Positions 1 to 35,672 of a stretch of 35,672 nucleotides of DNA are shown piece after piece. Origin of the DNA: Halobacteriales archaeon. GTDB lineage: Archaea > Halobacteriota > Halobacteria > Halobacteriales > Hikarchaeaceae. The position numbers and the translations under genes are program-made. Under the pieces are notes generated by a model. It saw only the letters and a list, made by a program, of their open reading frames with translations. It ran no database searches and was not told where the DNA came from. The first letter of the stretch is position 1, and every line of letters starts with the position of its first letter. The DNA is taken from positions 1-35,672 of the forward strand of contig JBDGPL010000130.1 of NCBI GenBank assembly GCA_042219705.1. The letters run 5' to 3'.

Positions 1-660
1 CGCCGGCTGCTCGCCGAAGAACTCGGCGTAGAGCGACCCTTCGGGCTCGACGGCCACGACGTGGGTGTCGGGCTCGCGCTCGAGGGCGTACTCCGCGAGG
101 CCCATCAGCGTCCCGGCGGTGCCGACGCCGCCGACGAGGGCGCCGACCGCGCCGTCGAGCGCCTCGTAGATCTCCGGGGCCGTGGTGGCGTAGTGGGCCT
201 CGGCGTTCAGCGGGTTCTCGAACTGCTGGGGGACGACGGCGTCGTCGAGCTCGTCGGCGAGCTCGTGGGCGCGCTCGATGGCCGCCCCCATGCCCTCGGC
301 CGTGGGCGTGTTGACGACCTCGGCACCCAGGGCCCGCATCAGCTGCTGCTTCTCGACGCTGAACCGCTCTGGCACGACGAACACCGCGTCGAGGCCGAGC
401 TGGTTGGCGGCGACGGCGAAGCCGATGCCGGTGTTGCCCGCCGTCGGCTCGACCACGGTCCCACCGGGGGACAGCTCGCCGCGCTCGAGGAGCCGCTCGA
501 GCATGTACGACCCGATGCGATCCTTGACGCTCGCGCCGGGGTTGAACGTCTCGAGCTTCGCGTAGACGGGGACGTCGTCCGGCGCGGCGTGGACCCGAAC
601 GAGCGGGGTCTCGCCGACCGTCTCGAGCACGGAGTCCAGCGGCCGGCGATGGGTCGTCAT
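1..660 (-). CDS. cysK: Cysteine synthase / O-acetylserine sulfhydrylase family PLP enzyme. The 3' end runs off the window and the gene is absent from the ORF track.
   Basis: Hand translation of the minus strand from the ATG (complement of 658-660) gives MTTHRRPLDSVLETVGETPLVRV..KLETFNPGASVKDRIG..EPTAGNTGIGFA..GGVGTAGTLMG. The SVKDR PLP-lysine motif and TAGNTGIG loop are typical of the CysK/CBS fold. The frame stays open to position 1. Confidence 0.85.
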   Translation of the reverse strand, partial: MTTHRRPLDSVLETVGETPLVRVHAAPDDVPVYAKLETFNPGASVKDRIGSYMLERLLERGELSPGGTVVEPTAGNTGIGFAVAANQLGLDAVFVVPERFSVEKQQLMRALGAEVVNTPTAEGMGAAIERAHELADELDDAVVPQQFENPLNAEAHYATTAPEIYEALDGAVGALVGGVGTAGTLMGLAEYALEREPDTHVVAVEPEGSLYAEFFGEQPA

Positions 661-956
661 CGCCCCTCGGCCGTCCCGCCGGTCGCCTCCGGGTTCGCCT
701 CGTCGGCATCGCTCCCGGCGACCGCTGCCCGCTCCGCCTCGATCGCGTCGACGTCGATCCCCTCTGCCTCGGCGATGGCCTCGACTATGGCCCGCTGGCC
801 CGCCAGCTCGTCCTCGACGGCGGCCACCCGGTCGCGGGTCTCCCGGGTGGTCTCGCGAAGCTCGGCCACCTCCTCGCGGAGCTCGACCGTCCGGTCGTAG
901 AGCTCCTCCGCGAGGTCGACGATGGTGGCGAGCTTCTTCCCCGCGTTGCCCAGCAT
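657..956 (-). CDS. Small acidic coiled-coil protein of unknown function
   Basis: 99-aa ORF with acidic, heptad-like sequence (EELYDRTVELREEVAELRETTRETRDRVAAVEDELA). Its stop overlaps the cysK start in an ATGA motif, which suggests translational coupling. Confidence 0.6.
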   Translation of the reverse strand: MLGNAGKKLATIVDLAEELYDRTVELREEVAELRETTRETRDRVAAVEDELAGQRAIVEAIAEAEGIDVDAIEAERAAVAGSDADEANPEATGGTAEGR

Positions 957-1078
957 ACCCGGCCGTTCGCGCGGCCGTCGTTTGGGCGTTCCGCAACGGC
1001 TGCCGGCAGGGTTTGCCCGGAGCTCCGACGCCGGGCCGTTCCACGCCGCTTATCGGGCCGCCCCGCGACGCCCCGCCA

Positions 1079-1483
1079 ATGGTACGCGGCGCGTACGCGG
1101 CGCGGGTCGGGGTCGTCGCCGCCGCGGCCGTCGTCCTCCTGGTCATCCTCCCGTTCGGGGTGGCCGACCCGGGCGCGGTCGGCGTCTACTACGGCGGCGA
1201 CCTGGCCGGCCCGCCGTTGGCCGGCCTCTTCGCGGCCGTCGCCGCCATCGCGCTCGCCGCCGGCGTCCGTGGCCGGACCGACCCGCCGCTGGCCGCCGGT
1301 GTCGCCGTCGTCCTCGGCGTCCTCGTCGCCGGACTCGTGATCCCCTGGGCCGCGGCCGTCTCCTCGTCGCTGGTCGGGGGGATGACGACCGTCGCGGCGT
1401 TCGAGTACCACCGGTGGGCGCTCGCGGCCGCCGGGCTGGGCCTCTTCGCCGGCTCGGCCTGGTTCGCCCGCGCGGTCGTGTGA
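1079..1483 (+). CDS. Small integral membrane protein (about 4 TM segments), function unknown
   Basis: The ORF is 1013..1483. The hydrophobic Ala/Val/Leu/Gly-rich segments begin after the internal ATG at 1079 (MVRGAYAARVGVVAAAAVVLLVILPFG...). The upstream 22 codons are Pro/Arg-rich, so 1079 is the preferred start and 1013 an alternative. Confidence 0.55.
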   Translation: MVRGAYAARVGVVAAAAVVLLVILPFGVADPGAVGVYYGGDLAGPPLAGLFAAVAAIALAAGVRGRTDPPLAAGVAVVLGVLVAGLVIPWAAAVSSSLVGGMTTVAAFEYHRWALAAAGLGLFAGSAWFARAVV

Positions 1484-1557
1484 GGGACCGGGGTCGACGG
1501 CCTCCGCGTGGCTCCGGTAGTCGAAAGCCCCTTTACCGGTCGCAGGGTAGCCCTCGT

Positions 1558-1867
1558 GCGGACTAGGCCGGGCGGTTAGGCCCCGCCCCGCGCCCGCAAT
1601 ACGGTCTTCAGCGGGGGCCGAACGCCGGGGGCGTCCGGGCCGACGGGCCCGGGCCCCGGGCGCCGACGTCGAAGCCTCGTCCGTCGGGGATGGCGGTCCG
1701 CGGCGCGCGACCGAAGGGCCGCGTCGTCGCGGTTAGCCGGCGGCACCGGGTCAGGCACGGAAGTGAGCAGCCCACCGCCGGACACCCGTCGCTCGACGGG
1801 TCGCGGGGTGGAGGAGGCAACCGGGACTACCCGGGCTCGAACGCCCGGGCCACCCCGGCCCGTCCGC
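1558..1867 (+). ncRNA. ffs: Signal recognition particle RNA (archaeal 7S RNA), about 310 nt
   Basis: The universally conserved helix-8 motif GGGUCAGG-CAC-GGAA-GUG-AGCAGCCC lies at about 1748-1772, with a GNAR tetraloop and the SRP54-binding asymmetric loop. The 5' end GCGGAC.GGCCGGG (1558-) is complementary to the 3' end CCCGGCCCGUCCGC (-1867), closing the long rod. The length and GC-rich helices fit archaeal SRP RNA, and the region lacks a credible CDS. Confidence 0.85.
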
Positions 1868-1893
1868 GCTCTTCACCCGCGCAGCCGCGGCGC

Positions 1894-2763
1894 TCAATCG
1901 GCGCCCGCGAGTCCCGAACCCTCGGCGAGTGCCACGCTTCCCGAGAGGTCCCGCTGGGGGAACGGAATGCTGATGTCGGCCTCGTCGAACCGGCGCTTGA
2001 CCTCCTGGACGTACTCCGAGCGGATGCGCACGAAGTCGGACCGGCCTGGGTCGGCGATCCAGATGCGGGCCTGCAGGCCGACGTAGGAGTCGGCGAGTTC
2101 GGTCAGCCGGACCGAGGGCGCCGGGTCGTCGAGGATCTCGTCGTGGTCCTCGGCGGCCTCGACGACGATCTCGCTGGCCGCCGCGACGTCGTCGTCGTAG
2201 TCGATGCCGAAGAGGAACTTCAGCCGGAGCGTGTCCTTCGCGACGGGGTTCTTGATGACGCCGTCGGTGAGCTGGGAGTTCGGTACGGTCAGGAGCTCGT
2301 TGTCGAAGGTCCGGACCCGGGTCACCCGGAGGCTGATGTCCTCGACGACGCCGGAATGGCCGTCCCACTCGATCCAGTCGCCGATGCGGAACGGCCGGTC
2401 GGTGTAAATGAAGACGCCGGCGACGAAGTTCTTGATGACGTCCTGCATGGCGAAGCCGATCGCCAGCGTCGCCGCCGCGGCGATGGTCGCCAGCGAGGTG
2501 AGGAAGTTCCCGTAGTCGGCGAAGCCGAAGGCGACCGCGATGCCGACGAACGCGATGACGATGGCGAGCAGCCGCGACAGCGGCTTCCGAGCGTGGTCGT
2601 CGAGCCCGCGTCGCTCCATGGCCCGGTCGGCCAGCGGCCTGACGACGACCCGGCCGACGAGCCAGACCGCCACGAAGGCGACCACGAAGTACAGCGCCTG
2701 GGTGACGGCCAGCGCGTAGGCCGCCGGCAGCGCGTCGACGAGGACCGGCAGCGGCTCGACCAT
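1894..2763 (-). CDS. Mechanosensitive ion channel, MscS family
   Basis: 289 aa with N-terminal TM helices followed by the MscS beta-domain signature (QDVIKNFVAGVFIYTDRPFRIGDWIEWDGHSGVVEDISLRVTRVRTFDNELLTVPNSQL). Confidence 0.9.
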   Translation of the reverse strand: MVEPLPVLVDALPAAYALAVTQALYFVVAFVAVWLVGRVVVRPLADRAMERRGLDDHARKPLSRLLAIVIAFVGIAVAFGFADYGNFLTSLATIAAAATLAIGFAMQDVIKNFVAGVFIYTDRPFRIGDWIEWDGHSGVVEDISLRVTRVRTFDNELLTVPNSQLTDGVIKNPVAKDTLRLKFLFGIDYDDDVAAASEIVVEAAEDHDEILDDPAPSVRLTELADSYVGLQARIWIADPGRSDFVRIRSEYVQEVKRRFDEADISIPFPQRDLSGSVALAEGSGLAGAD

Positions 2764-3008
2764 CAGTGGAACACCGCCGTGTGTCCGCGGGTCTCGACGA
2801 GGGTCGCCCCGACCCGGTCGGCGAGCGCCTCGGCCTGGGCCTCCGTCGAGGCGTCCGGGGCGCGCGCCGAGAGGAACTTCACCTTCACGAGCTCGCGGTC
2901 GTCGAGCTGGGCCGCCAGCTCGTCGGCGACCGCCTCGATGCCGCCCTTGCCGACCCAGACGGTGACGTCGAGGTCGTGGGCGCGCTTGCGGAGCTCCTGG
3001 ACGTCCAT
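2763..3008 (-). CDS. YhbY/CRM-domain RNA-binding protein
   Basis: The real start is the internal ATG (complement of 3006-3008): MDVQELRKRAHDLDVTVWVGKGGIEAVADELAAQLDDRELVKVKF.. This matches the YhbY-like CRS1 fold pattern (GK.G motif). The upstream part of ORF 2763..3371 is Arg-rich artefact. The stop overlaps the MscS start (TGATG). Confidence 0.8.
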   Translation of the reverse strand: MDVQELRKRAHDLDVTVWVGKGGIEAVADELAAQLDDRELVKVKFLSARAPDASTEAQAEALADRVGATLVETRGHTAVFH

Positions 3009-3082
3009 GGCTGGCCCGGGTATACCGCCCGGCGGATAAAGGGGCTGTGGTCGGGTCGGGCGCCAGCCGCGGCGCCGGACCG

Positions 3083-3472
3083 CTACTGGGCCACCACGTG
3101 GGCCGGCTCGACCCGGATGACGACGCGGGTGACGTCGTCGAACTGGTCCGCGAAGTTCTCGACGCCCCGGTAGGCCCGCCCGAGCTCGTTGGCGTGCTCG
3201 ACGGCCCCCTCGGTGGTCACCTCGGCCGGCCCGGAGACGGAGAGATAGCGGCCGACGTCGTCGGGGTCGATGACGTTGATGCCGGCGTGGGGGTTCGCCC
3301 GAACGTTCTTCGCCTTCCGGCGCTCCGCGACGGTGTTGACGAGGACGTGCTCGCCGTCGTAGTCGACCCACGTCACCGTCTGGTGGGGCGTGCCGTCCGG
3401 CCGGATGGTGGCGACCGTGGCGACGTTGGGCGCCCCGAGCAGGTCGTGGTGGCTGGCGGGTATCCCGGCCAT
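3083..3472 (-). CDS. Pyridoxamine 5'-phosphate oxidase family (PPOX-class, probably F420/FMN-binding) protein
   Basis: 129 aa: LLGAPNVATVATIRPDGTPHQTVTWVDYDGEHVLVNTVAERRKAKNVRANPHAGINVIDPDD. This is the typical PPOX split-barrel pattern. Confidence 0.8.
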   Translation of the reverse strand: MAGIPASHHDLLGAPNVATVATIRPDGTPHQTVTWVDYDGEHVLVNTVAERRKAKNVRANPHAGINVIDPDDVGRYLSVSGPAEVTTEGAVEHANELGRAYRGVENFADQFDDVTRVVIRVEPAHVVAQ

Positions 3473-3523
3473 GTGACCCCCTCCCGGGGCCCGACCAAAG
3501 GGGCTTCGATGGCCGGCGTCCAG

Positions 3524-3802
3524 TCAGTCGTAGGGGTAGCGCTGCTGGTGGCCGCAGTCACACGTGACCACGACGTGGCCGTCCTGCAGCCGGTGGCGGG
3601 CGTTCCGGCCGACGACGAGGTAGCGGTCGCAGGCGTCGCAGGTGTGCCGCGTCAGCGCCCGGGGCCGGGACAGCCGGTGGCGTTCCGCGATCCGCCGGGC
3701 GCGGCGGACGTACCGGCGGGCGCGCTCCTCCTCGCCCGCGAGGGTCGCCTCGCGGGCGAGCTCGGTCAGTCGCTCGACGCGTTCGGCGGCGGTGGCGGCC
3801 AT
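3524..3802 (-). CDS. rnp4: Ribonuclease P protein component 4 (Rpp21/Rpr2 family)
   Basis: Internal ATG (complement of 3800-3802): MAATAAERVERLTELAREATLAGEEERARRYVRRARRIAERHRL..TRHTCDACDRYLVVGRNARHRLQDGHVVVTCDCGHQQRYPY. It has the N-terminal helical hairpin plus the C-terminal Cys4-type zinc ribbon of Rpr2. The rest of the 306-aa ORF is artefact. Confidence 0.85.
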   Translation of the reverse strand: MAATAAERVERLTELAREATLAGEEERARRYVRRARRIAERHRLSRPRALTRHTCDACDRYLVVGRNARHRLQDGHVVVTCDCGHQQRYPYD

Positions 3803-4042
3803 GGCCCTGGCGGCTGGAATCTGACCGGAGTACCGCGGTGGGCGGGGTAAAGGGTTGCCCCTCGAGCGGGGTGACGGACACGTCACCGTCGCGTTACGGT
3901 CCAGCGTCGTTCGCCGTCCCGATGCCTCGAAGCGAGGTCGACCGCGGCGGTGGTCGTAGGCCAGGAGTCCCATGGGCTGAAATCGGGCTGAGCCGTCGGC
4001 CGGTCCGGGGCCCGTTCTCCGACGCCGCGGGCCGGAGGTATG

Positions 4043-4048
4043 TTTAAC
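4043..4048 (+). promoter_or_regulatory. Candidate TATA box (GTTTAA) for the mttB-like gene
   Basis: An AT-rich hexamer in otherwise roughly 70% GC DNA lies 32-37 nt upstream of the ATG at 4080, which implies a very short leader. It is followed by the imperfect palindrome CCGCCGTACGGGCGG at 4056-4070. Confidence 0.45.
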
Positions 4049-4079
4049 TGCTGAACCGCCGTACGGGCGGCTATCGTTC

Positions 4080-5543
4080 ATGAGTCTCGACGTCGACCTC
4101 TCCAGCCAGGCCACGCCGTTCATCGACCGACTCGACGCGGACGGCGTCGAGGCCATCCACGAGGCGTCGATGGTCATCATCGAGGAGTACGGCATCCAGG
4201 TCAACCACGAGGATGCCCTCGAGTACTTCGAGGCGGCCGGGGCGACCGTCGGCGAGGACAACCTCGTGCGGGCCGACCGCTCGCTCGTCGAGGACAAGGT
4301 CGCGGAGGCGCCGTCGTCGTTCCTGCTGCACGCCCGCAATCCGGACAACGACCTGCGCGTCGGTGACGGTGACACCTTCCGGGCGCCCGGGTACGGCGCC
4401 CCGAACGTCCGGACCTTCGAGGACGGCCGGCGGAGCTCGACCATCGAGGACTACGAGCTGTTCATGAAGCTGGCCCAGACGGAGGCCCCGATCAACGCCA
4501 CTGGCTACACGGCCGCCGAGCCCAACGACGTCCCCCAGGAGGTCAAACACGTCGAGATGGTCAAGCGGTCGCTCGAGCTGACCGACCTCCCGGTGATGGT
4601 CTCGCCGTACGGCCGTGACCGGACCGACGCGAACCTCGAGATGGTCGGGCTGGCGGTCGGTGACCCCGAGCTCTCGAAACCGTACGCGATGGGGCTGATC
4701 AACACGGTGCCGCCCCGGACGCTGGACACCAAGATGACCGGCGGCCTGGTGGGCCTGGCCGAGCGGGGTCAAGTCCCGGTGGTCTCCTCGTTCATCCAGG
4801 CCGGCGCCTCCGGGCCCGGAACGATGGCCGGCGCGCTCGCGCTGGCGAACGCCGAGAACCTCCTGGGCATCACCCTGGTCCAGCTGGTCAACCCGGGCAA
4901 CCCGGCGGTCTACGGCGTGCCGTCGTCGAACATCGACATGCGCTACGGGTCGCTGTCGATCGGCAGCCCGGAGTCGGCGCTGTTCGCTAGCTTCGCGGGC
5001 ACGATGGGCCGCCACTACGGCGTGCCCTCGCGGGGCGGCGGCGGGCTGACCGACGCCAAGACGGTTGACTACCAGGCTGGCTTCGAGTCGACGCTCGTCA
5101 GCGCCGCGACGACCTGGAGCGGCGTCGACGTGATGCTCCACGCCGCCGGCATCCTCGAGTCCTACTCGACCATCTCCCCGGAGAAGTTCGTGCTCGACTG
5201 CGAGCTGCTGCGGTACCTCGACCGGTTCCAGGCCGGCTACGACATCAACGAGGAGACGCTCGCGCTCGACCTCATCGGCGAGATCGACCCCGACGACCAC
5301 TTCCTCTCCGAATCGCACACGCTGCAGTGGGCCGGCGAGGCCTTCATGATCCCCGAGGTCGTGGACAAGCGCTCCCACGGCGACTGGCGGGACGACGGCG
5401 AGATGACGGCCTTCGAGATCGGTCACCACCGCGTCCAAGAGCAGCTCGACGCCTACGAGCGGCCGGCGCTCGACGCCGACGTCCAGGCCGACCTCGACGC
5501 GTTGGCCGAGGCGCAGCGGGCCGAGATTCTCGACGGCGACTGA
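4080..5543 (+). CDS. mttB: MttB-superfamily (trimethylamine methyltransferase family) substrate:corrinoid methyltransferase, non-pyrrolysine type
   Basis: 487 aa, the full length expected for MttB-family TIM-barrel proteins. Family-typical blocks are present (EEYGIQV.HEDALEYF..AGA, APGYGAPNV, GLINTVPPR, SSFIQAGASGPGTMAGALALANAE, ESTLVSAATTWSGVDVMLHAAGILES). The frame is uninterrupted with no in-frame TAG. Confidence 0.85.
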   Translation: MSLDVDLSSQATPFIDRLDADGVEAIHEASMVIIEEYGIQVNHEDALEYFEAAGATVGEDNLVRADRSLVEDKVAEAPSSFLLHARNPDNDLRVGDGDTFRAPGYGAPNVRTFEDGRRSSTIEDYELFMKLAQTEAPINATGYTAAEPNDVPQEVKHVEMVKRSLELTDLPVMVSPYGRDRTDANLEMVGLAVGDPELSKPYAMGLINTVPPRTLDTKMTGGLVGLAERGQVPVVSSFIQAGASGPGTMAGALALANAENLLGITLVQLVNPGNPAVYGVPSSNIDMRYGSLSIGSPESALFASFAGTMGRHYGVPSRGGGGLTDAKTVDYQAGFESTLVSAATTWSGVDVMLHAAGILESYSTISPEKFVLDCELLRYLDRFQAGYDINEETLALDLIGEIDPDDHFLSESHTLQWAGEAFMIPEVVDKRSHGDWRDDGEMTAFEIGHHRVQEQLDAYERPALDADVQADLDALAEAQRAEILDGD

Positions 5544-5573
5544 GTGACGGCCGGAGCGTGACGGCTCCGGGCC

Positions 5574-6575
5574 TCAGTCCTCGGCGTCGAGGGCGGCCTC
5601 GACCTCGCGGACGGCCGTCGCGAGGTTCCCCACCTTCTCGTAGGCGGCCTTCCGTGGGAGCGGCTTCATGCCGCAGTCGGGCGTCAGGGTCAGCCGCTCG
5701 GCCGGGACGTGTTCGAGCGCGGTCTCGACCCTGGCGCGTATCTCCCCGACGGGGTCGACCCGCTTCGCCTGGGTGTCCACCACGCCGAACCCGACGTCGA
5801 GGTCGAGGTCGCGGCCGCCGAAGACGTCGGCCGGTTCGTCGGCGTCGTCGCTGGCGAACTCGAGGTCGACCTCGTCCACGGGGAACTCGAACAGGTCGGG
5901 CACCAGGTGCTGGTAGTTCCCCGAGCAGATGTGGACGCCCAGCCGGACGGTCTCGGGGACGGCCGCGTCGATGCGGGCGAGGCACTCCTGGGCGATGGTC
6001 CCGTGGGGCGACATGCCGAGGGCGGGCTCGTCGATCTGGATCCAGTCGGCGCCGGCGTCGGCCAACCGGCCGGCCTCGGCGGCCACCAGGTCCGCGAAGT
6101 CGTAGGCCAGCGCCTCGACGTCGTCGTAGGCCTCGAGGCTCCCGAACGACGCCAGGGTGAACGGGCCCGTGACGGTCGTCTTGACCGGGCGGTCGGCGAC
6201 CGCCTGGGCGAAGCGCTGGTCGTCGACCAGCCACGGCGCGTCCGATGAAACCGTGTCGGTCACGGTGGGCATCCGGGCGTTCCACCCCGTGCCGCCGTCC
6301 CGGTCGTAACCGTGGATGAACGGCGCGAAGTGCCCGACCATGTCCGTCCGGCGCTGCTCGCCGTCGGTGACGACGTCGAGGCCGGCCCGCTGCTGGTCGC
6401 CGATGGAGGCCTTGCAGGCGTCGTCCTCGGCCTCCTCGAGGTCGACCTCGTCGTCATCGGCGGCCAGCTCGCGAACGCGGTCGAGCCAGGCCGGCTGGGG
6501 GAAGCTCCCCACGACCGTCGCGAGCAGGAACGACGCGTGGGGGTGGTCCGGCGGCCGGAACCGGTCGTGGGGCAT
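5574..6575 (-). CDS. metE: Cobalamin-independent methionine synthase catalytic-domain homologue (core MetE-like, 333 aa)
   Basis: Internal ATG (complement of 6573-6575): MPHDRF..LLATVVGSFPQPAWL..DVVTDGEQRRTDMVGHF..VTGPFTL..WIQIDEPALG..LGVHICSGNY..LTPDCGMKP. The H-x-C and C-terminal Cys zinc-ligand pattern and the IDEPA motif are typical of the MetE C-terminal domain. The 109 upstream codons of ORF 5574..6902 are Arg/Pro-rich artefact. Confidence 0.85.
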   Translation of the reverse strand: MPHDRFRPPDHPHASFLLATVVGSFPQPAWLDRVRELAADDDEVDLEEAEDDACKASIGDQQRAGLDVVTDGEQRRTDMVGHFAPFIHGYDRDGGTGWNARMPTVTDTVSSDAPWLVDDQRFAQAVADRPVKTTVTGPFTLASFGSLEAYDDVEALAYDFADLVAAEAGRLADAGADWIQIDEPALGMSPHGTIAQECLARIDAAVPETVRLGVHICSGNYQHLVPDLFEFPVDEVDLEFASDDADEPADVFGGRDLDLDVGFGVVDTQAKRVDPVGEIRARVETALEHVPAERLTLTPDCGMKPLPRKAAYEKVGNLATAVREVEAALDAED

Positions 6576-6756
6576 CGTTGGCTGCTCGTCGTCCGCCGGG
6601 GAGGGAATAGCTTCCGCCCGCCGCCCCGGGGGTCGGACGCCGGCCATCTCGGGGGCGGGACACTGGAGGCCGCTGCCGGCGGGGCCCGGCCGACCCTCGG
6701 TATCCTTTTGGCGCCCCCTGGCAAACCCGGTCCGGTATGTGCCGCCGGGGGCCGGA

Positions 6757-8691
6757 ATGACGGACGAGACGTCGGTGCGGTTCCAGCCTTCCGAGCGGGC
6801 GGTCTCGGCCGCCCCCGGGACGACCCTGCTCGAGGCCGCCCGGGACGCCGGCCTCCGCATCGAGAGCCTCTGTGGTGGCGAGGGGCTCTGTGGAACCTGC
6901 AAGGTCGTGGTCGAGGCAGGGGCCGACTACCTGACGCCGCCGAGCCCGGCCGACGAGGAGCTGTTCGCCGAGGACCAGCTCGCCGAGGGCTACCGGCTGT
7001 CGTGCCGGGCGGCCGTCGACCGGCCCGACGGCGAGATCGCGATCACGATCCCGAGCTCGTCGATGGAGACGGGCGGCGTGGTGCTCACCGAGGGGGTCGA
7101 GCGCGACGTCGAGCTCGACCCCGCCATCAGGCACTACCGGCTCGAGCTCCCGCCGCCGTCCCTCGACGACCACCTCGCGGACCGCGAGCGGCTCCTGGCG
7201 GGCCTCACCGACGCCTACGGCCTCGACGTCACGCGGGTGGACCGGCTGGTCCAGCAGGAGCTGCCGAACCGGCTCAGGGAGCACGCGTCTCCCGACGGGC
7301 TGGCCGTGACGGCCACGGTCTACGACGGCGAGGAGGTCATCGACGTCTCGCCGGGGCTCGACGAGGCGGTCTACGGCCTGGCCATCGACGTCGGCACGAC
7401 GACGGTCGCCGTCTACCTGCTCGACCTCCGGAGCGGCGAGCGGCTCGCGGTCAGCTCGCGGCTGAACCCGCAGCACCGCTTCGGCGGCGACATCATGACC
7501 CGGATGCGGTACACCCGCCGCAACGCGGGCGGCCGCGAGGAGCTCCAGGCGGCCATCCTCGACGGGGTGAACGGGGCCATCGAGGAGGTCACCCGCGAGG
7601 CCGGCGTCGACCCCGACGACGTCTACGAGGCCGTCTGCGTCGGCAACACCGCGATGCACCACCTGTTCCTCGGCATCGAGCCCTCCTCCGTCGCCGGCTC
7701 GCCGTACGTACCGGCCAACCACGCCGCGCTGCAGGTCAAGGCCCGCGAGCTGGGCCTCGAGGTGAACCCCGCGGGATACGTCTCCTGGCTCCCCGTCAGC
7801 GGCGGCTGGGTCGGTCCGGACCACGTGGCGGTGCTGCTCGCCTCGGGCCATTACCGGCGCGATGAGCTCACGGTCTGCATCGACATCGGCACGAACGGCG
7901 AGATCTCCGTCGGCAACCGCGACGGGGTGTGGGTGACCTCCGCGCCGGCGGGGCCGGCCCTCGAGGGCGCCGAGATCACCCACGGCATGCGCGCGCAGGA
8001 CGGCGCCATCGACGCCGTCGACATCGATCCACAGACGTTCCAGCCGACCGTCGAGACCATCGGGGGTGGCCCGCCCAAGGGGCTCTGTGGCTCCGGCGTC
8101 ATCGACGCGCTCGCCGAACTGTTCGAAGTCGGCCTCGTGGACCGGCGGGGGCTGTTCCGGGAGGCCGTCCGACCCCACGAGCGGCTCCGCCGGGGCGAGG
8201 ACGACGTCTGGGAGTACGTTCTCGTGACCGCCGACGCGGCCGAGGACGATCAGGACATCGTCCTCACCCAGCACGATCTCCGGGAAATCCAGATGGCGAA
8301 GGCCGCCATCCAGGCGGGGACGCTCGTGCTGCTCGACGAGCTCGGCGTCGACGAGGTCGACCGGGTCGTCCTGGCCGGCGCGTTCGGGAACTACATCGAC
8401 CTCGAGTCCGCGTTGACCATCGGCCTCTATCCGGACGTCGACCCGACGTCGGTGGAGTTCCTCGGGAACGCGGCCGGGAGCGGCGCCCAGCTCGCGCTGT
8501 TGGACCGGGCGAAACGGGCGGAGGCCGACGCCATCGTCGACCAGGTCGACTACTACGAGATCGCCGGCACCGACGTGTTCCGGGACCACTTCATGGACGC
8601 GATGTACCTGCCCCACCGGAATTTCGAGCGCTATCCGCGGGTGAAGGCCCGCCTCGAGGCGCTCCGGCGCTTCGACGACGTGCCCACGTGA
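6757..8691 (+). CDS. Reductive activator of corrinoid enzymes (RACo/RamA-like): N-terminal plant-type [2Fe-2S] ferredoxin domain plus ASKHA ATPase domain
   Basis: Start at the ATG at 6757 (MTDETSVRFQPSERAVSAAPGTTLLEAARDAGLRIESLCGGEGLCGTCKV..YRLSCRA), giving a C-x4-C-x2-C...C 2Fe-2S motif. Downstream are ASKHA phosphate motifs (GLAIDVGTTTVAVYL, CIDIGTNGEISVG) and GLCGSGVIDA. The 147 upstream codons of ORF 6316..8691 overlap the metE-like gene and are artefact. Confidence 0.85.
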   Translation: MTDETSVRFQPSERAVSAAPGTTLLEAARDAGLRIESLCGGEGLCGTCKVVVEAGADYLTPPSPADEELFAEDQLAEGYRLSCRAAVDRPDGEIAITIPSSSMETGGVVLTEGVERDVELDPAIRHYRLELPPPSLDDHLADRERLLAGLTDAYGLDVTRVDRLVQQELPNRLREHASPDGLAVTATVYDGEEVIDVSPGLDEAVYGLAIDVGTTTVAVYLLDLRSGERLAVSSRLNPQHRFGGDIMTRMRYTRRNAGGREELQAAILDGVNGAIEEVTREAGVDPDDVYEAVCVGNTAMHHLFLGIEPSSVAGSPYVPANHAALQVKARELGLEVNPAGYVSWLPVSGGWVGPDHVAVLLASGHYRRDELTVCIDIGTNGEISVGNRDGVWVTSAPAGPALEGAEITHGMRAQDGAIDAVDIDPQTFQPTVETIGGGPPKGLCGSGVIDALAELFEVGLVDRRGLFREAVRPHERLRRGEDDVWEYVLVTADAAEDDQDIVLTQHDLREIQMAKAAIQAGTLVLLDELGVDEVDRVVLAGAFGNYIDLESALTIGLYPDVDPTSVEFLGNAAGSGAQLALLDRAKRAEADAIVDQVDYYEIAGTDVFRDHFMDAMYLPHRNFERYPRVKARLEALRRFDDVPT

Positions 8692-8860
8692 GTCGAACGC
8701 CGCCCGCGGGCCCGGCGCCGAACCAGACCGCGTCGGCGAGCGCGACGACCGTGGGCGCCGTGACCCCCGGCGCCTGTGGCTCGGGGACCTCCCGAAGCGC
8801 CGAAACGGTCCGCGGCCTCCGGCCGACCCAACGCGTCGAGTCGGGGAACGGGTCCCGTCC

Positions 8861-9775
8861 TCACCCCTTCCGGAAGATGCGGTACAGCGGGTGGTCCGAT
8901 GGCGGCCGCCGGTTCTCCCCCATCTGGGCCGCGTACCCGACGTAGGCGTCGGCCAGCGACGTGACTTCGTACATCCGGTCCGCGTCGTGGAGCGGACCGT
9001 AGAGGTTGAAGTCGGCGCCGGCGAAGGTGACGACGGCGTTCGCGACGGCCTGGCGGAGGAGCCGCGAGTCCTCGCTCAGCGGGTCGGTCAGCTCCCACCG
9101 AATGACCTCGTTGTGCGGCGAACAGCCCGCGGGCAAGCCGTAGCGGTCCTTGATCTCGTAGATGGCCTTCGCGACGAACCCGGAGTCGGGGATGTCGATG
9201 ACGGCCGGATCGACGATGACCTTCTCGACGCCGGCCGCCTCGGCCATCTCGAGGTTCTTCTCGAGGGCGTCGAACCGGCCCTGAAGGGTGAGGTTGCCGG
9301 TGTCGATGCTGAGCAGGACCGCCGCCTCGATTCCCGCGTCGGCCATCGCGTCGATCTCCATCTGGGCTTGCTTCGTACTCGACTCGATGGAGTTGTAGAT
9401 GACCCGGTCCTGCAGGCCGATTTCGCCGACGTGTCGGGCGGCCTCGGCCCGGATGGTGGGCGTCGGGCCGTCCATGAACAGCGGGAGGTCGCAGACCTCG
9501 GCCACGAAGTCGACGTGCTTGATGAGCGCCTCCGGGCTGTCGCCGATGACGTCCAGGACCGCCGGGTTGCCCGTCCGTTCGGAGACGGCCTCGACCTGGC
9601 GGATGGCCTCCTCCGCGGCTGCCTCGTCGAACTCGCCGGTCTGCGGGTCCTCGAGCACCCGGTCGCCCTTGTAGAAGAGGCTCCCGACCATGACGGTCGG
9701 GTGCTCGCCGGGCTGGCCGCCGAATTTGACGCCCGCCACCTCGTGGACCTCCTGCTCCGCCTCGAACGTGAACAC
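8861..9775 (-). CDS. mtrH: MtrH-family methyltransferase (tetrahydromethanopterin S-methyltransferase subunit H homologue; probable methylcorrinoid:pterin methyltransferase)
   Basis: FTFEAEQEVHEVAGVKFGGQPGEHPTVMVGSLFY..LFMDGPTP..VIYNSI..IVDPAVIDIP is the characteristic MtrH N-terminal and core pattern. The preferred start is the GTG at complement 9773-9775, which gives the family-typical MFTFE... N-terminus and sits 27 nt from a TATA-like CTTATA. The longest ORF extends to 9844. Confidence 0.8.
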   Translation of the reverse strand: MFTFEAEQEVHEVAGVKFGGQPGEHPTVMVGSLFYKGDRVLEDPQTGEFDEAAAEEAIRQVEAVSERTGNPAVLDVIGDSPEALIKHVDFVAEVCDLPLFMDGPTPTIRAEAARHVGEIGLQDRVIYNSIESSTKQAQMEIDAMADAGIEAAVLLSIDTGNLTLQGRFDALEKNLEMAEAAGVEKVIVDPAVIDIPDSGFVAKAIYEIKDRYGLPAGCSPHNEVIRWELTDPLSEDSRLLRQAVANAVVTFAGADFNLYGPLHDADRMYEVTSLADAYVGYAAQMGENRRPPSDHPLYRIFRKG

Positions 9776-9801
9776 GGCCGCCAATACGCCCGAGTTCGAG
9801 G

Positions 9802-9807
9802 TATAAG
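9802..9807 (-). promoter_or_regulatory. Candidate TATA box (CTTATA on the minus strand) for the mtrH-like gene
   Basis: TATAAG on the plus strand lies 27 nt upstream of the proposed GTG start at 9775, which fits a leaderless transcript. Confidence 0.45.
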
Positions 9808-9968
9808 TTTCCGTTCGCCGGTCCCGTCCTCGGGTCGGCGTCACGACGGCGGTGACCAGCTCGGCATCCGTCGAAACCGGCCGACCCGGCCGCCGACATC
9901 GTCCCTCACGGCGGGCAGCAATACTTATCCGGTTGACACGGCAACCAATACGGTGGTGAACGCTCCAA

Positions 9969-10700
9969 ATGGCTGACGACGAGCAGGACGATTATCTCGA
10001 CCAGGCCGAGGACCGGGCCGCCGACGTGGACGACCCGCTCCTGCTCGACATCCAGCAGGCCATCGTTGACCTGGACGAGGACCGCACCGAGGAGCTGACA
10101 CTGCGGGCCATCGACGAGGGGTACAATCCGGTCGACATTCTCGAGGACGGGCTGACCAAAGGCGTGAAGACCGTTGGCGACCGGTTCGGCCGGGGAGAGG
10201 TCTTCCTCCCCGAGCTGGCCATGGCCGCCGACTGCATGCAGGCCGGCGTCCAGCACGTCGACCCGTTGCTGGCGGAGATGGACCTCGGCGACGAGAAGTC
10301 CGGCGTGATGGTCATCGGCACCGTCGACGAGGACATCCACAACATCGGGAAGAACATCCTCGTCACGATGTTGAAGGCCAATGGCTTCGACGTCGTCGAC
10401 CTCGGGGTCGAGGTCCCCAACGAGGCGTTCGTCGAGGCGGTCGAGGAGCACGAGCCCGACATCCTCGGCATGTCGGCGCTGATGACGATGACGATGGACC
10501 ACCAGGAGGAGGTCATCGAGCTCCTCGAGGAGCACGGCCTCCGCGAGCAGGTCAAGGTCATGGTCGGCGGCGCGCCGACGTCGCCGGAGTGGCGCGACGA
10601 GATCGGCGCGGACGGCTACGGCGACAACGCCAGCTCCGCGGTCACCGAGGCGACGCGCCTGCTCGAGGAGCACCGGGCCGAACGACGGCAGCGCACCTGA
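9969..10700 (+). CDS. Methyltransferase cognate corrinoid protein (B12-binding cap domain plus Rossmann B12-binding domain; MtbC/MttC/MtgC-like)
   Basis: 243 aa. The helical cap (AIDEGYNPVDILEDGLTKGVKTVGDRFGRGEVFLPELAMAADCMQAG) is followed by VMVIGTVDEDIHNIGKNILVTMLKANGFDVVDLG, which carries the DxHxxG His-on cobalamin-ligand motif, then ILGMSALMT and VKVMVGGAP. There is an unusually acidic N-terminal extension. Confidence 0.9.
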   Translation: MADDEQDDYLDQAEDRAADVDDPLLLDIQQAIVDLDEDRTEELTLRAIDEGYNPVDILEDGLTKGVKTVGDRFGRGEVFLPELAMAADCMQAGVQHVDPLLAEMDLGDEKSGVMVIGTVDEDIHNIGKNILVTMLKANGFDVVDLGVEVPNEAFVEAVEEHEPDILGMSALMTMTMDHQEEVIELLEEHGLREQVKVMVGGAPTSPEWRDEIGADGYGDNASSAVTEATRLLEEHRAERRQRT

Positions 10701-10794
10701 ACGGGCGTCTCCACACCGGCGGGTCGCACCGTCGCGTCAGCGTCACCTGGCCGCTCCCGGTACGCTTACCTGCCGGTCCCGCCTCGGTGCCGGC

Positions 10795-11844
10795 GTGCGG
10801 GTCCTGAACTACCTCGAGCTGGAGGGCCTCGTCCGCGGCGGAATCGTCACGGCGACCCGCCAGCAGCGGCGGGCCCTCGCGGACACCGGCGTCGAGGTGG
10901 TCACCTCGCCCTGGCGGGCCGGCGACCCGGTCCGGTCGCTCGGCCGCGCCCTCGGCGGCCGGGTCTTCGCCGACTACGACGTCGCCCACGTGAACCTCGT
11001 CGGCCCGGGGAGCGTCGCCGTCGCCCGCCACGCCCGGCGACACGACGTCCCGCTCGTTCTCCACGCCCACGTCACGGCCGAGGACTTCGCCGAGTCGTTC
11101 CGTTTTTCGACCCGGCTCGCCCCGGCGCTCAGGCCGTACCTGCGGTGGTTCTACTCCCGGGCGGACCGCGTCCTCTGTCCCAGCGAGTACACCAAGCGGA
11201 CCGTGGAGGCCTACCCCGTCGACGCCCCCGTCGAGGTCGTCTCGAACGGCGTCGACCTCGCGTCGCTTGAGGGCTTTTCGGCCCTCCGTGAGCCCTACCG
11301 GGCGCGGTACGACCTCGACGGCCTCGTGGCCTTCGCGGTCGGCGAGGTGTTCGAGCGGAAGGGCCTCTCGACGTTCTGTGAGCTGGCCCGACGGACCGAC
11401 CTCGAGTTCGCGTGGTTCGGCCCCTACGACACCGGGCCGCTCGCCTCGCCCACCGTCCGCCGCTGGGTCCGGAACCCGCCGCCGAACGTCACCTTCACCG
11501 GCCACGTCCCGGACAAGCGGGGCATGTTCGCCGCCGGCGACGTCTTCTGCTTTCCGGCGAAGGTCGAGAACCAGGGCATCGCGGTGCTCGAGGCGATGGC
11601 CTGCGGCAAGCCGGCCGTCCTCAGCGACATCCCGGTCTTCCGGGAGTACTACGAGGACGGCGTCGATTGCCTGCTCTGCGACGGCGTCGAGGCGTTCCGG
11701 GACGCCCTCGACCGGCTCGCCGACGACCCGGGCCTGCGCGAGGAGCTGGGGGCCAACGCCCGGGAGACCGCCGAGGCCCACGGCCTCGACCGCGTGGGCG
11801 AACGGCTGGTCGACGTCTACGAGGGGCTCGACCGCCGCCGGTGA
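10795..11844 (+). CDS. Glycosyltransferase family 4 (GT-B, group 1)
   Basis: 349 aa with a GTG start. It has an N-terminal GGI..A motif (LVRGGIVTATRQQRRAL) and a C-terminal E-x7-E region (FCFPAKVENQGIAVLEAMACGKPAV). Confidence 0.85.
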   Translation: MRVLNYLELEGLVRGGIVTATRQQRRALADTGVEVVTSPWRAGDPVRSLGRALGGRVFADYDVAHVNLVGPGSVAVARHARRHDVPLVLHAHVTAEDFAESFRFSTRLAPALRPYLRWFYSRADRVLCPSEYTKRTVEAYPVDAPVEVVSNGVDLASLEGFSALREPYRARYDLDGLVAFAVGEVFERKGLSTFCELARRTDLEFAWFGPYDTGPLASPTVRRWVRNPPPNVTFTGHVPDKRGMFAAGDVFCFPAKVENQGIAVLEAMACGKPAVLSDIPVFREYYEDGVDCLLCDGVEAFRDALDRLADDPGLREELGANARETAEAHGLDRVGERLVDVYEGLDRRR

Positions 11845-11906
11845 GTCGGCCGGGCCTCGCCCGCGGTTCGGAACCACTATTCCGGCCGTGGCCGTTGCCG
11901 GCGGCG

Positions 11907-12716
11907 ATGGACGTCGGGCGGTATCTCGACCGCATCGGGGCCGAGTGGCCGGCCGCGGCGTCGCCGACGCTCGACCGCCTCGCGACCCTGCAGCGTCGCC
12001 ACGTGCTGTCGGTGCCCTTCGAGAACCTGGACATCGTCGCCGGCCGGCCCATCCCGCTCGATCGAGCGGCCTATTACGGGAAGGTCATCGAGCGGGGCCG
12101 CGGCGGGTTCTGCTATGAGCTCAACGGGCTCTTCGCGTGGCTGCTCGACGCGCTGGGGTTCGACGTCCGGCTCGTCGAGGGCCGGGTGCTCGAGGACCAC
12201 GGCTTCACCCCGCGGTTCGCCCACGCGGCGGTCCTCGTCGACCTGGGAGCCGACGGGCCGCCGTCGTCACGGTCGGGGTGGCACCTCGCCGACGTCGGGT
12301 TCGGCCGGTTCGCTCGCCGGCCCCTGCCGCTGACCGGCGAGCCCCGGCGCGACGTCGAGGGGACCTACCGGGTCCGGCCCCTCGACGACGCCGGGTTCGA
12401 GGCGCAGCGCCGGTCGGACGACGGCTGGACGGCGGCCTACCAGTTCACGCCCGACGCCCGGGTCCTCGGGGATTTCGAGGACGGCCTCGCGTGGAACGTG
12501 ACCTCGCCGGACTCCGCGTTCACCGGTCGGGTGCTCTGTACGCAGGCGACCGAATCGGGTCGGGTCACCCTCTCGACCCGCGGCCTGACGATCACCGAGG
12601 ACGGCGAGAGGGCCACCCGCGAGGTGGCTCCCGACGAACGGGCCGCGGTGCTCGAGGCGGCGTTCGGCCTCGACGTCGAGGGCCCGCTGTGGCTGCCCGA
12701 CGAGCGGCCGGCGTAG
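11907..12716 (+). CDS. Arylamine N-acetyltransferase (NAT) family protein
   Basis: Internal ATG at 11907: MDVGRYLDRIG..LATLQRRHVLSVPFENLDI..RGRGGFCYELNGLF..FAHAAVLV..WHLADVGFG. The Cys-His-Asp triad context (GGFCYELN, H..LV, ADVGFG) is typical of NATs. The upstream 165 codons of ORF 11412..12716 overlap the GT4 gene in another frame. Confidence 0.8.
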   Translation: MDVGRYLDRIGAEWPAAASPTLDRLATLQRRHVLSVPFENLDIVAGRPIPLDRAAYYGKVIERGRGGFCYELNGLFAWLLDALGFDVRLVEGRVLEDHGFTPRFAHAAVLVDLGADGPPSSRSGWHLADVGFGRFARRPLPLTGEPRRDVEGTYRVRPLDDAGFEAQRRSDDGWTAAYQFTPDARVLGDFEDGLAWNVTSPDSAFTGRVLCTQATESGRVTLSTRGLTITEDGERATREVAPDERAAVLEAAFGLDVEGPLWLPDERPA

Positions 12717-12771
12717 GCCCGCCACGGTCGACCCGCAAGCCCTTAAGCCGCGACCGGCGAACCGGCGGTCG

Positions 12772-13881
12772 ATGCAGGCCGTCGCGGCGTTCACCGACAC
12801 CTATCTGCCGACGGTCAACGGCGTCACCTACACCGTCACGACCTGGCGGGACCGGTGGCGGGCCCGGGGGGGCGAGATGGCGGTCGTCTACCCCCGGGCC
12901 GACGGCCACGCGCCCGCCGACGGCGAACACCCCGTGCGCAGCTTGCCGTTTCCCTTCTACGAGGGCTTCCGGCTCGGGCTGCCGCGGGTCCCCCGGAATC
13001 TCGACGGCGTGGACGTGGTCCACGTCCACACGCCGTTCTCGATGGGGGTCGCCGGGTGGCGGCTAGCCCGCCGCCGGGACGTCCCCCTCGTCGCCTCCTA
13101 CCACACGCCCACCAGCGAGTACGTCGGCTACCTGACCCGGCGGCCCGCCATCGAGCGGCGGCTCTCGGCGGTCAGCCGGGCGTGGGAGCGGCGGTTCTTC
13201 GACCGGGCGTCGGTGGTGACGGCCCCGAGCGAGGCCACCCGGGACCACCTCGTCGACGCCATCGGCGTCGCAACGCCGGTCGAGGTGGTGCCCAACGGGG
13301 TCGACACCGACCGGTTCCGGCCGGTGGACACCGACGGGTTCCGCGCGCGCCACGACCTCGACGGCGACCGGCCGCTGGTCGGCTACACCGGCCGCCACGG
13401 CCACGAGAAGCGCCTCGACGTGCTGGTCGACGCCGCGGCGGCGCTCGACGCGACAGTCGTGCTGGCCGGCGACGGGCCGGCCCGGCCGGAGCTCGAACGC
13501 CGGGCGGCCGCCCTGGACGCCGACGTGCGCTTCCTCGGCTTCCTCGATCGCGAGGCGCTCCCCGCGTTCTACACGGCCCTCGATGTGTTCGCGTTCCCCA
13601 GCCCCGTAGAGACCCAGGGCATCGTCGCGCTCGAGGCGATGGCCTGCGGCACCCCGGTCGTCGGCGCCGACCGCGGCGCCCTGGCCGAAACGGTCGAGGC
13701 GGGGGTCACCGGCTATCACTTCGCCGCCGGCGACCCCGACGACCTCGCGGCGAGCGTCGAGCGGGCGCTCGCGGACCGCGAACGGCTGGTCGAGGGCTGC
13801 CGGGCGCGCCGGGACCAGCTCGACGTGGCCGCCGCGGTCGACCGGCTCGCCGACCTCTACTCGTCGCTACGAACGGGGTAA
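12772..13881 (+). CDS. Glycosyltransferase family 4 (GT-B, group 1)
   Basis: 369 aa: FTDTYLPTVNGVTYTV (N-terminal GT4 motif), GYTGRHGHEKR, FAFPSPVETQGIVALEAMACGTPVV (E-x7-E). Confidence 0.85.
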   Translation: MQAVAAFTDTYLPTVNGVTYTVTTWRDRWRARGGEMAVVYPRADGHAPADGEHPVRSLPFPFYEGFRLGLPRVPRNLDGVDVVHVHTPFSMGVAGWRLARRRDVPLVASYHTPTSEYVGYLTRRPAIERRLSAVSRAWERRFFDRASVVTAPSEATRDHLVDAIGVATPVEVVPNGVDTDRFRPVDTDGFRARHDLDGDRPLVGYTGRHGHEKRLDVLVDAAAALDATVVLAGDGPARPELERRAAALDADVRFLGFLDREALPAFYTALDVFAFPSPVETQGIVALEAMACGTPVVGADRGALAETVEAGVTGYHFAAGDPDDLAASVERALADRERLVEGCRARRDQLDVAAAVDRLADLYSSLRTG

Positions 13882-13895
13882 GCCGGCTCGGCTGG

Positions 13896-14264
13896 TCAGT
13901 CGTCCTCGAGCGCGTCGGCGATGCGCTCGAGCTCCTCGCGGACGTCGCGGATCTCGTCGCGGACCCGTTCCATCTCCCGGGTGAACGTCTCGTCGTCGAG
14001 GCCGCCCCCGCCGCCGGGACCGCCGCCGCCCATGGCGCCGGGGCCGCCGCCCATCATGCCGCCCATCATCTGGGCGAAGGGGTTGCCGCCGCCCGGCCCG
14101 CCGCCGGGGCCGCCGCCGCCCATGCCGGGCGGCCCGCCGCCCATGGCCTCCCGGGGGTCCTCGCCCTCCTCGGCGCGCTGCTCGCGGAGTTCCTCGACGC
14201 GGTCCCGGAACGACTGCTCGTCCTCGGCGTCCTCGCCGCCGGATGCCTCCTCGTCGTCTGCCAT
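13896..14264 (-). CDS. Acidic protein with a central Gly/Met/Pro low-complexity domain flanked by charged helices, function unknown
   Basis: Start at the ATG (complement of 14262-14264): MADDEEASGGEDAEDEQSFRDRVEELREQRAEEGEDPREAMGGGPPGMGGGGPGGGPGGGNPFAQMMGGMMGGGPGAMGGGGPGGGGGLDDETFTREMERVRDEIRDVREELERIADALEDD. The flanks have haloarchaeal acidic composition, and the opposite-strand ORF is Pro/Arg junk. Confidence 0.6.
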   Translation of the reverse strand: MADDEEASGGEDAEDEQSFRDRVEELREQRAEEGEDPREAMGGGPPGMGGGGPGGGPGGGNPFAQMMGGMMGGGPGAMGGGGPGGGGGLDDETFTREMERVRDEIRDVREELERIADALEDD

Positions 14265-14348
14265 GGCCGGGCGTCGTTCCCGGCTCCGGAAAAGGGTTGG
14301 CATTCGGGGCGTCTCGGCCCGTCGGTCGGCCGGTTTCCGGCCCGGGAT

Positions 14349-15146
14349 TCACCCGAACGTTCCCAGGCTGGCCTGCAGCTCCCGGTCGGTCGGGCCGGGG
14401 TCGAGGTCGTGACCGACCAGCTCCCGGAGGTCGACGGCGTAGGTGCCGGCGGCCCGCCGGAGCACGAGCAGCCGCCCCTTGGTCCCGACGACGGTGCCCG
14501 TCGCGAGCGTCTCCGCGACCGGGCGCTCGGCCAGGGCGAGCCCGTAGTCGAAGCGGAAGGTGTCGATGACGTCGTAGCGGTCGAGGGCCGCCGCCCACGC
14601 GGCCTCGTCGAGGGGTTCGGCGAGCCCCTCGATCTTGGTCCGGACGGTCACCCGGTCGGGCACGTCCGCGGCCAGCTCGCGCTCGACGCGCCGGGCGATG
14701 CGGCCGTCGGAGACCGTGTGGAGGTGGGCGGCCCGGTCGGCCCCCTGCTCGCGCAGCCGGATGGGCAGCCGCGCCAGCCGGGTCACCCCGACCTTCAGCA
14801 CGTCGGGGGCGAACGCCGCCAGGTAGACGGCGTGCTCGGCGTCGCAGGCCGGGATGGGTTTGTCGCAGTTCCCGGTACACCGCGCGCAGGGCCAGTCGTC
14901 GGCGTGGTCCGGACAGTAGGGGGCCTCGGCGGCGTCGCAGGCCTCGTGGGACTCCCCGGCCAGCTCGCCCGCGCAGTGTCGCCGGCCCAGCGTATACGAA
15001 AGCTCCCGGTCCGGCGCCAGCGGCTCGCGGCGCACCCACCCGTCGTCGGCGAGCAGCAGCGCGGGCTCGTCGGGCTCGCCGACAATGCCAGCGGTGGGGT
15101 CGAACCCGAGCCCGTCCAGCCCGGTGTCGTAGCCGACGACCTGCAC
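14349..15146 (-). CDS. Conserved Cys-rich protein (DUF2797-like)
   Basis: 265 aa with a Cys cluster (HCAGE..HEACD..YCPDH..WPCARCTGNCD..PACD) followed by a beta-rich C-terminal region. Composition is acidic and codon-consistent. Confidence 0.65.
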   Translation of the reverse strand: MQVVGYDTGLDGLGFDPTAGIVGEPDEPALLLADDGWVRREPLAPDRELSYTLGRRHCAGELAGESHEACDAAEAPYCPDHADDWPCARCTGNCDKPIPACDAEHAVYLAAFAPDVLKVGVTRLARLPIRLREQGADRAAHLHTVSDGRIARRVERELAADVPDRVTVRTKIEGLAEPLDEAAWAAALDRYDVIDTFRFDYGLALAERPVAETLATGTVVGTKGRLLVLRRAAGTYAVDLRELVGHDLDPGPTDRELQASLGTFG

Positions 15147-15218
15147 GGCCGCGGGTTGTCGGCACCCGGATAAAGCGCTGGCGCTCGTTCGCCGGCTCGT
15201 GGCCGCGCGTGGGTTCGC

Positions 15219-16058
15219 TCAGGCCCCCGCCGGACGCTCGGCCTCGAACAGCCGATCGCCGCAGGCCGCACAGGTCACCGCCGCGACCTGGACCGACCGG
15301 CAGCACGACTCGACGGTCTCCTCGCCGAGCTCGACCGGCCCGTCGCAGGTCGGGCACCGCTCGAGGAACAACCGGAGGCCGCGCAGGACCTGACCGCGCT
15401 CGCCCGGGGCCAGCCGGGACCACCCCTGGAGGCGGTCGCCGAGGACCCGGGCGCCCGCCATGTCCGCGAGGAAGGCGCCTTCCGACTCCCACTGGCCGAC
15501 CTTGCGGCGGCGGTCGACGGCCGGCCCGTCAGCCATGGCGACGAACGCGTCGCCGTGCTCGATGAACTCGAGCGCCGTCGGCGGCACGTCGAGGAGCGCG
15601 GCCAGGTCGTCCCGCGTCGCGTCCGACTCCCGGAGCGTCTCGATCTGGTCGGTCCAGGCGGCCCGGACGTCGTCAGTCAGGCAGAGGTCGTCGACGTCCG
15701 CGCACTCGGTCACCGCGCCGGCACGCTGCAGGGCTGCCGTCGGGTCGACGTCGCCGTCGGCCGGCGCCCCCGCCGTGCCGTGCTCGAAGTACTGCAGAAC
15801 CCGCTCGGGGAGGAAGGCCCGGGTGAGCCGCGGCGTGCCGGGGACGAGGTAGCCCCGGAGGGCGATGACGGTCCCGAAGCCACCCAGGGCCAGGCCGGCG
15901 GCCGCGAGCGACGCGCCGGGCCCGAACGGAACGGCGAGCCCGATGAGGACGGCGCCCACGACGGCGATGGCCGCGTTCACCGCCGTGCAGGGCCAGCACC
16001 GGTTGTCGCCGGTGTACGCCGGACGCCGGACCGCGTCGAGCCGGTCGGCGAGCGCCAT
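15219..16058 (-). CDS. Membrane protein with N-terminal CxxC, two TM helices and a C-terminal double CxxC zinc ribbon, function unknown
   Basis: MALADRLDAVRRPAYTGDNRCWPCTAVNAAIAVVGAVLIGLAV...ERCPTCDGPVELGEETVESCCRSVQVAAVTCAACGDRLF. ATG at complement 16056-16058, with an alternative GTG at 16088. Confidence 0.6.
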   Translation of the reverse strand: MALADRLDAVRRPAYTGDNRCWPCTAVNAAIAVVGAVLIGLAVPFGPGASLAAAGLALGGFGTVIALRGYLVPGTPRLTRAFLPERVLQYFEHGTAGAPADGDVDPTAALQRAGAVTECADVDDLCLTDDVRAAWTDQIETLRESDATRDDLAALLDVPPTALEFIEHGDAFVAMADGPAVDRRRKVGQWESEGAFLADMAGARVLGDRLQGWSRLAPGERGQVLRGLRLFLERCPTCDGPVELGEETVESCCRSVQVAAVTCAACGDRLFEAERPAGA

Positions 16059-16109
16059 CGGTGTCGGGCCTATTCGCCGGAACGACACTAATCTACCGAC
16101 GCCGCGTCG

Positions 16110-17036
16110 TCAGCCCCGTTCCTCGAGGAGCTCCCGGGTCGCCCGCCGGACCGCTTCGTCGGAGGCGAGCGCGGCCTCCCAGCCCAGCGCCTCGAGCTTC
16201 GAGACGTCGAGCTGCATCCGGGGGACGTCACCGACCCAGCCCCGGTCGCCGCCGGTGTGCTCGAGGGTCGGATCGAGGCCCATCTCGTCGGCGACGATGG
16301 CCGCGATGTCGTCGACCCGGGTCGCGTCCCGGGTCCCGAGGTTGTAGACGTTGACCGGGTCGTCCGCCGCCTCGATGACGGTCACCATCGCGTCGACGCA
16401 GTCGTCGACGTGGAGGTAGGACTTCCGCTGGCGGCCGTCGCCGAGCACCTCGAGGCGGTCGGGGTCGCGTTTGAGCTTCTCGATGAAGTCGACGATGACG
16501 GCGCCGGGCTGCAGGCGGGGCCCCACCACGTTGGCGAACCGGAACGACCAGGTGGTGAAGCCGTGGCTGTGGCCGTAGACGGAGAGCAGCGCCTCCTCGG
16601 CGACCTTGCTCGCCCCGTAGACGCTGATCGGCTCGGGCGGGTGGTCCTCGGGCGTCGGCCGTGGCGCCTCGCCGTAGACCGTCGACGAGGAGGTGAACGC
16701 GAGCTTGCGGACGCCCGCCGCGTCCATCCGCTCGACGACGGTCTCGGTGAGCCGGTTGTTGAGGCGGAACTGGTCGACGTCGTCGCGGTCGGCGGCCTTG
16801 TCGGCGGCGCAGTGCACGACGAGGTCGAGGCCGTCGGTGATGACCTCGGCGGCCACGGCCGGGTCCGTCAGGTCCCCCTCGACGAACCCGGCCCCGTCGG
16901 GCACCCAGTCCGCGTCGCCGTTCGCGAGGTTGTCGACCACGGTCACCTCGTTGTCGGCGACGAGCCGCTCGGCGAGGTGGGAGCCCACGAAGCCCGCGCC
17001 GCCGGTCACCAGCACCCGGGCGCCCGAGAGGTCCAT
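16110..17036 (-). CDS. NAD-dependent nucleotide-sugar epimerase/dehydratase (extended SDR)
   Basis: 308 aa: VLVTGGAGFVGSHL Rossmann motif and YGASKVAEE catalytic YxxxK. Confidence 0.9.
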   Translation of the reverse strand: MDLSGARVLVTGGAGFVGSHLAERLVADNEVTVVDNLANGDADWVPDGAGFVEGDLTDPAVAAEVITDGLDLVVHCAADKAADRDDVDQFRLNNRLTETVVERMDAAGVRKLAFTSSSTVYGEAPRPTPEDHPPEPISVYGASKVAEEALLSVYGHSHGFTTWSFRFANVVGPRLQPGAVIVDFIEKLKRDPDRLEVLGDGRQRKSYLHVDDCVDAMVTVIEAADDPVNVYNLGTRDATRVDDIAAIVADEMGLDPTLEHTGGDRGWVGDVPRMQLDVSKLEALGWEAALASDEAVRRATRELLEERG

Positions 17037-17101
17037 AGGCCCGCCAGCGACGGCGGGGGTAAGTCCATTCCGGTCGCTTCGAGTGATTGCCGACGGCGGG
17101 A

Positions 17102-18025
17102 TCAGCCGTCAGCCGGCCACTCGACCCCGGTCAGCCGCTCGCTGGCCGTCCAGAGTCGCTCGGCGAGGGCGTCGTCCCGCGCGGTGGCCGATGGTTCGAC
17201 GCGTTCGCCGTCGCTGAAGTACGCCCCGGTGACGTCGGCGACGGCCGGGGAGGCGGCGAGGTAGACCGGGGTCTCGGCGCCCTCGGCGGGGGTCCGGACG
17301 ACGCCCGGGCGGACGGCCCGCGGGAGCCCCGCCAGCAGCTTGACGACGGCTCGCACGTACAGCGGCCCGTGGCGCCAGATACCGCTACCGGGCACGAACC
17401 CCGGGGGGAGCGCGTTCGCGGTCGGCCCGTCGAGCCGGTCGGCGAGCGCCCGGACGAACAGGACGTTGGCGAGCTTCGACCGGGAGTAGGCGTCGAGGCC
17501 GTCGTAGTCGGCGACGTCGGTGAACGCGTCGAGGTCGAGGCCGACCCGACGATGGGTGTCCGACGACACGACCACGATCCGCCCGTCGTCGGGGAGGCGG
17601 TCGACCAGCCGGGCGGTGAGCACGAACGGCGCGAGGTGGTTGACGGCGACGGTCCGTTCGACGCCGTCCTCGGTCAGCGCCCCGCGGTGGAAGTGCGCCC
17701 CGGCATTGTGGACGAAGACGTCGATCGTACGGGCCGCATCGGCCAGTCGCTCGGCCAGCGCCTCGACCGCTGTCAGTGCCGTGAAGTCCGCGGGGTAGAA
17801 GCCGGCATCCGGTGCCCCCGCCCGGTCGAGCGCGGCGACGACGGCCTTGCCCCGCTCCCGGTCCCGCCCGTGGACGAGGATCCGGGCGCCGAGCCGGCCC
17901 AGGGCCAGCGCGGTTTCGCGGCCGATGCCGTTCGTGGCGCCGGTCACCAGCGCGGTTCGCCCCGACAGGTCGATCCCGTCGACGCTGGCGCCGACCTCGG
18001 GTCGGTAGCCCATTGGGGGCCCCAT
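17102..18025 (-). CDS. Short-chain dehydrogenase/reductase (classical SDR, retinol-dehydrogenase-like)
   Basis: ALVTGATNGIGRE (TGxxxGIG), HNAG, and YSRSKLANV (YxxxK). The start may be one of the nearby internal Met codons. Confidence 0.85.
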   Translation of the reverse strand: MGPPMGYRPEVGASVDGIDLSGRTALVTGATNGIGRETALALGRLGARILVHGRDRERGKAVVAALDRAGAPDAGFYPADFTALTAVEALAERLADAARTIDVFVHNAGAHFHRGALTEDGVERTVAVNHLAPFVLTARLVDRLPDDGRIVVVSSDTHRRVGLDLDAFTDVADYDGLDAYSRSKLANVLFVRALADRLDGPTANALPPGFVPGSGIWRHGPLYVRAVVKLLAGLPRAVRPGVVRTPAEGAETPVYLAASPAVADVTGAYFSDGERVEPSATARDDALAERLWTASERLTGVEWPADG

Positions 18026-18110
18026 CGGAACGGAACCATCTAAATCGACGCCCCGCGGCGGTCGACGGCGAGCCGAAACGCGTTACCGCCCGCCCCACCT
18101 GACCGGCACC

Positions 18111-18692
18111 ATGGAGGGCGAGCCCGAGGTCTGCGTCGTCCGGCTCGGCCACCGCCCCGGCCGGGACGAGCGGATGACCACCCACGTCGGGTTGACGGCC
18201 AGAGCCTTCGGCGCCGACCGGGTGGTGCTCCCCGAGGCCGCCGGCCACGCCCGGGAGACCGTGGCCGACGTCACCGCCCGATTCGGTGGGCCGTTCGCGG
18301 TCGAGGCTCGCTCGGATCCGGCGGACCTCCTCGAGGCCTGGGACGGCCCCGTCGTCCACCTCACGATGTACGGCGAGCCGGTCCAGGACCGCGTCGACGC
18401 GGTACGGGACGCCCGGGCCGACGCGGCGCTCCTCGTGGTCGTGGGGGCCGGGAAGGTGCCCTTCGACGTCTACGAGCGCGCGGACTGGAACCTGGCCGTG
18501 ACCAACCAGCCCCACTCGGAGGTGGCGGCGCTCGCGGTGTTCCTCGACCGGCTGTTCGGCGGCCGGGAGCTCGACCGGGACTGGCGGGACGCCCGGCGAC
18601 GGGTCGTCCCCCGGGAGGCGGGAAAACGCGTCGAGCCGGTGGCCGGCGACGCGGCCGAACCCGGCGCGGGCGACGCGGAGTCCGGCGAGTGA
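18111..18692 (+). CDS. trm56: tRNA (cytidine56-2'-O)-methyltransferase (aTrm56, SPOUT family)
   Basis: VVRLGHRPGRDERMTTHVGLTARAFGADRVV...VHLTMYG...VVVGAGKVP...ADWNLAVTNQPHSEVAALAVFLDRL. This is the canonical aTrm56 pattern. Confidence 0.85.
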   Translation: MEGEPEVCVVRLGHRPGRDERMTTHVGLTARAFGADRVVLPEAAGHARETVADVTARFGGPFAVEARSDPADLLEAWDGPVVHLTMYGEPVQDRVDAVRDARADAALLVVVGAGKVPFDVYERADWNLAVTNQPHSEVAALAVFLDRLFGGRELDRDWRDARRRVVPREAGKRVEPVAGDAAEPGAGDAESGE

Positions 18693-18728
18693 ACAGATTG
18701 AAGGTTCGCGCGCCCCCAGGAATCGGCA

Positions 18729-19268
18729 ATGGCTTTTGAAGGGCTGCTCGAGGACCCGGTCATCCAGAAGTACCTCCACGAGCTGGTCGGCCCGCGGGGG
18801 ATGCCGGTGGCCGCGGCGCCCCCCGACGGCGAGGTCACCGACGAGGAGCTCGCCGAGGAGCTCGACCTCGAGCTCAACGACGTCCGCCGGTCGCTGTTCA
18901 TCCTCTACGAGAACGACCTGGCGAGCTACCGGCGGGTCCGCGACGAGGACTCGGGCTGGTTGACCTACCTCTGGACCTTCGAGTACGACAACATCCCCGA
19001 GAACCTCGAGGCGGAGATGTACCGGCTGCTCGACGCCCTCGAGGAGCGCCTGGAGTACGAGGAGGACCACGAGTTCTACCTCTGTGAGGTCTGCTCGCTG
19101 CGCTTCGAGTTCGGGGAGGCGATGGATCACGGCTTCGAGTGCCCCGAGTGCGGCTCGCCGCTCGAGAGCCTGGCCAACACCCACCTCATCGACGCCATGG
19201 AGGACCGCCTCGCGGCGCTGCGCGACGAGCTCAACGTCGAGGCGCTCGGCATCCCCGCCGACGCCTGA
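18729..19268 (+). CDS. tfe: Transcription factor E (TFE alpha, TFIIE-alpha homologue)
   Basis: The winged-helix N-terminus (VIQKYLHELVG..VTDEELAEELDLELNDVRRSLFILYENDLASYRRVRDEDSGWLTYLW) is followed by a zinc ribbon (FYLCEVCSLRFEF..FECPECGSPL). Confidence 0.9.
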   Translation: MAFEGLLEDPVIQKYLHELVGPRGMPVAAAPPDGEVTDEELAEELDLELNDVRRSLFILYENDLASYRRVRDEDSGWLTYLWTFEYDNIPENLEAEMYRLLDALEERLEYEEDHEFYLCEVCSLRFEFGEAMDHGFECPECGSPLESLANTHLIDAMEDRLAALRDELNVEALGIPADA

Positions 19269-19270
19269 GG

Positions 19271-19939
19271 ATGGTGGTCCTGGCGACGAAGGTGTACGTC
19301 AGCGGCGAGGCCCGCGAGCGGGCCCTGGACGGCCTCCGCTCGCTCGTCGAGGACGCCCTCGGCGAGCTCGACGTCTCGGCCGAGGTCGGGGTGCGGCGCG
19401 ACGGGTTCCCCGCGGTGACCGTCGAGGGGCCCGACGCCGAGGCCGCCCGGAACGTGTTGCGCGACGCCTGGGGTGAGGTCACCCCGACCCGTCGGACCGA
19501 CGCGGTCCACGTCGGCACCCTGGAGGCCTGGGACGACGACGGGTTCGAACTCGACGCCGGCGAGCCCGTTCGCGTCCCGGCCGACGAACTCGGCCTGGGC
19601 CCCGGGACGCCGGGCCAGGTGCGGCGGCGGTTCGGCCTGGTCCAGCACGTGCCCCTGCGGTTCGTGGCCGGCGACCCGCCACGGCTGGCCGACGCCGAGC
19701 GCGACCGGCTGTTCGGCTGGCGGCGGGGAGCCGGCCGGGTCAACGTCAACAGCGCGACCCGCAGCGAGGTCCGCGCGACGGTCAACCGCGCGGGCCACGC
19801 CGACGACGTGGTGACCGTCGACCGGCTGGGCCTGCTCGAGCAGAGCGTCGTCTGCGCGGCGGGCACCGACCCCCCGGGGCTGCTCGCGGCCATCGGTCCC
19901 TACCTCCGGTCGGAGCTGCTGGCCGTGGTGCCGTCGTGA
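19271..19939 (+). CDS. Conserved archaeal protein (DUF2110-like)
   Basis: Internal ATG at 19271 (MVVLATKVYVSGEARERALDGLRSLVEDALGELDV...), 2 nt after the tfe stop. It lies immediately downstream of tfe. Confidence 0.7.
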   Translation: MVVLATKVYVSGEARERALDGLRSLVEDALGELDVSAEVGVRRDGFPAVTVEGPDAEAARNVLRDAWGEVTPTRRTDAVHVGTLEAWDDDGFELDAGEPVRVPADELGLGPGTPGQVRRRFGLVQHVPLRFVAGDPPRLADAERDRLFGWRRGAGRVNVNSATRSEVRATVNRAGHADDVVTVDRLGLLEQSVVCAAGTDPPGLLAAIGPYLRSELLAVVPS

Positions 19940-20664
19940 CCCGGCTGCTCCCGCTCGGGCTGCTCGTCGTGCTGGCCGCGACGGCCGGCTGTACCGGGGC
20001 GTTCGGCGGCGGGGAGATCGACCGGACGGCGCTTGCCGGGAACCAGTCCTACGACTGGGACACGTCGGCCGACGCGACGCTCACGGTGCAGCGGGACAGC
20101 GTCCTCGCCGTCTACGCCGTCGAGAACCGGTCCACCGTCGAGGTCTACGCCTTCCAGCGGTTCAACAACGAGCGGGCCATCACCCCGGGCGCGGTGCGCT
20201 TTCGGTACCCCAACGGCACCGTCGTCGGGCCCGAGGCGATGTCGTTCTCACGGGCCAACTCCCGGACCGTCGTCGAGCTCCCGGCGAACGAGGGCCAGCT
20301 CGCGATGACGCTGCCGAAGTCCGGCAAGCGGGTCCGGCTGCCGGTCCTCGTCGAGGGCTCCCACGAGCTCGTGCTGCCCCGGAACGCCGAGGTCCGGTAC
20401 TTCCTGCTCGGCCGGGTAGTGCCGCCGGCCGACGACCGCTTCGTGGGGACCGACGGCCGGGTCCACCTCGTGTGGGACGAGGTCGGCCGGAACCGGCTGG
20501 TCGTCGAGTACTACCTCGAGCGCGACCTGGCCATCTTCGCGGTCGTGGCCGCGCTGGCCGGCTTGCTGGCCGTCGGCGGGCTGGTCTATTTCTGGCTGCA
20601 GCTGCGCGAGCTCCGGGAGCGCCGCCAGCAGGTCGCCTGGGAGGACGACCCGGGCGCGCCGTGA
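19936..20664 (+). CDS. Predicted lipoprotein with a C-terminal TM anchor (DUF5803-like)
   Basis: The GTG start overlaps the previous stop (GTGA). Signal peptide plus lipobox LAATAGC, N-glycosylation sequons (NQS, NRS, NGT), and a C-terminal TM helix LAIFAVVAALAGLLAVGGLVYFWL. Confidence 0.7.
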   Translation: MTRLLPLGLLVVLAATAGCTGAFGGGEIDRTALAGNQSYDWDTSADATLTVQRDSVLAVYAVENRSTVEVYAFQRFNNERAITPGAVRFRYPNGTVVGPEAMSFSRANSRTVVELPANEGQLAMTLPKSGKRVRLPVLVEGSHELVLPRNAEVRYFLLGRVVPPADDRFVGTDGRVHLVWDEVGRNRLVVEYYLERDLAIFAVVAALAGLLAVGGLVYFWLQLRELRERRQQVAWEDDPGAP

Positions 20665-20730
20665 CCGGCCACCCCGCTGCCGACGGCCGTGCCCCGCGGA
20701 CTTTTGCCCCCGCGGCCCGGAGCGTTGGCC

Positions 20731-21429
20731 ATGCGCGTCGGCCTCGTGACGGTCGGCGATGAGCTCCTCGCCGGCGACACCGTCAACACCAACGCGGCCT
20801 GGCTCGGCGAGCAGCTCGACCGCCGGGGAGCGCGGGTCGAACGCGTCGTCGTCGTCCCGGACCGCGTCGGCGATATCGCGGCCGAGGTCAACCGGCTCCG
20901 GGCGGCCTACGATGCCGTGGTGGTCACCGGCGGGCTCGGGCCGACCCACGACGACGTGACCATGGACGGCGTGGCGGCCGCGCTGGGCGTCCCCGTCGAG
21001 CCCAGCGACGAGGCGGCCGCCTGGTACGACGAGCACGGCGAGTACGACCGGGACGACCTGGTCGCGGGAACCACCGACCTGCCCCGGGGCGCCCGGCTCC
21101 TGCCCAACACCGAGGGCGTGGCGCCCGGCGCGGTGTGTACCGGCGAGGACGGCGTCCCCATCTACGTCCTCCCGGGGGTCCCCGAGGAGATGGAGGCGAT
21201 GTTCGAGCGGGTCGCCGACGAGTTCGAGGGCCGCCCGCGCGAGCGGGCGTTCGTCGAGACCACCGAACCCGAGAGCGCCCTCATCGACCGGTTGGAGACG
21301 CTCCAGGCGCGCTACGACGGCGTCACCGTGGGTTCGTACCCGAGCCCGGGCCGGGTCCGGGTGAAGGTCGAGGACGCCGAGGCGGTCCGGGCGGCGGCCG
21401 ACTGGCTCCGCGAGCGGGTCGAGGAGTGA
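20731..21429 (+). CDS. Molybdopterin-binding (MoaB/MogA/CinA N-terminal-like) domain protein
   Basis: ATG at 20731: MRVGLVTVGDELLAGDTVNTNAAWLGEQL..VVVTGGLGPTHDDVT..YVLPGVPEEM. This is the CinA-type MoCF-binding pattern. Confidence 0.8.
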   Translation: MRVGLVTVGDELLAGDTVNTNAAWLGEQLDRRGARVERVVVVPDRVGDIAAEVNRLRAAYDAVVVTGGLGPTHDDVTMDGVAAALGVPVEPSDEAAAWYDEHGEYDRDDLVAGTTDLPRGARLLPNTEGVAPGAVCTGEDGVPIYVLPGVPEEMEAMFERVADEFEGRPRERAFVETTEPESALIDRLETLQARYDGVTVGSYPSPGRVRVKVEDAEAVRAAADWLRERVEE

Positions 21430-21489
21430 ACCTCGCCGGGTCGCCCCGCTTCCGAACGGCTTTCGGCCGGGCCCCGACTACCGGCGGCC

Positions 21490-22575
21490 ATGCGCGTCGG
21501 CTTCGTCGTCAACCCCATCGCCGGCATGGGGGGCCGGGTCGGCCTCAAGGGCACCGACGGCAAGGTGGACGAGGCCCGGGAGCGCGGCGCCGAACCACGG
21601 GCGCCCGGCCGGGCGGTCGAGGCGCTGGCGTCGCTCCGCGAGCGGGCGCCCGACGTCGAGCTGCTGACCTACGGCGGCGTCATGGGCGAGACCGAGGCCC
21701 GCGAGGCGGGGTTCGACCCCACGGTCGTCGGCGAGCCCGACGCCCGGGCCGAGGACGCGGCGACGGCGACGACCACCGCCGCGGACACGACGGCGGCCGT
21801 CGAGGCCTTCGTCGAGCGAGCGGTCGACCTCGTCCTGTTCGTCGGCGGGGATGGCACCGCGGTGGACGTCGCCGAGACGCTCGATGGCCTCGACGCCGAC
21901 GTCCCGATGCTCGGCGTCCCCGCCGGCGTGAAGGTCTACTCCTCGGTGTTCGCCGTCACGCCCGCGGCCGCCGGACGCGTCGCGGCGACGTTCACCGACA
22001 CCGAGGAGCGCGAGGTCGTCGACCTCGACGAGGAGGCCTACCGCGAGGGCGAGGTCCGGACCCGGCTGCACGCCGTCGTCCGGGTGCCCGTCGCCGAGGC
22101 GCTGCAGTCCTCCAAACAGCTCGGCGGCGGCACCGTCGAGGGGATCGCCGAGGGCGTCGCCGACGCGGTCGAGCCCGGCGTCACCTACGTCCTCGGGCCG
22201 GGGAGCACCCTCCGGGCGGTCAAGCGCGAGCTCGGCTTCGACGGCTCGCCGCTGGGCGTCGACGTCTGGCGCGACGGCGAGGTGCTCGTCGAGGACGCGG
22301 CCGAGGCGGACATCCTCGACGCGCTGGGCGAGGAGAACGTCATCGTGGTCTCGCCCATCGGGGGCCAGGGCTTCGTCTTCGGCCGGGGGAACCAGCAGCT
22401 CTCCCCGGCCGTGATCGACCGGTGTGACGTGTGGATCGTGGCCTCGCGGCGCAAGCTCGACACCATCGGCGTGCTCCGGGTGGACACCGGCGACGAGGCC
22501 ACGGACGAGTGGCTCCGAGGCTGGCGGCGGGTCCGGACCGGCCGGTTCGAGCACCGGCTGATGGAGGTCGTCTGA
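21490..22575 (+). CDS. ATP-NAD kinase family protein (AcoX-like)
   Basis: MRVGFVVNPIAGMGGRVGLKGTDG...LVLFVGGDGT (the GGDGT motif of the NAD/diacylglycerol kinase fold)...SPIGGQGFVFGRGNQQ. Confidence 0.75.
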   Translation: MRVGFVVNPIAGMGGRVGLKGTDGKVDEARERGAEPRAPGRAVEALASLRERAPDVELLTYGGVMGETEAREAGFDPTVVGEPDARAEDAATATTTAADTTAAVEAFVERAVDLVLFVGGDGTAVDVAETLDGLDADVPMLGVPAGVKVYSSVFAVTPAAAGRVAATFTDTEEREVVDLDEEAYREGEVRTRLHAVVRVPVAEALQSSKQLGGGTVEGIAEGVADAVEPGVTYVLGPGSTLRAVKRELGFDGSPLGVDVWRDGEVLVEDAAEADILDALGEENVIVVSPIGGQGFVFGRGNQQLSPAVIDRCDVWIVASRRKLDTIGVLRVDTGDEATDEWLRGWRRVRTGRFEHRLMEVV

Positions 22576-22671
22576 GGGCTGGGCGCCCGGTCGACTGGCG
22601 GCAACGGGGCGGTACGGCCCAGTCCCTGATATCCGTCCCCGTCGCCGTCGTGTTGTGTGGCAATTAGTGGC

Positions 22672-22677
22672 ATATAG
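22672..22677 (+). promoter_or_regulatory. Candidate TATA box (ATATAG) in an AT-rich stretch upstream of the phoU-type gene
   Basis: The local GC drop at 22660-22706 (GGCAATTAGTGGCATATAGTCAACGTTAAGG) lies about 35 nt upstream of the ATG at 22707. Confidence 0.4.
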
Positions 22678-22706
22678 TCAACGTTAAGGCTTCGAGCCGG
22701 GTTATT

Positions 22707-23741
22707 ATGGCCATGGAAACGCGGAAGGTCCAGCGGCTCGGCCCCTCGACGCTGGCGATGACCCTGCCGGCGGAGTGGGCCAGCGAGCACGGCGTCGAGA
22801 AGGGCGACGAGGTGTCCATCCGGATGGGTGGCAAGGGCACGCTGACCGTGATGCCCCAGACCGCGCGGACCGGGGACACCGAGGCGACCGTCCACGCGGC
22901 CCACCTCGACGCCGAGGCCGTCGAGCGGGCCATCGTGGCGCAGTACGTCCTCGGGCGCCGGGTCATCTACGTCGAGAGCGAGGAGACGCTCGACAACGAG
23001 ACCATCAACGCCGTCTACAGCGCGGAGGCCCAGCTCATGGGCCTCGGCGTGGTCGAGGAGACGCCCGAGCGCATCGCCATCCGGTGTTCGGTCGACCCCG
23101 CCGACTTCACCCTCGACAACCTGCTCGAGCGGCTCGAGAACACCGGCTCGACGATGCGGGGGGAGGCGGTCAAGGCGCTGGCCCGCGGCGACCCCGACCT
23201 CGCCCAGCGCGCGCTGAACCGCGAGCGCCAGGCGAACAAGATCTTCGTGTTGATGCTCCGGCTCATCTTCACCGCCTACCAGAACCCGACCCTCGCGAGC
23301 GCCGTGGGCGTCACCTCGACCTTCCCCCTCATCGGCTACCGGTCCATCGCGAAGAACCTCGAGCTGACGGCCGACAACGCCCAGGACATCGCGGAGACGG
23401 TGCTCGAGATCGACGGCCATCAGCTCTCGGTCGACCAGTCGGTGGTCCGGCGCATCCGGGAGTTCACCGAGCAGGTCGACGAGCTGACGGGGATGGCGGT
23501 GCGGGCGGCCGTCGAGCGGGACTACGAGCTGACCCTCGAGGCCCGCGGGCTGTTCAAGGCGCTCGAGGACCGCGAGCGGGACATCCTCGATGACCTCCCC
23601 GAGATGGGCAACGCCGACCTCCTGCGGGTCCGGGAGGTGCTGGTCGACCTCCAGCAGACCGCGGGCTACGCCATGCGAAACGTCGAGATCGCCACGAACC
23701 TGGCGCTCGACGAGGACTCCGAATACGTGACGATCCGGTAG
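22707..23741 (+). CDS. PhoU-family regulator with an N-terminal AbrB/SpoVT-type DNA-binding domain
   Basis: The METRKVQRLGPSTLAMTLPAEWASEHGVEKGDEV swapped-hairpin AbrB motif is followed by two PhoU-like helical repeats (A..RD..LA..A...E...N). Confidence 0.8.
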   Translation: MAMETRKVQRLGPSTLAMTLPAEWASEHGVEKGDEVSIRMGGKGTLTVMPQTARTGDTEATVHAAHLDAEAVERAIVAQYVLGRRVIYVESEETLDNETINAVYSAEAQLMGLGVVEETPERIAIRCSVDPADFTLDNLLERLENTGSTMRGEAVKALARGDPDLAQRALNRERQANKIFVLMLRLIFTAYQNPTLASAVGVTSTFPLIGYRSIAKNLELTADNAQDIAETVLEIDGHQLSVDQSVVRRIREFTEQVDELTGMAVRAAVERDYELTLEARGLFKALEDRERDILDDLPEMGNADLLRVREVLVDLQQTAGYAMRNVEIATNLALDEDSEYVTIR

Positions 23742-24150
23742 GGCGGTCGACCACGCCGGCGCCAGCCGTCCACGCCCGGCATCCTCCTCGCCGACGGACG
23801 ACCTTCTCGATTCCGCCCGGTCGCCGACCACGGGCATTCCACGACACGCTGGTGGCCCTTCTGGAGACGGACCGTCGGCCGGTCGTCTACGCTGTCCGCG
23901 ACGTCGCCGGGGAACCGGGAGGAACCGGACGCCCGCGCGGCCGCCGGTTCTACGCCGCGATCTGCCGGCCGCGTGCGTTCGACGGCGGGAACCGCTTTGG
24001 ACCGGCACGGACGCCGACGGTCGACGGTCGGGGTCCGCACCCGTAGATTGACCGTTCTCGGGCGACTTGAACCGATACGATGTCGAACCAAACGGTCGGG
24101 TCGGGACTCGTTCGGCCCGTGGTGGCGATCACGGGGGCGGGCGAGGACCG

Positions 24151-24561
24151 ATGAACTCGGTCGTGCTGTACGGGCTGTTGACGATGCTCGCGTGGGGGTT
24201 CTGGATCGTGCTCGGCGACGTCGCCTCGAACACGATCGACCCCGCGATGGCCGCGTTCGTCTCCTACGTGACGGCCACCGTCGTCGTGGGCGCCTACGTC
24301 GTCGTCTCAGACGCGTCGCTCGCCGTTACGAATCGTGGCGTGCTGTTCGCCGGGGTCGCCGGCGTCGCGGCCGCCACCGGCGTGGTGTCGACGTACATCG
24401 GGACCACCGTCGGGTCGACGGCGATCGTCGCCACCCTCGGCGGGATGTACTTCGTCACCGCAGCGGTCATCAGCATCGTCGCCCTCGGCGAGCCGCTGTC
24501 GACCACCAAGGTCGTCGGCATCGGGCTGGCGCTGGCCGCTATCGTCGTCATCAATCAGTAG
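24151..24561 (+). CDS. Small DMT-superfamily (single EamA domain) membrane transporter
   Basis: ATG at 24151: MNSVVLYGLLTMLAWGFWIVLGD.., with 4-5 TM helices ending IVALGEPLSTTKVVGIGLALAAIVVINQ (EamA C-terminal pattern). The upstream 28 codons of the ORF are non-hydrophobic. Confidence 0.75.
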   Translation: MNSVVLYGLLTMLAWGFWIVLGDVASNTIDPAMAAFVSYVTATVVVGAYVVVSDASLAVTNRGVLFAGVAGVAAATGVVSTYIGTTVGSTAIVATLGGMYFVTAAVISIVALGEPLSTTKVVGIGLALAAIVVINQ

Positions 24562-24803
24562 CCGTCCTCGGCCCTCGGACGGCAGGCGAGGCAGGACCGT
24601 CGCGTCGGCCCCGGGTGGCCTCCGGGTGGACCCGTTCGGAGTGGTGGTGTCCGTGCGATCCCATCCGTTCCATGCCGACGACTTCGCGACCGTCGAGCCG
24701 GCGGCGAGCGGCGGTCGTTTCGACACGACTCGGGCCGGTGTCAGCCGACAGCCAGCGCGGGCTCGCGGCCGCCGGGACCCGGCGCCGGCGCGGTCGCAGT
24801 GGG

Positions 24804-27401
24804 CTACGACTCGCCGTCCAGGCGCCGCTGCCACGCCTCGACCTGCGTCATGAGCTCAGCGGGCGTCACGGTCGCCAGGTCGACCTCCCGGAGGGCGTCC
24901 AGCACGGCCTCGGTGTCAGCGTCCAGCCGCTCGTCATCCCCGTTCCCGTCGGCCGCCTGCAGCTCCCCCGACGACAGGTCGAAGACCACCTGCCGGGTGT
25001 CCGCGGCCCCGCCTCTGGCCTCGACGGCCTGCTCGCGGCGCAGCCGGTCGAGTACCTCGCGGGCCCGCTCGACGACCGGGGCCGGCACGCCGGCCAGCTC
25101 GGCGACGTGGATGCCGTAGGAGCGGTCGGTGGCGCCCTCCCGGACCGTCCGGAGGAACGTCACGTCGCCGTCGCGTTCGGTGGCCGCCACGTGGACGTTC
25201 GCCACGCGGTCGAGGTGGTCGGCGAGGCCGGTGAGCTCGTGGTAGTGGGTCGCGAACATCGTGAGCGCACGCACCTCGTTGTGGAGGTACTCGGTCGCGG
25301 CCCAGGCGATGGAGATGCCGTCGTAGGTCGCCGTGCCCCGGCCGACCTCGTCGAGGACGACCAGCGAGTCCTCCGTGGCCGCGTGGAGGATGTTCGAGAG
25401 CTCCTGCATCTCGACCATGAACGTCGAGCGACCCTCGGCGAGCTCGTCGAGCGCGCCGACGCGGGTGAAGATGCCGTCGACCAGGCCGATGCGGGCGGCG
25501 TCGGCCGGCACGAACGAGCCGATCTGGGCCAGCAGCACGACCAGCGCCGCCTGCCGGAGGTAGGTCGACTTGCCGCTCATGTTCGGGCCCGTGACGACGA
25601 GGAACCGCCGCTCCCCGCCGAGGTCGAGGTCGTTGGGCACGAACTCCGTCGTCTGCTCGACGACGGGATGGCGGCCCGCCTCGATGGCGACGCCATCGCC
25701 CCCGAGCTCCGGCCGGGTCCAGCCGTTGGCGGCGGCGTGCTCGGCCAACGCGGCCCGGACGTCCAGCCCCGACAGCGACCGGCCGACGGCCTGCAGCAGG
25801 CCGGCGGCGTCGGCGACCCGCTCGCGCAGGGCCTCGAACAGCTCGCGCTCGAGCGCCTCGCGGCGGGCCTCGAGCCGGAGGATCTCCCGCTCGCGCGACT
25901 CGAGCGCGTCGGTGGTGAACCGCTTGGCGTTCTTGAGCGTCTTGATCTCGCGGTAGGCCTCGGGCACCGCGTCGGCCTCGGACTTGCCGACCTGGAGGTA
26001 GTAGCCGTCGGTGCGGTTGCGGTCGACGGAGAGGTGGCCCAGGCCGTGGCGCTCGCGCTCGCGCGCCGCCAGCGAGTCCACCCACTCGCGGGCGTCCTCG
26101 AGCCGGTCGACGACGTCGTCGAGCTCGTCGTCGTAGCCCCGCCGGAACCGGTGGTCCGACTCGGGGTCGTCGGCCAGCGCGTCCTCGAGGCGCTCCCGGA
26201 GGTCGGCGGCCCGGTCCCGGTCGACGTCGTCGAACGTCGCCGCCAGCGGCGAGTCGGCGAGCGTAGGGTCGTCGGCGAGTCGGTCCGCCAGCTCCGGCAC
26301 CAGCCCGAGCGTGTCCCGCACCGCGAGCAGCGCCCGCGCGTCGGCGCTCCCGTGGACGGCCCGGCTGGCCAGCCGCTCCAGGTCGGCCGCGCCCTCGAGG
26401 GTCTCGCGGACGGCCTCCCGGGACAGCGGCGCCTCGACGAGGGCGGCGATCCCGTTCTGGCGGCGCTCGAGGCGGTCGGCGTCCCGTCGGGGCCGCTTGA
26501 CCCAGGCGGCGAGCCGCCGCGAGCCGGCGCTCGTGACCGTGTGGTCGATGACGTCGAGCAGGGTGGCGCCCTCCCCGCGGCCCATCGGCTCCGCGAGCTC
26601 GAGGTTGCGCTGGGTGGTCGCGTCGAGGACCACGTGGTCGTCAGCGCGGTGAGGCGTGAGCCGGGTCATGGACCGCTGCACGCCGAGGCCGGTCTCGGCC
26701 ACGTAGTCCAGGACGGCCCCCGCGGCGCGGACCGCGGCGTCGTCGAGGCCGAGGCTGTCGGCCGCGCCCTCGCCGAACTGCTCGGCGACCGCGTGGCTGG
26801 TCCGGCCGGGGGCGAAGGCATCGGCGTCGTGCTCGGTCACCCGCCGCTCGCCGTCCCCGCCCAGCCGGTCGAGCAGGGTGGCGTCGTCCCGCACCGTCGG
26901 CCCCGGCAGGACCTCGACGGGGTCGAACCGGTAGACCTCCGAATGGACGTCCTCGGGGGTGTCGACGGTCGTGACGTGGAACCGGCCCGTCGTGACGTCG
27001 GCGAACGCGATGCCGTAGCGCCCCGCGTGCTTCACGACGGCCGCCAGATAGCGCGCCTCGGCGCCGTCGGGCTCGAGCAGCGTGCCGGGCGTGACGACCC
27101 GGGCGAGCTCGCGGACGTGGCCGTCGTCCGTCTCGTGCTGGTCGGCGACGGCGACCCGGTAGCCCCGCTCGACCAGCGCCTTGAGGTAGGGGGTCAGCTC
27201 CGCGACGGGCACGCCGGCCATCGGATAGCGCTCGCCCCCGGAGCGCTTCTCGGTGAGCTTCAGGTCGAGCTCCTCGGCGACGAGCTCGGCGTCTTCACAG
27301 AAGAACTCGTAGAAGTCGCCCAGCTGCATCGCGAGGACGTCCGCGTCGGCGTCGGCCCGCAGATCGAGGTATTCGCCCACGATGCCCGACGCCTCGGCCA
27401 T
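24804..27401 (-). CDS. mutS: DNA mismatch repair protein MutS
   Basis: 865 aa with the N-terminal mismatch-binding region (LAMQLGDFYEFF), Walker A (VVTGPNMSGKSTYLRQ), and STFMVEM / DEVGRGTATYDG motifs. Confidence 0.95.
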   Translation of the reverse strand: MAEASGIVGEYLDLRADADADVLAMQLGDFYEFFCEDAELVAEELDLKLTEKRSGGERYPMAGVPVAELTPYLKALVERGYRVAVADQHETDDGHVRELARVVTPGTLLEPDGAEARYLAAVVKHAGRYGIAFADVTTGRFHVTTVDTPEDVHSEVYRFDPVEVLPGPTVRDDATLLDRLGGDGERRVTEHDADAFAPGRTSHAVAEQFGEGAADSLGLDDAAVRAAGAVLDYVAETGLGVQRSMTRLTPHRADDHVVLDATTQRNLELAEPMGRGEGATLLDVIDHTVTSAGSRRLAAWVKRPRRDADRLERRQNGIAALVEAPLSREAVRETLEGAADLERLASRAVHGSADARALLAVRDTLGLVPELADRLADDPTLADSPLAATFDDVDRDRAADLRERLEDALADDPESDHRFRRGYDDELDDVVDRLEDAREWVDSLAARERERHGLGHLSVDRNRTDGYYLQVGKSEADAVPEAYREIKTLKNAKRFTTDALESREREILRLEARREALERELFEALRERVADAAGLLQAVGRSLSGLDVRAALAEHAAANGWTRPELGGDGVAIEAGRHPVVEQTTEFVPNDLDLGGERRFLVVTGPNMSGKSTYLRQAALVVLLAQIGSFVPADAARIGLVDGIFTRVGALDELAEGRSTFMVEMQELSNILHAATEDSLVVLDEVGRGTATYDGISIAWAATEYLHNEVRALTMFATHYHELTGLADHLDRVANVHVAATERDGDVTFLRTVREGATDRSYGIHVAELAGVPAPVVERAREVLDRLRREQAVEARGGAADTRQVVFDLSSGELQAADGNGDDERLDADTEAVLDALREVDLATVTPAELMTQVEAWQRRLDGES

Positions 27402-27424
27402 GCCCGGGAGGCCGCGCGCCGGCG

Positions 27425-27430
27425 AATAAA
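27425..27430 (-). promoter_or_regulatory. Candidate TATA box (TTTATT on the minus strand) for mutS
   Basis: AATAAA on the plus strand lies 24-29 nt upstream of the mutS ATG at 27401, which fits a leaderless mRNA. Confidence 0.45.
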
Positions 27431-27467
27431 GCCTGGCGGGTCGCCCGCCGGGTCGAAGGGTCCGGTT

Positions 27468-28433
27468 TCAGGCCGCGAGGACGTCCTCGATGGCGGCGGC
27501 GATGCGTGGCGGGTTGGGCAGGTAGTAGTCCTCCATCGCGAGCAGGGGCACGGGGACGTCGAAGCCGGTGACGCGTTCGACGGGCGCCTCGAGGTAGTAG
27601 AGGGCCTCGTCGTTGATGGCGGCCACGAGTTCCGCCCCCCAGCCGCCGGTGCGGTGGGCCTCGTGGACGACGACGGCGCGGCCGGTCTTCTTGACGGACT
27701 CGACGACGGTCTCGGCGTCCATCGGGGAGATGGTCCGCAGGTCGACGAGCTCGGCGTCGACGCCGAGCCCGTCGATGGCGTCGGCGGCCGGCTCGACCAT
27801 GGCGCCCCAGGCGACGACGGTGACGTCGGTGCCCTCCCGGCGGACCGCCGCCTCGCCGATCGGCACGGTATAGTCGTCCTCCGGGACCTCCTCGCGGAAC
27901 GACCGGTAGATGTGCTTGGGCTCCATGAACAGCACGGGATCGGGGTCCCGGATGGCGGCGAGCAGGAGCCCTTTGGTGTCGTAGGGGTCGCTGGGCACCA
28001 CGACCTTCAGGCCGGGGATGTGGGCGTAGGCGCCCTCGAGGCTCTCCTCGTGGTGCTCGAGGGCGCGCACGCCGGCGCCGTAGGGGGTGCGGACGACCAG
28101 CGGGGCGGACCAGGCGCCGCGGGTGCGCCACCGGATGCGGCTGGCGTGGGTGACGAGCTGGTCGAAGGCCGGCGGCAGGAACCCGGAGAACTGGATCTCG
28201 GCGACGGGGCGCAGCCCGTAGACGGCGAGGCCGACGGCGGAGCCGACGATGGCGATCTCCGAGAGGGGGGTGTCGACGACGCGGTCGGCGCCGAACGCCT
28301 CCTTGAGGCCCTCGGTGGCGCGGAAGACGCCGCCGCTCTCGGCGACGTCCTCGCCGAAGACGACGACGCGGTCGTCGCGGTCCATCTCGCCGTGGAGGGC
28401 GTCGTTGATGGCGTCGATGATGGTGGCCTGCAT
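27468..28433 (-). CDS. 2-oxoacid (pyruvate/branched-chain) dehydrogenase E1 component beta subunit
   Basis: 321 aa: VVFGEDV..GGVFRAT.GL...FG..RV.DTPLSE and FMEPK motifs, with a transketolase-like Pyr domain and C-terminal domain. Confidence 0.9.
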   Translation of the reverse strand: MQATIIDAINDALHGEMDRDDRVVVFGEDVAESGGVFRATEGLKEAFGADRVVDTPLSEIAIVGSAVGLAVYGLRPVAEIQFSGFLPPAFDQLVTHASRIRWRTRGAWSAPLVVRTPYGAGVRALEHHEESLEGAYAHIPGLKVVVPSDPYDTKGLLLAAIRDPDPVLFMEPKHIYRSFREEVPEDDYTVPIGEAAVRREGTDVTVVAWGAMVEPAADAIDGLGVDAELVDLRTISPMDAETVVESVKKTGRAVVVHEAHRTGGWGAELVAAINDEALYYLEAPVERVTGFDVPVPLLAMEDYYLPNPPRIAAAIEDVLAA

Positions 28434-28437
28434 GGAG

Positions 28438-29589
28438 TCACCCCTTGGGGCGCTGCTCGACGTGCTCGGCGATGGCCGGCCGCTCGTCCAGCAGCGCCTC
28501 GAGCTCGTCGCGCTGGCGTTCGAGGGCGGGCGGGAGCTCGGCGTAGAGGTGCGTAAAGAGCTCGTCGACGTCCCGCTCGGGGACGTCGTCGGCGGCCGCC
28601 ACCGCCTCGTCGATCCGGGCGTCGATCTCCTCGTCGACGGCGTCGGGGTCGACGCGGTCGCCGAGCCCCTCGGCCTCGAGGAAGGCCTCGTACCGGTCGA
28701 TGGGGTCGCGGTCGCGCCAGGGCTCGACGTCGTCCTCGTCGCGGTAGCGGGAGGGGTCGTCGCTGGTCGTGTGGGCGTCCCGCCGGTAGGTCAGCGACTC
28801 GACGAAGACCGGCTTGCCCTGCCGGGCGCGCTCCCGGGCGGCCCGCATGGCCGCGTAGACCGCGAGGACGTCGTTGCCGTCGACGCGGACGCCCTCGATG
28901 CCGTAGCCGACGGCGCGCTGGGCCAGCGTCTCGGCGTTGGTCTGCTTCTCGAAGGGCGTCGAGATGGCCCACTGGTTGTTCTGACAGAAGAACACCGCCG
29001 GCACGTCCAGCACGCCGGCCATGTTGACGGCCTCGTGGACGGCCCCCGTGGAGGTGGCGCCGTCGCCGAAGTAGGCCGCCACCACGGCGTCGTCGTCGGT
29101 GAGGTCCATCCCCCAGGCGACGCCGGTGGTCATCGGGAGGTGGCTGCCGATGGCGATGGCCATCATGCACCGGTTTTCGGCCAGCCGCCTGGCGGCGTCC
29201 TCGATGCCCCGCCAATACAGGACGAAGTCCTCGATGGACGCCCCCTGGATGAGGTGGGCGACGGTCTCCCGACCCATCCCGAGCAGCCAGTCGTCGTCCC
29301 CGAGGGCGTAGCCGCTGCCGGCGATGCTCGCCTCCTGGCCCCGGCCGGAGGCGACCGTGCCCAGCTGCCCCCGGCGCTGGAGGCTGACGAACCGCTCGGC
29401 CAGCCGCCGCTCGGTGCGCATCCACCGGTAGAGCTCGAGCAGCGCGTCGTCGTCGAGGTCGGGCACCGCCGCCGGGTCGTACGACCCGTCGGGCGCCACC
29501 ACCTGGTAGGTGTCGACGGGGAGGTCGTCCTGGGAGAGCCAGGGGACTCCCCCGGCGGACCGGTCGTTGGCCATGTCTCGCGGTGTCAC
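28438..29589 (-). CDS. 2-oxoacid dehydrogenase E1 component alpha subunit (TPP-dependent)
   Basis: TPP-binding GDGATSTGAVHEAVNMAGV...FFCQNNQWAIS motif. GTG start at 29589, with an alternative ATG at 29574. It ends 4 nt upstream of the beta subunit start. Confidence 0.9.
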   Translation of the reverse strand: MTPRDMANDRSAGGVPWLSQDDLPVDTYQVVAPDGSYDPAAVPDLDDDALLELYRWMRTERRLAERFVSLQRRGQLGTVASGRGQEASIAGSGYALGDDDWLLGMGRETVAHLIQGASIEDFVLYWRGIEDAARRLAENRCMMAIAIGSHLPMTTGVAWGMDLTDDDAVVAAYFGDGATSTGAVHEAVNMAGVLDVPAVFFCQNNQWAISTPFEKQTNAETLAQRAVGYGIEGVRVDGNDVLAVYAAMRAARERARQGKPVFVESLTYRRDAHTTSDDPSRYRDEDDVEPWRDRDPIDRYEAFLEAEGLGDRVDPDAVDEEIDARIDEAVAAADDVPERDVDELFTHLYAELPPALERQRDELEALLDERPAIAEHVEQRPKG

Positions 29590-29615
29590 CTATCCGGTGG
29601 CCTCACCGGGCCGGC

Positions 29616-29621
29616 TAATAA
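29616..29621 (-). promoter_or_regulatory. Candidate TATA box (TTATTA on the minus strand) for the E1 alpha/beta operon
   Basis: TAATAA on the plus strand lies 27 nt upstream of the GTG at 29589. Confidence 0.4.
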
Positions 29622-29685
29622 GCCCGTGGTGTCGACCGGGCCCGAGCGCGGCCCCATCCGCGATCGGCAGTCCACCGCCGTCGGC

Positions 29686-31239
29686 CTACCGCCAGTCCGC
29701 GAACGTGCCCTCGATGAGCGTCCCGGCCTGGCGGGCGACGTAGGTCCGCTGCATGCCGGTGATGGCGGCTTCGAGGTCCGCCCCGTCGTCGATCCGCTCG
29801 CGGACCCGGTCGCGCTTCCAGTCGGCCGGGGTCAGCCGGTCCGTGACCCGCTGGCGGAGCGGCCCGAGGTAGCGCTCCGACTCGGCGGCGTCGAGCCCCC
29901 GCCGGGCGAGGCCGCGCCGCGCGGTCTCGAGGAGGTCCTTGTAGAGCTCGTCGGTGTCCGTCGTCCGGTCCCCGTCCGCGGTCACCCACTCGAGGTCGGC
30001 CCCGAGGCCGTCCTCGGCGGCGGCGTAGAGGTTGGCCTCGGCCGTCTCCCAGGCGAGCTCCCGGAGCGGGTGGTCCGACGCGTAGCACTCCTCGAGCAGG
30101 CCGGCGTAGACGGCGAGGAAGGCGAGGCTGTCGCGCACCGTCGGCTGGGCCGGGAGCGGTCGGAACTCGATCCGGGCGTGGGCCGTCGACCGGGACTCGC
30201 CCTCGAACACCGGCCGGACCCACCGCCAGAAGGAGCCGTGTTTGTGGGCGAAGTGGCGGAACGCGTCGTCGAATCGGCCTTGCTCCTCGAGCCACTGGGG
30301 AACGATGGTCTCGTCGGCGGCGATGAGGTCGACGGCGGCCTCGACCGAGTCGACGTCGGGCGGCAGGCAGACTTTCTCGGCCCGTGCGTCGGGGTTCATC
30401 GTCTGCTCGAAGACGGCCAGCCGGTTCTCGAGCCTGGCGTCGGCGAGCACGGTCGCGGCGTCCACGCCGTCGTCGTAGAGGTCCGGAGGGAAGAAGGGCG
30501 AGTTGACACCGAGGGCCAGCACCGGGCCGGCGACCCGGAGGGCGTACCGGAAGTACTCGGGAAGGTCCGGCGCGTGGGGGACCTGATAGTGGGGCTGGAT
30601 GGACGTGATGAGGCTCTCGGGCATCACGGTGTCGGCCGACAGGGAGACGTGGGGGGCATCGATCTCGAGGCCGACGCCGAGATCCGAGTTGGCCATCGCG
30701 TGGTACCGCACCGACTCGGACATGTTCGGCGCGAGGTGGACTCCGTCGACCTCGACGCTCTCGGTGAGGTAGTCCCGGGCCCGTTCGCCGGTCGGCGGGA
30801 CGGTCCACAGCCCGTCGGAGACGAGCCGGATGCCCTCGGGCCGGGTCTTGTCGAGCGCGGCGGACAGCCTGGCCTGGACCTCGGCCTCCTGGGCGGTGAG
30901 GCCGTACGCCGAGAGGGGCTGCGGGTTCGTGTTCATCTCGGCGTTGTGGAGGCCGAGCTCCTGCTCGAACCCGATGAGCTCGAGCAGCAGCCGGGGGACC
31001 CGGACCAGCGGAACGTTCGGCTCGGCGGCGGGGTCGACGTCCGCCGGCTCCGCGACGCCGTAGAACTCGTACTCGAAGCCGACGTTCGCCTGGGGGTTGT
31101 CGAACGCCCCGGCCCGCAGCCGCTCCTTCAGCTCCTCGGCCTCCCGTTGGACGCGAGTGTCGAACTCATCCCGGTCGACGTCGGTCGCGTCGGCCACCCG
31201 GCCGGCCAGGTCAGCAGTCATCGGCGGCCCGTTCGACAC
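29686..31239 (-). CDS. Glutamate-cysteine ligase family 2 (GCS2)-like carboxylate-amine ligase
   Basis: About 510 aa: GFEYEFY, ELGLHNAEMNTNP, SIQPHYQVP and ARIEFRPLPAQPT resemble the GCS2/YbdK-type ligase fold. GTG start at 31239 or ATG at 31221. It begins 9-27 nt after the stop of the upstream membrane-protein gene. Confidence 0.55.
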   Translation of the reverse strand: MSNGPPMTADLAGRVADATDVDRDEFDTRVQREAEELKERLRAGAFDNPQANVGFEYEFYGVAEPADVDPAAEPNVPLVRVPRLLLELIGFEQELGLHNAEMNTNPQPLSAYGLTAQEAEVQARLSAALDKTRPEGIRLVSDGLWTVPPTGERARDYLTESVEVDGVHLAPNMSESVRYHAMANSDLGVGLEIDAPHVSLSADTVMPESLITSIQPHYQVPHAPDLPEYFRYALRVAGPVLALGVNSPFFPPDLYDDGVDAATVLADARLENRLAVFEQTMNPDARAEKVCLPPDVDSVEAAVDLIAADETIVPQWLEEQGRFDDAFRHFAHKHGSFWRWVRPVFEGESRSTAHARIEFRPLPAQPTVRDSLAFLAVYAGLLEECYASDHPLRELAWETAEANLYAAAEDGLGADLEWVTADGDRTTDTDELYKDLLETARRGLARRGLDAAESERYLGPLRQRVTDRLTPADWKRDRVRERIDDGADLEAAITGMQRTYVARQAGTLIEGTFADWR

Positions 31240-31247
31240 CTGGGTGG

Positions 31248-32702
31248 TTAACTTGCGGGGCCACCCGTCCCGCCGATGACCCCGAATCGCAGGGCGAGTC
31301 CGGCGGCGACGGCCACGACGCCGAGGGCGACCACAACGCCGGACTGGACGAACACGGCGTCGGTCACCTGGCCAGCCAGCGCCAGCCCGAGGTCCGCCAC
31401 GGCCGGCGGGGCGTCACCGCTGAGCAGCACCGTCCGGAGCCGGGCGGGGAGCAGGGCGGCGCCGACGAGGCCGGGGAGGCCGCCGAGCACCAGTCCGACG
31501 CCGGCGCCGACGGCGGTGACGGCGACCGACCGGGAGGCGAGGTAGACCAGCCCGATGAGGAGGAGCGCGAGCAGCGGGAGCCCGATGGCGAGCCAGTCGA
31601 TGAGGACGACCGTCCGCCGGGCCTGCTCGAGGTTCTCCATCGCCGTCTGGTCGAGCTGCTCGTCGAGGTCGACCCGGTCGGGCGCCTGCTCGTCCAACCG
31701 GGTTTCGATCACGGTGGCGAGGCCCGCGGCGAGGTCGTCCGCCGCGGCCTGGAAGTCCGCCCGGTACGCCTCGTACGTGGTGTCGGCGAGGTAGCCGTCG
31801 ACCGCCACGAGCACGAGGTCGGCCATCGGCCGGGCGATTGCCGGGTCGGCGTCCCCAAGCGACTCGTTGAGCCGGTTCGCGACGTCGGTCCGGACCGATT
31901 CGCGCATGGCCGCCAACCGGTCGTCGACGGCGTCGGCGAGGCGGCCGTCGTCAGCGCTCTCGATTCGCTCGCGGATGGCCGCCCGGATCTCGGGCTCCCG
32001 CTCCTCGACCATCCTCGCCTTCTCGGCCTCGGTGTAGTCCGACGGGTCGTAGTCGTCGATGACCAGGGCGAGCCGCTCGTCATCCGTCGCGTTCCGGAAC
32101 GCCCGGTCGACGAGTCGGTCCAGGACCCGCTCGCGGATGTCGGCCCGGAACGCGGCGCGTTCGGACCGGAAGACGGAGGCGTTCTCGGCCATCCGGGCGG
32201 CCGTGACGAGGTCGATGGTGACGCCGTTCCGCTCGAGCGTCAGCTCCCGCCCGTCGCCCCCGACGACCCCGACGAGTTCGGTGGGCGACGCGTTCGCTAG
32301 CTCGGCCTCGACCGCGTCGGCGACGGCGCCCTTCACGGGCTCGAGGTCGACGGCGAGCTGCAGCTCGTCGGCGTTCCCGTGGAGGTAGGCGAGCGCCCGC
32401 TCGATGTTGGGTTCGACCTGGGACTCGAGGTAAGCGGGGTCGAGGGCGGCGCCGGCGACCGCATCGGGGTCGACCGGAAGCGGCGGGGACCCGCCGTCGG
32501 TCGACCCGAGCTCGCCCAGGGGGAACGACTCGACGACGAGCGGTTCCGCCTGGCTGTAGGCGTTCTCCTCCTCGAGCGTCGTGGTGACGAACCCGGGATT
32601 CAGGACGGTCCGGTCGGCGGCGACGAGGGCGTTCGCGGCGGCGAGGTCGACCGCCAGCAGGGCGACCAGCAGGACGATTGCGGCGGACCGGACGACACCC
32701 AT
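31248..32702 (-). CDS. Large membrane protein (N-terminal TM, about 330-aa acidic extracytoplasmic helical region, C-terminal multi-TM bundle), function unknown
   Basis: 484 aa with an N-terminal anchor (AAIVLLVALLAVDLAAA) and C-terminal hydrophobic helices (LIDWLAIGLPLLALLLIGLVYL, VGAGVGLVLGGLPGLVGAALL, VVALGVVAVAAGLAL). Confidence 0.65.
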   Translation of the reverse strand: MGVVRSAAIVLLVALLAVDLAAANALVAADRTVLNPGFVTTTLEEENAYSQAEPLVVESFPLGELGSTDGGSPPLPVDPDAVAGAALDPAYLESQVEPNIERALAYLHGNADELQLAVDLEPVKGAVADAVEAELANASPTELVGVVGGDGRELTLERNGVTIDLVTAARMAENASVFRSERAAFRADIRERVLDRLVDRAFRNATDDERLALVIDDYDPSDYTEAEKARMVEEREPEIRAAIRERIESADDGRLADAVDDRLAAMRESVRTDVANRLNESLGDADPAIARPMADLVLVAVDGYLADTTYEAYRADFQAAADDLAAGLATVIETRLDEQAPDRVDLDEQLDQTAMENLEQARRTVVLIDWLAIGLPLLALLLIGLVYLASRSVAVTAVGAGVGLVLGGLPGLVGAALLPARLRTVLLSGDAPPAVADLGLALAGQVTDAVFVQSGVVVALGVVAVAAGLALRFGVIGGTGGPAS

Positions 32703-32798
32703 ACCCGCGGTTCAGACTTCCAGGGGTCCTATCACCTTCGGTGTCGGGTCCGGCCGGTCACCGCCGGCGGCCGTCCGTGGGAAGCGGCACTTCCGCCG

Positions 32799-32975
32799 TT
32801 ACATGATGGAACGCTCGGCCTCGCGCTCGACGGAGATGTTGACGAGGGCGACCAGGTTGGGATACGGGACGAAGGCCAGCAGCTCGTCATCCTCGGTGTA
32901 GAGCTCGACGCCGTTCTCCCGTTCCGCGTAGTCAGCGGCGGTCAAGTCGCCGTCGGGCAGGATGGCTCGGAACAT
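32799..32975 (-). CDS. Small acidic protein, 58 aa (below the ORF-track size cutoff)
   Basis: Hand translation: MFRAILPDGDLTAADYAERENGVELYTEDDELLAFVPYPNLVALVNISVEREAERSIM, ending in TAA. It has acidic haloarchaeal composition and GC-rich third positions. The ATG faces the AT-rich promoter island. Confidence 0.55.
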   Translation of the reverse strand: MFRAILPDGDLTAADYAERENGVELYTEDDELLAFVPYPNLVALVNISVEREAERSIM

Positions 32976-33111
32976 CGTTACATCCTACGGAACCGCCAGC
33001 CTTCAAGCTGTCACCTCCGGTTCGAAACCTTTCTATAAGTTATGAAGATGAGTTTAGAAAACAGTATAACACCATTGGATGTGTTGGACAGACGAGATTG
33101 GAGTAATTTTT

Positions 33112-33396
33112 ATGGCGTTCCAGCCCGCTAGGACCACCCGAGAGGTGACAGGGATGTCCCGGACCGGTGCAACCACCCACGGCCTGTTCGGTCGCGTCGC
33201 CCGTCGGACGTCGCGCCACGACCTGGTGCTCGTCGTCATCCCGGCCGCGTTCGTCGCCGCCCTCATGGCGGGCATGGCGTCGCCCGTGTCGCTCCACGGC
33301 GCGGTCGCGGCCGCCTCGGTCGTGGGCGGGATCGCGCTGGTCGACGCCCTGTTCCTCAACCCCCCGACCGGGCCTCCCGCGCCGCCCGCGGCCTGA
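33112..33396 (+). CDS. Small two-TM membrane protein, function unknown
   Basis: MAFQPARTTREVTGMSRTGATTHGLFGRVARRTSRHDLVLVVIPAAFVAALMAGMASPVSLHGAVAAASVVGGIALVDALFL. Alternative starts are at 33079 and 33154. It lies downstream of the AT-rich promoter region. Confidence 0.55.
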   Translation: MAFQPARTTREVTGMSRTGATTHGLFGRVARRTSRHDLVLVVIPAAFVAALMAGMASPVSLHGAVAAASVVGGIALVDALFLNPPTGPPAPPAA

Positions 33397-33528
33397 CACC
33401 ACCGTTCTGACCGTTTGTCGCACGAACGACGATGTACTGGCTCGTCCCGACTGTTCGGTTGGCTCGTGTCCCTATGTCGCGGTAATTGTTGGTTCCAAGC
33501 CACCGGCTCCTTCGTCCGGGTGGTGTCA

Positions 33529-33900
33529 ATGGCACTGCCGACGGGTCCCACGACGGACGTCGCGTCGCGCCCGGCCGTCCCGCCCGACTTTTCGGTGCCA
33601 CCGATTACGAAGGGTACGAACAGGACGTCGAGCTCGTCCTGTCGGTCGAGCTCCCCGGCTTCGACCGGGACGACATCGAGGTCCACTGGGACGGGGATCG
33701 GCTCGCCATCTCGGCCGACCCGAGGACGAGCAGCGTGGTCGCCGCCGGACGGTCCGGTTCTCGGCGGCCATCGAACCGGAGGAGATCGAGGCGGCCTTCA
33801 CGAACGGCGTCCTCGAGGTGGCCCCCCAGTCAACCGGAGCGTCGCCCTGCCCGGCCAGGAGGTCGAGGTCGCCGGCCGACGGCCCCGGGGCCCGTCGGCC
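33529..33900 (+). pseudogene. hsp20: Hsp20/alpha-crystallin small heat-shock protein gene disrupted by frameshifts
   Basis: The alpha-crystallin domain is split over three frames. MALPTGPTTDVASRP is in frame 1. LFGATDYEGYEQDVELVLSVELPGFDRDDIEVHWDGDRLAISA is in frame 0. EDEQRGRRRTVRFSAAIEPEEIEAAFTNGVLEV is in frame 2. PVNRSVALPGQEVEV is back in frame 1. Shifts fall near 33560-33590, near 33717-33723 and at the C6 run 33822-33827. No frame has a stop at the expected gene end. Confidence 0.6.
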
Positions 33901-33963
33901 GCGACCGCCGGTACCGGCGTTCCGCCACGTGTCGAACCGTCCCCCGCCCCGCCAGCGGCCTGC

Positions 33964-34125
33964 TCATGGCCAGCCGTCCGCGTCGGGAAGCGGCTCGGCG
34001 ACGACCCCGTCCTGCTGGGCCAGGGCTCGGGCGTGGCCGGCACAGACCGCCCGGTCGTCGGCCCAGGGGACGTAGAGCCGGACGGCCGCCGGCTTCTGGC
34101 AACCCGGCTCGGTACACGTCGGCAT
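33964..34125 (-). CDS. Small Cys/His-containing protein, 53 aa (below the ORF-track size cutoff)
   Basis: Hand translation: MPTCTEPGCQKPAAVRLYVPWADDRAVCAGHARALAQQDGVVAEPLPDADGWP, ending in TGA. The C-x4-C...C-x2-H spacing suggests a small zinc-binding fold. It is convergent with the hsp20 remnant. Confidence 0.45.
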   Translation of the reverse strand: MPTCTEPGCQKPAAVRLYVPWADDRAVCAGHARALAQQDGVVAEPLPDADGWP

Positions 34126-34191
34126 CGATGGACGTAGCGGCCGTGGGCGGAAAACGCCGGCGTCGGGCGCGGACCCGGGGTTTGGTCGGGG

Positions 34192-34596
34192 CTACTCGGC
34201 GGCCCGGTGGGCCGGCACGTCGCCGGTTCGGTCACCCGCCGGCACCTTCGTCAGGACCCTCGCCACGTCCCGGATATCGTGGGTGTCGATGAGCGCCTCG
34301 GCGGCCGTCCGCAGGGTGAAGTCCGCGTCGAGGTCGACGCCGTAGCAGCCCGCGTAGCACTCCAGCCAGTCGTTCATCGCCCGCTCGAGCCGGGCGAACT
34401 CATCGGGTTCGAAGCGGACCCAGTCGCCGGTGCGCGCCTCGACGTAGACGGCCACCGCCGGGCCGACCCCCTCGGTGAGGTACCGGCGGGCCCGCTCGGG
34501 CGCCGGCGGCTCCTCGGGCGGTTCGAAGGCGGTCCGGTCCTCGCGAGCCCGCTCGGCGAGGGCGTCGATGCGCTCCGCCGTCGCGGGCTCGCCCAT
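34192..34596 (-). CDS. Conserved hypothetical acidic protein, 134 aa
   Basis: Internal ATG (complement of 34594-34596): MGEPATAERIDALAERAREDRTAFEPPEEPP...DWLECYAGCYGVDLDADFTLRTAAEALIDTHDIRDVARVL. Its start overlaps the stop of the upstream fixC-like gene (TGATG). The rest of ORF 34192..35418 is an out-of-frame artefact. Confidence 0.6.
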   Translation of the reverse strand: MGEPATAERIDALAERAREDRTAFEPPEEPPAPERARRYLTEGVGPAVAVYVEARTGDWVRFEPDEFARLERAMNDWLECYAGCYGVDLDADFTLRTAAEALIDTHDIRDVARVLTKVPAGDRTGDVPAHRAAE

Positions 34597-35672
34597 CAGC
34601 CGAACTCGTACTCGACGCCCTTCCCGCCGGCCGGGTGGGTCCAGTGAGTGTCGGCGACGACGGCACAGGTCCCACACTCCACGCACGGCTGGGTGTCGAG
34701 GCTGACCCGCGCCTCGCCCTCGACCTCCTCGCGCCGGTAGCAGCCCCCGCCGTAGTCGAGCGAGGAGACCGGACAGGCGGTGACGGCCGCCCCGCTGGCG
34801 GCCCAGCTGTTGTCGAGCAAGTCGATGTGGGGATCCCCCACGTCGTAGGTGAGGTCCCCGATGCGGTCGGCGAGGCTCGGCGGCTCGACCGTGCTCTCCT
34901 CGCGCACGGGCTCGCCGAGCGCCTCGGCGATGCGCGTCGGCACCGTCACGTAGCCCGTCCGGGTGTCGGGCAGCAGCTTCATCAGCCGCGGCGAGTTGAA
35001 CAGCCGCTCGAGCTGGCCGGCCATCGCCCGCACGCCCCAGGTCCCGAGCGGCGAGTTCGCCACGGCGTCGAGGAGGTTCGCCACGGTCCGCTGCTCGGTG
35101 ACCGTTCGGGAGGTCCGGTAGGCCCGGGGCCGGAGCTTCTCCATGACGCCCTCCTCGCGGAGCTTCCGGACGTAGAGGTCGCCGGCCTGCTGCGCCCGGC
35201 CGCGCGAGGCGGCCTCGACGTACGCCTCCGCGGCGAGCGCCCCCGCGGTGACGGCGTGGTTCATGCCCTTGATGATGGGGCCCTGGGCCTGCATCTGGCC
35301 GCCGGCGTCGCCGACGAGCGCCAGCCGGCCCTGGGCGGGCTCGGGGTGGGCCATCTTCTTCGAGTCGGGCACGAGCTTCGCGGAGTACTCGAGCTCCTCG
35401 TAGTCGTCCCCGAGCCACTGCGCCAGCAGCGGGTGGGTCAGCAGCGCGTCGAGCAGCTCGCCGACGTCCGCCCGCTCGGCGACGATGCTGTCGAGGTGGA
35501 AGACGTTCCCGATGGAGAGGGTGTCCTCGTTGGTGTAGAGGAAGCCCCCGCCGCGGACGCCGTCGTAGAGGTCGCCGGAGAACAGGTGGGCCTCGCCCTC
35601 CTCGGGGCCGATGTCGAACCGCTCCTCGATGGCGCCCTCCGGCATGTCGACGACGGCCTTGACGCCCTGGAA
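34596..35672 (-). CDS. fixC: FAD-dependent electron-transfer-flavoprotein:quinone oxidoreductase (FixC-like) fused to a FixX-like ferredoxin domain. The 5' end lies beyond the window.
   Basis: LVGDAGGQMQAQGPIIKGMNHAVTAGALAAEA (the GD motif of FixC/ETF-QO) is followed by a C-terminal ferredoxin-like segment (CPVSSLDYGGGCYR..DTQPCVECGTCAVV..WTHPAGGKGVEYEFG). The frame stays open upstream of the first Met at 35645, to the window edge. Confidence 0.8.
   Translation of the reverse strand, partial: FQGVKAVVDMPEGAIEERFDIGPEEGEAHLFSGDLYDGVRGGGFLYTNEDTLSIGNVFHLDSIVAERADVGELLDALLTHPLLAQWLGDDYEELEYSAKLVPDSKKMAHPEPAQGRLALVGDAGGQMQAQGPIIKGMNHAVTAGALAAEAYVEAASRGRAQQAGDLYVRKLREEGVMEKLRPRAYRTSRTVTEQRTVANLLDAVANSPLGTWGVRAMAGQLERLFNSPRLMKLLPDTRTGYVTVPTRIAEALGEPVREESTVEPPSLADRIGDLTYDVGDPHIDLLDNSWAASGAAVTACPVSSLDYGGGCYRREEVEGEARVSLDTQPCVECGTCAVVADTHWTHPAGGKGVEYEFG

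Follow-up and report, generated by a model that had tools for sequence, protein, structure and literature searches.

An uncultured Halobacteriales archaeon carries, side by side, genes for a corrinoid protein and for enzymes that could load and unload it with methyl groups (Table 1). This raised the question of which methyl donor and which acceptors such a cluster would serve in a haloarchaeon. The whole stretch analysed, here called the window, is 35,672 nucleotides long. The five adjacent genes appear to encode a vitamin-B12-protein methyl relay, an archaeal variant of bacterial and methanogen systems.

Five adjacent genes for a predicted corrinoid methyltransferase system

The first-pass annotation of this DNA had named five consecutive genes, for MttB-like, core-MetE-like, RACo, MtrH-like and corrinoid proteins, in the strand order + - + - + with two divergent intergenic regions. 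All five were found at those positions and strands, and both divergent regions were confirmed. Profile searches, proposed there as a check, placed every protein in its expected family with strong matches, and the architecture of a three-component corrinoid methyltransferase plus activase was upheld by profile and structure-homologue matches. The cluster is almost certainly a corrinoid methyltransferase system, as judged from these sequence matches.

Table 1. Genes and intergenic regions of the cluster (positions in the window)
Feature	Coordinates	Strand	Evidence
Upstream region of MttB-like gene, divergent from RNase P Rpr2-like gene; putative promoter	3803..4079	.	TATA-like GTTTAAC box ~4042-4050
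MttB-like, MtgB-type, non-pyrrolysine; predicted glycine betaine:corrinoid-protein Co-methyltransferase (MT1)	4080..5543	+	PF06253 MTTB 457 bits
Stand-alone core-MetE (clade A), zinc homocysteine S-methyltransferase; predicted methyl-corrinoid-protein:homocysteine methyltransferase	5574..6575	-	PF01717 Meth_synt_2 165 bits
Divergent promoter region, core-MetE/RACo	6576..6756	.	AT-rich elements GGAATAGCTTCC and GGTATCCTTTTG, kept in L001
RACo-type ATP-dependent reductive activator of corrinoid proteins; N-terminal [2Fe-2S] domain and ASKHA ATPase	6757..8691	+	Fer2, RACo_linker, Raco_middle, RACo_C_ter
MtrH/MtgA-family methyl-corrinoid:pterin methyltransferase (MT2); predicted partner THF	8861..9775	-	PF02007 MtrH 257 bits
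Divergent promoter region, MtrH-like/corrinoid-protein gene	9776..9968	.	AGCAATACTTATCCGG, kept in L001
Corrinoid (B12-binding) carrier protein, MttC/MtgC type	9969..10700	+	PF02607 (B12-binding_2), PF02310 (B12-binding)

The activase aligned over its full length (residues 4-629, 415 bits) with Carboxydothermus hydrogenoformans RACo (3ZYY). It has the complete four-domain architecture, and Cys39/45/48/83 match the [2Fe-2S] pattern C-x5-C-x2-C-x34-C. Its score in the AcsV model was 471 bits, under the cut-off of 800. The best solved relative of the MtrH-like protein was the methylcorrinoid:THF methyltransferase 6SJ8 (211 bits), and THF is its likely acceptor. MtrH-type enzymes are reversible, and the reaction could go either way. 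In the corrinoid protein, the DxHxxG motif noted earlier reads DIHNIG (residues 122-127), and its TIGR02370 score of 233 was above the cut-off of 215.

AT-rich, TATA-like elements lie about 30-55 bp upstream of the cluster start codons. The box upstream of the MttB-like gene, with its flanks, is kept in L001, another representative genome; L001, L169 and L171 all have the divergent MetE/RACo pair. For the MtrH-like gene, a TATA-like box at 9803-9812 favours the GTG start at 9775 over that of the longest open reading frame.

Archaeal or haloarchaeal genes flank the cluster on both sides (Rpr2, aTrm56, TFE-alpha, DUF5798, DUF5803 and archaeal SRP RNA), as the first-pass annotation had described. 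Its acidic proteome and roughly 70% GC were borne out by isoelectric points of 4.1-4.5 for the five proteins and a GC fraction of 0.67-0.77. The host lineage is deep and uncultured, its MutS being just 62-67% identical to that of any named haloarchaeon. The nearest named relatives of the MttB-like protein are those of Halodesulfurarchaeum (74-76%), an anaerobic sulfur respirer.

Proposed methyl relay

By homology, RACo would draw on ATP and on its [2Fe-2S] cluster to bring the corrinoid protein from the inactive Co(II) state to Co(I). The MtgB-like protein is predicted to bind glycine betaine through cation-pi contacts with Y105 and Y362, while R318 and H354 would hold the carboxylate. Co(I) would then take over a single N-methyl group, leaving dimethylglycine and a methyl-Co(III) protein. 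Two exits may follow. In the first, the MtrH/MtgA-like enzyme would pass the methyl group to tetrahydrofolate for oxidation or assimilation. In the second, a zinc-activated homocysteine thiolate on core-MetE would take it, yielding methionine. With the flow reversed, the MtrH-like protein, corrinoid protein, core-MetE and RACo could together act as a B12-dependent methionine synthase of four proteins, with methyl-THF as the methyl source. Taken as a whole, this relay from glycine betaine to THF or homocysteine, a haloarchaeal counterpart of MtgBCDE, is on balance the probable function of the cluster.

Neighbourhoods in other haloarchaea

The system is no rarity among Halobacteria: about 30 of the best 80 genome loci were haloarchaeal. 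Many haloarchaea already have annotated members of the MttB-like family, among them isolates with names suggesting betaine enrichments. A formate-THF ligase (FTHFS) gene lies near the MttB-like gene at 22 of the 30 haloarchaeal loci, mostly directly downstream, and many of these loci also have BCCT, dimethylglycine-dehydrogenase-like (GCV_T+DAO) and FDH-like genes. In the window, no betaine transporter (BCCT included), dimethylglycine or sarcosine enzyme, FTHFS or MTHFR was found; the catabolic context is that of its relatives. The absence of transporter and pyl genes in the window had been noted before; searches for pyl-type genes and tRNAs gave no match there either.

A survey of the five-gene neighbourhood, also suggested by the first-pass annotation, gave a divided answer. 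The exact order was shared with one other representative genome only (L001), but the core of MetE, RACo, MtrH and corrinoid protein was conserved. At locus L169 these four proteins are kept at 73-85% identity with no MttB within 10 kb, and at L171 the MttB partner is just 50% identical, against 66-76% for the other four. The best-conserved unit is therefore MetE, RACo, MtrH and corrinoid protein, with an MttB partner that differs by locus. This pattern means that the module may be a B12-dependent methionine synthase as much as a catabolic demethylase.

It is conceivable, though we hold it only tentatively, that the module is chiefly a split B12-dependent methionine synthase, in which methyl-THF would feed the corrinoid protein and then homocysteine, RACo would make repairs, and the MttB-like protein would be an interchangeable accessory donor. 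Besides the two loci above, this is favoured by L087, where a MetE of the window protein's clade (clade A) stands beside cobalamin (B12) biosynthesis genes and FolD and about 4 kb from RACo and DUF1638. The full gene set of L171 further includes a Cys/Met-metabolism PLP enzyme, together with a DAO-FAO_M-GCV_T dimethylglycine-dehydrogenase-like gene, and a bacterial precedent exists in Ruegeria and Phaeobacter (PMC12478193). However, clade A MetE is directly adjoined by an MttB-like gene in seven independent contigs (the window, L001, L009, L010, L089, L091 and L171). In Halodesulfurarchaeum, moreover, RACo and MtrH are grouped with MttB and C1-oxidation genes, not with MetE (order MttB-FTHFS-FDH-RACo-MtrH-MTHFR, the MtrH-like orthologue adjoining MTHFR with FTHFS nearby). 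The two readings overlap and differ in emphasis.

A stand-alone core-MetE clade

In the second exit of the preferred relay, core-MetE would accept methyl groups from the corrinoid protein. Its 333-aa product matches an NCBI-annotated protein at 100% identity and coverage. It scored 298 in NF003317 (cut-off 406), whereas housekeeping haloarchaeal MetE reached about 535. Clade A and the housekeeping split MetE form separate clades with at most 55% identity between them. No Meth_synt_1 partner gene was found beside clade A MetE in any of about 12 contexts, the window included, while the housekeeping gene overlaps its partner. Hence the window protein is, by sequence, not the housekeeping split MetE but a member of a distinct stand-alone clade. 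Halobacteria had been reported with split MetE only (PMC7857596).

The zinc ligands (H215/C217/E239/C301) and homocysteine-binding residues (S24/E73/D182) are invariant in clade A and identical to those of MetE. Sixteen substitutions are clade-specific, including residues flanking the zinc-ligand Cys and the position of Trp539, which stacks the pterin in MetE (PMC539065). Phe (F144) takes its place in 71/71 clade A members, compared with Trp in 46/47 housekeeping sequences. Phe is still aromatic; pterin stacking could persist, and the loss of folate binding is putative.

That the protein is an ordinary cobalamin-independent subunit, using methyl-THF and never the corrinoid protein, with a partner possibly encoded elsewhere, seems doubtful. 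The unchanged zinc and homocysteine residues and the possibility that Phe still stacks the pterin would fit this, as would its nearest relatives outside clade A, the split-MetE catalytic subunits (47-51% identity). Some clade A members also have no corrinoid genes nearby: three genomes carry theirs within an A-type ATPase operon, and in one the gene stands alone. The location in the cluster would then reflect methyl-THF made by the MtrH-like protein, or chance. Against it stand the missing partner, the clade-specific substitutions and the adjacency to RACo, corrinoid-protein, MtrH, MttB or B12-biosynthesis genes, which recurs over 57-90% identity (next to RACo/MtrH/corrinoid-protein genes in L001, L010, L169 and L171).

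The earlier proposal of MetE as a second methyl acceptor gains support from this distinct and repeatedly linked clade. Core-MetE enzymes accept methylcobalamin, and a corrinoid protein has been proposed as their physiological donor (PMC7005905; PMC7857596). We lean slightly towards the corrinoid protein as the methyl source of the window core-MetE. Like the core methionine synthases MesA (methanogens), MesB (Dehalococcoides core-MetE) and MesC, it has about 330 aa, the MetE catalytic barrel alone, the HxC...E...C zinc motif, the homocysteine-binding residues, no folate-domain partner and a methyl-corrinoid protein as predicted donor (PMC7005905; PMC7857596). By sequence, the window protein comes nearest to the catalytic subunit of haloarchaeal split MetE (about 50% identity). 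Its proposed donor is the next-door MttC/MtgC-type protein, not CoFeSP or Mtr.

Substrate of the MttB-like protein

The MttB-like protein matched the Desulfitobacterium MtgB structures 2QNE/9YCE at 378 bits and 42% identity. In the alignment, Y105/R318/H354/Y362 correspond to MtgB Y97/R312/H348/F356, with F356 to Y as the sole change, and MtgB F356Y has wild-type kinetics (PMC13080624). The Y-R-H-Y/F quartet occurs in about 94 of 119 haloarchaeal MttB-like homologues. Glycine betaine, the candidate named by the first-pass annotation, is supported by this betaine-binding quartet (PMC13080624) and by the BCCT and dimethylglycine-dehydrogenase-like neighbours of relatives, and is fairly probably the substrate.

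Another donor, such as proline/hydroxyproline betaine, beta-alanine betaine, carnitine, choline, dimethylglycine or DMSP, is unlikely. Identity to the characterised MtgB is modest, the MttB superfamily has many substrate specificities (PMC13080624; PMC12478193), and haloarchaeal paralogues vary at the binding residues (YFHY, YRNY, GRHY, IRFY). Among cultured homologues, the closest (72% identity; from strains H-GB1-1 and H-GB2-1) carries Phe at the MtgB R312 position, indicating that specificity varies within the family, and hydroxyproline-type catabolic genes lie nearby. But the window protein has the full quartet, and the enzymes for carnitine, proline betaine, butyrobetaine and phosphocholine do not conserve its aromatic pair; MtgB, with the same pocket, rejected all other amines tested and barely used proline betaine (PMC13080624). 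Relatives with the same quartet, too, have BCCT and dimethylglycine-dehydrogenase-like neighbours.

A trimethylamine or other methylamine system as in methanogens is highly improbable: the database name ("trimethylamine methyltransferase family protein") and MttC as the best solved match of the corrinoid protein (7XCN_M, 188 bits) are outweighed by an uninterrupted reading frame with no in-frame TAG, the lack of pyl genes or tRNA in the window, a TIGR02369 (Pyl MttB) score of 306 below the cut-off of 525, just 153 bits to Pyl-MttB 7XCL, and the carboxylate-binding Arg/His pair.

Comparison with known Mtg systems

The predicted glycine betaine relay is most readily compared with MtgB/MtgC/MtgA of Desulfitobacterium hafniense (glycine betaine:THF). 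The two share an MT1 of the non-Pyl MttB family carrying this quartet, a DxHxxG corrinoid protein as its cognate partner, an MT2 of the MtrH family acting on THF and an ATP-dependent reductive activase, and proteins of this type are the best structural homologues of the window MT1 and MT2. The window differs in its haloarchaeal host with an acidic proteome, its distant MT1, the core-MetE gene embedded in the cluster, and an activase of the RACo type, which has an N-terminal [2Fe-2S] domain and only weakly matches the RamA model TIGR04270. Its proteins also miss the NCBIfam equivalog or exception cut-offs for MtgA and MtgC, as for AcsV. The same type of system occurs in Acetobacterium, and MtgB/MtgC in Methanolobus vulcani.

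In MtgBCD(E) of Ruegeria pomeroyi and Phaeobacter inhibens, a single corrinoid protein serves both glycine betaine demethylation by an MttB-family MtgB and the synthesis of methionine (PMC12478193), as proposed for the window. Both systems have a reversible methyl-THF methyltransferase, a separate homocysteine methyltransferase and a reductive activase. The THF module, however, is of the MtrH family (PF02007) in the window and a pterin-binding MtgD in Ruegeria, and the homocysteine module is core-MetE (PF01717) instead of the MetH/BHMT-type MtgE. The window host is archaeal, and its dual function is deduced from genes. In our reading, the cluster would be a haloarchaeal analogue of Ruegeria MtgBCDE built partly from non-homologous parts. 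A close functional precedent already exists in aerobic bacteria (PMC12478193). DUF1638, absent from the window, is shared between these bacteria and most of the haloarchaeal relatives.

Reading frames, family assignments and host background of the cluster

GC content of the window is ~73%, and true frames could be distinguished by GC at the third codon position, which was 0.93-0.95 in all five cluster ORFs. Together with the family matches, these values confirmed the positions and strands that the first-pass annotation had given for the five genes. The longest-ORF starts of MetE, RACo and MtrH were spurious upstream extensions, and the annotated starts proved correct: the MetE start was accepted because its 333-aa product is identical to an NCBI protein, the RACo start because the alignment to 3ZYY begins at residue 4, and the shorter MtrH start because a TATA-like box falls within the longer ORF. 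Searches of Pfam and NCBIfam put each protein in the family originally named. The haloarchaeal surroundings and acidic proteins were also borne out, by a predicted pI of 4.1-4.5 for all five proteins and by archaeal or haloarchaeal flanking features (Rpr2, aTrm56, TFE-alpha, DUF5798, DUF5803 and an archaeal SRP RNA). In a homology search, the host MutS was at most 67% identical to that of any named haloarchaeon. The interpretation of the cluster as a corrinoid methyl-transfer module was essentially supported.

Features of the window and their database matches
Feature	Position	Strand	Match
Archaeal SRP RNA	1556-1869	+	RF01857, 163 bits, full length
PPOX-class oxidoreductase	3083-3472	-	F420-dependent TIGR03618, 105 bits (cut-off 79)
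GGTAT-N1-3-TTT site	4037-4045		
MttB-like (MT1)	4080-5543	+	MTTB (PF06253), 457 bits (Pfam)
Core-MetE	5574-6575	-	Meth_synt_2 (PF01717), 165 bits (Pfam)
GGTAT-N1-3-TTT site	6699-6709		
RACo	6757-8691	+	Four RACo domains (Pfam)
MtrH-like (MT2)	8861-9775	-	MtrH (PF02007), 257 bits (Pfam)
GGTAT-N1-3-TTT site	9800-9810		
Corrinoid protein	9969-10700	+	B12-binding_2 and B12-binding (Pfam); TIGR02370, 233 bits
Arylamine N-acetyltransferase family	~11950-12716	+	PF00797, 185 bits
ORF, 517 aa	29686-31239	-	
ORF, 484 aa	31248-32702	-	
Region of ~1.9 kb, GC 0.68	32700-34590		
FixC-FixX-like	34596-35645	-	

The MttB-like protein carries a glycine betaine signature

PF06253 covered residues 10-482 of 487 of the MttB-like protein (cut-off 25). 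A pyrrolysine system was rejected, as the ORF is uninterrupted and lacks an in-frame UAG codon, and neither a tRNA nor, in agreement with the annotation, a pyl match was found in the window. Against TIGR02369, the model of pyrrolysine MttB, the protein scored 306, under the cut-off of 525, and a genuine pyrrolysine-containing MttB gave only 153 bits; the structures of MtgB (2QNE/9YCE), the glycine betaine:corrinoid methyltransferase of Desulfitobacterium hafniense, gave 378 bits with 42% identity. The putative MT1 is a non-pyrrolysine member of the MttB superfamily.

The substrate pocket of MtgB was defined in 2026 by structure and mutagenesis: betaine is bound by cation-pi interaction with Y97 and F356, and its carboxylate by R312 and H348 (PMC13080624). 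The F356Y variant retains wild-type kinetics (PMC13080624 Table 1), and the enzymes for carnitine, proline-betaine, butyrobetaine and phosphocholine do not share the aromatic pair (PMC13080624). In the alignment, Y97/R312/H348/F356 correspond to Y105/R318/H354/Y362 of the window protein, and this quartet is common to ~94 of 119 haloarchaeal homologues. Bearing the complete signature, the window protein is a predicted betaine methyltransferase, which strengthens glycine betaine as the candidate substrate first suggested. A 72%-identical homologue in Haloarculaceae H-GB1-1/H-GB2-1 (loci L082/L081) has Phe at the Arg312 position (signature YFHY). Around it (L081 1-21464 and L082) were found BCCT, three IclR, GCV_T, DAO, DHDPS-family, Pro_racemase, SSF and aldehyde dehydrogenase genes, a hydroxyproline- or proline-betaine-like neighbourhood that suggests a substrate other than glycine betaine. 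Since some paralogues deviate at the binding residues, substrate specificity appears to have diversified in the haloarchaeal MttB-like family.

Corrinoid protein, MtrH-like protein and activase

The corrinoid protein exceeded the TIGR02370 cut-off (215.3), and both its cap domain (PF02607) and its Rossmann domain (PF02310) matched. The base-off/His-on motif DxHxxG, as annotated, was located as DIHNIG at residues 122-127, which aligns to GDIHSIG of MttC. The MtgC cut-offs were missed (214 vs 310 bits for NF047995 and 201 vs 370 for NF047996), and the protein was therefore not assigned as an MtgC orthologue. The MtrH-like protein aligned over residues 2-301 to the methylcorrinoid:THF methyltransferase 6SJ8 (211 bits), fell under the MtgA equivalog NF047990 (247.5 vs 550) and narrowly under the MtrH-family model NF002142 (284.1 vs 287); its sequence matches to the THF enzyme and to methanogen MtrH were of similar strength. 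Folate use by Halobacteria is established, and from this and the MTHFR, FTHFS and FolD neighbours seen in relatives, we infer that THF is its partner.

In the activase, the Fer2 [2Fe-2S], linker, middle and ASKHA C-terminal domains all scored above the Pfam cut-offs, the RACo structure 3ZYY aligned full length (415 bits), and C39, C45, C48 and C83 are the [2Fe-2S]-ligating cysteines. The four domains and four cysteines agree with the predicted ATP-dependent [2Fe-2S] activase. Membership of the RamA family was rejected (TIGR04270, 108 bits vs cut-off 500); judged by its sequence, the activase is RACo-type, though predicted to act as RamA does.

Core-MetE belongs to a clade distinct from housekeeping split MetE

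MetE-like homologues split into two groups, with a between-group identity of at most 55%. Clade A, the stand-alone group that includes the window protein, comprised 71 sequences 56-100% identical to it; clade B comprised 47 sequences from ordinary haloarchaea, 47-51% identical to it. Clade B represents the catalytic subunit of housekeeping split MetE: its members scored 534-539 against NF003317 (cut-off 406), and its gene overlaps a Meth_synt_1-type partner gene (L088, L090). On this model the window MetE reached 298 bits and further clade A members reached 312-329, and no Meth_synt_1-type partner was found in the window or in the gene-listed clade A loci (L084-L087, L169-L171). A reading of the window gene as a housekeeping split MetE was rejected on these sub-cut-off scores, the clade separation and the missing partner gene.

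The window core-MetE consists of the catalytic barrel alone. Its Zn ligands H215/C217/E239/C301, equivalent to H618/C620/E642/C704 of T. maritima MetE, and the homocysteine-binding residues S24, E73 and D182 are invariant across both clades, which differ at sixteen clade-specific positions. In T. maritima MetE, Trp539 stacks on the folate pterin (PMC539065). The equivalent residue was Phe, which is still aromatic, in 71/71 clade A sequences and Trp in 46/47 of clade B. At the equivalent of Glu583, which hydrogen-bonds to the pterin, the alignment is gapped (187-191); the clade-specific Asp to His change at 191 was counted only as suggestive. The MesD structure 3RPD gave only 97 bits. The Trp539Phe exchange and the corrinoid-gene neighbourhoods described below point indirectly to methylcobalamin or a methyl-corrinoid protein, rather than methyl-folate, as candidate methyl donor of the clade A enzyme. 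A metagenome scan with the MetE-like protein returned mainly distant (~33% identity) proteins of non-halophiles, with L089, L090 and L091 as its sole informative matches. For Halobacteria, Price et al. (2021) reported split MetE only, plus MetE in Haloquadratum (PMC7857596); their survey could not separate clade A because one best catalytic-subunit match was kept per genome.

Gene neighbourhoods of the MttB-like and MetE homologues

The distribution of the MttB-like protein was scanned in one genome per GTDB species, and the best 80 loci were considered. About 30 of these were haloarchaeal, among them Halodesulfurarchaeum MAGs with 74-76% identity and, at 50-60%, cultured species of Halocatena, Halomicrococcus, Halopenitus and Halobacterium; next in similarity came mostly Chloroflexota (34-38%). 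Probing with neighbour proteins placed FTHFS (formate-tetrahydrofolate ligase) near the MttB-like gene in 22/30 haloarchaeal loci, mostly directly downstream (examples among L002-L030 are L011 11598, L018 11739 and L025 11760). This pairing is far more conserved than the linkage of MttB to a corrinoid protein or MT2. BCCT transporters, GCV_T+DAO pairs and FDH-like molybdoenzymes also occurred in many haloarchaeal MttB-like loci. One Halodesulfurarchaeum MAG carries, in this order, FDH-like, MttB, FTHFS, FDH-like, RACo, MtrH and MTHFR genes, a string that is a putative methyl-THF oxidation route. The context in relatives supports betaine imported by BCCT as the probable substrate and THF as the probable acceptor. 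The window itself, where the annotation had noted no transporter, indeed lacks BCCT, and also GCV_T/DAO, DMGDH-like, FTHFS, MTHFR and FDH-like genes. From these relatives we infer the catabolic context of the window.

Among the other representative genomes, a single one had the exact five-gene cluster: the Salar de Ascotan MAG L001, whose proteins are 79-91% identical. What recurs is a core of MetE, RACo, MtrH and corrinoid protein. Clade A MetE adjoins an MttB-like gene in the window, L001, L009, L010, L089, L091 and L171. It adjoins RACo(-DUF1638)-MtrH-corrinoid protein in L001, L169 and L171, and RACo-DUF1638-corrinoid protein in L010. In L087 its neighbour is a cobalamin-biosynthesis cluster, and RACo, DUF1638 and FolD follow 4-9 kb downstream; in L171 its gene string includes a dimethylglycine-dehydrogenase-like gene and a Cys/Met PLP enzyme. 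The MetE, RACo, MtrH and corrinoid protein of L169 are 73-85% identical to those of the window with no MttB within 10 kb, and the MttB of L171 is only 50% identical to the window protein; the four-gene core is therefore the conserved part, and the MT1 is exchangeable. Beside the MttB-less module of L169 (1762-4588) are a Rieske/Ring_hydroxyl_A and Ring_hydroxyl_B oxygenase, an Fer2 ferredoxin and a DAO-FAO_M-GCV_T protein, and an oxygenase-type demethylation may be coupled to the corrinoid/methionine module there.

Counter-examples were found, with clade A MetE alone in one genome and within an A-type ATPase operon in three (L084 10001-11056, L086 10001-11041, L170 10001-11044). In the latter it is inserted, codirectional with the operon, between the genes for the B and D subunits; the hosts are Halodesulfurarchaeum sp. 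HSR-GB, Halobacteriaceae archaeon GCM10025711 and an ENA metagenome contig. Such a placement is odd yet conserved for a methionine synthase.

A DUF1638 gene follows RACo in L001 (7232-7990, before MtrH), L002, L010, L087, L169 and L171. It is missing from the window, where the gap between RACo and MtrH is only 170 bp. DUF1638 with RamA has been predicted to allow reductive recharging of cobalamin (Mausz et al.).

Proposed methyl transfer and a possible cobalamin-dependent methionine synthase

In the proposed mechanism, RACo with ATP would reduce the corrinoid from Co(II) to Co(I), and the MtgB-like enzyme, whose sequence holds the pocket residues, would transfer a methyl group from glycine betaine to Co(I). 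Methyl-Co(III) would then be unloaded in one of two ways: the MtrH/MtgA-like enzyme would pass the methyl group to THF, or core-MetE would pass it to homocysteine. Because enzymes of the MtrH type work in both directions, the same parts could also allow B12-dependent methionine synthesis from methyl-THF.

To our knowledge, the physiological corrinoid-protein donor of core-MetE has never been established. Clade A speaks to this question, being a distinct core-MetE found repeatedly beside a specific corrinoid protein, an activase and a methyl-THF methyltransferase. The core-MetE of Dehalococcoides and methanogens uses methylcobalamin in vitro, and a corrinoid protein is thought to be needed in vivo (PMC7005905, PMC7857596). 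We tentatively suggest, with rather less than even confidence, that clade A MetE, the MttC/MtgC-type corrinoid protein, the MtrH-like protein and RACo form an unrecognised cobalamin-dependent methionine synthase of haloarchaea, charged by methyl-THF or by MtgB and betaine. If so, a core-MetE would for the first time have a physiological corrinoid-protein partner that can be tested genetically, betaine-derived methyl would reach methionine via MtgB without a folate step, and the view of split MetE as the sole haloarchaeal methionine route would need revision. Genetic tools are available for some haloarchaea, and with the apparent cultured relatives (H-GB1-1, H-GB2-1, HSR-GB, GCM10025711) testing in vivo could become possible.

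A known parallel is Ruegeria pomeroyi, in which betaine catabolism and methionine synthesis both require one and the same MtgBCDE corrinoid protein (PMC12478193); a single corrinoid protein would likewise serve both routes here. However, Ruegeria has a pterin-binding MtgD and a MetH/BHMT-type MtgE, whereas the window has MtrH and core-MetE, each of an unrelated fold. The window system is thus analogous to the Ruegeria type and not a member of it, and, if the suggestion holds, would be a convergent archaeal counterpart to the roseobacter MtgBCDE hub.

Glycine betaine use in Halobacteria

Glycine betaine is a major compatible solute of hypersaline systems, and we know of little documentation of its consumption by haloarchaea. 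MtgBCA systems have been characterised in anaerobic bacteria, in one methanogen and, since 2025, in aerobic marine bacteria. For Halobacteria, a full-text literature search found no paper on MttB/MtgB-type systems or on use of betaine by a corrinoid-dependent route, in line with the annotation, which knew of no characterised system. Existing database labels of the haloarchaeal proteins are 'trimethylamine methyltransferase family' and 'methionine synthase'. A corrinoid route, as opposed to an oxygenase route, would run with or without oxygen, couple betaine turnover to B12 supply and provide C1 units for folate oxidation. Several strain names (Halodesulfurarchaeum sp. HSR-GB, Halalkaliarchaeum sp. 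AArc-GB, Natronococcus sp. A-GB1, A-GB9, H-GB1-1, H-GB2-1) hint at betaine enrichments; betaine-grown haloarchaea may already have been isolated and sequenced, perhaps in unpublished work, which we take only as a lead.

Promoter regions and other features of the window

The window has exactly three matches to the pattern GGTAT-N1-3-TTT (0.09 expected), each in a promoter region of the cluster; the pattern was derived post hoc from those same three sequences. As a shared operator it was rejected, since only 1/3 sites is conserved in the orthologous cluster L001, and the sites were treated as ordinary AT-rich TATA-like boxes. For riboswitches or other RNA control, an Rfam gathering scan of the window returned the SRP RNA only. 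A mechanical ORF at 1690-3039 overlaps this RNA and is spurious.

The PPOX-class gene lies ~600 bp upstream of the cluster with an Rpr2-like gene between. The gene of the arylamine N-acetyltransferase family, which is uncommon in archaea, is flanked by two GT4 glycosyltransferases. The two large adjacent ORFs (517 and 484 aa) show a strong coding signal, with third-position GC of 0.94-0.96, and no family match in Pfam or NCBIfam. The following ~1.9 kb, of lower GC, without Rfam match and without the high-third-position-GC ORF typical of the other genes, could represent a gene in decay, DNA of foreign origin or an extended non-coding stretch. The last gene encodes a FixC-like FAD oxidoreductase with a fused FixX-like ferredoxin C-terminus, as in ETF:quinone oxidoreductases, and is probably cut off by the contig end; ETF-linked enzymes, e.g. 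dimethylglycine dehydrogenase, would need an acceptor of this kind.

Follow-up and report, generated by a model that had tools for sequence, protein, structure and literature searches.

A haloarchaeal MttB-family protein, probably a betaine-type quaternary amine:corrinoid methyltransferase, lies in a five-gene module with a solo core MetE

Quaternary amine methyltransferases of the MttB family that do not carry pyrrolysine (Pyl) include MtpB, MtcB, MtyB and MthB of E. limosum, whose substrates we take to be proline betaine, carnitine, gamma-butyrobetaine and phosphocholine, respectively, and MtgB of D. hafniense Y51 (2QNE, 9YCE), which with the corrinoid protein MtgC and the methyltransferase MtgA makes up a three-component glycine betaine (GB) pathway. 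Mutagenesis and a GB-bound crystal showed that Y97, R312, H348 and F356 of MtgB bind GB, with R312 and H348 holding the carboxylate and Y97 and F356 forming a cation-pi pair; the F356Y variant is kinetically wild type (PMC13080624). An Arg equivalent to R312 is conserved in MtpB, MtcB, MtyB and MthB but the aromatic pair is not, and the four-residue motif is a minimum requirement that is not sufficient; proline betaine would fit it too (PMC13080624). The D. hafniense enzyme hardly uses proline betaine, and trimethylamine (TMA) is not a substrate. An archaeal non-Pyl enzyme of this kind is also described: MtgB of Methanolobus vulcani B1d (MV8460), which has an adjacent corrinoid protein, is GB-specific, and the two proven MtgBs share 65% identity (PMC6855144). 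The M. vulcani protein falls into a bacterial-dominated clade, apparently by horizontal gene transfer, and feeds coenzyme M for methanogenesis. MtcB and MtyB are 53% identical, yet differ in their preferred substrates (PMC8604678).

In Ruegeria pomeroyi, betaine demethylation by MtgBCD(E) and a split methionine synthase are closely interlinked, and the reactivation proteins are RamA-type and DUF1638 (PMC12478193). Core MetE enzymes work with methylcobalamin or with corrinoid proteins (PMC7005905, PMC7857596). Price et al. predicted that core methionine synthases draw their methyl group from corrinoid proteins; for Halobacteria, their 2021 survey recorded split MetE only, except for a full-length MetE in H. 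walsbyi (PMC7857596).

Here we analysed a window of DNA (the whole stretch of 35,672 nt) that the original prediction had taken to be haloarchaeal. This proved right: the window holds the archaeal markers aTrm56, TFE-alpha, DUF2110, archaeal SRP RNA and RNase P Rpp21, its GC content is ~72%, and the close homologues of the MttB-family protein under study (hereafter MT1) are all from Halobacteria. The MT1 gene opens a five-gene module spanning 4080-10700, the others encoding a solo core MetE, a RACo-type activase, an MtgA-like MT2 and an MtgC-like corrinoid protein. This surrounding module, overlooked in the original prediction, is the most informative part. The features are as follows.

4043..4047, + strand: TATA-like TTTAA, ~35 nt upstream of the MT1 start codon; candidate promoter element
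4080..5543, + strand: MttB-superfamily non-Pyl substrate:corrinoid methyltransferase (MT1), MtgB-like, 487 aa
5574..6575, - strand: solo core MetE-like protein (Meth_synt_2), 333 aa
6576..6756, no strand: 181-bp intergenic gap from which the MetE-like and RACo genes diverge, with a third-position GC dip
6757..8691, + strand: RACo/AcsV-type reductive activase of corrinoid proteins, 644 aa
8861..9844, - strand: MtrH-family, MtgA-like methylcorrinoid:tetrahydrofolate methyltransferase (MT2)
9969..10700, + strand: MtgC/MttC-like corrinoid protein, 243 aa, B12-binding_2 and B12-binding domains

The MT1 gene is a true coding frame. It runs from ATG to TGA with zero internal stops of any kind, and therefore without an in-frame amber codon, and its GC content at the three codon positions is 0.69/0.44/0.93; an antisense ORF lying over it (4071..5438, - strand) was rejected as a high-GC shadow. 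Against Pfam PF06253 (MTTB; COG5598) the protein scores 457 bits (E 5e-137, cut-off 25), with residues 10-482 on profile positions 26-498 of 500, in agreement with its earlier description as a full-length superfamily member. MT1 scores 306 bits with TIGR02369, the equivalog model for Pyl-type TMA methyltransferases, whose cut-off is 525; together with the missing internal stop, this upholds the placement in the non-Pyl branch. The start codon is supported by dozens of haloarchaeal homologues of 481-487 aa that align with 94-100% of the MT1 length. Relative to the closest relative, the MAG L001 (92% amino acid identity), the gene has a dN/dS of 0.15. MT1 is as acidic as had been claimed (pI 4.3, net charge -49, D+E 16.8%, Lys 1.8%, compared with pI 5.5, net charge -11 and Lys 5.8% for D. 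hafniense MtgB); this is ordinary haloarchaeal salt-in adaptation and nothing special. The MT1 sequence is present in DNA metagenome runs only.

By sequence, the closest solved relatives of MT1 are the D. hafniense MtgB structures 2QNE and 9YCE (378 bits), followed by 4YYC (251 bits) and Pyl-MttB 7XCL (153 bits). The AF2 model of MT1 (pLDDT 90.5, pTM 0.90) predicts the TIM-barrel with C-terminal helical extension seen in solved members, and its top Foldseek match is GB-bound MtgB 9YCE (TM 0.93/0.95, rmsd 1.9 A); Foldseek TM is 0.93 to 9YCE/2QNE, 0.91 to 4YYC and 0.89 to 7XCL. The original prediction had asked what replaces Pyl and the carboxylate binders. In the alignment, the Pyl position of 7XCL is taken by Leu323 in MT1, as by a Leu in D. 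hafniense MtgB, and MtgB R312 and H348 are kept as R318 and H354. The cation-pi pair is also present: Y105 and Y362 align with MtgB Y97 and F356, Tyr being a conservative replacement at the latter site. The same four sites read F/Y/Y/G in Pyl-MttB of M. barkeri, the second aromatic is Gly in the bacterial sister group, and the alphaproteobacterial-type homologues in our set have GRHG, with both aromatics missing. Active-site loss, named beforehand as grounds for rejecting the assignment, was thus not seen, since R318/H354 and Y105/Y362 are all there. We hold with high confidence that MT1 demethylates a quaternary amine as the substrate-specific methyltransferase of a corrinoid system. That this amine is specifically GB is our favoured reading of the sequence, and we infer it rather than assert it because MT1 is 41% identical to MtgB, belongs to a separate clade and has one orthologue that lacks the Arg. 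The original prediction considered the substrate fully open; it is less so now, because sequence, model and gene context all point to a GB-like compound. The likely range has narrowed to GB or a closely similar carboxylated quaternary amine.

In a rough NJ tree with three PDB anchors, built without MtcB, MtpB, MtyB, MthB, M. vulcani MtgB and Ruegeria SPO2108/2134, the haloarchaeal proteins form a clade of their own that is sister to a group with MtgB, 4YYC and bacterial homologues and is not nested with MtgB. Within this clade, the isolates H-GB1-1 and H-GB2-1 have a 72% orthologue in which Phe stands at the position of the Arg that binds the carboxylate; its surroundings are another catabolic island, with Pro_racemase-family, DHDPS-like, DAO, GcvT and BCCT genes as neighbours. 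Specificity is thus labile in this clade. Variant-motif paralogues also exist (YRNY, GRHY and YRHH), and H-GB1-1 has at least three MttB-family paralogues. The earlier suggestion that a haloarchaeal member might differ in specificity is not the favoured view for MT1, though the 72% orthologue does show drift in specificity. Cultured relatives with orthologues include Halodesulfurarchaeum sp. HSR-GB, Haloarculaceae H-GB strains and Halalkaliarchaeum sp. AArc-GB. Isolates exist whose names suggest growth on betaine, and our guess is that "GB" in them refers to betaine enrichment; as support for a betaine substrate this hint is weakened by the Arg-to-Phe change and the other gene context of the H-GB orthologue. 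A literature search on haloarchaeal betaine demethylation, the strains HSR-GB, AArc-GB, H-GB1-1 and H-GB2-1, and sulfur-respiring haloarchaea found nothing relevant among the papers searched.

The partner genes agree with a corrinoid system. The RACo-type protein comprises an N-terminal 2Fe-2S ferredoxin domain, a RACo linker, a middle domain and an ASKHA ATPase domain; its orthologues are called at 646-650 aa, their first residues belonging to the Fer2 domain. The MtgA-like protein scores 257 bits against PF02007, finds its best PDB match in 6SJ8 (211 bits), the MtgA that serves GB use in D. hafniense, and conserves the catalytic D102 and N227 of MtgA as D125 and N245 (ORF numbering). Its real start is probably a GTG near 9787, giving ~308 aa; the orthologues have 302 aa. 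The corrinoid protein contains the DxHxxG motif (D122-x-H124-x-x-G127), scores 233 bits with TIGR02370 (cut-off 215.3) and 188 bits against MttC, and falls below the cut-offs of MtgC-specific models. L001 has the same five genes, with order and orientation unchanged, and purifying selection acts on all four of the module genes for which dN/dS was estimated (0.15-0.26). Among the window ORFs scanned there was no betaine transporter, MTHFR, FTHFS, FolD or dimethylglycine/sarcosine enzyme, and no FDH near the module. No tRNA gene was found in the window, and hence no pylT.

Orthologues elsewhere keep varied company. Those of the Halodesulfurarchaeum type (74-79%) have FTHFS, RACo and a pair of FDH-like genes as neighbours; next come MtrH and MTHFR, in both of these loci with a long enough flank, and in one locus a [NiFe] hydrogenase adjoins this C1 island. 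Another MT1 orthologue is accompanied by FTHFS and SHMT. In another subclade (the mid-clade; L088 and L089), an operon of MetE-like, RACo, DUF1638 and corrinoid protein genes, in which no MtrH-like gene was found, is divergent from the MttB orthologue.

The MetE-like neighbour is a candidate methylcorrinoid:homocysteine methyltransferase. Its Zn ligands (H215, C217, E239, C301) and homocysteine-contact motifs (S24, E73, D182) are invariant across 120 homologues, and the N-terminal folate-binding half is absent, whether fused or adjacent, from the window, L001, L081, L088 and L089; the canonical Halovivax MetE gene, for comparison, has an adjacent partner gene. With NF003317 the solo clade scores 300-329 bits, below the cut-off, and canonical split-MetE subunits 534-538; its nearest relative is the haloarchaeal split-MetE catalytic subunit (~50% identity). 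F144 may replace the pterin-stacking Trp of canonical MetE, a lead only, for which PMC7005905 offered no confirmation. At least 11 small contigs carry both an MttB orthologue and a MetE-like gene. The solo MetE gene of Halodesulfurarchaeum sp. HSR-GB is located elsewhere, within an A-type ATPase operon. Whether the MetE-like protein accepts its methyl group from the corrinoid protein we judge to be evenly balanced, the support being the gene association with the corrinoid protein. The protein resembles core-MetE/MesB (Dehalococcoides), MesA (methanogens) and MesC, which are likewise half-size with an intact Zn site, have no folate-binding half and are associated in genomes with a corrinoid protein. 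These, however, go with CoFeSP or MtrA and with a strictly anaerobic life; the haloarchaeal clade goes with an MttB/MtgC-type system. The solo core MetE matters because the 2021 survey had credited Halobacteria with split MetE only, bar one full-length protein.

Taken together, the evidence makes it probable that MT1 is a quaternary amine:corrinoid methyltransferase of the betaine type, which would supply methyl groups to tetrahydrofolate and probably also to methionine synthesis. We infer which way the methyl groups flow, how they are divided and that MetE takes part, as follows. MT1 would be the substrate-specific part of a cobalamin-dependent three-component methyl-transfer system in an uncultured haloarchaeon. 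Betaine would sit in the TIM-barrel pocket, with R318 and H354 gripping its carboxylate and Y105 and Y362 holding its trimethylammonium group by cation-pi contacts; the corrinoid protein in the Co(I) state would then attack one N-methyl group, leaving dimethylglycine and a methyl-Co(III) protein. From there the methyl group would pass to tetrahydrofolate via the MtgA-like MtrH-family enzyme, and the solo core MetE would probably also pass it directly to homocysteine to give methionine. Corrinoid oxidised to Co(II) would be re-reduced by the RACo-type 2Fe-2S/ATPase protein. A bolder and more tentative version is an undescribed haloarchaeal B12 route from betaine to methionine, in which an MttB-type enzyme loads the corrinoid protein from GB and a solo core MetE unloads it onto homocysteine; in the window, the MtgA-like enzyme would let this corrinoid protein trade methyl groups with tetrahydrofolate as well. 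If true, the route would parallel betaine-homocysteine methyltransferase in function while depending on corrinoid, and would give folate-independent methionine synthases one more type of partner. The module would then amount to a MetH-like methionine synthase whose parts are not homologous to those of MetH, with betaine as a second methyl input.

Other readings of MT1 itself fare unequally. JGI and NCBI name its homologues "trimethylamine--corrinoid protein Co-methyltransferase", and PF06253 takes its family name likewise, but a TMA methyltransferase is effectively refuted and keeps only the slightest probability: there is no in-frame UAG, Leu stands at the Pyl position, TIGR02369 falls far short (306 vs 525), the four GB-site residues are unlike those of M. 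barkeri MttB (F/Y/Y/G), pylT is absent from the window along with any tRNA gene, and D. hafniense MtgB refuses TMA. Just as improbable is a non-catalytic or decaying paralogue. Haloarchaeal genomes can hold several paralogues, as the three or more of H-GB1-1 illustrate, but the ORF is intact, its dN/dS is 0.15, all active-site residues tested are conserved, the AF2 model is confident and synteny with cognate partners is kept. More weight, though still on the unlikely side, goes to an enzyme of unchanged class and mechanism whose physiological substrate is a different carboxylated quaternary amine, for instance proline betaine, hydroxyproline betaine, gamma-butyrobetaine or carnitine. The four-residue motif, as a minimum set, fits proline betaine (PMC13080624), identity to MtgB is 41% with the haloarchaeal clade standing apart, the 72% orthologue has exchanged its Arg beside genes of another catabolic island, and paralogues carry other motifs (YRNY, GRHY, YRHH). 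Against this, MT1 has the cation-pi pair that is reportedly not conserved in MtcB, MtpB, MthB and MtyB, D. hafniense MtgB makes hardly any use of proline betaine, the partner MT2 is nearest to MtgA of the betaine pathway, and proline or carnitine catabolic genes are absent near the MT1 gene.

A more serious competitor leaves the enzyme as it is and changes the purpose of the module, which would be mainly anabolic: a split B12-dependent methionine synthase, analogous to MetH, with betaine as an optional input. It is possible, if less so than our main reading, that the MtrH-like protein, corrinoid protein, core MetE and RACo are the parts of such a synthase; we see this alternative to catabolic methylotrophy as a minority view with some substance. 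The core MetE does lie inside the module both in the window and in L001, the mid-clade operon has MetE-like, RACo, DUF1638 and corrinoid protein genes without an MtrH-like gene, and FTHFS, FDH and MTHFR are absent near the module in the window. As a precedent, MtgC and MtgD of Ruegeria take part in methionine synthesis as well as in betaine demethylation (PMC12478193), and a corrinoid-protein methyl group for core methionine synthases is what Price et al. predicted. Yet the Halodesulfurarchaeum-type orthologues stand in a clearly catabolic C1-oxidation island, one of them beside the [NiFe] hydrogenase, the solo MetE of HSR-GB is elsewhere, in its A-type ATPase operon, and, the window being only a part of the genome, genes for C1 oxidation may just be located beyond its 35,672 nt.

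Compared with known systems, MT1 itself is an additional member of a known enzyme type, and the module may be a variant not described before. With D. hafniense MtgB it shares superfamily, fold, the Leu at the Pyl position and the four betaine-binding residues, and the two systems share the three-component logic, an MtgA-like MT2, an MtgC-like corrinoid protein and a nearby activase. Unlike MtgB, MT1 is strongly acidic and belongs to an exclusively haloarchaeal clade, and its module differs in having a RACo-type activase with an N-terminal 2Fe-2S domain in a folate-using archaeon. We know of no core MetE gene counterpart in the D. hafniense system. From M. vulcani MtgB, which it resembles as an archaeal non-Pyl enzyme with a neighbouring corrinoid protein, MT1 is set apart by its far greater distance to D. 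hafniense MtgB and by its output, which would be tetrahydrofolate and/or homocysteine rather than coenzyme M. M. barkeri MttB has the superfamily, the fold (TM 0.89) and an MttC-like corrinoid partner in common with MT1; MT1, however, has no pyrrolysine, is ~26-27% identical and differs at all four substrate-contact residues. The E. limosum enzymes are fellow non-Pyl quaternary amine methyltransferases of the MttB family that, by their published description, do not have the aromatic pair of MT1 (PMC13080624). The Ruegeria concept of a corrinoid protein common to MttB-family betaine, tetrahydrofolate and homocysteine methyltransferases is the same as ours, and DUF1638 occurs both there and in the haloarchaeal mid-clade operon. 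The parts are nevertheless non-homologous, since the homocysteine module is MetH/BHMT-type in Ruegeria and MetE-type here, and the tetrahydrofolate module pterin-binding MetH-type there and MtrH-type here.

Glycine betaine is a dominant organic osmolyte of hypersaline systems, and its anaerobic fate in them is usually ascribed to TMA-producing bacteria and methanogens. A haloarchaeal cobalamin-dependent demethylase would, if our reading is true, be a non-TMA sink that turns betaine into dimethylglycine and methyl-tetrahydrofolate. It could also provide a methylotrophic energy source for sulfur-respiring relatives, as FTHFS, MTHFR and FDH-like genes share the island there, and a large MttB clade confined to haloarchaea, whose members databases now label trimethylamine methyltransferases, would gain a function. 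A core MetE fed by corrinoid in Halobacteria would bring folate-independent methionine synthases into one more lineage and link them to another methyl source. The module enzymes are salt-adapted versions of a well-studied system.

Several ORFs of the window needed correction. Two long ones, 5574-6902 (-) and 6316-8691 (+), overlap by ~590 bp as antisense shadows sharing third codon positions; the real gene boundaries are 6575 and 6757, with which orthologue lengths agree. Upstream, ORF 1690-3039 (+) is spurious because the SRP RNA occupies 1556-1869, and ORF 3524-4444 (-) is real in its Rpp21 part only. The TTTAA element lies in the ~230-280-bp divergent region between the MT1 and RNase P Rpp21 genes.

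The gene for MT1, the MttB-family substrate:corrinoid methyltransferase, had been predicted to be full length, with no in-frame amber codon, and this was borne out. The ORF (4080-5543, plus strand) runs from ATG to TGA over 487 codons with zero internal stops, its codon-position GC of 0.69/0.44/0.93 is that expected of a real gene, its match to Pfam MTTB is full length (457 bits), and its dozens of full-length haloarchaeal homologues measure 481-487 aa. Against its closest relative, found in the MAG L001 (92% amino acid identity), dN/dS was 0.15. The window is of archaeal, haloarchaeal origin: aTrm56, TFE-alpha, DUF2110 and RNase P Rpp21 are encoded in it alongside an archaeal SRP RNA, and all close homologues come from Halobacteria. 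The MutS marker (24804-27401, minus strand) is 79-84% identical to the nearest metagenome contigs and at most 67% to every named haloarchaeal genus; the host therefore belongs to an uncultured lineage. Its closest relative in the genome collection is a Salar de Ascotan MAG, and the window sequence was found in salt-lake, hypersaline-lake and soil metagenome runs. Further 'GB'-named isolates, Natronococcus sp. A-GB1 and Natronolimnohabitans sp. A-GB9, appeared among the MutS matches.

MT1 is a genuine, functional non-Pyl MttB-family methyltransferase, with catalysis predicted. It scored 306 bits against the NCBIfam equivalog for the Pyl-type trimethylamine methyltransferase (cut-off 525), and its best solved relative by sequence was the Desulfitobacterium hafniense glycine betaine methyltransferase MtgB (2QNE/9YCE, 378 bits), followed by Sinorhizobium meliloti 4YYC (251) and Methanosarcina barkeri MttB (153); BLASTP against MtgB gave 41% identity and 61% positives over 465 residues. 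A confident AlphaFold2 model built with 35 homologues as input (pLDDT 90.5, pTM 0.90) matched betaine-bound MtgB 9YCE best (TM 0.93/0.95, rmsd 1.9 A), then 4YYC (0.91) and MttB (0.89). How MtgB binds betaine was worked out from mutants and from a crystal with betaine bound (Picking et al. 2026, PMC13080624): the trimethylammonium group is held through cation-pi contacts with Y97 and F356, R312 and H348 grip the carboxylate, the F356Y and Y97F mutants keep wild-type kinetics, R312L is dead, and MtcB, MtpB, MthB and MtyB do not conserve the aromatic pair. We aligned PDB sequences, their lengths checked against HMMER coordinates, with 120 haloarchaeal homologues. At the four betaine sites MT1 has Y105, R318, H354 and Y362, and like MtgB it places a Leu (Leu323) where pyrrolysine would stand. 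It has the motif by which MtgB differs from the other characterised quaternary-amine enzymes. The corresponding residues of M. barkeri MttB are F, Y, Y, G and Pyl, and the second aromatic site is Gly in 4YYC and Chloroflexota-type homologues. The same YRHY-L pattern occurs in 93 of the 120 homologues. Since all four residues are kept, the loss of active-site residues that the original prediction had named as the mark of a non-catalytic paralogue is not seen. It had also offered the strong acidity of the protein as a sign of either altered specificity or high-salt adaptation; this is ordinary haloarchaeal adaptation.

MT1 is most likely a haloarchaeal counterpart of MtgB. Two proven MtgBs share 65% identity (PMC6855144) whereas MT1 shares only 41% with a proven MtgB; MtcB and MtyB are 53% identical, yet their preferences differ (PMC8604678); and betaine specificity requires the four residues but is not guaranteed by them (PMC13080624). 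In a rough NJ tree anchored on three PDB sequences, the haloarchaeal proteins all fell in a clade of their own, sister to a group that holds MtgB and 4YYC along with homologues from bacteria. Among the ORFs scanned, the window has neither a betaine transporter nor a downstream C1 gene. In the literature searched, which lay outside subscription journals, no paper on haloarchaeal betaine demethylation was found; as '-GB' isolates exist, it may already be known to specialists.

The neighbourhood of MT1 is a complete corrinoid methyl-transfer module of five genes, with boundaries set after antisense shadow ORFs were resolved:

4080-5543, plus strand, MttB-family MT1
5574-6575, minus strand, core MetE-like protein, 333 aa
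6757-8691, plus strand, RACo/AcsV-type activase with a 2Fe-2S domain and an ASKHA ATPase domain
8861-9844, minus strand, MtrH-family protein (MT2), its real start probably near 9787
9969-10700, plus strand, corrinoid protein

The best solved relative of the MtrH-family protein is 6SJ8, the structure of MtgA, which acts as methylcobalamin:THF methyltransferase in the betaine pathway of D. hafniense (PMC7154762); the catalytic Asp102 and Asn227 of MtgA are kept as D125 and N245. For the corrinoid protein, the TIGR02370 score is above the cut-off, MttC (7XCN_M) aligns over the full length, and a DxHxxG motif is present. The module lies between housekeeping genes (SRP RNA, MscS, YhbY, PNPOx-like, Rpp21) and glycosyltransferase genes, and so forms a discrete island. 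In L001 all five genes recur in unchanged order and orientation, with dN/dS of 0.15-0.26 for the four that could be compared. In this long-read MAG the RACo match (L001:4908-7217) is split into three pieces in different frames, which suggests assembly frameshift errors or a decaying gene there.

Long antisense shadow ORFs are typical of 72% GC DNA. The window has a GC content of ~72%, many of its long ORFs are compositional shadows, and they inflate apparent gene lengths by 100-150 codons. Rejected as antisense shadows sharing third codon positions with real genes were 5574-6902 (minus) versus 6316-8691 (plus), and 4071-5438 (minus). The ORF at 1690-3039 (plus) is spurious because it overlaps the archaeal SRP RNA at 1556-1869 (plus; Rfam RF01857, 163 bits). 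Three minus-strand ORFs gave no Pfam match: a large acidic one (29686-31239, 517 aa), another large acidic one whose N-terminus is signal-like and whose C-terminal part holds hydrophobic segments (31248-32702, 484 aa), and a small one with long Gly/Pro/Met-rich repeats (13896-14348).

Homologues of the MetE-like protein fall into two tiers, cleanly divided by 16 positions, with Zn ligands and homocysteine-contact motifs kept in both. The lower tier (~50% identity), from ordinary haloarchaea, is the catalytic subunit of canonical split MetE with a second Meth_synt gene adjacent, and scores 534-538 bits against NF003317 (cut-off 406); the upper tier, to which the window's protein belongs, scores 300-329 and consists of solo genes. 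For Halobacteria a survey reported only split MetE, plus full-length MetE in H. walsbyi, and argued that core methionine synthases draw methyl groups from corrinoid proteins (Price et al. 2021, PMC7857596); a core MetE has been shown to use methylcobalamin (Deobald et al. 2020, PMC7005905). In Ruegeria, betaine demethylation and a split methionine synthase were shown to rely on the same corrinoid protein (Mausz et al. 2025, PMC12478193). Judging from gene association, haloarchaea seem to solve the task in an analogous way, their homocysteine module being MetE-type where that of Ruegeria is MetH-type. In the sulfur-respiring Halodesulfurarchaeum sp. HSR-GB the solo core MetE (L081:10001-11056) sits within the A-type ATP synthase operon, between the B- and D-subunit genes.

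Orthologues of MT1 occur in several other settings. Three loci in Halodesulfurarchaeum-type genomes (74-79% identity) share an island in the order FDH-like, cupin, MttB orthologue, FTHFS, FDH-like, several others, RACo, MtrH and MTHFR, the last two present in both of the loci with a long enough flank; one island adjoins a [NiFe] hydrogenase. This is the gene set for oxidising a corrinoid-bound methyl via methyl-THF to formate and CO2, and by implication those sulfur-respiring relatives use it for methylotrophic catabolism. A 59% orthologue adjoins FTHFS and SHMT. In a mid clade (58-65%) MttB is divergent from a tight, overlapping operon of MetE-like, RACo, DUF1638 and corrinoid protein genes (L088:4942-9510, L089:2291-6826); neither locus has an MtrH-like gene, and the window's module contains no DUF1638 gene. 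An MttB orthologue and an upper-tier MetE-like gene occur together on at least 11 small contigs.

Specificity drifts within the haloarchaeal clade, as two Haloarculaceae strains show. A 72% orthologue in H-GB2-1 (L083:10001-11464) and H-GB1-1 (L084:6750-8213) has Phe for the carboxylate-binding Arg ('VPSFSGSSL'), and another paralogue in H-GB1-1, adjoining a corrinoid protein gene, has the exact MtgB motif YRHF. Around the 72% orthologue lie genes for Pro_racemase-family, SSF transporter, DHDPS-like, DAO, GcvT, EamA, IclR, BCCT, peptidase M19 and aldehyde dehydrogenase proteins; the locus has the look of an island for catabolism of the proline- or hydroxyproline-betaine type, its MttB enzyme re-tuned. 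Strain names alone cannot serve as evidence for betaine. Among the 120 homologues, a subclade from the aerobic genera Halopenitus and Halobacterium has Asn for the carboxylate-binding His (YRNY); as H348N raises the Km of MtgB about 26-fold, this subclade may, by analogy, prefer another substrate.

Beyond the genes, residues, fold, synteny and selection observed here, we infer a substrate, a direction of flux and a MetE step. Betaine would sit in the TIM-barrel pocket with its carboxylate held by R318 and H354 and its quaternary nitrogen by Y105 and Y362; the Co(I) corrinoid protein would attack an N-methyl, giving dimethylglycine and methyl-Co(III) protein; the methyl would pass to THF via the MtgA-like enzyme and probably to homocysteine via the core MetE; and RACo would repair Co(II), spending ATP and a low-potential electron. 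The point of chief interest lies outside the coordinates of the original prediction and is the module architecture, in which a single corrinoid protein would serve both the MtgA-like MT2 and a distinct solo core MetE. Confirmation would make it a new version of such a module, one that ties betaine demethylation to methionine synthesis in archaea. Finally, the stretch between the divergent MtrH-like and corrinoid protein genes (9780-9960) holds three copies of CAATAC (near 9782, 9920 and 9946), two of them as CCAATAC, together with TATA-like TTATA/ACTTAT elements, and is a possible shared regulatory site.

Follow-up and report, generated by a model that had tools for sequence, protein, structure and literature searches.

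A stand-alone MtrH-like protein, probably a folate-linked methyltransferase, in a B12-dependent gene cluster of a haloarchaeon

Why would a haloarchaeon carry a gene named for a subunit of the methanogen-type Mtr complex? One such gene lies in the DNA analyzed here, a stretch of 35,672 nucleotides from a Halobacteriales archaeon (the window), and PGAP and IMG label the family member in haloarchaea as 'tetrahydromethanopterin S-methyltransferase subunit H'. Haloarchaea, however, use tetrahydrofolate (THF) and do not have the methanopterin-specific biosynthesis enzymes (PMC8305020). An earlier note on this DNA had proposed that the protein is a stand-alone MtrH-like MT2 enzyme that works with THF and not with H4MPT. 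That proposal is supported by likeness to MtgA in sequence and fold, by retained pterin-binding and catalytic residues, by THF genes beside the orthologues, and by a score below the cut-off of the true-MtrH model TIGR01114. We consider it probable that the protein is the folate-linked MT2 of a B12-dependent cluster for methyl transfer from betaine, in which methyl groups would pass to folate and, through a core MetE, to methionine. Enzymes of this kind are already known; their use in haloarchaea is not yet described in the literature that we searched, which yielded nothing relevant on MtrH or MtgB in haloarchaea or on strains HSR-GB, AArc-GB, H-GB1-1 and H-GB2-1. The text-form supplementary files of Price et al. 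name no genera of Halobacteria.

The MtrH-like gene and its product

The earlier note had placed an MtrH homologue at 8861-9844. The open reading frame is present there on the reverse strand. Residues 7-284 of the product read from the GTG at 9775 match Pfam MtrH (PF02007) far better than chance would allow (256.9 bits, cut-off 22.8, E=2.8e-76). The description of this longer frame as ATG-initiated was mistaken: codon 9844-9842 reads GTG, and the sole ATG-initiated frame at the locus (8631-9899) is a different one, an Arg-rich artefact of the 72.7% G+C. The GTG at 9775, which the note had preferred, is backed by 12 further haloarchaeal orthologous loci and gives a gene at 8861-9775 (reverse strand) whose 304-residue product is predicted to be a corrinoid protein:tetrahydrofolate methyltransferase, an MtgA-type MT2. 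The start at 9844 was rejected on two grounds: relatives have in-frame stops 1-21 codons upstream of the common MFTF[ED] start, and translation of the extension would start ahead of a conserved TATA-like box. This box, also mentioned in the note, is real (9802-9807, reading CTTATA from 9807 to 9802 on the reverse strand). A purine-rich, BRE-like stretch (GGAAA) precedes it, it is centered about 29 nt before the GTG at 9775, and a TATA-like element stands about 25-33 nt before the start codon in 13 of 13 haloarchaeal loci. From the spacing in the window we infer that the box is the promoter element of the MtrH-like gene and that the mRNA probably starts near 9775, leaderless or with a very short leader. 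A search for RNA runs containing the window sequence found none, all matches being DNA metagenome runs.

The AF2 model of the protein is very confident (pLDDT 95.2). Its best eight Foldseek matches were all Desulfitobacterium hafniense MtgA with THF or methyl-THF (TM 0.93-0.95, rmsd 1.7-1.8 Å over about 300 residues), followed by Methanosarcina mazei MtrH, Methermicoccus MtxA and then DHPS-type pterin barrels. Against M. mazei MtrH (9QTP) the TM scores were 0.93/0.89. The best sequence match in the PDB was likewise MtgA (6SJ8, 211 bits). We read the protein as a soluble, pterin-binding methyltransferase with a TIM-barrel fold, a stand-alone member of the MtrH/MtgA family.

In MtgA, the pterin ring is held by S32, D75, D102, N129 and D194 and N227 is catalytic, and the mutants D102A and N227A are inactive (PMC7154762). 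The equivalents in the window protein (S32, D75, D102, N128, D189 and N222) are identical to those of MtgA and invariant in 15 of 15 haloarchaeal sequences. The MtgA residues that contact the p-aminobenzoyl-glutamate tail of THF (H38, Y230, R236, F243, F251 and W272) are all replaced (D38, I225, D231, R238, N246 and R267), so that the pterin tail is not readable from the sequence. These positions vary in other archaeal family members too, and hence mark the bacterial subfamily and not the reaction. Nor does family membership alone fix the cofactor, since MtoA/MtxA of Methermicoccus, another stand-alone member, probably uses H4MPT. Of the profile models, the protein reaches 226.1 bits with TIGR01114, below the cut-off of 271.4, and 249.9 bits with NF047990, the NCBI equivalog model for MtgA, which is above its own TIGR01114 score but below the cut-off of 550 of a model tuned to close bacterial orthologues. 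Identity to Methanosarcinales MtrH is about 33%, and position 75, Asp in both the window protein and MtgA, is Gln in Methanosarcinales MtrH.

Compared with MtgA, the methylcorrinoid:tetrahydrofolate methyltransferase of the D. hafniense MtgBCA system for glycine betaine (6SJ8, 6SK4), the window protein has the same family, length, fold, and pterin-binding and catalytic residues, and in both cases the gene is accompanied by those for an MtgB-type MT1, a corrinoid protein and a reductive activator. It differs from MtgA in being only about 35% identical, in falling under the equivalog cut-off, in its replaced tail residues, in not grouping with bacterial MtgA in our tree, and in its host, a haloarchaeon with an acidic proteome. 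With MtrH of the membrane-bound MtrA-H complex it has family, fold and, as predicted, chemistry in common (methyl transfer between pterin N5 and corrinoid Co), but it comes without an Mtr complex, and in place of MtrA it would have a soluble corrinoid protein as its partner.

A five-gene cluster for B12-dependent methyl transfer

The MtrH-like gene belongs to a cluster of five genes for B12-dependent methyl transfer at 4080-10700. The earlier note had recognized this gene and the corrinoid protein, but overlooked an MttB-family gene, a core MetE and a RACo. The corrinoid (B12-binding) protein, a putative methyl carrier of the MtgC/MtbC type (9969-10700, forward strand), matches Pfam B12-binding (E=7.8e-30) and B12-binding_2 (E=5.8e-22), carries the DxHxxG motif in its translation as DIHNIG, and scores 233 bits with TIGR02370 ('methyltransferase cognate corrinoid protein'; cut-off 215). 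It lies back-to-back with the MtrH-like gene, as the note had said: the two are divergent and head-to-head, separated by an intergenic region of 193 bp as read from the sequence (9776-9968), in which a second TATA-like element (ACTTAT, forward strand) precedes the corrinoid gene. On the other side, the RACo-type reductive activator (6766-8691, forward strand) combines a 2Fe-2S ferredoxin with an ASKHA ATPase (Pfam Fer2, RACo_linker, Raco_middle and RACo_C_ter, E down to 1.3e-91). RACo adjoins the MtrH-like gene in 11 of 13 haloarchaeal genomes.

The MttB-family gene (4080-5543, forward strand) is an uninterrupted frame whose product of 487 residues is MtgB-like, a member of the non-pyrrolysine MttB superfamily (Pfam MTTB, E=4.7e-137) and a predicted glycine betaine:corrinoid methyltransferase (MT1). 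Its best PDB matches are D. hafniense MtgB (2QNE and 9YCE, 378 bits), compared with 153 bits for pyrrolysine MttB. Glycine betaine is bound in MtgB by Y97, R312, H348 and F356, of which F356Y is near wild-type (PMC13080624), and these residues are kept in the window protein as Y105, R318, H354 and Y362. The authors term the four-residue motif a minimum set (PMC13080624). Given this limit and an identity of only 41.5% with D. hafniense MtgB, the substrate may also be some other acidic quaternary amine.

The remaining gene encodes a stand-alone 'core' MetE (5574-6575, reverse strand), predicted to be a methylcorrinoid:homocysteine methyltransferase. It comprises 333 residues with the Meth_synt_2 barrel only (E=1.4e-48), and the Zn-ligand motifs HxC, E and C are all present. 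In this it resembles the core methionine synthases MesA/MesB/MesC, which consist of catalytic barrel and Zn ligands only and are predicted to take methyl groups from methylcorrinoid donors (PMC7857596). The catalytic half of haloarchaeal split MetE is 48% identical to it, but split MetE of Halovivax has an adjacent folate-binding partner, which the window core MetE does not, and within 10 kb of the core MetE no split-MetE partner was found in any of seven loci. Its host belongs to the Halobacteria, for which split MetE alone had been reported. Its orthologues in three other loci (L203, L206 and L207) share an operon with RACo, DUF1638 and a corrinoid protein and lie beside an MttB-family gene. 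The core MetE is a more novel lead than the MtrH-like gene.

The cluster genes have the GC3 (0.94-0.97) and the acidic products of the rest of the window, and we take them to be native because their composition matches that of their neighbors; recent lateral transfer into this genome was rejected on the same basis. A Pfam scan of every plausible ORF in the window detected no MtrA-G family, in agreement with the earlier statement that no other mtr genes are here. Rfam returned no riboswitch in the cluster, its only match being an SRP RNA elsewhere. Three copies of the 11-mer CCGGCCGACCC lie in the window, each in an intergenic region of the cluster (0.43 expected). It was rejected as a common regulatory motif, since its 9-mer core is frequent throughout the window and the 11-mer is missing from orthologous clusters, and we treat the three copies as chance.

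Relatives, gene neighborhoods and origin

A phylogeny had been suggested in the earlier note as a check. In a neighbor-joining tree of 118 sequences, with true MtrH represented by Methanosarcinales only, the haloarchaeal MtrH-like genes form their own clade (100/100 bootstraps). Its sister group consists of stand-alone MtrH-like genes from archaea that are not methanogens (74/100). Methanosarcinales MtrH forms a separate clade (100/100), far from the haloarchaeal one, and a grouping of the haloarchaeal clade with bacterial MtgA appeared in 0/100 bootstraps. The nearest relatives, from genome scans that included one with a six-sequence alignment of close homologues, are stand-alone genes of Bathyarchaeia, Asgard groups, Brockarchaeota/Thermoproteota, Archaeoglobi and Hadarchaeota (38-48% identity). 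Across Halobacteria the distribution of the gene is patchy, and in one species it is plasmid-borne. The note had left a choice between a relic of methanogen ancestry and lateral acquisition, which these results narrow. Because the gene groups with stand-alone archaeal MT2 (74/100), it is not a leftover of Mtr-complex MtrH; vertical descent with many losses and transfer both fit the data.

We compared the neighborhoods of the gene in 13 haloarchaeal genomes that carry it. A MetF-type methylenetetrahydrofolate reductase (MTHFR, PF02219) directly adjoins it in nine of the 13, and FolD lies at most two genes away in eight; the orthologues that supply this link to THF genes are 65-80% identical to the window protein, and THF enzymes were found near the gene neither in the window nor in its two closest relatives (L002 and L003). 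The Halodesulfurarchaeum loci (L008, L010 and L014) are islands with AFOR, a DMG-dehydrogenase-like protein, ETFab, FolD, MTHFR, MtrH, RACo, an FDH-like protein and FTHFS, to which the flanks of L014 add a BCCT transporter, a corrinoid protein and an MttB-family gene. At the GCM10025711 locus SHMT occurs together with a BCCT transporter. In QS_1_68_17 the MtrH-like gene is paired with MTHFR only, and a stand-alone core MetE of the same genome lies next to RACo-DUF1638 and genes for cobalamin biosynthesis. A core MetE of this stand-alone type (56-90% identical) is annotated in the MtrH-like carriers ASO44, GCM10025711, QS_1_68_17 and Halodesulfurarchaeum. The MAG locus L002 (88% identical) has the same five genes as the window plus DUF1638 between RACo and the MtrH-like gene; DUF1638 of the relatives is missing from the window. 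An MT1, a corrinoid protein and an activator accompany the MtrH-like gene in the window, an arrangement that L002 and L014 share. No mtr gene turned up among those called or probed in the 13 haloarchaeal loci.

Of 46 sister-clade loci that are 10 kb or longer, 16 have a corrinoid protein close to the gene, 15 have RACo and five an MttB-family gene. FTHFS and FolD flank the gene in six of the 46, two labeled Brockarchaeota and the rest Nitrososphaerota, Thermoproteota, 'Thaumarchaeota' or unclassified. With an identical tblastn probe set, MetF-type MTHFR had no match in the 46 loci and was beside the gene only in haloarchaeal ones. A core MetE in the cluster likewise sets the haloarchaeal genes apart from the stand-alone archaeal relatives seen here.

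These data bear on two readings in which the gene would not be a working folate enzyme. That it encodes a true MtrH, left over from a methanogen-type Mtr complex and still acting on methyl-tetrahydromethanopterin, is disfavored and very unlikely. The PGAP and IMG product name, membership of Pfam MtrH and the predicted fold on M. mazei MtrH are all compatible with a relic, but mtrA-G are absent from the window and from 13/13 haloarchaeal loci, the score lies under the TIGR01114 cut-off, and the neighbors of the orthologues are THF enzymes in organisms that do not make methanopterin (PMC8305020). The low identity to Methanosarcinales MtrH, the separation from it in the tree and the MtgA-like Asp at position 75 point the same way. 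It is hardly credible that the gene is a nonfunctional or decaying copy that travels with the cluster. One might expect such a copy from the patchy distribution and from the loss of DUF1638 in the window, but the frame is intact, its length and N-terminus are family-typical, a conserved promoter-like element precedes it, the structure prediction is very confident, and the catalytic residues are all kept in a clade that has diverged to 65% identity.

Proposed reactions and their meaning for haloarchaea

In the preferred reading, the MtgB-like enzyme would demethylate glycine betaine, or a closely related quaternary amine, and load the methyl group on the corrinoid protein. From there the MtrH-like enzyme would pass it to THF, to be oxidized or assimilated (CH3-Co(III)-corrinoid protein + tetrahydrofolate <-> Co(I)-corrinoid protein + 5-methyl-tetrahydrofolate), and the core MetE would transfer it to homocysteine, forming methionine. 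RACo would reduce corrinoid that has slipped to Co(II) back to its active state. Family, fold, catalytic residues and the conserved gene order are observations; THF as cofactor, glycine betaine as substrate, the direction of flux and the sharing of one corrinoid protein by these enzymes are predictions. Since the MtrH-like step should be reversible, the corrinoid protein could also be loaded from methyl-THF; when betaine is lacking, the same proteins would then act as a multi-protein methionine synthase. Precedents are MtgBCA of D. hafniense and MtgBCDE of the aerobe Ruegeria pomeroyi. In Ruegeria, the demethylation of betaine and the synthesis of methionine share one corrinoid protein and a THF methyltransferase that works in both directions; RamA and DUF1638 take care of reactivation, and a MetF paralogue lies beside the THF methyltransferase (PMC12478193). 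There, too, a corrinoid protein serves betaine (PF06253), THF and homocysteine methyltransferases (PMC12478193), as we predict for the single corrinoid protein of the window. The modules differ: for THF, MtrH-type (PF02007) in the window versus MetH-type (PF00809) in Ruegeria, and for homocysteine, MetE-type (PF01717) versus PF02574.

The flux could also run mainly the other way. The MtrH-like protein would then be an anabolic methyl-THF:corrinoid methyltransferase feeding the core MetE, and with RACo the set would amount to a four-protein B12-dependent methionine synthase, MtrH-type and MetE-type modules replacing those of MetH and betaine being only an alternative methyl source. We regard this as unlikely, though clearly less so than a relic or a decaying copy, and it is compatible with the preferred reading, as it involves the same reaction in the opposite direction. 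In the window, L002 and L003, a core MetE lies by RACo, the MtrH-like gene and the corrinoid protein, with MTHFR and FolD not nearby; the sole pairing in QS_1_68_17 is with MTHFR, a methionine-pathway enzyme, in a genome that also has a core MetE, as do the other carriers named above. Core MetEs contain no domain for folate binding and, according to prediction, depend on corrinoid proteins as methyl donors (PMC7857596), and the Ruegeria THF methyltransferase is bidirectional (PMC12478193). Against a mainly anabolic role, the module of MttB and coreMetE-RACo-DUF1638-corrinoid occurs without an MtrH-like gene in three unrelated contigs, so that core MetE would need no MtrH-like enzyme when betaine is the donor, and in Halodesulfurarchaeum the MtrH-like gene lies amid clearly catabolic genes (DMG-dehydrogenase-like, ETF, FTHFS and FDH-like).

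Beyond this locus, we tentatively propose, as a reading that is quite possible though not one we would assert, that some Halobacteria have a modular B12-dependent hub, in which RACo and DUF1638 keep one MtgC-type corrinoid protein active, an MtgB-type betaine methyltransferase or, from methyl-THF, the MtrH-like enzyme loads it, and a stand-alone core MetE unloads it to form methionine. If so, a core MetE would for the first time have a dedicated corrinoid partner in organisms other than strict anaerobes with methanogenesis or the Wood-Ljungdahl pathway. Such a system would in effect be a corrinoid-dependent betaine-homocysteine methyltransferase, and also a MetH-like methionine synthase built from non-homologous parts, MtrH-type for the pterin module and MetE-type for the homocysteine module. 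[quoted passage not shown] The core MetE operon offers a concrete, genetically approachable test of whether corrinoid proteins supply methyl groups to core methionine synthases.

For annotation, these results correct a systematic error, in which the subunit H name is deposited for organisms without methanopterin; MtrH joins the methanopterin-type names that are to be read as tetrahydrofolate in haloarchaea. In the debate on a methanogen ancestry of Halobacteria, MtrH drops out as simple evidence, because the gene belongs to the stand-alone MT2 lineage and not to the Mtr complex. For the organisms themselves, the cluster points to B12-dependent use of glycine betaine, which is among the most abundant organic solutes of hypersaline habitats, and in relatives the putative betaine route is accompanied by a complete island for THF-linked C1 oxidation.

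The MtrH-like gene and its enzyme family

The MtrH homologue noted earlier at 8861-9844 on the minus strand is a real ORF. The codon at 9844, read in the earlier note as ATG, is GTG. The GTG at 9775, which that note preferred, gives a 304-aa protein that Pfam MtrH (PF02007) covers over almost its whole length (E = 2.8e-76). It has 66 other protein clusters at 66% identity or more, all Halobacteria-type and mostly 302-306 aa long. The MFTF[ED] start recurs in 12 other fetched haloarchaeal loci, encoded by ATG in ten and by GTG in the two closest relatives. In those 12 loci in-frame stops lie 1-21 codons upstream of it, so the relatives do not share the 23 extra codons of the longer window ORF. 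In every haloarchaeal locus a TATA-like box and a preceding purine-rich stretch stand 25-33 nt ahead of the start (in the window CTTATA, 9807-9802, minus strand), a spacing that, in haloarchaeal promoters, implies an mRNA with little or no leader. Box spacing and non-conserved extension together point to the GTG at 9775 as the best-supported start.

By sequence, Desulfitobacterium hafniense MtgA, a methylcorrinoid:tetrahydrofolate (THF) methyltransferase, leads the solved relatives with 211 bits; Methermicoccus MtxA scores 207 bits and M. mazei MtrH 172 bits. The NCBIfam MtgA model scores higher (250) than the true-MtrH equivalog TIGR01114 (226; cut-off 271), and the broad ‘MtrH family’ model falls just below its cut-off (284.5 vs. 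287). A very confident AlphaFold2 model (59 sequences, pLDDT 95.2) matches crystal structures of MtgA best (TM 0.93-0.95, rmsd 1.7-1.8 Å); next in rank come M. mazei MtrH and Methermicoccus MtxA, with DHPS-type pterin-binding barrels after them. In MtgA, S32, D75, D102, N129 and D194 hydrogen-bond the pterin ring and N227 is catalytic (PMC7154762). The window protein retains all six unchanged, as does each of the 15 haloarchaeal sequences examined; at the D75 position they thus have Asp like MtgA, whereas Methanosarcinales MtrH has Gln. In contrast, the THF-tail residues of MtgA are all different in the window protein, so its sequence shows that methyl transfer depends on a pterin, though not on which one. 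The gene belongs to the already known MtgA-type second methyltransferases (MT2). The reading of it as a stand-alone MT2 is thus borne out by sequence, fold, retained pterin and catalytic residues, and a gene context rich in THF enzymes.

This context was compared in 13 distinct haloarchaeal genomes or contigs with the MtrH-like gene. RACo, the reductive activator of corrinoid proteins, adjoins the gene in 11; MetF-type methylene-THF reductase (MTHFR), which makes or consumes 5-methyl-THF, is directly beside it in nine; FolD lies within two genes in eight; and a corrinoid protein falls inside the fetched flanks in six. MTHFR, FolD and formate-THF ligase (FTHFS) are folate-specific families. In Halodesulfurarchaeum the gene sits within a complete island encoding a BCCT betaine-type transporter, a corrinoid protein, aldehyde:ferredoxin oxidoreductase (AFOR), a dimethylglycine-dehydrogenase-like protein, ETF alpha and beta, FolD, MTHFR, the MtrH-like protein, RACo, a formate-dehydrogenase-like protein, FTHFS and an MttB-family protein 76% identical to that of the window. 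The Halobacteriaceae archaeon GCM10025711 locus also has a BCCT transporter and SHMT, and the Halomicrococcus gelatinilyticus cluster, with two dimethylglycine-dehydrogenase-like genes and formate dehydrogenase as neighbours, is carried on a 359-kb plasmid. No mtr genes occur in any of the 13 loci. Haloarchaea use THF and have no methanopterin-specific biosynthesis, and their homologues of methanopterin enzymes are known to be mis-annotated (PMC8305020). The folate-specific neighbours, the lack of mtr genes and haloarchaeal THF use therefore give a strong, though indirect, argument that the enzyme works with THF; no THF enzymes lie near the gene in the window or its two closest relatives.

In the GCM10025711 assembly, the AFOR-like gene (3265-5142 of the locus) and the MTHFR gene (8981-9843) beside the MtrH-like one both run on in a second frame and are not called as genes, through either frameshift or assembly error.

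Origin of the haloarchaeal clade

We built a neighbour-joining (distance) tree of 118 sequences: haloarchaeal genes, bacterial MtgA, PDB sequences, true MtrH sampled from Methanosarcinales only, and 72 stand-alone archaeal genes from Bathyarchaeia, Asgard groups, Thermoproteota/Brockarchaeota, Archaeoglobi and Hadarchaeota. Haloarchaeal sequences form a single clade (100/100 bootstraps), sister to the stand-alone archaeal clade (74/100), never grouped with bacterial MtgA (0/100), and well apart from Mtr-complex MtrH. Mean identities of the window protein are 44%, 35% and 33% to the stand-alone, MtgA and Mtr-complex groups, respectively. Across 46 loci of the sister clade, a corrinoid protein adjoins in 16 and RACo in 15; in six, labelled Brockarchaeota, Nitrososphaerota, Thermoproteota, ‘Thaumarchaeota’ or unclassified, the MtrH-like gene lies between FTHFS and FolD. 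The tree and these stand-alone relatives therefore place the gene in an old lineage of soluble MT2 enzymes, so that of the two origins offered in the earlier note, methanogen relic or lateral acquisition, a leftover of the Mtr complex is set aside. In Halobacteria it is an accessory gene: a pattern-based search across 185,579 species genomes turned up the haloarchaeal type at only 11 loci, which is a minimum, and one haloarchaeal copy is on a plasmid. It may have been gained by transfer, or inherited and then mostly lost, and the data fit both.

A five-gene cluster with a probable role in betaine methyl transfer

The corrinoid protein (9969-10700, plus strand; B12-binding_2 and B12-binding domains, DxHxxG motif, above the TIGR02370 cut-off) is indeed back-to-back with the MtrH-like gene, 193 bp away, and a Pfam scan of all plausible window ORFs found no MtrA-G, as the note had said. 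The cluster is larger than described there, with three further genes upstream that are part of this functional set. These encode RACo (6766-8691, plus; 2Fe-2S ferredoxin domain, RACo linker, middle and ASKHA domains), a 333-aa core MetE with the catalytic barrel only (5574-6575, minus) and a 487-aa MttB-superfamily protein (4080-5543, plus), whose frame is uninterrupted and which hence lacks pyrrolysine. The last is closer to the glycine betaine methyltransferase MtgB of D. hafniense (378 bits) than to trimethylamine methyltransferase (153 bits) among solved relatives. MtgB binds glycine betaine through Y97, R312, H348 and F356, as established by mutagenesis and crystal structure, and F356Y is near wild-type (PMC13080624); the aligned window residues are Y105, R318, H354 and Y362. 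Orientation alternates across the five genes. The set recurs in a metagenome-assembled locus (L002; MtrH-like protein 88% identical), where a DUF1638 gene separates RACo from the MtrH-like gene. In the window these two genes are convergent and only 169 bp apart; the DUF1638 gene present between them in L001-L005 is missing (8692-8860).

Protein families, conserved residues, a predicted fold, and a gene order that is itself conserved are what we observe, and the most likely scheme is transfer from betaine to the corrinoid protein and on to THF or homocysteine. The MtgB-like enzyme would methylate the Co(I) corrinoid protein from glycine betaine; the methyl group would pass to THF via the MtrH-like enzyme or, alternatively, to homocysteine via core MetE; and RACo would repair oxidised cofactor. 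The MtrH-like reaction would be reversible, so methyl-THF could feed core MetE too. Within this scheme we infer the cofactor, the substrate, the direction of flux and the shared use of the corrinoid protein. Genetics of Ruegeria MtgBCDE, in an aerobe, revealed the same dual use of one corrinoid protein, with a bidirectional THF methyltransferase (PMC12478193), but the haloarchaeal THF and homocysteine modules would be non-homologous to it.

MtgB-like genes are common in Halobacteria, and our literature search, beyond whose reach relevant work may lie, found no description of MtrH-like or MtgB systems in this class. Isolates with MtgB-like genes include Halodesulfurarchaeum sp. HSR-GB, Haloarculaceae archaeon H-GB1-1 and H-GB2-1, and Halalkaliarchaeum sp. 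AArc-GB (‘-GB’ isolate proteins among the matches: P0173, P0278, P0329, P0354), some also carrying core MetE. The ‘-GB’ names suggest enrichment on glycine betaine, and that work on betaine-using haloarchaea exists; a search on these isolates found no paper.

The surroundings (SRP RNA, MutS, aTrm56, TFE-alpha, NAD kinase, glycosyltransferases) are chromosomal housekeeping, with the archaeal SRP RNA at 1556-1869 (plus; RF01857, 163 bits) marking the region as chromosomal. Window G+C is 72.7%, third-position G+C is very high and the proteins are acidic, as is typical of Halobacteria; the cluster genes are compositionally native, and the top-matching public run is a salt-lake metagenome. Between two GT4 glycosyltransferase genes lies an arylamine N-acetyltransferase family gene (11889-12716, plus; PF00797, E = 7e-55), an unusual family in a haloarchaeon. 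A 135-aa acidic protein (13896-14303, minus) without a Pfam match has a long Gly/Pro/Met low-complexity core (MGGGPPGMGGGGPGGGPGGG...) between charged helices. The 11-mer CCGGCCGACCC has exactly three plus-strand copies in the window (0.43 expected), all intergenic within the cluster (6686-6696, 8819-8829, 9877-9887). As a shared motif it is probably chance: the orthologous clusters lack it, and the window has many copies of its 9-mer core.

Core MetE and its operon

Homologues of the window core MetE form two tiers. The first comprises about 70 clusters (56-90% identical), including proteins from the MtrH-like carriers ASO44, GCM10025711, QS_1_68_17 and Halodesulfurarchaeum. The second (47-51%) holds ordinary haloarchaeal ‘methionine synthases’, the catalytic half of a split MetE whose partner gene overlaps, as in Halovivax; no such partner lies within 10 kb of first-tier core MetE in any of seven loci. 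Three unrelated contigs with differing flanks carry a tight operon headed by first-tier core MetE, in the order core MetE, RACo, DUF1638 and corrinoid protein (plus strand, genes abutting or overlapping), divergent from an MttB-family gene (minus) and without the MtrH-like gene (L203, 8477-14536; L206, 4236-10328; L207, 3051-9179; and L204). At least nine short contigs, paired by equal size, are common to the core-MetE and MtgB match lists, and where unopened we infer that the pairs are the same contigs. The module looks like a corrinoid-dependent betaine:homocysteine methyl-transfer operon, and the window cluster like a version of this module that has lost DUF1638 and taken up an MtrH-like gene between RACo and the corrinoid gene.

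Stand-alone core MetE occurs elsewhere. In Halobacteriales archaeon QS_1_68_17 (L205, 1-8679 and 10001-18159) it stands beside a cobalamin-biosynthesis block (CobN, CbiC, CbiA, CobA and others), also near RACo-DUF1638 and FolD. In Halodesulfurarchaeum sp. HSR-GB (L198, 10001-11056) and GCM10025711 (L201, 10001-11041), a core MetE 60-65% identical to that of the window is embedded in the A-type ATP synthase operon, with the gene for subunit B on one side and that for subunit D on the other, an odd and conserved place to find a methionine synthase.

In the prediction of Price et al., corrinoid proteins are the methyl donors of core MetEs; the only form they reported from Halobacteria was split MetE (PMC7857596). 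The operon fits this prediction and would widen it to another group of hosts and a new donor protein. It is this core MetE-corrinoid operon that merits follow-up.
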